This document shows positions 1 through 44,115 of a DNA stretch of 44,115 nt, one piece after another. Origin of the DNA: Oscillospiraceae bacterium. GTDB lineage: Bacteria; Bacillota; Clostridia; Oscillospirales; Acutalibacteraceae. The stretch spans positions 1-44,115 of the forward strand of contig DASRNG010000051.1 of NCBI GenBank assembly GCA_035647555.1, read 5' to 3'. Each line of letters begins with the position of its first letter. Position 1 is the first letter of the stretch. The notes under the pieces are model-generated. The model saw only the letters and a program-made list of their open reading frames with translations, ran no database searches and had not been told where the DNA came from. A program made the translations under genes and the position numbers.

Positions 1-1367
1 AGGGAGTATGAATCGTTACACTGCCCTGCATCAAGCACTCGTGGAATACCGCCAATGTCACCAAGATTAAGCTTGTTATAGCGGTATTTAGCACAGCCTG
101 CTGTTAAAATAACAGTATCAGTTGGTAAGGCTTTTGCAAAATTTGTGTAATATTCTCTGTTTCTCATTCTGCCGTCACACCCTGCCATGACGAAAAACTT
201 CTTAATAGCGCCAGACTTTACGGCATCTACTACCTTGTCTGCAAGTGCGAAAACTTGATTGTGAGCAAAGCCGCCTACAATGCTGCCTGTTTCAATCTCT
301 ACAGGTGAGGGGAGAGTTTTTGCAAGGCTTATGATTTCAGAAAAGTCTTTTTTACCGTCAGCGTCTGCTGCTATATGTATGCACCCTGGGTAGCCCGCAG
401 CGCCTGTTGTGAAAATTCTGTTTCTTATTTCATCACTTCTTGGCGGTACTATGCAGTTTGTTGTGAAAAGAATGGGTCCTTTGAAAGACTCAAAATCTGT
501 AAGCTGCTGCCACCACGCACCGCCATAGTTTCCTACAAGGTGCGGATATTTTTTAAGCTCTGGATAATAATGTGCAGGGAGCATTTCTCCATGGGTATAA
601 ACATCAACACCGCTGTCTTTAGTTTGTATGAGAAGCTGCTCTAAGTCAACTAAGTCGTGACCCGAAATTAAAATAGCGGGGTTTTCTTTAACGCCAATAT
701 TTACAGTTGTAATTTCAGGGTTACCGTATTTTGATGTATTAGCGCCATCAAGAAGAGCCATTGCTTTAACACCGTATTCGCCCGTTTTAAGAGTTAGCGC
801 TACTAGCTCATCTACAGAAAGTGTATCGTCAAGTGTTGCTGAAAGCGCCTCATAAATAAATGTGTAAACCTCAAAATCTTCTTTGCCAATGTTAAGGGCA
901 TGCTCTGCGTATGCCGCCATTCCTTTAAGTCCGTATATTATCATCTCACGAAGTGAGCGGATATCTTCATTCTCTGTTGCAAGAACACCAACTACAGCCG
1001 CCTTTTTATCCATTTCTTCAGGTGAGCTAACTGTGAAAACGGTGCTGTCATGCAAAGAGTTAATATTAGCAGAGTTTTTAAGTGCATCTCTTGCCTCTAA
1101 AATTTCTTTTATAGCTTTTGTGATAGCCTTACCGTCAAAGTTTGCGTTCGTTATAGTCATAAAAAGACCGCTTAAAACTTTGTAATTAACATCGCCAAGG
1201 TCTTTAGCATCAAGTTTACCTTTTACAACAACCTCTGAAAGCCCTTTTAATGAATAAATTAAAAGGTCCTGAAGTCTTGCAATATCATCTGTTTTACCAC
1301 ACACACCACGAACGGCACAGCCTTTACCTGCCGCCGTTTCTTGGCATTGAAAACAAAACATACTCAT
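1..1367 (-). CDS. hcp: Hybrid-cluster protein / hydroxylamine reductase (Hcp); C-terminal part runs off the left window edge
   Basis: Absent from the ORF track because it is open to the window edge. My minus-strand translation from ATG 1367 reads [25 protein letters not shown] (N-terminal Cys cluster typical of Hcp). It continues without a stop to ...[17 protein letters not shown] at position 1. AAGGAGG lies 6 nt upstream of the ATG. Confidence 0.85.
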
Positions 1368-1378
1368 TATAGTCCTCC

Positions 1379-1540
1379 TTATTCCACCACTTCAAAATCT
1401 TCTTTGCCAACAAAGCAAATAGGGCATTGCCAATCGTCAGGAATATCTTCAAACGCTGTTCCTGGCTCTATGCCACTATCAGGGTCACCGATTTCTGGGT
1501 CATAAATATAACCACAGGGAATGCAAATGTATTTTTTCAT
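1379..1540 (-). CDS. Rubredoxin (53 aa)
   Basis: Below the ORF-track size cutoff. Minus-strand translation is [53 protein letters not shown], with the two CxxC pairs (CIPC, CPIC) and the DDW motif of rubredoxins. GGAGGA RBS upstream. Its stop codon abuts the hcp RBS, so the two form an operon. Confidence 0.85.
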
Positions 1541-1572
1541 AAGAAATCCTCCTTTTAATGTTAATATAAAAA

Positions 1573-1587
1573 AGATACAAAGTATCT
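1573..1587. promoter_or_regulatory. Perfect 6-3-6 palindrome AGATAC-AAA-GTATCT in the rubredoxin-hcp leader; candidate operator or small leader hairpin
   Basis: Read directly. It lies 33-47 nt upstream of the rubredoxin start on the minus strand. Confidence 0.3.
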
Positions 1588-1645
1588 CTATTATCTAAGT
1601 TATTTTAGGTTTGTTAATATAATAACACAAACAAAACAAACCGAA

Positions 1646-1658
1646 TGTGACCAAGTCA
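1646..1658. promoter_or_regulatory. Perfect 5-3-5 palindrome GTGAC-CAA-GTCAC (context aaTGTGACcaaGTCACta); candidate Crp/Fnr-like (HcpR-type) site for rubredoxin-hcp
   Basis: Read directly, about 105 nt upstream of the rubredoxin start. It contains a TGTGA half-site, but the spacing is not the canonical N6. Confidence 0.3.
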
Positions 1659-1749
1659 CTAAAAATAAGTAAAAACCAGTTTCACGCTTGCTATTTGCTA
1701 TAGATTATAGTAGTATAAAAAAAGATTATGATAAAATAGGGGTATTGAG

Positions 1750-2733
1750 ATGAGTATAAAAATTGGCCTTTTTGGATATGGCAATATAGCAAAAGCCGCT
1801 GAAATCGGAATTGCACAAAACTCTGATATGAAGCTTTCCGCAGTTTTCACACGCAGAAATCCATCTGATATAAAAACTGTAACGGGAGCGCCTGTGTACA
1901 GAAAAGAAGATGCGCTAAACTTAACGGACAAAATAGATGTTATGCTAATGTGCGGCGGCAGCGCCTTAGACTTGCCGAAAGAATCCCCCGAAATGGCAAA
2001 GCATTTTAACATTGTAGACAGTTTTGACACTCACGCAAAAATCCCGCAGCACTTTATAAATGTGGACAAGTCTGCAAAAAAGAGTAAAAAGGTAGCAATA
2101 ATTTCTGCTGGGTGGGACCCTGGTGTGTTTTCACTCAATCGCCTTTTTTCTGAGGCGTTTTTGCCAAATGGCAAAGGGTACACATTTTGGGGCAGCGGTG
2201 TAAGCCAAGGCCATTCTGACGCTATTCGCCGTATAGAGGGTGTAAAAAAGGCCGTTCAGTACACAAACCCGTCGCAAGATGCATTAAGTGAGGTAAGAGG
2301 GGGAAACACTCCCGTATTTTTGCCCCGTGAAATGCATACTCGTAAATGTTTTGTAGTGCCAGAAAAGGGCGCTAATAAAGAGCTTATTGAAAGCACAATT
2401 AAAAGTATGCCAAATTATTTTGCGGATTATGATACAACCGTAAATTTTATAACGGAAGAAGAATTTGAAAAAGAGCATACCTTTATGCCGCACGGCGGAA
2501 CAGTTATAAGAAGTGGAACTACGGGCAGTAGTAACGAGAATAAACAAATTATTGAATATAGCATAAATCTTAGCTCAAACCCAGAGTTTACGGCAAATAT
2601 CTTGCTTTGCTATGCAAGGGCGGCATATAGGCTGCATAAAAATGGTGACAGCGGCTGTAAAACTGTGTTTGACATTGCGCCGTACCTACTTTTTAGAGGT
2701 ACTAAAGAAGATATTGTGAAAAGGCTTCTTTAA
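1750..2733 (+). CDS. ddh: meso-Diaminopimelate D-dehydrogenase
   Basis: 327 aa ORF. N-terminal Rossmann motif GLFGYGNIAK, then AGWDPG and GVSQGHSDA motifs typical of Ddh. AGGGG RBS. Confidence 0.8.
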   Translation: MSIKIGLFGYGNIAKAAEIGIAQNSDMKLSAVFTRRNPSDIKTVTGAPVYRKEDALNLTDKIDVMLMCGGSALDLPKESPEMAKHFNIVDSFDTHAKIPQHFINVDKSAKKSKKVAIISAGWDPGVFSLNRLFSEAFLPNGKGYTFWGSGVSQGHSDAIRRIEGVKKAVQYTNPSQDALSEVRGGNTPVFLPREMHTRKCFVVPEKGANKELIESTIKSMPNYFADYDTTVNFITEEEFEKEHTFMPHGGTVIRSGTTGSSNENKQIIEYSINLSSNPEFTANILLCYARAAYRLHKNGDSGCKTVFDIAPYLLFRGTKEDIVKRLL

Positions 2734-3446
2734 ATTTCATAGCCGCATTCAAGCATATCCTCTTTGAAAAAGTCAAAAAAGGAAGTTTTGTTATCAGTTT
2801 TATATCTTCCAACAGAGTCAGTTCTCATATGGATTTTTGCCATTGGCATAGAAAGAAAATCTTCAAGCTTTAAAAGCGTTTCATCTTGCTTAAATACCAT
2901 ATCTTCAAAGCGAAGTGAAAGCAAATGTTGGGGTGCTTTGGTAGCTTTCATAAGCTCTCTTTGATATTTCCAGCTAATTGCCCTTTTCTCACGAATATCA
3001 AAAGTTTCAGGGTATTTTATATTAAAATCATTAAGGTCATCAGTAACATGACCGCTCAAAATGCAGTCTCTCGGGTCCCTTACCCAATGAATACAGTATA
3101 TTTCAGGGAACATTTTCAGTATCCACGGGTAGCAAAGTGTGGTTTCTGGTATTTTCCACCCCTTATTTTCAGCTTTAGAGGATAGTACAGAGTGAAGATA
3201 TTCTTCAATAAGCCTTACAAAAACAGGGTCTGGCGTAGTGTCTATAACCTTTGAAAAGTCCCAGCTTAGTCCGCCTGTGTGTTTTACATAGCTGCCGAAA
3301 ACCCTGCAAGCCTCGTACATTTTTTCGGGCGGTATAAGGTCCCACGAGCCGTTTAATGGCTCACCCATATAAAAGCCGCTTTTAGATAGCGTTTCTGAAA
3401 TAGCACGTGTTCCAGAATGGCCCCTGCCTATTATCGTTACAAGCAT
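2730..3446 (-). CDS. PAPS-dependent sulfotransferase-fold protein (about 238 aa, no signal peptide or TM segment)
   Basis: N-terminal IIGRGHSGTR resembles the 5'-phosphosulfate-binding P-loop. WVRDPRDCILS resembles the 3'-phosphate-binding RDPxD...S motif. I chose the start at the internal ATG 3446 (MLVTIIGRG) because GGAGG lies 7 nt upstream. The track start at 3467 has no RBS. Confidence 0.65.
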   Translation of the reverse strand: MLVTIIGRGHSGTRAISETLSKSGFYMGEPLNGSWDLIPPEKMYEACRVFGSYVKHTGGLSWDFSKVIDTTPDPVFVRLIEEYLHSVLSSKAENKGWKIPETTLCYPWILKMFPEIYCIHWVRDPRDCILSGHVTDDLNDFNIKYPETFDIREKRAISWKYQRELMKATKAPQHLLSLRFEDMVFKQDETLLKLEDFLSMPMAKIHMRTDSVGRYKTDNKTSFFDFFKEDMLECGYEI

Positions 3447-3527
3447 AAAGTAACCTCCGTTTAACATTAGCTAATATTATCATTAATACCGCCTTATTGC
3501 AACAAAAAAACCGTTTTTGGGGGATTT

Positions 3528-4898
3528 ATGGACAATATTTTTAAGTTTACAAGTAAACACCAAACCCTAAGGCAAAGCGTACTTGGAAAAGGCGCTGTAA
3601 TTTGGTTTACGGGTCTATCAGGCTCTGGGAAATCGGCAGTAGCTTCAAGGCTTGAGAAAGAGCTTTTATCCAGCGGGATAAGGGCATACCTGCTTGACGG
3701 CGACAATGTAAGGCTTGGTCTTAATAGCGACCTTGATTTTAGTGCTAAGGGCAGAGCAGAAAATGTAAGAAGGCTTTACTGTGTGGCATCACTTTTTGCA
3801 AATAGCGGAACGACTGCGATAGTTAGCGCTATTTCTCCTTTTAATAAAGATAGAGAAATGGCAAAAGAGCATTGCCGAAAAAATGGCTGCACTTTTGTAG
3901 AAGTATTTGTAAAAACTCCGATAGAAGAATGCATAAAGCGTGATACAAAAGGGCTTTACGAAAGAGCTATTGCAGGCGAAATAAAAGACTTTACAGGCAT
4001 TTCATCTCCTTATGAAGAGCCTTTTAATCCTGATATTACTATAGAAACCTTAAAAACGCCTGCACAAAAGGCGGCAGAGGATATAGCAAAGTATGTAAAA
4101 GTTTTGCTGTCTATAAAAGAGATGACGGCATACATTTGTGAAACGGCAAAAGAGGCAGGCGAAAAAGTATTAGAGATATATGAAAAACATTTTGATGTAA
4201 CATATAAAGAGGATAATTCCCCTTTAACAAAGGCGGACTTAGCGGCAGAAAAGCTTATATGCAAAAGGCTTAAAGAGAAATATCCTGATATAGAAATTTT
4301 ATCAGAGGAAAGTACAGACGACCTAAAAAGGCTAAACCGCAACTGCTGTTTTATTGTAGACCCGCTTGACGGCACTAAGGAATTTATTAAAAGAAACGGC
4401 GAGTTTACTGTTAATATAGGCTTTTCGTATTTTGGTAAAAGCATTTTAGGGGTAGTTTATGCTCCTGTTTTAAGGCGGCTATTTTATGGCGCTTTTTATG
4501 AGGGGGCATATGAATATGATTTTTCTGGTGAGTATTTTAATGAAAATACGGCGATAAGGGTATCAGACAGAAAAGAAAATCTAAAGGTTTTAACGTCACG
4601 CTCACATCTCGATGAGAAAACTAAAGAATTACTTCAGAGAAATGCAAAGAAAATCGGAAGTACTATAGGTGCTGGCTCATCATTAAAAGGGTGCTTAATA
4701 GCCGCAGGAGAGGCAGACGTTTACTACCGCACGGGGTACACAATGGAGTGGGATACATGCGCTATGCAGTGCATAGTAGAGGAAGCGGGCGGCATATTTC
4801 TTGAGGGAGACGGCTCTATTATGAGGTATAATAGAGAGGATTCGCTTAATAAAAAAGGATTTTATATACTGAATAATATTGAAAATAAATTTATATAA
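3528..4898 (+). CDS. cysC-cysQ: Bifunctional fusion of adenylylsulfate (APS) kinase CysC (N-terminal, about aa 1-200) and 3'(2'),5'-bisphosphate nucleotidase CysQ (C-terminal, about aa 205-456)
   Basis: N-terminal half: P-loop GLSGSGKS (3612-3635), LDGDNVRLGLNSDLDFS and ISPF motifs of APS kinase. C-terminal half: LSEESTDD, VDPLDGTKEF and SSLKGCLIAAGEADVYYR...EWDTCA motifs, which match the CysQ branch of the inositol-monophosphatase family. Confidence 0.8.
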   Translation: MDNIFKFTSKHQTLRQSVLGKGAVIWFTGLSGSGKSAVASRLEKELLSSGIRAYLLDGDNVRLGLNSDLDFSAKGRAENVRRLYCVASLFANSGTTAIVSAISPFNKDREMAKEHCRKNGCTFVEVFVKTPIEECIKRDTKGLYERAIAGEIKDFTGISSPYEEPFNPDITIETLKTPAQKAAEDIAKYVKVLLSIKEMTAYICETAKEAGEKVLEIYEKHFDVTYKEDNSPLTKADLAAEKLICKRLKEKYPDIEILSEESTDDLKRLNRNCCFIVDPLDGTKEFIKRNGEFTVNIGFSYFGKSILGVVYAPVLRRLFYGAFYEGAYEYDFSGEYFNENTAIRVSDRKENLKVLTSRSHLDEKTKELLQRNAKKIGSTIGAGSSLKGCLIAAGEADVYYRTGYTMEWDTCAMQCIVEEAGGIFLEGDGSIMRYNREDSLNKKGFYILNNIENKFI

Positions 4899-4913
4899 AT
4901 AGGGGTAAAAAGC

Positions 4914-5795
4914 ATGACACATCTTGAAAGCCTTGAAAACAAAAGTATACATATATTAAGGGAGGCGTATAACCGCTTTCCTAATTTGTGTATGCTGTGG
5001 TCTATCGGTAAAGACTCTACTGTACTTTTAAGCCTCGCACGAAAAGCATTTTTTGGTCACGTTCCGTTTCCGCTTGTGCATATAGACACGCATTATAAAA
5101 TACCAGAAATGATAGTATACCGTGACACGCTTGCAAAAGAGTGGAATCTTGATATGATTTATGGCGAAAACACAAAGGCGCTTGAAGAAAAACAGACTTT
5201 TCCTGATGGCAATGTAACACGCATAGAGTGCTGTAAAAACTTAAAAACAAATGCGCTTAGAAATACTTTGTCAGGAGAATGGGATAGGTTTAGAATAAAT
5301 CACAGCACAGGAATTTATGAAGTGGATAAAAACACAGAGCCGTATACAGGTGTAATTGTAGGCATTCGTGCAGACGAGGAAGGCAGCCGCTCAAAAGAGC
5401 GTTATTTCTCCCCTCGTGACAGAAACAATGATTGGGATGTTGGGGACCAGCCGCCAGAGTTTTGGGGTCAGTATAAAACAGATTTTAAGCCCGGCACGCA
5501 TATACGTGTTCACCCCTTGCTTGACTGGACAGAGCTTGATGTTTGGGAGTATATAGAAAAAGAGGGCGTTCCCGTTGTTTCTTTATACTTTAATCAGGGT
5601 GACGGCAAGCGTTACCGCTCTCTTGGGTGCTTTCCTTGCACAACTCCTGTAGAGTCTGAGGCTAAGAATATCAAAGAGATAATAGAGGAGCTAAAAACAG
5701 GTAAATTTTCAAATATTGCCGAGCGTTCTGGCAGAGAGCAAGATAAAGAGGACGGCGGAGGGCTTGAGGAGCTAAGAAGAGGCGGCTATATGTAG
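4914..5795 (+). CDS. cysD: Sulfate adenylyltransferase subunit 2
   Basis: 293 aa. PP-loop-like [11 protein letters not shown], plus the GIRADEE and [15 protein letters not shown] motifs of CysD. Confidence 0.85.
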
Positions 5796-5839
5796 CTAAA
5801 ACCTAAAAATAGGGGCTTTGAAAGGGCGTTTTTATAGAT

Positions 5840-7624
5840 ATGCAAAACAGGGAAATGAATATTGTAATAGTGGGGCACGTGGACCATGGTAAAAGCACAG
5901 TAATAGGCAGACTTCTTGCAGATACTAACTCGCTCCCTAAAGGCAAGCTTGAAGCAGTTAGAGAGCTTTGCCGCAGAACAGACAAACCGTTTGAATATGC
6001 GTTTTTGCTTGATGCCTTAAAAGACGAGCGCTCACAAGGCATAACGATTGATGCAGCACGCTGCTTTTTTAAGACGAAAAAAAGAAAGTACATCATAATT
6101 GATGCACCAGGGCATATAGAGTTTCTTAAAAACATGATAACGGGAGCGTCCCACGCGGATGCGGCACTTCTTGTTATAGATGCAAATGAGGGAATCAGTG
6201 AAAACTCACGACGCCATGGGTATATGCTGTCAATGCTTGGCATAAAGCAGGTTGCCGTTCTTGTTAATAAATTAGACCTTTTTGAAATACAAGAGCGAAA
6301 AAAGGTGTATGACAATGTGGTGAAAGACTTTACAGAGTTTTTAAGCAAAGTTGACATTTTAGCATCATGCTATATCCCTATAAGTGCAGTGCAAGGCGAA
6401 AACATAGCATTTTATGGCAAAAGTATGCCGTGGTACAAGGGCGAAACGGTACTGCAAACGCTTGATAGTTTTAATCACTCAGAAAAAGCAGACGGTTTGC
6501 CATTTCGCATGTGGGTGCAAGATGTGTATAAATTTACAGCAGGAAATGATGACAGGCGAATAATTGCAGGAACAGTATCATCAGGAGTTTTGAGTACTGG
6601 TGACGAGATTATGCTTTTACCGTCTGGTAAAAAAACATTTGTAAAATCAATAGAGACATTTAATGAAAGCCCAAAAACGAGTGTTTCATCAGGCTGTGCG
6701 GCAGGCTTTTGCATGAGCGAGCAAATATATGCTAAAAGAGGCGAGCTGATAACAAAAATAGGTGAAAGCGCACCTCTTACGGGCAGTAGAATAAAAGCGT
6801 CTGTTTTTTGGCTTGGTAAAGAGCCGCTAACACAGGGAAAGACATATAACCTTAAAATCGGCACTTTTCAGGTGGGCTGTGAAATCGAAAAGATTCTTGG
6901 CGTTCTCAATGCCTCTACACTTGAAAACAGCAAGAAAACAAAAGCAAACCGCCACGAGGTGGCACAGTGCATTTTGCATTTGCACCGCCCCGCGGCGTTT
7001 GACATTGCAAGCGGTGTTTCTGAAACAGAGCGTTTTGTTATCGTGGACGACTACGAGATTTCGGGCGGCGGAATTATAACAGAGCTTTTAGGAAGTGAAG
7101 AGCTAAGCGGCAAGCTGAATATAAGAAACATAAAATGGCATAAAAGCAGCATAACTTTAGCGCAAAGGGAGAAGTATTATAACCAAAAAGCGCAAATGAT
7201 TTTAATAACAGGCACTACGGCAGTTGATAAAAAGGCGGTCGCAAGAACTTTAGAGAAAATGCTGCTTGAAGATGGTAAAATCGCTTATTATATGGGTATA
7301 GGAAATATGCTTTACGGCGTAAATGCCGATATTAAAAGTGACGGCTCTATGCTTTTACCAAAAGAGCGGGAAGAGCATATAAGGCGGCTTGGAGAGCTTT
7401 GCAATATTATTCTTGATGCAGGTAATATCCTTGTTGTAACGGCAAGCGATTTAATGCCAAATGAGCTTGACACCTTGCGCACAATCATTCGCACAGACGA
7501 GATACTTACCGTTTGGATAGGCACCCCAAAAAAACGTGCAAAAGACTTTGATATGTACTTCAAGGAAAATGAAGACATAGCAAAAAGCCTTTTACAGTTT
7601 GTTAAGGAAACGAATATAACTTAA
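5840..7624 (+). CDS. cysN: Sulfate adenylyltransferase subunit 1 (GTPase) with a degenerate C-terminal APS-kinase-like domain
   Basis: G1 [10 protein letters not shown]3 DAPGH, G4 NKLD. The C-terminal roughly 140 aa align to APS kinase, but the P-loop is GTTAVDKK (7211-7234) and LDGDN is MGIGN (7292-7306). An alternative start at ATG 5855 is possible. Confidence 0.8.
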
Positions 7625-7636
7625 AATTAAAAAAGT

Positions 7637-7680
7637 GAACCGCCAACCTTAAAAACTAAAGATTTGGCGGTTCGTTTATT
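7637..7680. terminator. Bidirectional rho-independent terminator shared by cysN (+) and the ABC-2 permease (-)
   Basis: 10-bp perfect stem GAACCGCCAA (7637-7646) / TTGGCGGTTC (7664-7673) with T-rich tracts on both sides. Confidence 0.7.
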
Positions 7681-7686
7681 GTTATT

Positions 7687-8574
7687 TTATGCCGTCATTC
7701 GTTTTTTAAGTATACGGCTTGATGCCACAAGGCACAGCAGCGCAAATACGCCGCTTGCTAAAAGTAGTATCCACAGAGGGATATCTAGCCCTAAAAAGCC
7801 AATATTTCCTGCTGAGAAATAACCGTCTATAACTATTTCCTTTAATTCTCCCGTGATATTTAGCTGAGCGCTGGCATCTGAAAGCAAAATGTTTTTTATC
7901 CAGACGGTAAGATGCGAAAATGGAAGCAAAGAACCTACTTTTTTTGTAGCTTCCCCAAGGCTTGAATATGGCATATAAATTCCGCTTAAAAAACCAACAA
8001 ATGTTCCGGCAACACCACTTATTACTCCGATTGCCGCAGAGGACTTTACAAGCGATGTTATAAGCAGCATTAGCGCTGCACTTATAAACGAGGCGGCAAA
8101 AAGTGAGCCTGCTGTAAGAATAAAGACTTTTAATGAAATCCAATACGTTGTTAAAAACCCAATTAGCAGAAAGCTTATAATCCATGAAAACAAATTTAGT
8201 ATAAAAGAGATAAGAAAGCCAGCGGCAAAATAAGAGATTAAAATTTCATGGACTCTTGCGGGGGTAAGCAGGAAACTATCCACACGGCGGTTTTCAAAAT
8301 CTTTTGCAATGGTTCCAAACGCTCCTGTTGAAAGGGACATGGAGTTTAGTATCATCACACCCGCTATCATTTGCAGGTATATAAGAAAGTTGCTGCCAGA
8401 CTCCGAGAGTAAACCACCCATTTCACCGAGCAAAGCATCTGAATATGTTTTTGCGATAAACAGAAGATAAAGCCCCACGAGTATAAGCGTACTTAAAAGT
8501 GAAAAGAAAACGGTAGCTCTGTCACGCAGAAAAAGCTTAATGTTGCGTTTTGTTAAAGCGGTAATATGAATCAC
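7687..8574 (-). CDS. ABC-2 type transporter permease
   Basis: 295 aa hydrophobic protein with about 6 predicted TM segments. Its start immediately follows the ATPase stop (8575/8574). Confidence 0.7.
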   Translation of the reverse strand: MIHITALTKRNIKLFLRDRATVFFSLLSTLILVGLYLLFIAKTYSDALLGEMGGLLSESGSNFLIYLQMIAGVMILNSMSLSTGAFGTIAKDFENRRVDSFLLTPARVHEILISYFAAGFLISFILNLFSWIISFLLIGFLTTYWISLKVFILTAGSLFAASFISAALMLLITSLVKSSAAIGVISGVAGTFVGFLSGIYMPYSSLGEATKKVGSLLPFSHLTVWIKNILLSDASAQLNITGELKEIVIDGYFSAGNIGFLGLDIPLWILLLASGVFALLCLVASSRILKKRMTA

Positions 8575-9510
8575 TTATAAACCCTCCCCAATATGCTCAC
8601 CCGTAGCGTTTAGAAAAACATCATCCATTGAGCCTTTTAGCACCTCAAAAAAGCGTATATCACTCTTAAAAAAGTTGATAAGCTCTATAATTTCGTCTGT
8701 GCTGTCGCAGGTGATTGTGTAAGTGTCGGCAGTCTTTTTAAGCTTTACTCCTTTTTCCTGTGCCCTTTTTTCAAAGCTTCTTGCTTCTTTAGGTGTAATG
8801 ACAAGACGGTCAAAAGAATAACGTGATTTTAACTCTGCAGGGCTTGCGGCACACACTTTTTTGCCTTGATGGATAATGACAACATAGTCGGCATTTGCGG
8901 TTTCCTCCATGTAATGAGTTGTTAAAAATAATGTCATACCCGTCGCTTTACGAATGGAATGAAGAATATCCCAAACCTCGGCTCTCGTTTTCGGGTCAAG
9001 CCCCGTGGTAGGTTCGTCAAGAAAAAGAATTTCGGGAGAGGTGAAAAGCGCCCGTGCGATTTCCACTTTTCTTTTTTGACCGCCCGAAAGAGTTTTAATA
9101 CGTTTTTTATAGAAATCATCAATATGCAAAAGAGAAATGATTTCATTACAGCGCTTTTTTACGGCCTTTCTGTCAGGCATATAAAGAGCGCCGTAAACGA
9201 GCAGATTTTCTTCAACTGTGAGCAGCTCATCAAAAATATTGTTTTGAAAAACAACGCCGATTTTATTCTTGAAGGATATAACATTTTCTTTGCCGTTATA
9301 TAAAACCGCTCCGCTGTCTTTTTCTAGCAGCCCAACTAGCATATTTATTGTAGTAGTTTTTCCTGCACCATTCTGCCCTAAAAAGGCGAAAAGGCTACCT
9401 TTAGGCACAGAAAAGCTCAGCGAGTCTACCGCCTTTTTACCGCCGAAGGCTTTCGACAAGTTTTCAACTGTAATAACGGGTTTGCTGTCTAAAATGAGGC
9501 TCAAAGACAT
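8575..9510 (-). CDS. ABC transporter ATP-binding protein (DrrA/CcmA-like exporter type)
   Basis: Walker A GQNGAGKTT, signature LSGGQKRK, Walker B ILFLDEPTTGLD. AAAGGAGAG RBS. Confidence 0.85.
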   Translation of the reverse strand: MSLSLILDSKPVITVENLSKAFGGKKAVDSLSFSVPKGSLFAFLGQNGAGKTTTINMLVGLLEKDSGAVLYNGKENVISFKNKIGVVFQNNIFDELLTVEENLLVYGALYMPDRKAVKKRCNEIISLLHIDDFYKKRIKTLSGGQKRKVEIARALFTSPEILFLDEPTTGLDPKTRAEVWDILHSIRKATGMTLFLTTHYMEETANADYVVIIHQGKKVCAASPAELKSRYSFDRLVITPKEARSFEKRAQEKGVKLKKTADTYTITCDSTDEIIELINFFKSDIRFFEVLKGSMDDVFLNATGEHIGEGL

Positions 9511-9537
9511 CTCTCCTTTGTAAAATTAAAATATAAG

Positions 9538-9552
9538 ACAATGTATCATTGT
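9538..9552. promoter_or_regulatory. Perfect 6-3-6 palindrome ACAATG-TAT-CATTGT, 28-42 nt upstream of the ABC ATPase start; candidate operator in the exporter promoter
   Basis: Read directly. On the minus strand it sits just upstream of a TATATT -10-like hexamer. Confidence 0.35.
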
Positions 9553-9673
9553 GGAAATGGTAGTTGAAAGGTATTTATAAATGGTATAGAAGCTATAAAA
9601 CCAACAAAAAATCACCTTATAGGTATATATTAAAGCAAGTGAAAAGATTTTACAATATTTTTCTTATATTACC

Positions 9674-9702
9674 TTGAATTGTTTTCGTGTATGCAGTACA
9701 AT
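9674..9702 (+). promoter_or_regulatory. SigA-type promoter for the 9738-16252 operon
   Basis: TTGAAT (9674-9679), 17-nt spacer, TACAAT (9697-9702). It lies 36 nt upstream of the first ATG. Confidence 0.5.
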
Positions 9703-9737
9703 AAAATAAATATTTACTGGTGAAGGACGGGTATCTA

Positions 9738-10535
9738 ATGATAAAACTTGGTGTCAACAGTGTTCTGTTCAAGCGTTTTTCATTTCGTGAGGCGGCAGAG
9801 ATTATAAGCAGGTGCGGTTATGATGGTGTTGAAATTTCTGCTATTGAGGGTATGTGCGAACACCTTGCCCTAACTAAGTATAAAACGCAAAAAACAGAAC
9901 TTCTTTCTATTTCTAAGGAGTATAATCTTCCGTTTCTTTCTACAGAAGTTGCAAGCCTTGATAGAGAGAGAATGCTGCTTGCGTTTGAGGCTTGCAGCGA
10001 GCTGTCTATTCCTGTAGCGAATATCGGCTCTGGTGGAAAGTCGGGTGATGAAGAATCTTTTAAAAAGGCTATGGAAACTATATCTATTTTAGCAAATGAT
10101 GCTGAAAGTTTTGGCATAACACTTTGTGTAAAAGCGCACGTGGGCGCAGCAGTACACAATACAGAAACAACACTTCGTATGGTAAAGGAAGTAAATTCTA
10201 ACTCCCTTGGGGTAGATATGGACCCTAGCCACATTCACAGAGCAGGTGAAAACCCAGCAAAAGAGCTTCCTAAAGTTATAGATTATATAAGGCATATACA
10301 TATAAGAGACTGCCTTGGCACGGGGCCTTCCCCGGGCGAGCCGTCTTTTCAGGCATGCGGCAGGGGAGACATTGACCTTTATGGTTACTGCAAGGCAATG
10401 GTAAGTGCAAATTATAACGGTCCTGTCTGCCTTGAAGTTATAGGGGCTGACCAAAGCCTTGAAAGTGCAGCCATAATAGCGGCGGAAAGCTATGGTTACA
10501 TAAATGCCTGCCTTAAAAGGCTTGGCGCAAGATAG
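9738..10535 (+). CDS. Sugar phosphate isomerase/epimerase, xylose-isomerase-like TIM barrel (IolE/IolI-like family)
   Basis: GYDGVEIS near the N-terminus, and the DMDPSHIHRAG and HIHIRD metal-ligand-type motifs of the AP_endonuc_2 fold. I chose the start at ATG 9738 (MIKLGVNS) rather than GTG 9720. Confidence 0.65.
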   Translation: MIKLGVNSVLFKRFSFREAAEIISRCGYDGVEISAIEGMCEHLALTKYKTQKTELLSISKEYNLPFLSTEVASLDRERMLLAFEACSELSIPVANIGSGGKSGDEESFKKAMETISILANDAESFGITLCVKAHVGAAVHNTETTLRMVKEVNSNSLGVDMDPSHIHRAGENPAKELPKVIDYIRHIHIRDCLGTGPSPGEPSFQACGRGDIDLYGYCKAMVSANYNGPVCLEVIGADQSLESAAIIAAESYGYINACLKRLGAR

Positions 10536-10570
10536 ATAAATCTTAAATAAAAAAGAATGGATTGATATTA

Positions 10571-11935
10571 ATGAAAAAAAGTCCTAATATTTTATTTTTC
10601 GGCATCGACAGTTTAAGAAGTGACCATATGAGTCTATACGGTTATGATAGGCTAACCACACCGCATATTGATAAATATATAAACGAGTGCGGCATTGTAT
10701 TTGAGAATATGTTTAGTCCCTCTGTTCCTACTACCCCTGGCTATGCTTCAATGCTAACGGGGTTTGACTGCTTTGGTACAGACTGTGTGGCGCTTCGCCA
10801 CAAGGGGCAGCTGCTCAGTAGTATCAAAACACTTCCAGAGGTGCTTCGTGAAAATGGGTACACATCTACCTGCATAGGTTTTAGCGGTAACGCTGGCTCA
10901 AGAGGGTTTGATAACTACTTATCCTATGGCGATTGGGAGCCTAATAAAGCAGAAAATATGAATGACGTTGCGCTACCTGAGCTTGAAAGGCTTGTAAAGC
11001 AAGATAAGCCGTGGCTAATGTTTATGCGCCATATGGACCCGCACAGCCCGTATTATGCACCACGCCCGTTTGATAGGCTGTTTTATAGCGAAGATGAGTT
11101 TGACCCAAACAACAAATCTTTGCAGCCTGTATATGACTTTAAGCCGTTTTGCGATTATTTTAAGTCTTGGTTTCCTGATGGCTGTACTGATGCACAGTAT
11201 ATTATAGCGCAGTATGACGGTGCTGTAGCTTATATGGACGCTTGCATAAATCAAATTTTAGAAAAGCTTTACACCCTTGGCGTAGAAGATGACACGATTG
11301 TTATTTTCACCTCTGACCACGGCGAAACGCTTGACGAGCATGACTGTTATTTTGACCATCATTCACTTTATGATAACGTACTAGTCGTTCCTTTCGCATT
11401 TCGTTATAATAAATTTGAGTACGCAGGAAGACTTTCAGACTATTGCCAAGTAAAAGATATTATGCCAACGATTTTATCCCTTTGCGGTATAGATAGCGGT
11501 ATAAAGTTTGACGGCATAGATATGACAAAGGCTATTACAGGTGAGGGCATAAAACAAGAAAGCGAAATGTACATAACAGAGGCCACATGGATGAGAAAGC
11601 ACGGCTGGCGTACACCTGAATGGAAGCTTATGATAGCGCTTGAGCCAGACTTTCACTACAAACCTGAAATAGAGCTTTATAACCTGATAGATGACCCTAA
11701 AGAGCTTCACAATATAGCAGACAAAGAGCCAAATGTTGTAGAGTTCTTAAAAACGAGAATGGAAGAACATATAAGCAAAAGAGAGAAAGAAACAGGCAGA
11801 CCGAACCCAATGTATACAAACCTTGACTGGAGCGGGTTTGGCAGGCCTTTCGAGTCGTCAGACGAGGCATATAACACACTTTATATAGGCAGTTCTACCA
11901 CGGCGAAAAAACTTCAGTCAAAATCTAAGGATTAA
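10571..11935 (+). CDS. Sulfatase-fold (alkaline-phosphatase superfamily) hydrolase/transferase with a Thr at the nucleophile position; cytoplasmic
   Basis: NILFFGIDSLRSDH, TTPGYASMLTG (10730 onward) and FTSDHGE motifs. It has no signal peptide and no C/S-x-P-x-R box. Confidence 0.7.
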   Translation: MKKSPNILFFGIDSLRSDHMSLYGYDRLTTPHIDKYINECGIVFENMFSPSVPTTPGYASMLTGFDCFGTDCVALRHKGQLLSSIKTLPEVLRENGYTSTCIGFSGNAGSRGFDNYLSYGDWEPNKAENMNDVALPELERLVKQDKPWLMFMRHMDPHSPYYAPRPFDRLFYSEDEFDPNNKSLQPVYDFKPFCDYFKSWFPDGCTDAQYIIAQYDGAVAYMDACINQILEKLYTLGVEDDTIVIFTSDHGETLDEHDCYFDHHSLYDNVLVVPFAFRYNKFEYAGRLSDYCQVKDIMPTILSLCGIDSGIKFDGIDMTKAITGEGIKQESEMYITEATWMRKHGWRTPEWKLMIALEPDFHYKPEIELYNLIDDPKELHNIADKEPNVVEFLKTRMEEHISKREKETGRPNPMYTNLDWSGFGRPFESSDEAYNTLYIGSSTTAKKLQSKSKD

Positions 11936-11956
11936 AAACGGAAGGAAGCGAAAAAC

Positions 11957-12967
11957 ATGCAGCGGTGCTGTGTTATTGGCATGGGTCACATAGGAAACAT
12001 ACACGCAAGGGCATATAAAGAGTGTGAAAAAGCCACTCTTGTTGGAGTGTGTGACAAAATAGAGGAAAGGGCAAAAAGTGCGGGAGAAAAGTTTGGTGTA
12101 CCGTATTTTTTAAGCGCCCGTGAAATGCTCCGTGCGTTAAAGCCTGATATTTGCAGCGTTTCTACAGGTGGATTTGAGTATGCGAGTGACCACTTCGAGC
12201 CTACTATAGAAGCTTTAGAATTTGGCTGCCATGTGCTTGGGGAAAAGCCTATAAGCAATAATTTAATAGAGGCACAAAAGATGGTGGATACGGCAGAAAA
12301 GCTTAACCTTTGCTATGGGATAGACCTTAACCACCGCTTTACGCCTGCTGCAAGGCAGGCTAAAAGGTGGCAAGAGGAGGGCAGAATAGGCGAGTTGCTT
12401 TTTTGCAACATGGCTTTATGGATAGGCAGAGATGACCCGCTGGATACGCCGTATTACCACCTAAAGGCATTAAATCCCCACAGCGTAAACATTATGCAGT
12501 ACTTTTGCGGCCCTGTTAAAGAGGTGTCCTGCTTTGCGCTTAAAGCCTTGGGCCGGCAAATTTATTCAACGGCATCTGTAAATATGCGGTTTTCATGTGG
12601 TGCGGTGGGGCATCTTACAAGCTCTTATGATATTAAACGAGGCCACCCAATGGAGCGGTGCGAAGTTGCGGGAGTAAACGGCAGATTTATATTTGAGGAT
12701 ATGTGGCGAGAGGCAACGCTTTACCCCGCCGAGTCGTGGATTAAAGAAGTTTATACAAACCCTGTTTTTGGAGGGTTTGAAGGTTTTTATGATACATTTA
12801 GAGATAGAATTCACAGTTTTGTAAATCAAGTAGAAGAAGGTATAGAGCCTAAAGACATTGACGGCAGCGCAAAAGAGGGGCTTGAGGCATCAAGAGTTAT
12901 ACATGCCGCTATAAAGTCAATTAAAGAAAATGGCGCTGTAATTAATGTTGCAGATATAAAAGAATAA
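11957..12967 (+). CDS. Gfo/Idh/MocA family NAD(P)-dependent oxidoreductase
   Basis: N-terminal Rossmann motif IGMGHIGNIH and the GEKP motif (HVLGEKPIS) typical of the family. Confidence 0.75.
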   Translation: MQRCCVIGMGHIGNIHARAYKECEKATLVGVCDKIEERAKSAGEKFGVPYFLSAREMLRALKPDICSVSTGGFEYASDHFEPTIEALEFGCHVLGEKPISNNLIEAQKMVDTAEKLNLCYGIDLNHRFTPAARQAKRWQEEGRIGELLFCNMALWIGRDDPLDTPYYHLKALNPHSVNIMQYFCGPVKEVSCFALKALGRQIYSTASVNMRFSCGAVGHLTSSYDIKRGHPMERCEVAGVNGRFIFEDMWREATLYPAESWIKEVYTNPVFGGFEGFYDTFRDRIHSFVNQVEEGIEPKDIDGSAKEGLEASRVIHAAIKSIKENGAVINVADIKE

Positions 12968-12999
12968 AATTTGTGCAAAGCACAGAAAGGGTTGTAAAT

Positions 13000-14088
13000 A
13001 TGCCAAAAGCACCTTTAAAAGTTGGAGTCGTTGGAATGGGCGGCATAGGGAATACTCATGCAAAATGTTATAGCGAGAATAAGCTGTCGCAGCTAATATG
13101 CGTGTGCGACCTGAAAAAAGACAGAGCAGACAAGGCGGCGGAAAAGTATGGAGTCCCTGCATTTTATAGTCTTAGTGAAATGCTAAATGCATATCCAGAG
13201 CTTGATATTGTAGACGTTTGCACAAGCGGATTTGAAAATGGAAGTTGGCACTATGAGCCTGTTATGGAGGCGCTTGATGCAGGAAAGCACGTTTTAACTG
13301 AAAAGCCAATTTCAAACGATATATTTGAAGCGAGAGATATGGTAAACTTTGCGGCAAAGAAAAATCTTTATCTTGGCTGCAACCTTAACCACTTCTTTTC
13401 AGAGCCAGCAGACAGGGCAAGAGAATACATTGCAAATGATAAAATAGGTGAGCAAATTTATTGTATAAACAAGGTGGGTTTTAACGGAAGTTCAGTAAAC
13501 CCTTTGGCGATAGATAAGAATTCACGCTGGCAAATGCCGTACTCACACGCAAAAGCATTTCTAACGCACCCATTTTCTGTTATGCGCCACTTTTGTGGTG
13601 ATGTTACGCACATACAAGCGTTTATGGATAGACCTGGCGCCCGCAAACAGTCAGGCGACCTTATGCTTTCGGTACAAAGTATACATATGAAATTTCAAAA
13701 TGGGTGTATGGGATATTTGCTTTCACAAAGGGGCGATGCCTGTTTTGGGCTTGGCGGTTGGTGGAGTTTTGAGCTTGCAGGTACTAAGGGCACATTTTGC
13801 ATAGAGGACTGTGTTGACAAAATAACGTATTGGGAGCATGAAAAAGAGCCTGTTATAAACAGCACAGGTATTACAGACTTTGGTGCAACATTCCCTATTA
13901 GAATAAATGCTTTTCTTGAAGATGTTATAAACGGCGTTCCACGAGAGCATTTAAGGGCAAACGGGAGAGATGCGCTCGCTACTATGGAGTATATTTTTGC
14001 AGCGATTGACTCTTTTGAGTCTGGCGGCGAAATTGTTCGCCCGCACGCACTTCCCCCTTATCATGGTGACAGCAGCATTATAAAATAA
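13000..14088 (+). CDS. Gfo/Idh/MocA family NAD(P)-dependent oxidoreductase (second copy, diverged)
   Basis: VGVVGMGGIGNTH and HVLTEKPIS motifs. I chose the start at ATG 13000 (MPKAPLKVG) rather than GTG 12973. Confidence 0.75.
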   Translation: MPKAPLKVGVVGMGGIGNTHAKCYSENKLSQLICVCDLKKDRADKAAEKYGVPAFYSLSEMLNAYPELDIVDVCTSGFENGSWHYEPVMEALDAGKHVLTEKPISNDIFEARDMVNFAAKKNLYLGCNLNHFFSEPADRAREYIANDKIGEQIYCINKVGFNGSSVNPLAIDKNSRWQMPYSHAKAFLTHPFSVMRHFCGDVTHIQAFMDRPGARKQSGDLMLSVQSIHMKFQNGCMGYLLSQRGDACFGLGGWWSFELAGTKGTFCIEDCVDKITYWEHEKEPVINSTGITDFGATFPIRINAFLEDVINGVPREHLRANGRDALATMEYIFAAIDSFESGGEIVRPHALPPYHGDSSIIK

Positions 14089-14109
14089 AGCTGTGAAAGG
14101 CTAAGAGTT

Positions 14110-15324
14110 ATGAAGCATTCTCCCTATTTTGATATGGAAAGCAGAAAATTTACAGCACAAGGTGTTCGGTATATTGCGGACACCTTTAAAAGCTTTGATA
14201 AAAAGGGTATAAACGAATGTGATACGGCAGAATATTTAAGAAAAGTTCTTTCAAAGTTTTCAGACAGTGCCTCTTTAGAAGATGTGGCATATTGCCCTAT
14301 GGCAGATAAAGCGGCGTATACTATTCCGGCGGCAATTATGATATTCTGCTCACTTTTGTTTTTTATAACACGGTTTTCAAACTCGCTTGCCTTTCCGTTT
14401 ACGGCACTTCTTCTTTGCCTTGCTGCACTTTCTTGGTTTGTTTACGGTTTTATATTTGGCAAGCCAGCGGCAAACTTTCTTTTGAAAAGAGTAAAAGGGC
14501 GCAATGTAGTAGCAGTGAGAAAGCCATATGCCAGAACCAATAAAAGAGTGATAATTTGTGCAAATATAGACAGAGCGTATGAATACCGCTATGCAATGGG
14601 GTTTTCTCCAAAAACCCTTTTGGGGTTTACGGTTTTATTTGCTGCTGCTATGGTAATGTCGCTGTTAATTTTTATTTTTTATATTGCAGCTTTGCCTGAG
14701 GTCGGTGCAGTTTGGCAAAAAGTTGCTACTATACAATTGGTGTTTAATATTTTTTATATTCCTGCTCTTTTCTTTTTCTCAAATAAAAGCACAAGAGGAG
14801 CGGCGCACAATTTATCTGCCGTATATGCAGCAATAGGAATTATGAAGGAGCTTTCTGATAGCCATTACCGCTATAGTGATACAGAGGTTATCTGCCTTTT
14901 AACGACGGCTAAAAATGCAGGTCAAAAGGGTGCTGCGGCATATATTAAAAGGAATATACACGAGCTTAAAAAAACAGATACTACGGTAATTGTTTTAGAG
15001 TCACTTTGTAATACTGATGAAATTTCTATTGCTAATAGAGATGAATCAGGGCTTTTGAAAACTTCTGGCGAATTAAATGCACTAATGGAGTTATCCGCCA
15101 GCAGTATCGGCATAAAAACAGTAAAATCGCCTATAAAAATAGGCAGTACAGATGCTGTAAAATTTATTCACAGCGGAATACAGTCTGTAATAATTAGAGC
15201 GGCAGGTAAAAACAGAAAACAGCTTTATCCTACTCGATTTGATGACACAAAAGCGGTAAATAGCGAGTGCATAGAAAGTGTCATGAAAATGGTTATAGAG
15301 GGAGTAAATCTTTTAGCAGAATAA
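14110..15324 (+). CDS. Polytopic membrane protein with M28-peptidase-like motif order but substituted metal ligands (putative pseudo-peptidase)
   Basis: The motif series GRNVVAV...VIICANID, GAAHNLSAVYAAIGIMKEL, LLTTAKNAGQKGAAAY, VLESLCN and GSTDAVKF follows the M28 order (HxD, GAxDNxSG, EE, D, SDH), but the ligand positions are changed. Hydrophobic TM blocks lie before and between these motifs. Confidence 0.35.
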   Translation: MKHSPYFDMESRKFTAQGVRYIADTFKSFDKKGINECDTAEYLRKVLSKFSDSASLEDVAYCPMADKAAYTIPAAIMIFCSLLFFITRFSNSLAFPFTALLLCLAALSWFVYGFIFGKPAANFLLKRVKGRNVVAVRKPYARTNKRVIICANIDRAYEYRYAMGFSPKTLLGFTVLFAAAMVMSLLIFIFYIAALPEVGAVWQKVATIQLVFNIFYIPALFFFSNKSTRGAAHNLSAVYAAIGIMKELSDSHYRYSDTEVICLLTTAKNAGQKGAAAYIKRNIHELKKTDTTVIVLESLCNTDEISIANRDESGLLKTSGELNALMELSASSIGIKTVKSPIKIGSTDAVKFIHSGIQSVIIRAAGKNRKQLYPTRFDDTKAVNSECIESVMKMVIEGVNLLAE

Positions 15325-15397
15325 ATTTTACTAAAACACTTAATAAACCAACCTAAATAGGCAAGAATAAAAGCAAATGGTATAAAGGGTTGGTTTA

Positions 15398-16252
15398 ATG
15401 GTCGGCAGAGTTAAAAAGACAGCAAAAAAAGCGCTACAGGGGAAGACAGGTAAATTATTTCTTGTCTCCCTTTTTGCGCTTTTCTTAAGGGTGATATTAC
15501 TATCGGCCTGCATATTTACTGTTTATTTTTTATCAATAAATACAGCTCAAAATTATATAAACTCTTTCGGGTTTGGCATTTGGTTTAGCTACTTAATATA
15601 TATTACTTCAGCAGTATTTATTCTTTTAATGCTGCAAACAGCCGCCGCTATAAAACTTGGAGAAACAGAATATTACGGTATTTATGCTGGTGGAGGCAGC
15701 GCAAGGTTTGCAGTTTTATTTTCACATTGCCGCCCATTGTCATCATTAAAGGCATTAACGCTTTATGTATCTATAAATATGTTTCGGCTTCTTTGGCTTG
15801 TTGTTATGCTAATCCCATGTATGTTTGTAGCTTTTATTACATTTCTTTTATATTATGACACAGGGCTTTCCCTTAGTGTGTTTCTTTCCCTTTCTGTTTT
15901 AGTTATATCTTTGTTTTTAACGGCTATAATATCGTGGTATTTTTTTATACAAAAATACTGCTATGCCGCCCTATTTTCTGCAAAAAGCAAGGAGTTTTCA
16001 CCAAGAAGCGGAATAAGGCGAAGCATAGCGGTGTTTGACTGTTCAGGAGTTCATCCTGCTATAGTTAAAATAAGCCTTTTAGTACCGCTTGCCTGCTGTG
16101 TTTTTATATTACCCGCAGTTTATATCTTGCCTTATATAAAAATGAGCATGGCAGCACTATATGTAGAAAGCAAAAAGAATGCAAAGCTTATTGTTTACCC
16201 ACAAGAAAACAAACCTATTGTACTTTACACTAAAAAGTCATTCAACTGGTGA
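15398..16252 (+). CDS. Integral membrane protein, DUF975-like
   Basis: The N-terminus VKKTAKKALQGKTGKLFLVSLF resembles the DUF975 opening motif. It is followed by about 5-6 TM segments. Confidence 0.45.
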   Translation: MVGRVKKTAKKALQGKTGKLFLVSLFALFLRVILLSACIFTVYFLSINTAQNYINSFGFGIWFSYLIYITSAVFILLMLQTAAAIKLGETEYYGIYAGGGSARFAVLFSHCRPLSSLKALTLYVSINMFRLLWLVVMLIPCMFVAFITFLLYYDTGLSLSVFLSLSVLVISLFLTAIISWYFFIQKYCYAALFSAKSKEFSPRSGIRRSIAVFDCSGVHPAIVKISLLVPLACCVFILPAVYILPYIKMSMAALYVESKKNAKLIVYPQENKPIVLYTKKSFNW

Positions 16253-16332
16253 CATCGCCATAAAAATATGATATATTTAACGATATGAGCCACATTTTGC
16301 GTGGCTTAACTTAATTTAGGAGTTATTGTTAA

Positions 16333-16965
16333 ATGTATGATGTAGTTTTTTGGGACTGGAACGGCACTCTTTTAGATGATTTTACTGCAACTTTTTCATG
16401 CGTGAATGAAATGCTTGATGAAACAGGGGGCAGTCATATAGATTTTGAAAGATACTACTCACTTATGGACACCCCAATAAAAAAGTTTTATATAGGGCTT
16501 TTCGGCACAAATGAGCTTGACTTTGATAAAATATCGCAAAGCTTTCGCACTTCTTATAATAAAAGACTAAACAAAATAAAGCTTATGCCTTTTGCAAAAG
16601 AGGTTCTTTCCCGCAATAAAGACCTTGGAATCAAGCAGGTTATAATAACCTCTGCAAATAAAAAGGCAGTAGAGCAGCTTGTTTTTCAATATGGTATACG
16701 TGATTTTTTTGAAGATATAATAGGCGCTAATGACCATAAAGCGGCAAGCAAAATAGAAAGGGCAGCACAGTATTTTAATGAAAAGGGCTATAATAAAAGC
16801 CGTGCTATGATGATAGGGGACACGCTTCACGACCTTGAAACTGCAAATGCGCTCGGTATTGACTGTACTCTTATTACAAAAGGCCATCAGGGTGAAAGAA
16901 TTCTTAAACAGCTTGGCTGTAGAGTGATAAATAATCTTAATGAACTGTCTGAAATTATTAAATAG
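16333..16965 (+). CDS. HAD-superfamily hydrolase (phosphoglycolate-phosphatase-like subfamily IA)
   Basis: Motif I VVFWDWNGTLLDD, motif II ITSA, motif III/IV K...MIGDTLHD. Confidence 0.7.
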   Translation: MYDVVFWDWNGTLLDDFTATFSCVNEMLDETGGSHIDFERYYSLMDTPIKKFYIGLFGTNELDFDKISQSFRTSYNKRLNKIKLMPFAKEVLSRNKDLGIKQVIITSANKKAVEQLVFQYGIRDFFEDIIGANDHKAASKIERAAQYFNEKGYNKSRAMMIGDTLHDLETANALGIDCTLITKGHQGERILKQLGCRVINNLNELSEIIK

Positions 16966-16973
16966 CGAAAAGA

Positions 16974-18053
16974 CTATTCAAAGTCAAGTATTTTCTTGGT
17001 TGCTTTTTGGCGCATACTTTCTAAGATATCAAAATCCATAGCTTTTACATAATATTCTTCCATTTTATTGTGAACATCTCTTGCCTGTTTTAGTTTTGAA
17101 GATGCTTCAAGAATTAGCTCTGATTTAGCCTTTTTATTGAAATCTAAAAACTCCTTTTTAAAGCTTATAGCCTCTTTGTCTAAAAAACGAGTAGCATGAA
17201 TTTGTTTTCCAAATTCCTTAGGGGCGCTGTGATATGAGTTAGAGGAAAAGACCGAAAGCGAAATTTCCGGAATGAATATATGCTCAATTTTTTCTCTTGG
17301 GAAAAGCGGGCAGTAACAAGCAATAACATCATAGCCGTTTTTCAGTGCATATGCACATAAATTCACCGTTATTAAAGGTGATACGGCAGAAAACTCATCA
17401 CGAATCACAATAATATTTTTAGCAAGCTGTGGTACGGTGTCTATAAAGACAACAACATTTTCGGGCGTTACGGCACTTAAAAACCGTTTATGCAGTTTTC
17501 CTGACCCGTTTTTTGAAACTCCTATTTCACGGGTACAAAGCCTTGTTACATACCTTTCAAGCTTTTCCTTGTCTATAGCACGGGACACTATTCGTAAGTT
17601 TTCCCTTTCAAAGCGGGACGCCACGAAAAGAAAGTCTGAAGACTTTTTATGAAGCTGTGAATATTCAAGTTTTAATGCCGTAAGAGCGGCTCTATTTTTT
17701 CGCAGCATTTTGCTATCCCAGCAGTCGCCAAGGTTTACAATTTCATCACAAATACCAGGAAGCACAGGGTCCATTGTATGTGGTGCTGTGCCATCAAATA
17801 TGCCGGCGTTAAGCTCTGGAAATAAAACGGCATCAAGAGAAGAGGGGTCTGACGAGCAAAAAATTTTATGTACTGTAAAGCCTTCCTTTTCTATTTCATC
17901 GGCGCTCTTTTTCATAAAAGTAGATTTGCCTGAACCAGGGCCGCCTTTTAGTATAAAATATTTACCTCCATTTTCGGGGTTATAGCTATCATGAAAATAT
18001 GAAACATATCCGTTAGCGTTTCCTGTTCCTAAAAAAAATTTAATATCACCCAT
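16974..18053 (-). CDS. Uncharacterised P-loop ATPase conserved in Firmicutes
   Basis: 359 aa. Walker A KGGPGSGKST at aa 36-45. No other recognisable domain. Confidence 0.55.
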   Translation of the reverse strand: MGDIKFFLGTGNANGYVSYFHDSYNPENGGKYFILKGGPGSGKSTFMKKSADEIEKEGFTVHKIFCSSDPSSLDAVLFPELNAGIFDGTAPHTMDPVLPGICDEIVNLGDCWDSKMLRKNRAALTALKLEYSQLHKKSSDFLFVASRFERENLRIVSRAIDKEKLERYVTRLCTREIGVSKNGSGKLHKRFLSAVTPENVVVFIDTVPQLAKNIIVIRDEFSAVSPLITVNLCAYALKNGYDVIACYCPLFPREKIEHIFIPEISLSVFSSNSYHSAPKEFGKQIHATRFLDKEAISFKKEFLDFNKKAKSELILEASSKLKQARDVHNKMEEYYVKAMDFDILESMRQKATKKILDFE

Positions 18054-18147
18054 AATATCACCTCAATACTTATTGCCCTACTATAATATGTGGAAAAAGC
18101 AGCGGTGACACAAATTCATAAAATAGCTATGATACAAACCTTGGCTA

Positions 18148-18176
18148 ATTGCAAAAATAGTTTGGTTGTACTATAA
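18148..18176 (+). promoter_or_regulatory. Near-consensus SigA promoter for the PHP-domain gene
   Basis: TTGCAA (18148-18153), 17-nt spacer, TATAAT (18171-18176). Confidence 0.6.
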
Positions 18177-18208
18177 TAATTAAGTATAATTATAAAAGGA
18201 GAAATTTG

Positions 18209-18952
18209 ATGTATTTAAGAGAACCGTGTTTTGATATAGATGAGCTTGTCAAAGAGAATCTTCACGTTCATACACCTTTTTCAGGGTGTGCAAAGCCAGA
18301 AATGCGAGTAAAGGATATTGTAAAAAGGGCAGAGGAGCTAAAGCTTGAAAGAGTTGCACTTGTTGACCATTTTAACCGCAGTCATACTCCTATGGTTGAA
18401 AAGAATATGGCAGACAAGTTTGTGGTAGAAATGTCGGGAACACAAATTCCATTTCTTTATGGGGCAGAGCTTTCTGCCTATGGTGTAGGCAAATGGCTTG
18501 ACAGTGATGAAACAAATGCGGCGCTTGATTATAGGCTATATGCTGCAAACCACTATCATCTTGACTTTTGGGAGCAGCCAGAGGAAAAGACGGCGCGCGG
18601 TTATGCAAAGCATACGGTAAAGGTTTTAGAGTCCCTTATAAAGTCAGAGCGGGCAGACTGTATTGCCCACCCTATTCATGGCGGATATGTAAGAGCACTT
18701 GAAGATAAAAACTCCCTTGCAGCTGCCATGACTGATGAGGAGCTTTACTACTTAATGGAGCTTGCTAAACGTCACAATACCGCATGGGAGATTAATATAG
18801 GGGAAGCGCTTGCAGACCCAGAGCTTACAAAAAGATTGTGGCGATTTGGCAAAGAGATAGGCTCAGTATTTCACTTTGGTACAGATGCACACAGAATTGA
18901 GAATATGGACACAAGAGCACATATAAACGAGCTTAGACAGCTTTTGCCATAA
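18209..18952 (+). CDS. PHP-domain (histidinol-phosphatase-like) metal-dependent phosphoesterase
   Basis: NLHVHTPFSGCA N-terminal His motif, then further His/Asp motifs (VDHFN, AHPIHGG, HFGTDAH). I chose the start at ATG 18209, with AGGAG 7 nt upstream. Confidence 0.65.
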   Translation: MYLREPCFDIDELVKENLHVHTPFSGCAKPEMRVKDIVKRAEELKLERVALVDHFNRSHTPMVEKNMADKFVVEMSGTQIPFLYGAELSAYGVGKWLDSDETNAALDYRLYAANHYHLDFWEQPEEKTARGYAKHTVKVLESLIKSERADCIAHPIHGGYVRALEDKNSLAAAMTDEELYYLMELAKRHNTAWEINIGEALADPELTKRLWRFGKEIGSVFHFGTDAHRIENMDTRAHINELRQLLP

Positions 18953-18976
18953 TTTATAGTAATATTAAAGACAAAA

Positions 18977-19010
18977 AACGGTTAGCCCAAAAGCTAACCG
19001 TTTCTATTTT
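18977..19010. terminator. Bidirectional rho-independent terminator between the PHP gene (+) and the diguanylate cyclase (-)
   Basis: 10-bp stem AACGGTTAGC (18977-18986) / GCTAACCGTT (18993-19002). An A-run precedes it and a T-run follows. Confidence 0.7.
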
Positions 19011-19016
19011 TAATAT

Positions 19017-20657
19017 TTAGGATGTATAATTATTTTCTAAATAAGGGTAAAATTTTATATCCTCAACCATCATATGACCGTATACAACATCATCAACCAT
19101 AAATGTGAAAAGGTCCGCAACTTTTATTGTGTCCTCATCAAATGATTTTTTAAGGCTAAGAGCCTTTTCAACAAGTTCATCATGAATTTTTGTATGCTCT
19201 TTCCAGTCAGGAAATCCTGCTTCACGCTGAGCGGTTTCTTCATACTCAAAATGCTCTACAATATGTTTTAGCAGCTTGTCAAACTTTTCTGAAATATCTT
19301 CTTTACTCTCTTTCGTTATAGCGGCATTTATTAGGCTGTTTGCAAGCTCAAAAAGCAGCATATGCTGCTTGTCAATCTCTTTTTCGCCGCATGCCATACT
19401 CGGCCGCCAGTTAAGGCTTATGTATGCCACGGGTTTTTCATCTATTATTTCAAACACAGCAACACGGTTTCTGCCACGCTCTTTAGCAAGATATAGTGCA
19501 TTATCAGCACGTTTATATAAATCGTTTACGGGCTCATTTTCATAACGCTCTGCAACGCCAAAGCTTGCAGTTACGAATGATGCCTCAGGGTGAGGCGTTG
19601 CCTCAATATTTTTGCGTATTTTTTCTGCAACGGAAAAAGCACCGTATAAACCAGTGTCAGGCAGGAGTATTAAAAACTCTTCACCGCCAAGACGTGCAGG
19701 TATATCAGAGCTGCGTATAGTTTCACTTATAACTCTTGCAACTTTTATTAAAACGCTGTCACCAGCAGGGTGACCATAAGTGTCGTTAATATGCTTAAAA
19801 AAGTCAAGGTCAATGATGACTATAGACATTTTAAGGTTGTAACGGGTAGAACGTGCCATTTCCTTTTCAATAACACCGTCAAGAAACCGCCTGTTTTTAA
19901 GGCCTGTAAGAGGGTCAGTTAACGATATATTGTTTATTATCTCCTCATTCTTTTTACGCAAATCTATATCACGGCAGGAGAAAGTGGCAAAATTGCCATC
20001 AGAATAATCACTATCTGCTCTATTTAGTAAAACCTCAATCCAAATATAGTTTTTGCTTTTGTCAAGACAGCGAAATTCAAGTGAAACAGAAATGCCATCA
20101 ACTAAAAACTGCCTAAAAAGTTTGCTTGTAGCTTTTTGCTCGTCAGGGTGAACAATATTATAAAGCGTAAGTGCCATAGCCTCATTGGGTGTGTAGCCTA
20201 AAATAGACTCAACAGAGGGACTAATAAACTTAATCTGCCCGCTTTTGTCTATCCTGCCTATTATGTCTTGAACAGAGTTATTTAAAAGCATTGCCTTTTC
20301 ACGCTCTGTTTTCATTTGACTATCAAGCAAATCCATTCTAAGGGCAATGTTTCCTATCATATCTGCCGCAATCATTAAAACAGCAGTGCGAAGAAACGGA
20401 GCAAACTCTAAAGAGCCGCCCATAACTATACTAAGAACAATATGTGTGCTACCTAAAAATGCGGCAACAGCATATGCTCTTCTGTGAAACCAAAGCCCTG
20501 AGAGAATAACAGGTATAAAAAAGAGCTGCGTATACGCTGTGCCAATACTCATATAAACATTAAAAACAATAGCTATAAAAAAGCATATTGCTACAAGCAG
20601 GGAAATGGTAATAAGTTTGCCTCGTTTGCTAATATCCTCGAAAAGGTATTTCCTCAT
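19017..20657 (-). CDS. Membrane-anchored PAS-GGDEF diguanylate cyclase with a C-terminal bacteriohemerythrin domain
   Basis: N-terminal roughly 110 aa hydrophobic (4-5 TM). PAS-like region (IIGRIDKSGQIKFISPSVESILGY). GGDEF domain with an intact RLGGEEF. The C-terminus carries the hemerythrin ligand pattern IDKQH, HIVEHFEYEE, HTKIHDEL, GHMMVED. Confidence 0.8.
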   Translation of the reverse strand: MRKYLFEDISKRGKLITISLLVAICFFIAIVFNVYMSIGTAYTQLFFIPVILSGLWFHRRAYAVAAFLGSTHIVLSIVMGGSLEFAPFLRTAVLMIAADMIGNIALRMDLLDSQMKTEREKAMLLNNSVQDIIGRIDKSGQIKFISPSVESILGYTPNEAMALTLYNIVHPDEQKATSKLFRQFLVDGISVSLEFRCLDKSKNYIWIEVLLNRADSDYSDGNFATFSCRDIDLRKKNEEIINNISLTDPLTGLKNRRFLDGVIEKEMARSTRYNLKMSIVIIDLDFFKHINDTYGHPAGDSVLIKVARVISETIRSSDIPARLGGEEFLILLPDTGLYGAFSVAEKIRKNIEATPHPEASFVTASFGVAERYENEPVNDLYKRADNALYLAKERGRNRVAVFEIIDEKPVAYISLNWRPSMACGEKEIDKQHMLLFELANSLINAAITKESKEDISEKFDKLLKHIVEHFEYEETAQREAGFPDWKEHTKIHDELVEKALSLKKSFDEDTIKVADLFTFMVDDVVYGHMMVEDIKFYPYLENNYTS

Positions 20658-20678
20658 AAAATGACCGCCTAATACAAA

Positions 20679-21350
20679 CTATCTAACACCGAAAACTTTA
20701 TCAACAGGCTGGGTATAGACGATGCCCCCATCAGGTTCATCCATTTTCAGTGCATCTTTAATGGCATTTACAATGTTTTCTGTGGTATCTGTTTTTGCTA
20801 AAATAAGAACGATTTCTTTTTCCGGCTCAATTTCCATGGAAAAAAGTTTAGTTGTTTCATGAACTCCAGAGCCACGTGCTTTTACAACAGTGCCGCCCCT
20901 TGAGCCTGCCTTTTCAGCGGACGCTACAACATCTTCCGCCTTGCCTTTTTCTACAATAGCTGTAATGAGTTGATACATAATGCTGTCACTGCTCCCTTTT
21001 TCATCTGTATTGCTGTGGATTATATTTTTTGAGCCTTTAATACTGTTGATGTAGATTGAAAATGCGATGCCATGGTTGGGTTTCGAGAAATCAAGCTCCT
21101 TATTAAGGTCATCTAACACCTTTAGCACAGTTTGCCTTGTAGAGGCTAAAAAAACGATTTCTTTTTTTGTATCAGATAGACCTAAATACGCTAAAATTCC
21201 AGTATGTGCAGTTCCTCTGCCGTAAACGATTGTTCCGCTGGAAATACCATGTTTTTCAGCTATTCTTAAAACTTTGCTACCAGAGCCACGATTAATAATA
21301 ACATACAGCAACTTAAATTTATCATTATCCAATTCACTGTTCATTTGCAT
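20679..21350 (-). CDS. Tandem PII-like (GlnB-fold) signal-transduction protein with two PII-like repeats
   Basis: 223 aa made of two roughly 100-aa repeats: LLYVIINRGSGSKVL...GRGTAH and LITAIVEKGKAEDVV...ARGSGVH. Its start overlaps the end of the upstream DUF1538 gene by 17 nt. GGAAGGA RBS. Confidence 0.6.
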   Translation of the reverse strand: MQMNSELDNDKFKLLYVIINRGSGSKVLRIAEKHGISSGTIVYGRGTAHTGILAYLGLSDTKKEIVFLASTRQTVLKVLDDLNKELDFSKPNHGIAFSIYINSIKGSKNIIHSNTDEKGSSDSIMYQLITAIVEKGKAEDVVASAEKAGSRGGTVVKARGSGVHETTKLFSMEIEPEKEIVLILAKTDTTENIVNAIKDALKMDEPDGGIVYTQPVDKVFGVR

Positions 21351-22830
21351 CTTTAATTCCTTCCTTTTTAGATTTTAACTTAAAGACTAAACCTAATATT
21401 TGCAAAGCTAAAAGTGGAGTCATGGCTATCATTGCTATAATGCCGAACCCGTCTACCAAAACATCGGCAGTTGGAACAGCCTTTGCTACACCTTGTGCAA
21501 ATGCTAAAATAAATGTTGCAGCCATAGGCCCTGAAGCCACGCCGCCAGAGTCAAACGCTATGCCAACGAAAAGGTTTGGCGTTAAATAGGAAAGTATAAT
21601 GGAGATAATATAGCCAGGTAAAAGATAGTGCCATAAATGTACACTCGGAACGAGTATTTTAATTATCGCCAGGGCAACGGCAAGGGCTACACCTAAAGAT
21701 AAAGATACCATAACAATACCCCTTTTTACATAGCCGCTTGTAACCTCTTCAGTTTGCTGTGTTAAAACTAAAACAGCAGGCTCTGCAAGAATTGTAACCA
21801 TTCCTATAACTGCAGCTGCCAGTATAACATAAATGCTACTATCCATTGAAGCGAGTGTGTACCCCACAATGCTGCCAACTTCCATAAATCCAGCATTAAC
21901 ACCAAGCAGGAATAGAATAAGCCCTGAGAACATTAACGCCAAACCGAATAAAGTTTTTATGAAAGTGGATTTAGGCATTTTGAAAGAAAACTTTTGGAAA
22001 AGAAGAAATATAATTAAAATAGGGGCAAGGGCAAGAGAAACTTCGTAAAGAATTGTAGTTAATGATTCAATAAAAGGTGCAAACAAAGAGTTAGAAACTG
22101 TATCAGAAAACTCAAGTGAGCCAGTCATTCTGTCAGACTTTGAGATTATATTCATAACCATAACAGCTATAATAGCGCCAGATGAGGCAAGGCCTACAAG
22201 CCCAAAACTATCATCCTCTGATGCCTTGCTACCCTTTTTTAAGTTTGAAATACCCATTGCAAGCGCAAGCATAAACGGAACAGCTAAAGCGCCCGTAGTA
22301 GCGCCTGAGGCATCAAACGAAATGGCAAGAAACTCAGGAGAGGTAAAGATTGCAAGCCCGAATATAACTGCATATATAACGGTAAACGTTATTCTTAGCG
22401 GAATGTTTTTAACTATTCTAATTAATCCAAGGGAAACTAAAGCCGCAACTCCTATAGATACTACTATTACAATTACAAATTTTGATACAAGACCTGATGT
22501 AACTGTGCTGACTTGACCTGCTAAAATATGAAGGTCAGGCTCTGCAACAGAAATGAAAAAGCCAAGAAATAGGCCGGCTAAGCCAACGAGCCAAATTTTA
22601 TTTGTTTTGGCAACAGTAGCCCCGATATTGTTTCCGATAGGAGTAATACCAAGGTCCACACCGAGCAAAAAGACTGTAAGCCCTATTACTATAAAACAAG
22701 CACCTATTAAAAACCGATATAAAACTTGTGTTTCAAGAGGTGTAAATGTAAAGTTTAATATAACTACAATAATTGTTATTGGAAGAACAGAAAATAAAAC
22801 TTCTTTAAATTTTGTTAAGACGACATTCAA
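21334..22830 (-). CDS. DUF1538-family polytopic membrane protein (putative transporter)
   Basis: 498 aa, almost entirely hydrophobic (at least 10 TM), with an internal duplication-like organisation. It is translationally coupled to the PII-like gene. Confidence 0.55.
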   Translation of the reverse strand: MNVVLTKFKEVLFSVLPITIIVVILNFTFTPLETQVLYRFLIGACFIVIGLTVFLLGVDLGITPIGNNIGATVAKTNKIWLVGLAGLFLGFFISVAEPDLHILAGQVSTVTSGLVSKFVIVIVVSIGVAALVSLGLIRIVKNIPLRITFTVIYAVIFGLAIFTSPEFLAISFDASGATTGALAVPFMLALAMGISNLKKGSKASEDDSFGLVGLASSGAIIAVMVMNIISKSDRMTGSLEFSDTVSNSLFAPFIESLTTILYEVSLALAPILIIFLLFQKFSFKMPKSTFIKTLFGLALMFSGLILFLLGVNAGFMEVGSIVGYTLASMDSSIYVILAAAVIGMVTILAEPAVLVLTQQTEEVTSGYVKRGIVMVSLSLGVALAVALAIIKILVPSVHLWHYLLPGYIISIILSYLTPNLFVGIAFDSGGVASGPMAATFILAFAQGVAKAVPTADVLVDGFGIIAMIAMTPLLALQILGLVFKLKSKKEGIKDANEQ

Positions 22831-22890
22831 CTAATCATCTTCCTTTCGCTCTGTATGCTTGATTTTGCTAATTTCAGTATATCCACTTAC

Positions 22891-22906
22891 CATATATTGA
22901 TATATG
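22891..22906. promoter_or_regulatory. Perfect 16-bp palindrome CATATAT-TG-ATATATG in the DUF1538/LysR divergent region; candidate LysR-type (T-N11-A compatible) box
   Basis: Read directly. It lies about 60 nt upstream of the DUF1538 start and about 130 nt upstream of the lysR start. Confidence 0.35.
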
Positions 22907-22980
22907 CAATAAGATATATTTTACACTAAAACAGGTGCCTCGTCAAATAAAAAGTTTTGCATAAAAGAATGATTTGGTTA

Positions 22981-23008
22981 TTGTGTTTTTAAGAGAAAAG
23001 TGTATAAT
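22981..23008 (+). promoter_or_regulatory. Candidate SigA promoter for the LysR gene
   Basis: TTGTGT (22981-22986), 16-nt spacer, TATAAT (23003-23008), with TG immediately upstream of the -10. Confidence 0.45.
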
Positions 23009-23037
23009 CATAGGAAAAAGCTATGGGGGGCAGTGCT

Positions 23038-23958
23038 ATGACACTACAACAGCTAAAATATATAATAAAAATAGCCGAATGCGGCTCTATCACAGAGGCG
23101 GCAAACAGGCTATTTATATCACAGCCAAGCCTTTCGGCGGCAGTTAAAGAGGTTGAAAAGGAGTTTGACATAGAAGTTTTTAGCCGCAAGCCAACGGGTG
23201 TGACTTTAACGCCTGACGGCAGTGAATTTCTTTCTTATGCGCGGCAAGTGATAGAGCAAGCAGAGCTAATGGCTAATCGTTATACGGGCAAAAAGCTGTC
23301 AAAGCGGCTATGTTCTATCTCTACACAGCATTACTCCTTTGCGGTAGACGCTTTTATTAACATGCTTTTAGAGCTTGATGTAGATGAATATGAATTTACA
23401 CTGCGTGAAACAAGAACACATGAGATAATAGAAGATGTAAAAAATATGCGAAGTGAAATAGGAGTTATATATTTAAGTGATTTTAACGAAAAAGTAATTA
23501 AGAAACTGCTAAAAGAAAACCAGTTAAATTTTAGCCTTCTTTTTAAGGCGAACGCCCATGTGTTTATAAGCTCGAAACACCCGTTGTCTAATAAAGATAT
23601 GGTAACACTTGAGGACTTAGCAGACTATCCTTTTCTTGCATTTGAGCAGGGAAGCTATAACTCTTTTTATTTTTCAGAGGAGATACTTAGCACAGTATCA
23701 CGTAAAAAAACAATTTATGTTAGCGACCGTGCAACACTTTTTAATTTGCTAATTGGGTTAAATGGCTATACTATATGCTCTGGGTTTTTAGGCGGGGATA
23801 TAAGCTCTGGAGATATTATATCTGTGCCGCTTTTAACAGATGAAAAAATGCGTGTAGGCTTTATATCAAACAAAAAGGTGAAGCTTAGCCTAGAGGCTGC
23901 TGAATATATCTTAAAGCTTAAAGAAGTTATTGCAAACTTTGGTTATGAAGTTAAATAG
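23038..23958 (+). CDS. LysR-family transcriptional regulator
   Basis: The N-terminal MTLQQLKYIIKIAECGSITEAANRLFISQPSLSAAVKEVE is a canonical LysR HTH. I chose the start at ATG 23038, with a G-rich RBS 8 nt upstream. Confidence 0.85.
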   Translation: MTLQQLKYIIKIAECGSITEAANRLFISQPSLSAAVKEVEKEFDIEVFSRKPTGVTLTPDGSEFLSYARQVIEQAELMANRYTGKKLSKRLCSISTQHYSFAVDAFINMLLELDVDEYEFTLRETRTHEIIEDVKNMRSEIGVIYLSDFNEKVIKKLLKENQLNFSLLFKANAHVFISSKHPLSNKDMVTLEDLADYPFLAFEQGSYNSFYFSEEILSTVSRKKTIYVSDRATLFNLLIGLNGYTICSGFLGGDISSGDIISVPLLTDEKMRVGFISNKKVKLSLEAAEYILKLKEVIANFGYEVK

Positions 23959-23964
23959 AAAAGA

Positions 23965-23993
23965 GCTTTGCCGTATTGGCAAAGCCCTTTTTT
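23965..23993. terminator. Rho-independent terminator after lysR, overlapping the metF stop
   Basis: Stem GCTTTGCC (23965-23972) / GGCAAAGC (23978-23985) followed by CCTTTTTT. Confidence 0.6.
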
Positions 23994-24852
23994 AAGTCAT
24001 CAGTGAGGCGGTTGCCTCATAAATTCGCCGAGCTATGTAAGGGTTGTTCATTGTATAAAGGTGGATTCCGTCAACGCCCTCTGACAATAAGTCAACTATT
24101 TGGTCAACAGCATATGCAATTCCAGCATCACGCATTGCCGTTTCGTTATGTTCATACTTATTCATTATAGAAAGAAACTTTTTAGGTAAATCAACTTTGC
24201 AAAGTGTAACCATACGCTCTATTTGTTTTTTATTTACAACGGGCATAATGCCCGCTTGTATTGGCACATTAATGCCTGCTATCGCTGCCCGCTCCCTAAA
24301 GGAGTAAAAATAATTATTATCAAAAAACAGCTGTGTAATTAAGTGATTCGCACCGCTATCAACCTTTGTTTTAAGGTTTATAGTGTCCTCAACTAAATTT
24401 TTAGATTCAAAATGCCCCTCTGGATAAGAGGCTGCCACAATGTTAAAGTCGCCATTTTCTTTGATAAATGAAATAAGGTCACTTGCGTACTTAAAGCAGT
24501 TTTTAGGAGGGTAATCGGGGTTAACATCTCCTCTTAAAGCAAGAATATTTTTAATATTTGCAGCTTTTAATTTCTGTAGCATTTCAAGCACGTCATCTTT
24601 GCTTAAATTTACGCACGGTAAATGTGCTACACTTAAAACACCGTAATCATTTTTTACGGCAGAGGCAATTTTAATTGTGTTTTCATTTGTTTCAGTGCCG
24701 CCTGCGCCGTATGTCACACTTATAAAGTCAGGCGAAAGAGCTTTCAGCTCATGTACGGCGGAATAAATAGTATCTACCGAAGAGGTTCTTTTTGGCGGAA
24801 ATATTTCAAAAGAAAAAACTTTTTTGTTTCCGAACAGCTCAGAGGTTTTCAT
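23992..24852 (-). CDS. metF: 5,10-Methylenetetrahydrofolate reductase
   Basis: VFSFEIFPPK, SVTYGAGG and NILALRGD motifs. I chose the start at ATG 24852 (MKTSELF), with GGGGAG 6 nt upstream. Confidence 0.85.
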   Translation of the reverse strand: MKTSELFGNKKVFSFEIFPPKRTSSVDTIYSAVHELKALSPDFISVTYGAGGTETNENTIKIASAVKNDYGVLSVAHLPCVNLSKDDVLEMLQKLKAANIKNILALRGDVNPDYPPKNCFKYASDLISFIKENGDFNIVAASYPEGHFESKNLVEDTINLKTKVDSGANHLITQLFFDNNYFYSFRERAAIAGINVPIQAGIMPVVNKKQIERMVTLCKVDLPKKFLSIMNKYEHNETAMRDAGIAYAVDQIVDLLSEGVDGIHLYTMNNPYIARRIYEATASLMT

Positions 24853-24970
24853 AATAAGCTCCCCTTTCATTATGTAGTGCCACTATAATATTACCATTAA
24901 AACATGGTATAGGCTAATACCTGTAATTTATGATGGCAGATAGGATAAAACTATGGTTATATAATAATTA

Positions 24971-25007
24971 AAAGATATTCCGATGCAAAGTATATCAGAA
25001 TATCTTT
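24971..25007 (-). terminator. Hairpin terminator after the GtrA-family gene
   Basis: 10-bp perfect stem AAAGATATTC (24971-24980) / GAATATCTTT (24998-25007) with a 17-nt loop. On the minus-strand transcript it is followed by TTTTAATT. Confidence 0.45.
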
Positions 25008-25035
25008 ATTTGATGCGTGTTTAATTTATACTAAT

Positions 25036-25479
25036 TTATTTTTTATCTGCCCCACTGCTCGTGTTTATAGAGTCTTTATAAACGACAAAACGGCAGAATA
25101 AAAATTCTGTAACAAGGTTGCTTACCATAGTAGCAGCAAGAACAATATATTCATTTACACCAAGGTTTTCTTTAACAAAGTTGCCAAGAATGGTAGAGAT
25201 GGGCGTAAACACTAAGTAAAAGCCAAAAACTTTTAGCATTGCTATGGGCACATTTGCGGCAGACTTGAATGTAAATTTGCGGTTTATTGTAAAGTTATAA
25301 AGGACAGATAAAGTGAGGGCAATAAGGTAAGACGGCCAGTACTGCCAGTTCATAGTTTCATTTAGTATAGCAAAGCTCGTAGCCTGAATAATGCCTGCTG
25401 TGGCAGAAAAAAGAGCAAACTTTATAGCTTGTAGAAAATTTTGCTTTGGAGTTAAAGTTAGTTTTTCATTCGTTTCCAT
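25036..25479 (-). CDS. GtrA-family membrane protein
   Basis: 147 aa with 4 TM segments. NFTINRKFTFKS is the GtrA-like signature. Confidence 0.7.
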   Translation of the reverse strand: METNEKLTLTPKQNFLQAIKFALFSATAGIIQATSFAILNETMNWQYWPSYLIALTLSVLYNFTINRKFTFKSAANVPIAMLKVFGFYLVFTPISTILGNFVKENLGVNEYIVLAATMVSNLVTEFLFCRFVVYKDSINTSSGADKK

Positions 25480-25491
25480 AAATACTCCTTA

Positions 25492-26076
25492 TTAAACACT
25501 CATATCGTCTAAAGTTTCTTCAAACGGGGATAGAAACTCTTCAAGAAAAATCTGTGCCTCTTTTATTTTTAGTGCAGGCGAGTTTTCTCTTATAGTTTTT
25601 TCAGCAGAAAGAAATTCAGTGTTACCTGCCTTTCTTTCCTCAACACATTTTATAAGGGCGGCTATTTTATCTGCTGCTTTTATAAGCGGCATAAGAGTCT
25701 TATCATCTTCCCCTGTTAGCAGCGGCAGATAAACTTTCTCCATATCGGGCGGCAGCATTGACGCTATTTTTCTGTTTGCCGCATCTTCAATGCCTTTGAA
25801 TGCCGAAAGAATTTCGGGATTTTTGTATTTTACGGGAGTTGGCATATCTCCTGTTAAAATTTCATGGGCATCATGGTAAAGGGCAAGGGTTGCCGCACGG
25901 TCTGCATTATAAGACTTCCCAAGCCGTATGTTGCCCAGTACGGCAAGCGCATGGGCAATTACTGCTACCTCTTTCGTGTGGGTGTCAAGGTTTTCCTCTT
26001 TGGTGTTTCTCATTAACGCCCAACGATTTATATATTTCATTCTTGAAATCATTGAGAAAAAGCTGTTGCGGCTCAT
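25492..26076 (-). CDS. yfbR: HD-domain 5'-deoxynucleotidase, YfbR-like
   Basis: RMKYINRWALMRN, THTKEVA...HALA and YHDAHEILTGDMPTPVKY motifs match the YfbR family. Confidence 0.75.
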   Translation of the reverse strand: MSRNSFFSMISRMKYINRWALMRNTKEENLDTHTKEVAVIAHALAVLGNIRLGKSYNADRAATLALYHDAHEILTGDMPTPVKYKNPEILSAFKGIEDAANRKIASMLPPDMEKVYLPLLTGEDDKTLMPLIKAADKIAALIKCVEERKAGNTEFLSAEKTIRENSPALKIKEAQIFLEEFLSPFEETLDDMSV

Positions 26077-26091
26077 ATCTAACTCCGAAAA

Positions 26092-29000
26092 CTATTTTTT
26101 AAGTCTTATCTTAAATGTCTTTATTTCAAATGGCTTAAATGTTGTGTGGATTTGATTTCCCTCACGAACGGCGGGGGTATCATTTTCTTCCATAAGGTCA
26201 CATTCAAACACGCTGGCTATTGCAGATGAAACATTTAGTGTGCAAGGTGTTTTCTTATTCCAGGTTTCAAAGGCTCTTACTATAATATCGTCAGAGTCCT
26301 CAGCAAGTTTTACTGTTTCTATAACGATATTAGAGGCGCTTGTGTTTATGAATGAGTAGTCACCCTTTAGACCCTCGCCGCCTTTATTTGCAAGCTTTGT
26401 GTGAAGTGGGAAGTTTACATTGTAACCTTCTTCAGAAACAGCAGAGTCGCAAGCTTTGCCGCTGTGCGGATAAAGTGAGAATGAAAACTCGTGAATTTCT
26501 TTATCTTGCGTTGGGTGGTGCCCCACGGGAGAGCGTAAAAGTGTGGGCCTAATATGCCCGTCTTTAACATCTACGCCGTATTTGCAGTCATTTATAACGG
26601 CAAAACCAAAGCCATTGTCTGAAAGGTCTGCCCACTTGTGCATGCAAACCTCAAATTGTGCAAAGTCCCAGCTTGTGTTTCTCGTTGTGCTGCGCTCAAG
26701 GTTGCCAAACTGAATATCAAAGGTTGCACGGCTAGTATTAACATCTACATGATAATCTGCCTTTAGTGCTACGTGGCTATCTTTCCAGTCTATAACATAA
26801 TCTACATCAATTCTTTGAAGGTCTTTATAAATGTATGTATACTGTGTAATTTTTGATTTACGGAAATTTCTTACTGCCTTATAAACTGCCATTACCGCAC
26901 CGTTTGAGATAAGCGTCTTTTCGTCAGCATTAATTATATCCCAGCTTTTTTCCTCAAAGTAAGCTTTAATATCCCATGCATCGTGGTTGTGAGGGCGGTC
27001 CTCAAATGCAACGAGTTTTCCTACAATATTATTTTCGCCCGAAACACTTCTGCCGCTTTCCTTATGAATGAGTTTTTCAATATTTAACTCACTATCAAAC
27101 TTTACTGAAAATGCATCAGTTTCAGCACCTTCAATATTGGCGCTAAGCTTAGAGTTAAAGGACACAGCACCTTCTACTATGCTGTATACGGCAAAGCCTT
27201 TAGCAGGAACTTTGGCTATAAAGGCTACCTTACCGTCATAAATTTGATAAGGAGTTTCCTTGCCGCTCTTATCTAAAATCTTAAAATCTTTTATAGGCGG
27301 AACATCGCAGTATGCAATATCTTCCCTTTCAAAACCAAGGGTGTTAAATATTACATAAGATGGCTCTGAAAGCTTAACTTTGGATAGAATAGCATCTATA
27401 GCGCTGCTAAGCATCTTTTTTCCGTCTTTAAGCACTTTTTCATATTGAACTGTGCTGTCTTCATAAACTGCGGGGATAGAGGAGCCAGGCAATATATCGT
27501 GGAACTGGTTAAGAAGAATTAGCTTCCAGTTTTCAAGAAGAAGCTCATGCGGATAGCTAAAATCTCCCAAAGCAGAGGCGATAGCAGAAAGCGTTTCTAC
27601 ATCGTGGTGCAAATACTCTGTTTTACGGTTGTATTTTTTATTTTTTGCCTCAGATGTGAGTGTGCCTCTGTGAAATTCAAGGTATAGCTCACCAGTCCAA
27701 GTTGGCAAATAGCGGTTATCGAGTACGTCCCTGCCAAGCTTTTCAAAAAAGTTTCTTGCAGTGCTTTGAACTGTTACGGGGCAGCCCTCAATACCTTTTG
27801 CCATACGTTTATCAAACTCAAGCATTTCTCTTGTAGGGCCTCCGCCACCGTCGCCATAGCCATAGGATATAAGATAATCTTTGCCTATATCTTTTTGACC
27901 GTATCTATCATACCCGCCTATAACCTGTTTTGGTGATAAATAGGTGTTGTATGTAGTTCTGAAAGTTTCACGGTAGTCATCACTTTTATGAGAGCCAGGT
28001 GAAAAGTGTGAAAGTACTTTACTACCGTCTATCCCTTGCCATTCAAATGTATCAAAAGGCAGGCGGTTATATTCGTTCCAGCTTATTTTTGTTGTCATAA
28101 AATAGTCAATGCCAGACTTTCTCATAATTTGAGGAAGAGCCGCACTGTAGCCAAAAACATCGGGAAGCCACATTATTTTATTTTCAACACCGAACTCATC
28201 TTTAAAAAAGCGTTTGCCAACTAAGAATTGACGCACTAAAGACTCACCAGAGGCAACGTTAGTGTCAGCCTCAACCCACATACTGCCCTCTGCCTCCCAG
28301 CGGCCGTCTTTAATTCTCTTTTTAATTTCTTCATAAAGCTCTGGATAATCATGCTTTACAAAATCATAAAGCTGTGCCTGGGGAGACATAAATATGTAAT
28401 CTGGATATTCGTCCATAAATTTTAGTACAGTAGCAAATGAGCGGCCCGTCTTGTCACGAGTTTGGCGAAGCCGCCAAAGCCATGCAACATCAATATGAGT
28501 ATGACCAACGCAGTAGGCAGTAGCCTGACTTTTTTTGCCATAAACCTCTTTTTCTAGGTATGCGCTCGCTTTTTTTGCAGACTCTCTAAAATCTTCTGCA
28601 TCCATAGCGCTAATATCTACCATATTAACAGCGGTGTTAAGCGCTTTTATTAAATTGACCCTTTCGTCACTGTCACCTGAGTAAGCGTTTGCAACCTCAA
28701 GCGGTGTTAAAAGGTCATAGTATAATTTAATAGCAACATCGTCCATTGTGAACATTAAGGCCTTCATTTTAAGCTCAGACTTAAACTCTTTTGCATCAGC
28801 ATGAGCGTTTATATAAATTTCAAACTCTTCTCCTGCTTTTGCACTGTCTGTAATAATAACATTTTGATGGTTAGAGTCCATCCCTTGAAGCATTTTGCCG
28901 TTTACAAAGATAATAAGTTGTGGGTTTACGGTGTTCCATGCACCTATATAAGGAGTAATACCGTAGTAAACCTTTTTGCCGTCAAAACGGTCTGGGATTT

Positions 29001-29253
29001 TAATAGTTTGCTTAAACCAGCAGTAACATTCGGGGTATCCCCAATAATCTTTTTCGGCATCAAAAGGCGCCCATTCGCCCTTATCTCGCTCGTCAAAGGT
29101 ATACTGCCCATCTCTGTGAAAGAAGTTACCTGTTTCATTAGAGTCGGTTATAAATCTTTCAGACTGAATGTCTCTGCAAAACTGCATAATACGCTTAGAG
29201 AGCATATAGCGTTCAGAGTTCTTATCGAAAAACTTAACATCAAAATGTGACAT
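26092..29253 (-). CDS. GH38 alpha-mannosidase (cytoplasmic)
   Basis: About 1050 aa. GHTHIDVAWLW and QFHDILPGSSI motifs of GH38. No signal peptide. I prefer the start at ATG 29253 (MSHFDV, AAGGAG 6 nt upstream) over 29259. Confidence 0.85.
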   Translation of the reverse strand: MSHFDVKFFDKNSERYMLSKRIMQFCRDIQSERFITDSNETGNFFHRDGQYTFDERDKGEWAPFDAEKDYWGYPECYCWFKQTIKIPDRFDGKKVYYGITPYIGAWNTVNPQLIIFVNGKMLQGMDSNHQNVIITDSAKAGEEFEIYINAHADAKEFKSELKMKALMFTMDDVAIKLYYDLLTPLEVANAYSGDSDERVNLIKALNTAVNMVDISAMDAEDFRESAKKASAYLEKEVYGKKSQATAYCVGHTHIDVAWLWRLRQTRDKTGRSFATVLKFMDEYPDYIFMSPQAQLYDFVKHDYPELYEEIKKRIKDGRWEAEGSMWVEADTNVASGESLVRQFLVGKRFFKDEFGVENKIMWLPDVFGYSAALPQIMRKSGIDYFMTTKISWNEYNRLPFDTFEWQGIDGSKVLSHFSPGSHKSDDYRETFRTTYNTYLSPKQVIGGYDRYGQKDIGKDYLISYGYGDGGGGPTREMLEFDKRMAKGIEGCPVTVQSTARNFFEKLGRDVLDNRYLPTWTGELYLEFHRGTLTSEAKNKKYNRKTEYLHHDVETLSAIASALGDFSYPHELLLENWKLILLNQFHDILPGSSIPAVYEDSTVQYEKVLKDGKKMLSSAIDAILSKVKLSEPSYVIFNTLGFEREDIAYCDVPPIKDFKILDKSGKETPYQIYDGKVAFIAKVPAKGFAVYSIVEGAVSFNSKLSANIEGAETDAFSVKFDSELNIEKLIHKESGRSVSGENNIVGKLVAFEDRPHNHDAWDIKAYFEEKSWDIINADEKTLISNGAVMAVYKAVRNFRKSKITQYTYIYKDLQRIDVDYVIDWKDSHVALKADYHVDVNTSRATFDIQFGNLERSTTRNTSWDFAQFEVCMHKWADLSDNGFGFAVINDCKYGVDVKDGHIRPTLLRSPVGHHPTQDKEIHEFSFSLYPHSGKACDSAVSEEGYNVNFPLHTKLANKGGEGLKGDYSFINTSASNIVIETVKLAEDSDDIIVRAFETWNKKTPCTLNVSSAIASVFECDLMEENDTPAVREGNQIHTTFKPFEIKTFKIRLKK

Positions 29254-29265
29254 ATCCATCTCCTT

Positions 29266-31008
29266 TTATTTTGAATTATTTTCAGAATCATTAAGGTTTG
29301 CGTGACGCTTAATTTTATTAGTTGTTGTTCGTAAAAAGTCAATTTCTCTTATGTCGAAATGCCTAATGTTTTTATAGTGCGGCAGTTTTTTGTTTACTTC
29401 TCTTACAGCAGATGATATAGCTTTAAAAATTTCTTCTTTAGAGGGAGTTTGATTTTTAAATTTATCTGTAATAGCCTCTATGTTAGGCAGTATTTTAGCC
29501 TGAATAGATGCATCATCATTATTTTCATCATCCTCTGCACCAAAAACAATACTTTCTGATATAAATGGGTGCCTGTTAAGATAGTATTCAACTTCTTCAG
29601 GGTAAATGTTTTTACCGTTTTTTGTAACGATTACATTTTTAATTCTGCCGACTATTCTATAATGCCCGTTTTCATCAACAGAGCCAAGGTCGCCTGTGCA
29701 AAACCAACCGTCTTCATCAAAAACAGCGTCAGTAGCCTCTTTGTCATTATAGTAGCCAAGCATAACCATAGGGCCTTTTATAAGGATTTCTCCTATTCCC
29801 TTAGTATCAGGATTTTTGATTTTTACGCTAACGCCTGGCAGTGGTTCCCCCACACTATCGGCAAGCTGAAGACGGTCATGGTTGCCTATTACAAGAGGAG
29901 AGCACTCTGTAAGCCCATAGCCAAGATATACGGGCATGCCAAATGTTTTAAAGTCTTTTACAACATGGGGGGAGATAGCAGCAGCGCCTGTTATAATAAG
30001 ACGTATCTTGCCGCCAAAGTTTTTCGATACTTCAGCGAATATTCTTTCGTTTATATTTACACCGATAGCACTCGTAGCAGAGGAAAGCGCCTTACCTACA
30101 GAAAAAGCTAACTTGCTTACCCTATTTTCACTTGCCTTTTTTATTATGCGTGCATGAACTTTTTCAAGCAGCAGCGGCACTGTGACAAATATTGTGGGCT
30201 GGTACTCCTGCATATTTCTTTGAAAGTGCCTAAGTCCCTCGCAGAAACACACACACCCGCCAGAGTACATCAGCATAAGAAAGCTAAGCGAACACTCATA
30301 TGTATGGTGCAGCGGCAAAATAGATAAAAGCACATCTTCTGGGTATATTTTAACAACGCCAGACAGCAGCATAATATCAGAACAAATATTGTATTGGCTA
30401 AGCATTACACCTTTTGCAACGCCTGTAGTGCCAGACGTAAAAAGAAGTGCCGCCAGTTCATCTTTGTCAATAGGAATATTTTTAACGGTGTCTCCTCCAT
30501 TGTCAAGTGTGGCTTTACCTGAGCTTAGCAGTTTATCGTAGGATAAAAATTTACCCTCATCCTCCGTATTATCAAAAGCGTAGTAAAGCATATCCTCAGA
30601 AAGCTTGTCCATTATTTCTGTTATTTTTTGACCTTGCGAATCATCAAAAAATACGGCACAGGCACCAGAGAGATTTAGTATATTTGCAACTTCCTCTGCT
30701 GGCAGCTCTTTATCAATGGGAACAACAACACCAGCACCAAAAGTTATAGCAAGATAAGTGCAGCACCAATTATACGAATTGTTGCCTATGATAGCAATCT
30801 TTTTGCGGCCGATGCCTATATCTGCTATAGCCTGCGCTAATGAGTGTACGGTATGGAGTAAAACAGGATATGTTATATCATAAAACCCGCCATTTTTATC
30901 TTTGAGTCTAAATGCTGGCCTGCCAGGGAAAAGCGCCGCACTTTGCTCTATGAGTTGTTTGAAGTTCTCAATAACACGGATTTCATAAAAGGCTTTTTTT
31001 ATATCCAT
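29266..31008 (-). CDS. Long-chain-fatty-acid--CoA ligase / AMP-binding enzyme
   Basis: LFTSGTTGVAKGV AMP-binding motif, plus GYGLTE and TGDLG motifs. GGAGG RBS 6 nt upstream. Confidence 0.8.
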   Translation of the reverse strand: MDIKKAFYEIRVIENFKQLIEQSAALFPGRPAFRLKDKNGGFYDITYPVLLHTVHSLAQAIADIGIGRKKIAIIGNNSYNWCCTYLAITFGAGVVVPIDKELPAEEVANILNLSGACAVFFDDSQGQKITEIMDKLSEDMLYYAFDNTEDEGKFLSYDKLLSSGKATLDNGGDTVKNIPIDKDELAALLFTSGTTGVAKGVMLSQYNICSDIMLLSGVVKIYPEDVLLSILPLHHTYECSLSFLMLMYSGGCVCFCEGLRHFQRNMQEYQPTIFVTVPLLLEKVHARIIKKASENRVSKLAFSVGKALSSATSAIGVNINERIFAEVSKNFGGKIRLIITGAAAISPHVVKDFKTFGMPVYLGYGLTECSPLVIGNHDRLQLADSVGEPLPGVSVKIKNPDTKGIGEILIKGPMVMLGYYNDKEATDAVFDEDGWFCTGDLGSVDENGHYRIVGRIKNVIVTKNGKNIYPEEVEYYLNRHPFISESIVFGAEDDENNDDASIQAKILPNIEAITDKFKNQTPSKEEIFKAISSAVREVNKKLPHYKNIRHFDIREIDFLRTTTNKIKRHANLNDSENNSK

Positions 31009-31129
31009 TTACTACCTCCACAATACTATTATAAATTTATGTGTTTAGAAGTATAACAGACATACAGCTTTTTTACAATAGATAAGAGCTTGTTTACAAA
31101 ATTTTTTAACAATTAAGCTATATACAAAG

Positions 31130-31147
31130 TAGTGTAAATAGTGTAAA
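31130..31147 (+). repeat. Tandem direct 9-mer TAGTGTAAA x2 upstream of the lipoprotein gene
   Basis: Read directly (31130-31138 and 31139-31147), about 36 nt upstream of the TTG start at 31183. It overlaps a TAAAAT -10-like hexamer. Confidence 0.4.
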
Positions 31148-31182
31148 ATATAAATGAAAAGCATTCAAAAAGGAAGAGAGCA

Positions 31183-32154
31183 TTGAGAACGAATAGCATA
31201 AAAAGGCTTTTAATAATATTAATTATAAGTACAATGGTGTTTCTGCCATCGTGCGTTACCGAAAAATCGGTGATACACATAGGAGACACACCTATTGACA
31301 ATGAGGTTTTTACCTATTATTTAAACGCTGCAATAGATGAAATGGGCGGAAAAACCGCGTCAGAGCTTATTGTAGATGCAGCTGAAAGGGTAAGGTACTA
31401 TGTAAAAGTAAACACCTTAGCGGCAAAGCAGGGTATTATTTTATCCCAAACAGAAAAAATGGAGATTTCTGAAAAGCTTTCGGGAATAGATGCGGTTTAT
31501 GGTGAGTATTATAAAAAAATAGGAGTCTCAAAACAGGCAGTTCAAAAAATAATGGAAAGTAATGCATATGAAATGGCTTTGCTAAATGCTTATTTTGGAG
31601 AAAAGGGCATAAAAGCCGTGAAGAATGAAGAGGTATTAAAAACTCTTAATAAATATTTTATTGCATTCAAAAGTGTGAACGGCTATTTTACAAAGACGAA
31701 AGAAAACGGCGAAATTACAGAAATTTCAGCAGCCGAAAAAGAGCTGCTCATTTCAGAGTTTAAGGATGCAGCAAAACAGATAAATGATAAAAGCCAAACG
31801 ATAGAGGAAGCGGGCACAAAGCTGCAAAAAGAAAATGCAAATAACACAGGAGAAATAACGACGTTAAAAAAGGGAAGTTCATATTATCCAGAAAGCTTTT
31901 TTAATCAGGTTGAAAAAGCAAAGGCTAATGAGGCTATTGTGGTAGTCACTGATAAAAATGTGTTTCTTGTTATAAAAGAGGCAATAAAGATAAATGGCGA
32001 TTATTTTAATGAGCATTATATGTATGCGCTTCTAAAACTAAAGGGTAAAGAGCTTAGAAACCTTATTTCTTCTGATAGCACTTATGAGGCGAATGTATTA
32101 GAAAATAAAGCGGCAGACATATATAACAGCATTATAAAGGCGAGAAAGGGGTAA
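31183..32154 (+). CDS. Putative lipoprotein, possibly a SurA/PrsA N-terminal chaperone-like protein without a PPIase domain
   Basis: Signal peptide with lipobox-like FLPSC. TTG start with an AAAGGAAGAGAG RBS. The functional call is weak. Confidence 0.4.
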   Translation: MRTNSIKRLLIILIISTMVFLPSCVTEKSVIHIGDTPIDNEVFTYYLNAAIDEMGGKTASELIVDAAERVRYYVKVNTLAAKQGIILSQTEKMEISEKLSGIDAVYGEYYKKIGVSKQAVQKIMESNAYEMALLNAYFGEKGIKAVKNEEVLKTLNKYFIAFKSVNGYFTKTKENGEITEISAAEKELLISEFKDAAKQINDKSQTIEEAGTKLQKENANNTGEITTLKKGSSYYPESFFNQVEKAKANEAIVVVTDKNVFLVIKEAIKINGDYFNEHYMYALLKLKGKELRNLISSDSTYEANVLENKAADIYNSIIKARKG

Positions 32155-32158
32155 ACTT

Positions 32159-33094
32159 ATGAAGTGCTTTAACTGCAAAAAAGTTGGCGTAAAGGAAAAT
32201 GAGTTTTGTGAAAACTGTGGGTCGTTCGTTCCAAGAAGAAACTCTGATGTTGCAGAATATGCTGATTTTCAGCTTGACGGAAAAAGTGAACCAAGTAAAT
32301 CAAGTAAATATAGTGCAAATGATAAAAGGGAGACGTATAGCAGTCCCTATCAAAAGTGGGCAGCCTTGTGGCAAGAACTTCAAAAAGAATTTAATAATCA
32401 GCAAGGGCTTAAGGGGAAAGGCGGAAAAACACCATCAGAAAGTTATGGTATGCCAAAAGAGGCGCCGCAGTCTCGCTCTTATAACACTGCTATTGATGAA
32501 CCTGAATATAGGCGAGCTGCACAAATGCCCACAGTAAGAAGAAATACGAATAGAAAAACTTTGCCGCTACCAGGGATTATAATATTTATTATTATCTTTG
32601 TAGCTACTGTTATATTGCCAGGCGTTTTAACTTCTATGAGGTATAATCAATCACAGTACCAGTATGTGGATGACTATTTTCCATTATCTGAGCATGAATC
32701 AACACAAGGAAACATAGAAATACATGAATATGTGCTTGATGATTTTAAGCTGGAGAACATCGTTATTGATGGGGATTATGTAACATCATTTAGCATAGTA
32801 CTTGATTATCCAATACCATTTACAACAAAAAACGAGGAAAAGTATACAGGCTTCTCTTTGAAAGGCAATTTAGAGGTGGTAGAAACAAAAAGTCTTTCTG
32901 TGGTATTTAATGAGAACATAATACATGTACCTAAGTGCAATTTTAAGCTTGATACTGAATATAATCTGCTATATATAACAGTGCCATATTATAACGAGAT
33001 AGAAGAAAGTGAGCATGTGTATTATTTGTCACACTATTCTGATGAAAGTGCTGCGGTAGTTTTCTCTCAGGGCGGATACAGCATAAGATATTAA
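32159..33094 (+). CDS. Zinc-ribbon membrane protein, hypothetical
   Basis: N-terminal CFNC...CENC zinc ribbon, a low-complexity linker, one TM segment (LPLPGIIIFIIIFVATVILPGVL) and an extracytoplasmic C-terminal domain. It starts 4 nt after the lipoprotein gene. Confidence 0.45.
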   Translation: MKCFNCKKVGVKENEFCENCGSFVPRRNSDVAEYADFQLDGKSEPSKSSKYSANDKRETYSSPYQKWAALWQELQKEFNNQQGLKGKGGKTPSESYGMPKEAPQSRSYNTAIDEPEYRRAAQMPTVRRNTNRKTLPLPGIIIFIIIFVATVILPGVLTSMRYNQSQYQYVDDYFPLSEHESTQGNIEIHEYVLDDFKLENIVIDGDYVTSFSIVLDYPIPFTTKNEEKYTGFSLKGNLEVVETKSLSVVFNENIIHVPKCNFKLDTEYNLLYITVPYYNEIEESEHVYYLSHYSDESAAVVFSQGGYSIRY

Positions 33095-33103
33095 ATAAAT
33101 AGT

Positions 33104-33135
33104 AAAAACCCCGCGGAATTGTTCCACGGGGTTTT
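33104..33135. terminator. Bidirectional rho-independent terminator between the zinc-ribbon gene (+) and groEL (-)
   Basis: AAAACCCCG (33105-33113) / CGGGGTTTT (33127-33135) stem with flanking A and T runs. Confidence 0.75.
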
Positions 33136-33155
33136 GCCTATTTTAGCGTGATTTA

Positions 33156-34805
<1,650 letters not shown>

Positions 34806-34823
34806 TTATTCCTCCTGTTAAAT

Positions 34824-35108
34824 TTATTCTACAATTGCAAGAATGTCACTCTGACGAACAATGATGTACTCCTCAGAGTCAAGCTTCACTTCTGTTCCAG
34901 AATATTTGTTAAGGATTACATTATCCCCTACTTTTAACTGCATTGTAACCTCTTTGCCGTCTACTAGGCCACCAGGTCCTACTGAGATAACCTCTGCTAT
35001 TTGTGGCTTTTCCTGAGCTGAAGAAGCAAGGATAATTCCGCCTTTTGTGGTTTCCTCTGCTTGTGTAAACTTCAAAACGACTCTGTCTGCGAGTGGTTTG
35101 AGTGTCAT
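34824..35108 (-). CDS. groS: Co-chaperonin GroES
   Basis: 94 aa. MTLKPLADRVVLK...GGIILASSAQEKPQIAEV. Confidence 0.95.
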   Translation of the reverse strand: MTLKPLADRVVLKFTQAEETTKGGIILASSAQEKPQIAEVISVGPGGLVDGKEVTMQLKVGDNVILNKYSGTEVKLDSEEYIIVRQSDILAIVE

Positions 35109-35147
35109 AACTATTCCTCCTATTTTTTATTTTTATAACTATTTTGG

Positions 35148-35174
35148 TTAGCACTCTATATTGTTGAGTGCTAA
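35148..35174. promoter_or_regulatory. CIRCE operator (HrcA binding site) of groES-groEL
   Basis: Perfect TTAGCACTC-N9-GAGTGCTAA at 35148-35174, 40 nt upstream of the groES start. Confidence 0.9.
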
Positions 35175-35178
35175 AGGT

Positions 35179-35206
35179 ATTTTAACTCATATTTCCAAAA
35201 AATCAA
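35179..35206 (-). promoter_or_regulatory. SigA promoter of groES-groEL
   Basis: On the minus strand: TTGATT (35206-35201), 16-nt spacer, TAAAAT (35184-35179). It lies immediately upstream of CIRCE. Confidence 0.6.
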
Positions 35207-35251
35207 GCATTTTTTGATAAATTAACAATTTTTTAAAAAATAAAGTGCTAA

Positions 35252-35280
35252 TTGACTAATAAAGCGCCGCAATATATAAT
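35252..35280 (+). promoter_or_regulatory. Near-consensus SigA promoter for the HAD / two-component operon
   Basis: TTGACT (35252-35257), 17-nt spacer, TATAAT (35275-35280). Confidence 0.6.
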
Positions 35281-35310
35281 GATTATATCAATTTAATATG
35301 GGGGATTTTT

Positions 35311-36033
35311 ATGAGAAAGCCAAAGGCAATCCTTTTTGATTTTGGGGGCACTCTTGCTATTGATTCTGAATTTGATTTTAAGAGAGGTGCTAAGGCTTTA
35401 AAAAATGCTGCGCTTAACGGTGAAGTGGTATCGACAGAAAAGCTAAATGACATATGGGACGAGCTATATAGGGGAATTAACACGGCATTTAACCATGATG
35501 CGCCTTTCGGGCTTGAAACGCCGTTATCCTGTATGTTCCGCTATTTATTTGATGTTTCGGGGCTTAAATTTGATAAGGATTTATTAGAACTTGAATGTAT
35601 TTTTGATAGTAATAATTCTGACAGAACAAGAGCAAAGCATATGAAAGAGCTTCTTCAATACATAAAAGAAAGCGGCATAAAAACAGCAGTAATAAGCAAC
35701 ATAACACTGTCTGGAAAGGCGCTTAGAAGAGCTATCGAAAAGATTTATCCTGATAATCCGTTTGAGTTTGTAATTACAAGTGCAGATTATTGCCTGTTAA
35801 AACCAGCACCTCATATGTTTATAGCAGCGGCAAAAAGGCTATCTGTTGCACCAGAGGATTGTTTTTATTGCGGTGATTCTTTTGAGGCAGATGTAAAGGG
35901 AGCGAAAAGTGCAGGCTATTTCCCTGTGCTTTATGATACAAGTGCAAGCGAAAAATCTGTTTTTATGGACGATGGGGAGTATCTTAAAATTAACTCTTGG
36001 AACGTATTAAAGGAGCTTTTAAGCGAGGTGTAG
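35311..36033 (+). CDS. HAD-superfamily hydrolase
   Basis: Motif I ILFDFGGTL, motif II VISN, motif IV CGDSFEADVKGA. Confidence 0.65.
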   Translation: MRKPKAILFDFGGTLAIDSEFDFKRGAKALKNAALNGEVVSTEKLNDIWDELYRGINTAFNHDAPFGLETPLSCMFRYLFDVSGLKFDKDLLELECIFDSNNSDRTRAKHMKELLQYIKESGIKTAVISNITLSGKALRRAIEKIYPDNPFEFVITSADYCLLKPAPHMFIAAAKRLSVAPEDCFYCGDSFEADVKGAKSAGYFPVLYDTSASEKSVFMDDGEYLKINSWNVLKELLSEV

Positions 36034-36035
36034 CC

Positions 36036-36728
36036 ATGGCTAAAATTTTGATTGCCGATGATGAACCACTTATGAGAAGACTTATTTCTGATTTTTTAAA
36101 AAGAGATGGGCATGAAATTAAAGAGGCTAAAGACGGTGATGAGGCTTTACGAATATTTAAGTCAACAAACGAAATAAATCTTGCCATACTTGATATTATG
36201 ATGCCTAATATGGACGGGTGGGAAGCGACGAGGCAAATACGAGCAATTTCAGATATACCTATTATACTCGTTTCTGCACGCTCACAAGACTTTGACCAGA
36301 TAATGGGTTTTGAGTCTGGCGCAGATGAGTATGTGACAAAACCATTTAGCCCCGCTGTGCTTGCAAAAAGGGTACAAGTTCTTTTAGACAGGCATAAGAT
36401 GAATTATTCGTCAAGCAAAAAAAGCAAAGAAGTAATTTTATTTGACGGGTTAAAGCTTGACATTGCCGCACACGAGGTTTATCTTGACGGTGTTTCTATT
36501 GAACTGACCCTAAAAGAATATAAAATTTTAGCTATGCTAATGTCAAACATAGGCAGGGCATATTCCCGTGATAGACTGCTTGACGAGGTGTGGGGTATGG
36601 ATTTTTATGGGGATATACGAACGGTAGATTCGCACGTTGCAAGGCTTAGGACGAAGCTTGGCGATTGGGGAGCTAAAAGGATTAAAACGATATACGGAAT
36701 AGGATATAAAATAGAGGAAAACGAGTGA
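36036..36728 (+). CDS. OmpR/PhoB-family response regulator
   Basis: ILIADDEP, DIMMPNMDG and a KPF receiver motif, plus a C-terminal winged helix (LTLKEYKILAML...RTVDSHVARLRTKL). I chose the start at ATG 36036, with GAGGTG upstream. Confidence 0.85.
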   Translation: MAKILIADDEPLMRRLISDFLKRDGHEIKEAKDGDEALRIFKSTNEINLAILDIMMPNMDGWEATRQIRAISDIPIILVSARSQDFDQIMGFESGADEYVTKPFSPAVLAKRVQVLLDRHKMNYSSSKKSKEVILFDGLKLDIAAHEVYLDGVSIELTLKEYKILAMLMSNIGRAYSRDRLLDEVWGMDFYGDIRTVDSHVARLRTKLGDWGAKRIKTIYGIGYKIEENE

Positions 36729-38179
36729 TGAGAAAAGGCGAAAGACGCAAACTAAGGCTAAAAACACGGCTCTTTTTACAGGTAGCTGTCATACTTGCTG
36801 TTTGTGTTACTGTAATAATGTTTCTAAACTCACGGTATATGCAAAACACATATTTGTGGTATGAAAAGAGAAAAACCACAAAAATGGTTGATACTATCGA
36901 GAATATACCGAATATTGAAATGACTTATTATACAGAGCTGCCGTCTTTCGAGCAAAGGAACAACTTGAGCATAGAGCTTTACAATGCGTATGACGAGCTT
37001 ATTTATGAAAGCGCATCAAAAATTGACCTTTCAAGTAAGAAGATGAATGTTATAAGCCGAAAGGCAAGTGATGACGGTAACAGCTATTATTTTATCTTGC
37101 GTGAAGAGGGAAGTGAGCTTCATTACAATGTTTATGGCAAAGTGCTGAAAAATGGTTTTCTTATTGAGGTTATATCCCTTGTTAGCCCAATAGCGCAAAG
37201 TGAAATGGTGGCAAGAACATTTACTGCCTTACTATCAGTATTGGGGCTTATTTTATCACTCATTGTTGTTTTGATTTTTGCAGGCAGGTTCACAAAACCG
37301 CTTGAACAGCTAAATAAAGTAACGGGTGAAATTGCAAACCTTAACTTTAATCATAAATGTAAAACAGATAGAAATGACGAGATAGGGGAGCTTGCAAATA
37401 ATATAAACAACCTTTCAGATTCGCTTTATAGCGCCCTTACACAGCTTGAAAAGCAGAATAAAGAGCTTATGAAAGATATTGATAAAGAGCGACGGCTTGA
37501 TATAATACGCAAAGAATTTATTTCATCAGTATCACATGAGCTTAAAACCCCGATTTCAATTATAAAAGGCTATGCAGAGGGGCTTGTGACGTTAGAAAAA
37601 AGCGAGCTTAAAACGGCAAAGGAATATAGCGGCATAATTGTATCAGAGGCAGACAGAATGAACGAGCTTGTGCATACGCTGCTTGAAATTTCACTTTATG
37701 AGTCGGGCGGATATGTTTTAAGAGAAAGTGTGTTTCCTATAGGAAAAGTAATAGCAGACCACATTGCCGTTATACGTCCCTTTTTCGCCGAAAAGGGAAT
37801 TGAAATAGAAAGCACAGTGCCAGAAACAGTCATGGTTAAAGGTGATGCCGAAAGGCTTTTTACTGTTATTGATAACTTTGTTCAAAACGCCGCCTCCCAC
37901 ACTAGAAGAGAGAAGAAAATAATTTGCCGATTTGAGGACAAGGGCGACACGGCAAGAATAATTGTTTTTAATACGGGGCCTAATATAACAAATGAAGATG
38001 CAGACAAGCTGTTTTTGAATTTTTACCGTGCAAACAAAGCGCACACGAGAGAAGAGGGTCGTTTTGGATTAGGACTTTCAATAGTAAAAGCTATTATGGA
38101 CGTTCACGGCACAGATTATGGTTTTAATAATACTGAAAATGGCGTAGAGTTTTGGTTTGAAGTTAAAAAGGCGAAGTGA
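36728..38179 (+). CDS. Sensor histidine kinase (two TM segments, HAMP, HisKA, HATPase_c)
   Basis: H-box SHELKTP, N-box NAASHT, G-box GLGLSIVK. ATGA start/stop overlap with the response regulator. Confidence 0.85.
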   Translation: MRKGERRKLRLKTRLFLQVAVILAVCVTVIMFLNSRYMQNTYLWYEKRKTTKMVDTIENIPNIEMTYYTELPSFEQRNNLSIELYNAYDELIYESASKIDLSSKKMNVISRKASDDGNSYYFILREEGSELHYNVYGKVLKNGFLIEVISLVSPIAQSEMVARTFTALLSVLGLILSLIVVLIFAGRFTKPLEQLNKVTGEIANLNFNHKCKTDRNDEIGELANNINNLSDSLYSALTQLEKQNKELMKDIDKERRLDIIRKEFISSVSHELKTPISIIKGYAEGLVTLEKSELKTAKEYSGIIVSEADRMNELVHTLLEISLYESGGYVLRESVFPIGKVIADHIAVIRPFFAEKGIEIESTVPETVMVKGDAERLFTVIDNFVQNAASHTRREKKIICRFEDKGDTARIIVFNTGPNITNEDADKLFLNFYRANKAHTREEGRFGLGLSIVKAIMDVHGTDYGFNNTENGVEFWFEVKKAK

Positions 38180-38227
38180 AATAGGGCATAAAACAGATAT
38201 ATAAATAGAGGGAATAAGGAGAAAAAT

Positions 38228-39343
38228 GTGGATATAAATTTTGTAATACCGTGCCTTTTGGGCATAGAGGGATTAATTTCAAAAGAGCTTGAACAGCTAG
38301 GTGCAAAAAATATAAAGGCGCAAAACGGGAGAGTGCTTTTCTCAGGCGATGAGTATATGCTTGCAAGAGTTAATATTTGCTCACACTATGCAGAGAGAGT
38401 GCAAATTTTAATAGGCAGCTTTACAGCAAAGACATTTGAGGAGCTTTTTGAGGGAACAAAAGCACTGCCATGGGAGCAGTGGATAGGCAGTACAGATGCA
38501 TTCCCTGTTAAAGGCTATTCGCTTAAATCTACTCTTTTTAGCGTGAGTGACTGCCAGTCAATAATAAAAAAGGCAGTCGTTGAAAGGCTGAAAGAAAAGT
38601 ATGGTATATCGTGGTTTACAGAAACGGGACCGATACACCAAATACAGTTTTCAATTATGAAAGATGAGGTTTCGCTTTTAATTGATACCTCAGGGGCAGG
38701 GCTTCATAAAAGAGGGTATAGGCCAAAAGCCACAGAGGCGCCAATTAAAGAAACGCTTGCAGCAGCTATTTGTTCGCTTTCAAAGGTAAAGCATTATCAC
38801 ACGATGTATGATCCAATGTGCGGCTCTGGCACACTTTTAATTGAGGGTGCATTACTTGCCCATGGCATTGCGCCTGGTCAAAACAGAAGTTTTGCTGCTG
38901 AAAGGTTTTCAGTTTTACCAAAAGATATTTGGAAAGTAGAAAAGGAAAGAGCAAAAGACTTAGTAAAAGTAGATACAGACTTTTTAGCCTTTGGCTCTGA
39001 TATAGATAAAAATGCTATTGAAATAGCACGTTCTTCCGCCTCTAAAATGCCATTAAAAGATAAATTTGTTTTCAAAGAATGTGATATAAAGGATTTTGAG
39101 CCGACAACAGAAAGAGGCACATTTGTGTGTAACCCACCTTACGGTGAGCGGCTGCTTGACATAGAGAATGCAAAAAAACTTTATGAGATAATGGGCGAAA
39201 AGTTTGTAAAAAGACAGGGCAGCAGCTACTCTATTATCACAGCAGACGAGGAATTTGAAACGGCTTTTGGCAGAAAGGCAGATAAAAGAAGAAAGCTTTA
39301 TAACGGCATGATAAAATGCCAGTTATACATGTATTTCAAATAG
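38228..39343 (+). CDS. THUMP-domain class I SAM-dependent RNA methyltransferase (RlmL/YpsC-like)
   Basis: DPMCGSGTLLIEG SAM motif and the NPPYGERL catalytic motif. GTG start with AAGGAG 6 nt upstream. Confidence 0.75.
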   Translation: MDINFVIPCLLGIEGLISKELEQLGAKNIKAQNGRVLFSGDEYMLARVNICSHYAERVQILIGSFTAKTFEELFEGTKALPWEQWIGSTDAFPVKGYSLKSTLFSVSDCQSIIKKAVVERLKEKYGISWFTETGPIHQIQFSIMKDEVSLLIDTSGAGLHKRGYRPKATEAPIKETLAAAICSLSKVKHYHTMYDPMCGSGTLLIEGALLAHGIAPGQNRSFAAERFSVLPKDIWKVEKERAKDLVKVDTDFLAFGSDIDKNAIEIARSSASKMPLKDKFVFKECDIKDFEPTTERGTFVCNPPYGERLLDIENAKKLYEIMGEKFVKRQGSSYSIITADEEFETAFGRKADKRRKLYNGMIKCQLYMYFK

Positions 39344-39351
39344 CAATCTCT

Positions 39352-40032
39352 TTATATCTTTGTATATACGCTTAAATTATTGCTATCATCACAAGTTGCA
39401 AGTGCCACCTCGTTTGGTGTTTTAATGCCTTGTTTTATAAGCTCACCAAGCAGCCATGCTTTGTTGTTTTCGGTGTCGCTTAGGTTTTTATCTATTATTT
39501 TGCCGTTTATTATAACGTTTACAGGCAGCTTTTCTTGCTGAGGAATAATACTCATATCAGAGGGTGTTAAGGGTCTTTCTGCTGATAATGGTAAAAAGCT
39601 CATACTGCCGTTAGATTCAAGAATAATAAGCTTTAAAGAGCCTAAGTTAAAAAAGCCGTTGCCCCTGCACTGAGTAAGCAAATCATCTATAGAAAGCTTT
39701 GCTATGTGAAGATTTTTATAATAAATCTTTCCATCTTCATAAAGTATCATGGGCTTTCCCTCAATCAGTTTTTGCGCTGTAAAGGATTTATACTCGAAAA
39801 ATGAAAGCACTATTGCGCACAATGCATATAAAACCATTGCTGTAAGCGGTTTATGAAAATCCTCAAGTTCTGTCGCCATTTCTGCGGCTATTGAGCCTAT
39901 TGTTATGCCTATTACATAGTCAAACACAGAAAGTTCTGACATTTGCTTTCTGCCCATAAGCTTTGTGAGCACAAAAAGAACAAATAAGGATAAAACAGAG
40001 GTAATAGCTGTTATTGCTATATCTTTTGCCAA
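39352..40032 (-). CDS. DUF421 (YetF-like) membrane protein
   Basis: Two to three N-terminal TM segments with LTKLMGRKQMSELSVFDYV, typical of the YetF/DUF421 family. TTG start with an AGGGGGG RBS. Confidence 0.6.
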   Translation of the reverse strand: MAKDIAITAITSVLSLFVLFVLTKLMGRKQMSELSVFDYVIGITIGSIAAEMATELEDFHKPLTAMVLYALCAIVLSFFEYKSFTAQKLIEGKPMILYEDGKIYYKNLHIAKLSIDDLLTQCRGNGFFNLGSLKLIILESNGSMSFLPLSAERPLTPSDMSIIPQQEKLPVNVIINGKIIDKNLSDTENNKAWLLGELIKQGIKTPNEVALATCDDSNNLSVYTKI

Positions 40033-40068
40033 GAAAATGCCCCCCTAAAACAATTTATTTTTCTTGCT

Positions 40069-40093
40069 ATAAACAGTTTTACCATAAACAGTT
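40069..40093 (+). repeat. Direct repeat ATAAACAGTT x2 (15-nt period) immediately upstream of the queT RBS
   Basis: Read directly: 40069-40078 and 40084-40093. Confidence 0.5.
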
Positions 40094-40114
40094 GAATTAT
40101 AGGAGGTTTTCCGT

Positions 40115-40621
40115 TTGAGCGGAAAAAAGAATCGTTTTCTTTCAGAAGCTGCCATAATAGCGGCGCTTTATGCGGCTTTAACATATATTTCGGGAGCGTT
40201 TGGGGTTGCATACCTAGGGGTGCAGTTTCGCATTTCAGAAGCGCTTACAATTATGCCGATATTCTCAGCGGCCTCTATTTGGGGTCTAGTTATTGGGTGT
40301 GTATTTGGCAATATTGGCAGTCCGTTTTTCGTAATAGATATAATATTTGGCTCTTTTTCAACTCTTTTAGCGGCGATGCTTACGAGAAAACTGCGAAAAA
40401 AAAGAATAAAGGGCTTTCCCGTATTCTCTTTCCTGCCGCCTATTATATTTAACGCCCTTTTTGTAGGGGCGGAGATAGCCTTTTTAGCAGACGGCGCTTT
40501 TTCAATAAAACTATTTGTAATATCAGCGCTACAAGTTGCTATGGGTGAGCTGGCAGTGCTTTTGGCACTTGGTGTTCCGCTTTACAAGGCAGTAGAAATG
40601 CTCAAACTATACTCTGATTAA
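40115..40621 (+). CDS. queT: Queuosine-precursor transporter QueT (ECF S-component type)
   Basis: 168 aa with 5 TM segments. AAIIAALYAALTY...QFRISEALTIMP matches the QueT family. TTG start with AGGAGG 8 nt upstream. Confidence 0.7.
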   Translation: MSGKKNRFLSEAAIIAALYAALTYISGAFGVAYLGVQFRISEALTIMPIFSAASIWGLVIGCVFGNIGSPFFVIDIIFGSFSTLLAAMLTRKLRKKRIKGFPVFSFLPPIIFNALFVGAEIAFLADGAFSIKLFVISALQVAMGELAVLLALGVPLYKAVEMLKLYSD

Positions 40622-40642
40622 AACTATAAATAATACAAAAAA

Positions 40643-40667
40643 GCCGTATCCGAAAAAAGGATACGGC
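40643..40667. terminator. Rho-independent terminator, strong for glyA (-) and weaker for queT (+)
   Basis: Stem GCCGTATCC (40643-40651) / GGATACGGC (40659-40667). On the minus strand it is followed by TTTTTT. Confidence 0.7.
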
Positions 40668-40744
40668 AAATTAGCTTTTTAGCTGTAAATAGGGATACTA
40701 CTTAAGTTTTTATAACCTTAAAACAGATACAGCAAGTTGTTCAT

Positions 40745-41986
40745 TTAGTCATAAATAGGAAAACTATTGCAAATTTCTGTAACCTTAGAGCGAATATAAT
40801 CTGCATTACTTTCAAAGTCAGTGGCGGCAAGTTTAATAAACTTTGCGATTTTCGCCATTTCAGGCTCGCCAAATCCTCTTGTTGTTACGGCAGGTGTGCC
40901 AACTCTAAGCCCGCTTGTGATGAACACTTTCTCTGGGTCATTAGGAATTGCGTTTTTATTTGCTGTTATATAAACCTTGTCAAGCCTTACTTCAAGTTCT
41001 TTACCCGTAATGCCTAAAGAGCGAAGGTCAAGTAAAAGCAGGTGGTTATCAGAGCCGTTTGAAACAATATCTATATCCTCATTTTTAAGTGCGTGTTCAA
41101 AGGCTTTTGCATTCTTAATTGTGTTTTCACCGTACTTTTTAAATGAGGGTTTTAACGCTTCCTCAAAACATATTGCTTTTGCCGCTATAATGTGCATTAA
41201 AGGGCCGCCTTGTATGCCTGGGAAAATAGACTTGTTAATTTTTGCTGCTATATTTTCATCGTTACAAAGAATAAGACCGCCTCTGGGCCCTCTTAACGTT
41301 TTATGAGTTGTAGAGGTTACAACATCTGCAAAAGGTACGGGAGAGGAGTGTACTCCTGCCGCTACAAGCCCTGCAATGTGTGCCATATCTACCATAAATA
41401 AAGCGTCAATCTCTTTTGCAATGGCAGAAATTCTTTCAAAATCAATAGACCGAGGGTAGGCAGAGGCACCTGCAACTATCATTTTGGGTTTTTCAGTCTT
41501 TGCCTTTTCTTCAAGCTCGTTATAGTCAAGATAACCGTTTTCATCTACACCATAAGAGATAAACTCAAAATATTTACCGCTAACATTTACGGGTGAGCCG
41601 TGAGTTAAGTGGCCGCCGTCACTAAGGCTCATTCCAAGAACCTTATCACCAGGGGTTAAAAGTGCGAAATATACTGCAAAATTTGCCTGAGAGCCAGAGT
41701 GCGACTGAACATTTGCGAACCTTGCACCAAAAAGCTTTTTAGCTCTTTCAATTGCGAGATTTTCCGCTATGTCAACATATTCACAGCCGCCATAATATCT
41801 TTTGCCAGGGTACCCTTCGGCATATTTATTTGTCAGCACACTGCCCATAACCGCCATAACAGCGGGCGATGTGTAGTTTTCAGATGCGATAAGCTCAATG
41901 TTTCTTTTTTGCCGCCCAGTTTCAAGCTCGATAGCACGAGCAATTTCAGGGTCATACTCATTTAAAAATGATAAACAATCATTCAT
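40745..41986 (-). CDS. glyA: Serine hydroxymethyltransferase
   Basis: [15 protein letters not shown]-lysine motif. I chose the start at ATG 41986 ([14 protein letters not shown]), with AAAGGA 8 nt upstream. Confidence 0.93.
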
Positions 41987-42192
41987 ATCTTTCGTCCTTT
42001 CATATTCGAGGTACAAAAAATAATATACAATATATTGTCGTTATTTGCAATAGCAATATCTTAAACATATTATCATTTATAATGTTGATAAGATAGAAAA
42101 AAGTGATATAATAAGAATATGTAATTAAAAAATGAGAAAATGTGCATTTTTTGTTTTATATTAAAATAATAATTTCGCTAGGAGGGTCTTAT

Positions 42193-43662
42193 ATGGATTT
42201 GTCTGCACTTAAAACACAGTATGACGTTATAATAGTTGGTGCAGGCGTTGCTGGTCTTTATGCGGCTCTCCATTTTGAGCCGACTACTAAGGTGCTTATT
42301 GTAAGTAAAAAGGAAAAGACAAGGTCAAGCTCCTGTTTAGCGCAAGGCGGCATTGCGTGTGTTTTAGATTTAACTTATGATAGTTATGATTTACATATTG
42401 AAGATACCTTAATAGCAGGCAGAAAAGAGAATAAGATAGAGGCTGTACAAGAGCTTGTAACAAAGGGACCGGGGGATGTTCTTAAAACTATAAGGTACAA
42501 TGTAGAGTATGACAGAGATGAAAATGGTGAGCTTTTAAAAACGCTTGAGGGTGGGCACAGCCGTAAAAGAATAGTACACCACAAAGATACAACGGGGAGC
42601 GAGCTTGTTACAAAACTAATTTTGGCGGTTGAGAGCCTGCCTAACGTTACATTTTGTGATATGACGATGGTTACATCTGTTAAAAAAATGTTTGGCGGGT
42701 TTATGGTAGAGCTGCTTTCTGGTTCACAGCAAAGATATGTTTTTTCTACATTTGCTCTTTTTGCCACAGGAGGAATAGGCAGGATTTATAAGTACACCAC
42801 AAATCCATCAATAGCTACGGGTGACGGAATTAGATTCGCTTATGAAATGGGTGCCTCAATTAAAAACCTTAGCTACATTCAGTTTCACCCAACAGCATTT
42901 AACTCTGACGGCAGAGAGCAGTTTTTAATAAGTGAGGCAGTAAGAGGTGAGGGGGCATATCTGCTTAATGTGAATAAAGAGCGGTTTATGGATAGGTATG
43001 ACAGCCGCCTTGAGTTAGCCCCAAGAGATGTTGTATCTAAATCAATTATTTTGGAGTCAAGAAGAACGGGTAGCAACAATTTTTATCTTGACATAAGATA
43101 TAAGGGAAAAAAGTTTTTAGCAGAGCGTTTCCCAGGGATAAGTGAGGGCTGCCTTAAAAACGGAATAGATATTTCAAAGGACTTAATTCCTATTTTTCCA
43201 TGCCAGCACTACCTTATGGGCGGCATTGAAACAGACCTTAATGCGAGAACTACCGTTTCACAGCTATATGCAGCGGGTGAGTGTGCAAATACGGGTGTTC
43301 ATGGAAAGAATAGACTTGCAAGTAACTCTCTTTTAGAGGCGTTGGTTTTTGGCAGAAAGGCAGCGCAGGATATTGAAAGGCAAAGAAAGCTTGGTATATA
43401 TAATGTTAGACCAGAAAAGGTGTCAGCAGAGCATCATGGAAAAGCACCGCTTGTAAGTGGTATGCGTACAGAAATACGGGAAATAATGCAAAAGGCGTAC
43501 TTTGTTATACCCGACGAGGGTGCCATACACGAGGGGTATAAAAGAGTTAATGAGATATTAAGAAGGCTGAAAACAGGTGGATTTGCCAAAACTTCTGAGT
43601 ACTCTGAGGCAGTAAGTATAGCTACAATAGCATTTTTAATTTTACGAGAGGTAAACGAATAA
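42193..43662 (+). CDS. nadB: L-aspartate oxidase
   Basis: YDVIIVGAGVAGL FAD motif, then QFHPT, HYLMGGI and NRLASNSLLE motifs. I chose the start at ATG 42193, with an AGGAGGG RBS. Confidence 0.88.
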   Translation: MDLSALKTQYDVIIVGAGVAGLYAALHFEPTTKVLIVSKKEKTRSSSCLAQGGIACVLDLTYDSYDLHIEDTLIAGRKENKIEAVQELVTKGPGDVLKTIRYNVEYDRDENGELLKTLEGGHSRKRIVHHKDTTGSELVTKLILAVESLPNVTFCDMTMVTSVKKMFGGFMVELLSGSQQRYVFSTFALFATGGIGRIYKYTTNPSIATGDGIRFAYEMGASIKNLSYIQFHPTAFNSDGREQFLISEAVRGEGAYLLNVNKERFMDRYDSRLELAPRDVVSKSIILESRRTGSNNFYLDIRYKGKKFLAERFPGISEGCLKNGIDISKDLIPIFPCQHYLMGGIETDLNARTTVSQLYAAGECANTGVHGKNRLASNSLLEALVFGRKAAQDIERQRKLGIYNVRPEKVSAEHHGKAPLVSGMRTEIREIMQKAYFVIPDEGAIHEGYKRVNEILRRLKTGGFAKTSEYSEAVSIATIAFLILREVNE

Positions 43663-43675
43663 GGAGGATTTATAA

Positions 43676-44115
43676 ATGGCGCAGCTTCCAGAATTTTATG
43701 TTGATGACATAATAAAAAGGGCATTAGCAGAGGATATTAACTATATTGACATAACAACAGATAACCTTATTAGGGGGGACAGTAGGGGTACTGCCTCTAT
43801 TATCTCAAAGGCAGATGGGGTGCTTTGTGGTATTGATGTTTTCAGGCGAGTGTTTTTGCTGCTTGACAACTCTTTTGAAATGGAGGCTTTTTATAAAGAT
43901 GGTGACACAATAAAAAAAGGCTGCCTTATTGCAAAGTTTTCAGGCAAAACTGCAATGCTTTTAAAAGGCGAGCGAACGGCGCTCAATTTGCTTCAGCACA
44001 TGTCGGGCATAGCCACAGAAACCGCTTTATATGCAAAAGAGCTTGAGGGGTATAGCGCAAAAATTACGGATACGAGAAAAACGCTTCCGTCTTTACGTGC
44101 GCTTCAAAAATATGC
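43676..44115 (+). CDS. nadC: Nicotinate-nucleotide (quinolinate) pyrophosphorylase; N-terminal part only, runs off the right window edge
   Basis: Not in the track because it is open at the edge. My translation from ATG 43676 reads MAQLPEFYVDDIIKRALAEDINYIDITT...GERTALNLLQHMSGIAT...TDTRKTLPSLRALQKYA. AAGGAGG RBS. Confidence 0.85.
   Translation, partial: MAQLPEFYVDDIIKRALAEDINYIDITTDNLIRGDSRGTASIISKADGVLCGIDVFRRVFLLLDNSFEMEAFYKDGDTIKKGCLIAKFSGKTAMLLKGERTALNLLQHMSGIATETALYAKELEGYSAKITDTRKTLPSLRALQKY

Follow-up and report, generated by a model that had tools for sequence, protein, structure and literature searches.

A putative sulfation cassette with its own PAPS operon and a carbohydrate/cyclitol-type partner module in an Oscillospiraceae bacterium

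Analysis of a 44,115-nt stretch of DNA from an Oscillospiraceae bacterium (hereafter the window) points to a dedicated sulfation cassette serving a carbohydrate/cyclitol-converting module, a reading that we favor with moderate confidence. The evidence lies in what the domains are, in which motifs are intact or lost, and in the conservation of the gene neighborhoods. In the proposed mechanism, CysD/CysN would convert sulfate, at the expense of ATP and GTP, to APS, which the CysC domain would phosphorylate to PAPS. A 238-aa cytoplasmic sulfotransferase (SULT) would then catalyze the PAPS-dependent O-sulfation of a small molecule, and the CysQ domain fused to CysC would hydrolyze PAP to AMP, relieving product inhibition of both transferase and kinase. 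Rather than an isolated conjugation device, the cassette would serve a laterally spread, soluble module made up of one TIM-barrel protein of isomerase/lyase type, a pair of IolG-like NAD(P) oxidoreductases and a sulfatase-fold enzyme whose putative nucleophile is Thr instead of formylglycine.

The sulfotransferase and the divergent PAPS operon

The SULT gene (2730–3446, minus strand) starts with an ATG at 3446, with GGAGG 7 nt on its 5' side, and stops at 2730. The PAPS-binding motifs pointed out in the initial annotation correspond to the 5'-PSB loop GRGHSGTR (residues 7–14) and the 3'-PB motif RDPRDCILS (residues 123–131), both of which are near-invariant in an alignment of 24 homologs. The profile and structure checks proposed at that time gave scores above the cut-offs for Pfam Sulfotransfer_3 (45.1 bits, cut-off 27) and Sulfotransfer_1 (23.3 bits, cut-off 22), and an AlphaFold2 model with a mean pLDDT of 92.2. 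Searching the PDB with this model via Foldseek yielded 22 matches at E ≤ 1e-3, all of them PAPS sulfotransferases or sulfotransferase-fold enzymes, including 3rnl, TPST1/2, the ST domains of CurM and OLS, cytosolic SULTs, 3-OST and retinol dehydratase. Its closest structural counterparts are 3rnl, TPST and the ST domain of CurM, and the 3'-phosphate-binding stretch RDGRASVHS of TPST aligns with RDPRD..S of SULT. As judged from its motifs, profiles and predicted fold, the protein is a PAPS-type sulfotransferase. Given that TPST1 and TPST2 rank high in both the structure and the profile comparisons, SULT might be regarded as a protein tyrosine sulfotransferase comparable to RaxST or TPST; however, these matches are weak (TM about 0.54; 16–20 bits) and explained by the common PAPS-binding core, and candidate genes for a peptide substrate or its secretion are not conserved near SULT, leaving this assignment extremely improbable.

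SULT is separated from the divergently transcribed cys operon by a control region of 81 nt (3447–3527), the length given in the initial annotation. Its alignment with four species-level relatives revealed the conserved blocks TATCATT and TTGCAACAnAAAAA. On the minus strand these blocks read TTGCAA-17 nt-TAATAT upstream of the SULT gene, a putative promoter; this pair was not flagged by a simple consensus scan, and an Rfam search of the region returned no family match.

The first gene of the operon (3528–4898, plus strand) encodes CysC and CysQ in one polypeptide. The CysC domain (aa 21–172) retains an intact P-loop, GLSGSGKS, and is followed by a 3'(2'),5'-bisphosphate nucleotidase domain of the CysQ type (aa 197–446), as supported by Pfam APS_kinase (200 bits) and Inositol_P (175 bits), TIGR00455 (207 bits, cut-off 139) and TIGR01331 (240.4 bits, cut-off 228.8). 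This two-domain architecture occurs in at least 120 clusters, whose source names are CysQ, adenylyl-sulfate kinase, inositol monophosphatase or hypothetical protein and never a fusion, and we found no publication on it. The second gene (4914–5795, plus strand) encodes CysD, the small subunit of sulfate adenylyltransferase (NF003587, 348 bits, cut-off 195; Pfam PAPS_reduct, 138 bits). The third (5840–7624, plus strand) encodes the GTPase subunit CysN (GTP_EFTU, 156 bits; TIGR02034, 330 bits, slightly below the cut-off of 336) with a degenerate APS-kinase-like tail at about aa 428–571 (APS_kinase, 34.6 bits). In this tail the P-loop GLSGSGKS is replaced by GTTAVDKK and DGD by GIG, so that its sequence is that of a pseudokinase, predicted to be catalytically dead and at most structural. 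The profiles and the motif loss agree with the gene assignments made initially and support cysCQ-cysD-cysN as a complete set for PAPS synthesis and PAP removal. The strong terminator noted at the end of the operon is a predicted intrinsic terminator (7633–7690, plus strand) with a 14-bp GC-rich hairpin and a U-rich tail, placed where cysN and the ABC-2 permease gene converge. The hairpin, at about 7633–7677, has a folding energy of –19.1 kcal/mol (z = –3.96), and none of 200 shuffled sequences folded equally well.

PAPS for sulfuryl transfer or for cysteine synthesis

The initial annotation held that PAPS is made here as a sulfuryl donor and not for cysteine synthesis, and conserved synteny supports this. 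Among 80 species genomes, 29 have cys genes no more than 10 kb from SULT. The divergent SULT–cysCQ-cysD-cysN unit is present in 22 of the 28 closest species genomes, and it is kept in three loci (L086, L167 and L168) where CysCQ identity has fallen to 51%–54%; the pairing of SULT with the cys genes is therefore not accidental. The proposed search for co-occurrence of this neighborhood thus found the cassette in about 30 of the 80 genomes, and since it persists at low CysCQ identity, the use of PAPS for sulfuryl transfer is well supported. The fusion of CysQ to CysC, which had been taken as an argument for the same conclusion, is indeed present; however, by itself it cannot separate sulfuryl transfer from assimilation, because PAP is also a product of PAPS reductase, and it is synteny that discriminates.

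Alternatively, the operon could provide ordinary assimilatory activation, with CysH and sulfite reductase encoded elsewhere and SULT as an incidental or minor consumer of PAPS. CysDN, CysC and CysQ are indeed enzymes also used in sulfate assimilation, and the window covers only 44 kb of the genome. Against this stand, besides the divergent unit kept across many species, the occurrence of cysD/cysNC inside the SULT module in other phyla (L082, L137, L153 and L156) and the lack of reductive genes around SULT. A scan for sulfur genes covered all window ORFs of at least 150 aa and, within positions 1–12000, smaller ORFs as well. Among the ORFs of at least 150 aa, it gave no match to PAPS/APS reductase (CysD itself apart), sulfite reductase or cysteine synthase, nor to a SulP/CysZ/TauE/CysPUWA-type permease, as had been stated initially for the whole 44 kb. 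An FAD protein (42142–43662), considered as a candidate AprA, was rejected as NadB. Moreover, in the window and within 10 kb of SULT at the four Pfam-annotated cys loci that were checked (L082, L086, L167 and L168), neither a second PAPS_reduct protein nor a sulfite reductase was found. We thus regard the assimilatory explanation as very unlikely.

The partner module and the probable acceptor

The initial annotation described the locus as stand-alone, a description that the gene neighborhoods do not support. We found 3164 SULT homologs, and the family, at 57% identity or above, occurs in at least 544 species genomes of many phyla, including environmental ones from soil, sediment, digesters and termite gut. 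Its most widely conserved partners are encoded at 9720–14088 of the window, on the plus strand. The first gene of this module (9720–10535) encodes a xylose-isomerase-like TIM-barrel enzyme (AP_endonuc_2, 85 bits), and its family profile finds IolI (45 bits, full length), 3tva (45 bits), MJ1311 and IolE as the closest proteins of solved structure. The second (10562–11935) encodes SulfL, a sulfatase-family protein (Pfam Sulfatase, 148 bits) in which Thr57 aligns with the formylglycine cysteine of arylsulfatase 6hhm and TTPGY takes the place of C-x-P-x-R. This Thr is invariant across the aligned orthologs, and the PT dipeptide is kept in the ortholog motif variants listed; elsewhere, canonical CxPxR sulfatase paralogs share operons with SulfL. 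Two GFO/IDH/MocA oxidoreductases, assigned by Pfam, follow. The first of them (11957–12967), the one that directly follows SULT in other phyla, belongs to a family whose profile matches best, at full length, the inositol dehydrogenases TM0414 3ezy (105 bits) and then 3cea, 4hkt and 4n54, and it scores 95 bits, below the cut-off, against IolG TIGR04380. The second (12973–14088) has IolG as its top NCBIfam match (85 bits, below the cut-off). This pair is kept in L017–20, L085, L086 and many metagenome loci. The co-directional genes further downstream (14110–16965, plus strand) encode an M28-like protein, a 284-aa protein with no family match and a HAD phosphatase; their order is repeated in L085 but not in L086 or other phyla, and their membership in the system is uncertain.

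In the window the module begins 2 kb past cysN, whereas in other phyla it is contiguous with SULT. SulfL lies immediately upstream of SULT there, and the uninterrupted order TIM-SulfL-SULT-GFO was found in Armatimonadota, Chloroflexota, Omnitrophota and 'Hebobacteria'. In locus L082, an AraC gene adjoins TIM-GFO-GFO-SulfL-SULT-GFO-(rhaM)-CysD-CysNC. The Thr-type SulfL gene is located within 10 kb of SULT in 24 of 80 genomes; conversely, an independent sample centered on SulfL has SULT on 24 of 80 contigs, mostly directly downstream, and several well-flanked SulfL loci have no SULT nearby. The SULT–SulfL link is frequent, not obligatory. The TIM and sulfatase-like genes occur together in 60 of 80 independent contigs. 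Neighboring genes include AraC regulators (15 loci), CUT1 sugar permeases (about 6 loci), GH38, GH18, GH31, GH29, GH130 and FGGY-kinase. In addition, fusions link a SULT of 51% identity with a CE15 glucuronoyl esterase and relatives further removed with GT61 or GT4 glycosyltransferases. Which way the flux runs, what kind of compound the acceptor is and what part, if any, SulfL plays are inferences. The acceptor, left as unknown in the initial annotation, is probably a sugar, uronate or cyclitol, most likely an intermediate of the module, and not a steroid; the sulfate ester so formed is the most likely substrate of SulfL.

Next to the operon, an ABC-2 permease (7687–8574, minus strand; Pfam ABC2_membrane) and a DrrA/NodI-like ATPase (8575–9510, minus strand; Pfam ABC_tran; DrrA TIGR01188, 246 bits; NodI model, 175 bits) form an exporter pair that is a possible accessory outside the core. 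This exporter bears on two further explanations. One takes the cassette as self-contained, the view held initially, and as a device that conjugates a lipid, steroid, phenol or hydroxy fatty acid of exogenous origin, as do BT_0416 of Bacteroides and ErSULT of Eubacterium ramulus, with the TIM, SulfL and GFO genes unrelated. Such a device would share the gene logic of BT_0411–0416 (PMC9417993), hydroxy fatty acids are sulfated by gut Clostridia (PMC13449962), and L167 and L168 carry the cassette without the module. However, the exporter is confined to the SULT loci of two close relatives (L002 and L004), the SULT family is embedded in the sugar-type module across environmental phyla, and the fusions are to carbohydrate-active domains. 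Moreover, ErSULT is described as Stf1-like (PMC13449962), whereas Stf1 ranks only 31st (TM 0.48) in the Foldseek list of SULT. We consider this explanation unlikely. The other explanation, in which the acceptor of SULT is a glycan or a glycopolymer of the cell envelope and the ABC-2 pair exports the resulting sulfated exopolysaccharide or glycoconjugate, as rhizobial NodPQ/NodH/NodIJ do for Nod factors, would agree with the glycosyltransferase fusions, the NodI and DrrA scores of the ATPase, and top structural neighbors that act on macromolecules (TPST and heparan 3-OST). Nevertheless, no glycosyltransferase, flippase or polymerase was found near SULT in the window, the conserved partners are soluble, small-molecule-type enzymes, and the exporter is not conserved alongside SULT, making a glycopolymer acceptor quite unlikely.

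A carbohydrate/cyclitol module served by its own sulfation cassette remains our preferred reading, and several observations count against it. The similarity to Iol enzymes is far under the family cut-offs, and the window has no recognizable sulfate importer. PAPS costs about 3–4 ATP equivalents per transfer, a price that a fermenter would hardly be expected to pay in bulk catabolism. In addition, a SULT clade of 63%–69% identity from rumen and gut Oscillospiraceae has neither cys genes nor the TIM/SulfL/GFO module within 10 kb of SULT. We found no publication in which the module, or any member of the SULT or Thr-type sulfatase-like families, is characterized. The position of SULT in many phyla, among sugar/inositol-type enzymes and a noncanonical sulfatase-like protein, suggests that carbohydrate metabolism includes a sulfation step not yet described.

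Comparison with known systems

In Bacteroides thetaiotaomicron, PAPS biosynthesis genes lie beside the cholesterol sulfotransferase BT_0416 within BT_0411–BT_0416, and BT_0412 has been proposed as a sulfate importer (PMC9417993). The resemblance to this locus suggested initially stands for the gene logic, in which PAPS-making genes accompany the cytoplasmic sulfotransferase that depends on PAPS and sulfate is activated for transfer rather than reduction, but not for a steroid acceptor, as context and fusions favor a carbohydrate or cyclitol. Here BT_0416 and SULT are likened by gene logic and description, not by sequence. The window differs in its phylum, the divergent SULT gene, the CysC-CysQ fusion, the dead kinase tail of CysN, the lack of an adjacent sulfate importer, and SULT partners that are sugar/cyclitol-type enzymes and a Thr-type SulfL. 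ErSULT of Eubacterium ramulus, a hydroxy fatty acid sulfotransferase reported to be structurally similar to Stf1, is likewise of the Sulfotransfer_3 type and from gut Clostridia, and has PAPS-dependent activity in vitro (PMC13449962). Compared by description and not by sequence, the two differ in that Stf1 is distant from SULT and that the description of ErSULT includes neither a PAPS operon nor a sugar module.

The two oxidoreductases and the TIM barrel have IolG, IolI and IolE as their best solved or curated relatives; however, the scores of 85–95 bits are far from the IolG cut-off of 355 bits, the TIM barrel reaches 45 bits for IolI, and none of IolB, IolC, IolD and IolJ accompanies these genes in the window. 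In rhizobial Nod-factor sulfation, a second, dedicated copy of CysD/CysN(-CysC), termed NodP/NodQ, supplies PAPS to the carbohydrate sulfotransferase NodH, which acts on a lipochitooligosaccharide from adjacent Nod enzymes. The window shares with this system a dedicated PAPS supply and a nearby ABC-2 exporter. However, the kinase domain of NodQ is active, whereas that of the window CysN is predicted to be dead and a separate CysC-CysQ would do its job, and the window has no lipochitooligosaccharide-type biosynthetic genes. Finally, SulfL shares with S1 formylglycine sulfatases, such as arylsulfatase 6hhm and choline sulfatase, the fold, the Pfam family and the DS..R.D, PH.P and SDHGE stretches, but it cannot form formylglycine, because the maturation motif C/S-x-P-x-R is replaced by T-T-P-G-Y with its invariant Thr. 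Among proteins of the alkaline-phosphatase superfamily, a Thr nucleophile is typically found in those that transfer phosphoryl or phosphoalcohol groups, such as NPP, EptA and LtaS.

A divergent sulfotransferase facing a PAPS operon

The sulfotransferase (SULT, 238 residues) is encoded on the minus strand from 3446 to 2730, with an ATG start codon and a GGAGG motif 7 nt upstream of it. The initial annotation had recognized it from PAPS-binding-type motifs, an assignment now borne out by both profile and structural searches. SULT exceeds the curated Pfam cut-offs for Sulfotransfer_3 (45.1 bits versus 27) and Sulfotransfer_1 (23.3 bits versus 22), and the two motifs, GRGHSGTR (residues 7–14) and RDPRDCILS (residues 123–131), are essentially invariant in an alignment of 24 homologs. 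An AlphaFold2 model built on the homolog alignment has a mean pLDDT of 92.2 and a pTM of 0.88. In this model and the alignment, GRGHSGTR forms a P-loop-like 5'-phosphosulfate-binding loop after strand E2-6, and in the family profile RDPRD...S falls opposite the 3'-phosphate-binding stretch RDGRASVHS of TPST1. Searching the model against the PDB with Foldseek gave 22 matches at E ≤ 1e-3, all of which are PAPS sulfotransferases or sulfotransferase-fold enzymes, including 3rnl, TPST1/2, the CurM and olefin-synthase ST domains, cytosolic SULTs, heparan 3-OSTs and retinol dehydratase. The match probabilities are 0.97–1.0 and the TM-scores modest (0.33–0.60), so that SULT represents a divergent member of the fold. 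A direct search of the PDB with the SULT sequence yielded nothing meaningful, its sulfotransferase relatives being reached only via the family profile and the fold search, and an NCBIfam scan found no model matching SULT. Asp36, Lys98, Glu101 and His133, all invariant among the aligned homologs, are candidates for the catalytic base. The chain opens with strand 1 and the P-loop, and neither a signal peptide nor a membrane segment was found in SULT. Protein tyrosine sulfation was also considered as a function and is judged highly improbable.

On the opposite strand lie the genes for a CysC–CysQ fusion (CysCQ, 3528–4898), CysD (4914–5795) and CysN (5840–7624), in the order first described. The CysC domain of CysCQ scores 207 bits against a TIGR00455 cut-off of 139 and keeps an intact Walker A P-loop, GLSGSGKS, and the CysQ domain at residues 201–446 of the same polypeptide reaches 240.4 bits against 228.8 for TIGR01331. 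CysD scores 348 bits versus a cut-off of 195 in NCBIfam, whereas the CysN-type GTPase stays marginally below that of TIGR02034 (330 versus 336.1 bits), with a GTPase domain that is intact by Pfam (156 bits). The C-terminal ~150 residues of CysN are APS-kinase-like (34.6 bits). Alignment with the active CysC domain of the window revealed that the Walker A motif GLSGSGKS is replaced by GTTAVDKK and DGD by GIG; this tail is a predicted pseudokinase, as had been proposed, which would leave CysCQ as the only kinase of the cassette. The domain assignments showed that the cassette holds every predicted activity needed for PAPS synthesis, PAPS use and PAP destruction.

The two transcription units diverge from a shared spacer of 81 nt (3447–3527), the position and length of which agree with the initial mapping. 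Within this spacer, the blocks TATCATT and TTGCAACAnAAAAA are conserved in an alignment of five species, and on the minus strand they read as a putative promoter, TTGCAA-17 nt-TAATAT, before the SULT gene; a simple consensus promoter scan reported nothing in the spacer. The strong terminator described after cysN is a 14-bp hairpin with a U-rich tail (ΔG −19.1 kcal/mol, z −3.96, none of 200 shuffles folding as well), which was missed by a consensus scan because of its long loop and confirmed by folding. An Rfam scan of the whole window detected no structured RNA, and thus no riboswitch upstream of either operon. An ABC-2 exporter pair (7687–9510), composed of a DrrA/NodI-like ATPase and a permease, runs convergently with cysN and shares the hairpin terminator. 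It is the sole permease family present in the SULT locus of the window, and only the close relatives L002 and L004 likewise carry it beside SULT. Sulfation of a glycan or the envelope, followed by export through this adjacent pump, appears quite unlikely.

Spread of SULT and its linkage to the cys genes

In a collection of 5.8 billion proteins, 3164 homologs of SULT were found. An exhaustive profile search gave 1923 clusters at 50% identity (E ≤ 1e-3), 150 of them at E ≤ 1e-30, and a scan of one genome per GTDB species placed SULT in at least 544 species. We compared the loci of the best 80 of these species genomes, each with 10-kb flanks; the ORF-based clustering used for such gene-neighborhood comparisons is noisy in high-GC loci. 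Among these 80, the closest SULT relatives come from uncultured Clostridia of anaerobic digesters, such as "Clostridiales bacterium AS15tlH2ME_110" (locus L001), in which SULT and CysD are 90% and 94% identical to those of the window. The cys genes lie within 10 kb of SULT in 29 of the 80 loci, and in 22 of the 28 with a SULT identity of at least 69%. The divergent arrangement of SULT and CysCQ–CysD–CysN is retained, including the CysN tail, on the long contigs L167 and L168 at CysCQ identities of only 51% and 53%, and likewise in the clostridial locus L086. In a clade of rumen and gut Oscillospiraceae with 63%–69% identity, neither cys genes nor the module described below were found in the 10-kb flanks of SULT. 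Pfam annotation of non-core neighbors in L102, L129, L098, the gene clusters c30 and c162 and others yielded unrelated genes (GNAT, DNA methylase, Rnf, MgtE). About nine tandem paralogous proteins of ~135 residues (DUF6120/HAAS) directly adjoin the SULT cassette in the Acutalibacteraceae MAG loci L168 (4914–8873), L022 (6058–9602) and L027.

The CysC–CysQ fusion forms at least 120 clusters and is common in Clostridia MAGs. Both domains were found in all 120 best clusters (P0241–P0360), down to 48% identity. Where the sources give these clusters a name, it is "CysQ", "adenylyl-sulfate kinase", "inositol monophosphatase" or "hypothetical protein"; none of the names mentions a fusion, and a literature search found no paper describing one. 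The fusion is a testable case in which making the donor would be coupled to clearing the by-product. A PHP-domain phosphoesterase gene of ~225 residues recurs between cysN and the TIM-barrel gene in L007, L008, L012, L013, L050 and L086 (e.g., L086 8308–8979), and a PHP protein is encoded at 18206–18952 in the window. PHP enzymes can be pAp phosphatases, and the PHP phosphoesterase may provide a second route of PAP removal.

The initial annotation had argued, from the fusion and the missing reductive genes, that PAPS serves here as a sulfuryl donor. PAPS reductase releases PAP as well, so the CysQ fusion alone proves nothing in this respect; the conclusion that PAPS is made for the transferase stands on the conserved synteny of SULT with the cys genes and the lack of reductive genes nearby. 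In line with the original reading, scanning all ORFs of the window of at least 150 residues against Pfam and NCBIfam revealed no PAPS/APS reductase besides CysD itself; sulfite reductase, cysteine synthase and a recognizable sulfate permease were likewise absent. The FAD protein at 42142–43662, considered as a candidate AprA, was identified as NadB (L-aspartate oxidase). Furthermore, neither an additional PAPS_reduct gene nor any sulfite reductase lies within 10 kb in the window or in the four other cys loci annotated with Pfam (L082, L086, L167 and L168). Judged from the 44 kb of this genome that the window covers and from these loci, assimilatory use of the cys operon, with which a PAP-removing domain would also be compatible, is very unlikely. 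A TauE/SafE-family anion permease gene directly adjoins cysN in L018–L020 (e.g., L019 5632–6417), which belong to a clade with unfused CysC; this permease could be the missing sulfate transporter, and it is without a counterpart in the window.

A conserved module with a Thr-type sulfatase-like protein

Beyond the exporter genes, the window encodes a xylose-isomerase-like TIM barrel (9720–10535), a protein matching Pfam Sulfatase (10562–11935, 148 bits) and two GFO/IDH/MocA oxidoreductases (11957–12967 and 12973–14088). The cassette had been described as stand-alone, which does not hold at the level of gene neighborhoods: at least one module gene lies within 10 kb of SULT in 20–24 of the 80 genomes. 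The TIM, sulfatase-like, SULT and GFO genes are contiguous, in this order, in distant genomes of Armatimonadota, Chloroflexota, Omnitrophota, "Hebobacteria" and Deinococcota, and the arrangement is most striking in these most distant genomes, where SULT is 57%–62% identical to that of the window. In L082, an AraC regulator is followed by TIM–GFO–GFO–sulfatase-like–SULT–GFO–(rhaM)–CysD–CysNC, and a mere 11 nt separate the sulfatase-like gene from SULT. The layout of L086 equals that of the window, SULT diverging from CysCQ–CysD–CysN, followed by two unrelated genes and TIM–sulfatase-like–GFO–GFO. L085 repeats the window order 9720–18952, including the M28-like, unknown, HAD and PHP genes, and its MAG carries the SULT cassette on a separate contig, L003.

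As an independent sample, we analyzed 80 metagenome contigs centered on the sulfatase-like protein, many of which are short, so that the following counts are lower bounds: the TIM barrel was present in 60, the cognate GFO in 55, SULT in 24, mostly immediately 3' of the sulfatase-like gene, and cys genes in 6–11. Several well-flanked sulfatase-like loci lack SULT, and the association is thus frequent rather than obligatory. The module is conserved as a unit in at least eight phyla, in many of which SULT is embedded in it. All four module proteins are ~57%–65% identical between phyla, whereas CysD falls to 28%–39%, a difference that would be in keeping with a strongly constrained module passed on laterally in one piece.

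Superimposing the sequence of the sulfatase-like protein on that of arylsulfatase 6hhm places Thr57 at the position of the formylglycine Cys, and the motif C-x-P-x-R reads T-T-P-G-Y. The Thr is invariant in the aligned orthologs, among which the motif varies only as PT[TPS][PS][GA]Y. Assignment as an S1 formylglycine-dependent sulfatase was rejected on account of the absent C/S-x-P-x-R. Canonical CxPxR sulfatase paralogs reside in the same operon as the Thr-type protein in L017–L020, L100, L106, L152 and L157, which indicates that the Thr substitution defines an orthologous group rather than drift; a true sulfatase and a PAPS sulfotransferase thus coexist in one locus. The paralog stands at the end of the operon, e.g., at 17232–18635 in L019. 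The AlphaFold2 model of the sulfatase-like protein has a pLDDT of 69.8, with active-site loops below 50, and is too poor for a fold search or active-site claims. No relevant paper on the module or on a Thr-type sulfatase was found in a literature search.

The best solved relatives of the TIM-barrel family profile are B. subtilis IolI (45 bits, full length), 3tva (45 bits), MJ1311, IolE and AsbF, and the GFO profile matches over the full length T. maritima TM0414 (105 bits), followed by several myo-/scyllo-inositol dehydrogenases. In NCBIfam, the second GFO protein scores best with IolG, which comes second for the first GFO protein. All of these values fall far short of equivalog level (IolG, 95 and 85 bits versus 355; IolE, 38 bits versus 290), and the module enzymes are not classed as IolG, IolI or IolE, which are their closest relatives only.

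Near the module, AraC regulators occur in 15 of 86 loci, a second TIM barrel in 10 and CUT1 sugar-ABC permeases in about six, and GH38, GH18, GH31, GH29, GH130, RhaA and FGGY kinases are recurrent glycan-degrading or sugar-kinase neighbors. The window itself encodes a GH38 alpha-mannosidase of 1055 residues (26092–29259), and about eight of the 80 SULT loci contain homologs, several of which (L009, L010, L026, L062 and L080) adjoin SULT or lie one gene away. Elsewhere in the window, a PAS-GGDEF-hemerythrin protein, a P-II-domain protein and a fused UmpA/UmpB-like (DUF1538) cation/proton antiporter are encoded one after the other at 19017–22830. No Pfam or NCBIfam match was obtained for three ORFs of 323, 311 and 284 residues (31183–33094 and 15398–16252); the 284-residue ORF is kept in L085, likewise after the M28-like gene.

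Domain fusions bear on the acceptor. In L076 (Lentisphaeria, 4745–7321), SULT reads in frame into a CE15 glucuronoyl-esterase-like domain, and the exhaustive search uncovered an independent SULT–CE15 fusion, P0362 (670 residues, with 51% identity to the SULT of the window and 113 bits for GCE_fung). L047 and L049 have a separate CE15-like gene, placed two genes 3' of SULT, past a TIM barrel (L047 10001–12622); an anSME-like radical SAM/SPASM gene is located upstream in both. In more distant members of the SULT family, the fusion partner is a GT61, GT4, TPR or methyltransferase domain. Taken together, gene context, fusions and weak homology point to a predicted acceptor of the carbohydrate type (a sugar, uronate or cyclitol) rather than a steroid, phenol or lipid. 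A self-contained device for conjugating xenobiotics or lipids, as in Bacteroides, would share the private cys genes; with the acceptor class and the module linkage pointing elsewhere, we regard it as unlikely.

Putative mechanism and comparison with known systems

These data enable us to propose a putative model. Sulfate would be activated by CysDN and then CysC, and SULT would O-sulfate a small intermediate, a carbohydrate or cyclitol, linked to the TIM and GFO enzymes. The fused CysQ would clear PAP at its source, and the Thr-type sulfatase-fold enzyme would act on the resulting sulfate ester. This general model as a whole seems to us reasonably probable. Operation in the opposite direction, from a sulfate ester through PAPS to a yield of ATP, was rejected, as the GTP-driven CysDN, the fused PAP-destroying CysQ and the unfavorable energetics of alkyl sulfate donors argue against it.

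The purpose of the sulfate is a separate question. The AraC regulators, sugar importers and lateral spread give the module a catabolic look. A PAPS-dependent step costs ~3–4 ATP equivalents per molecule, which makes bulk catabolism through it implausible in a fermenter. It is possible, and we put it forward tentatively, that sulfation is an obligatory step in a widely transferred, AraC-regulated sugar, uronate or cyclitol pathway, in which the Thr-nucleophile enzyme uses the ester as a leaving group, transient handle or relay. SULT would then sulfate an intermediate that the IolG-like oxidoreductases and the IolI-like TIM barrel produce or use, and the CysC–CysQ fusion would sustain a high PAPS flux. 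As a leaving group, the sulfate would permit elimination, inversion or anhydro-ring formation by the Thr-type enzyme; as a transient handle, it would be hydrolyzed later; and as a relay, the sulfuryl group would be passed on through a Thr-O-sulfate intermediate. Each of these three uses would give PAPS a role in central carbohydrate metabolism that has not been described before, and the sulfatase fold a new catalytic type.

Mapping of bacterial small-molecule sulfation is recent (BT_0416 in 2022, ErSULT in 2026), and the SULT family is large, strongly conserved between phyla and without a characterized member. Its linkage to formylglycine-less sulfatase-fold, inositol-dehydrogenase-like and IolI-like enzymes provides a concrete, clonable system of four to seven genes, the substrate of which could lead to a new sulfated metabolite, or to a new reaction that depends on sulfate, in ecosystems of plant biomass and the gut. 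Mis-annotated as "sulfatase" and "CysQ", such loci are missed by pipelines. A full-text literature search found no paper on the SULT family, the pairing of CysC–CysQ with a pseudokinase-tailed CysN, or the coupling to the module.

A sulfotransferase with its own PAPS supply is of an already known kind, exemplified by NodPQ/NodH, mycobacterial Stf0 with CysDNC, and RaxPQ/RaxST. BT_0411–0416 of Bacteroides also combine a sulfotransferase with a private PAPS supply (PMC9417993). The resemblance to this steroid-sulfating locus suggested by the initial annotation holds in that the window SULT likewise adjoins cysC, cysD and cysN, together with cysQ; it does not extend to the importer. BT_0412 is a proposed sulfate importer (PMC9417993), whereas the SULT locus of the window lacks an adjacent importer. 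As to the acceptor, a steroid in the Bacteroides locus, context and fusions here point to carbohydrates. ErSULT of Eubacterium ramulus has been described as Stf1-like (PMC13449962); in contrast, Stf1 ranks only 31st among the Foldseek matches of the window SULT (TM-score 0.48), which is not Stf1-like. Compared with these systems, three features are new: an uncharacterized, very widespread and unusually conserved SULT family; the CysC–CysQ fusion combined with a pseudokinase-tailed CysN; and the conserved linkage with Iol-like enzymes and a sulfatase-fold enzyme that lacks formylglycine.
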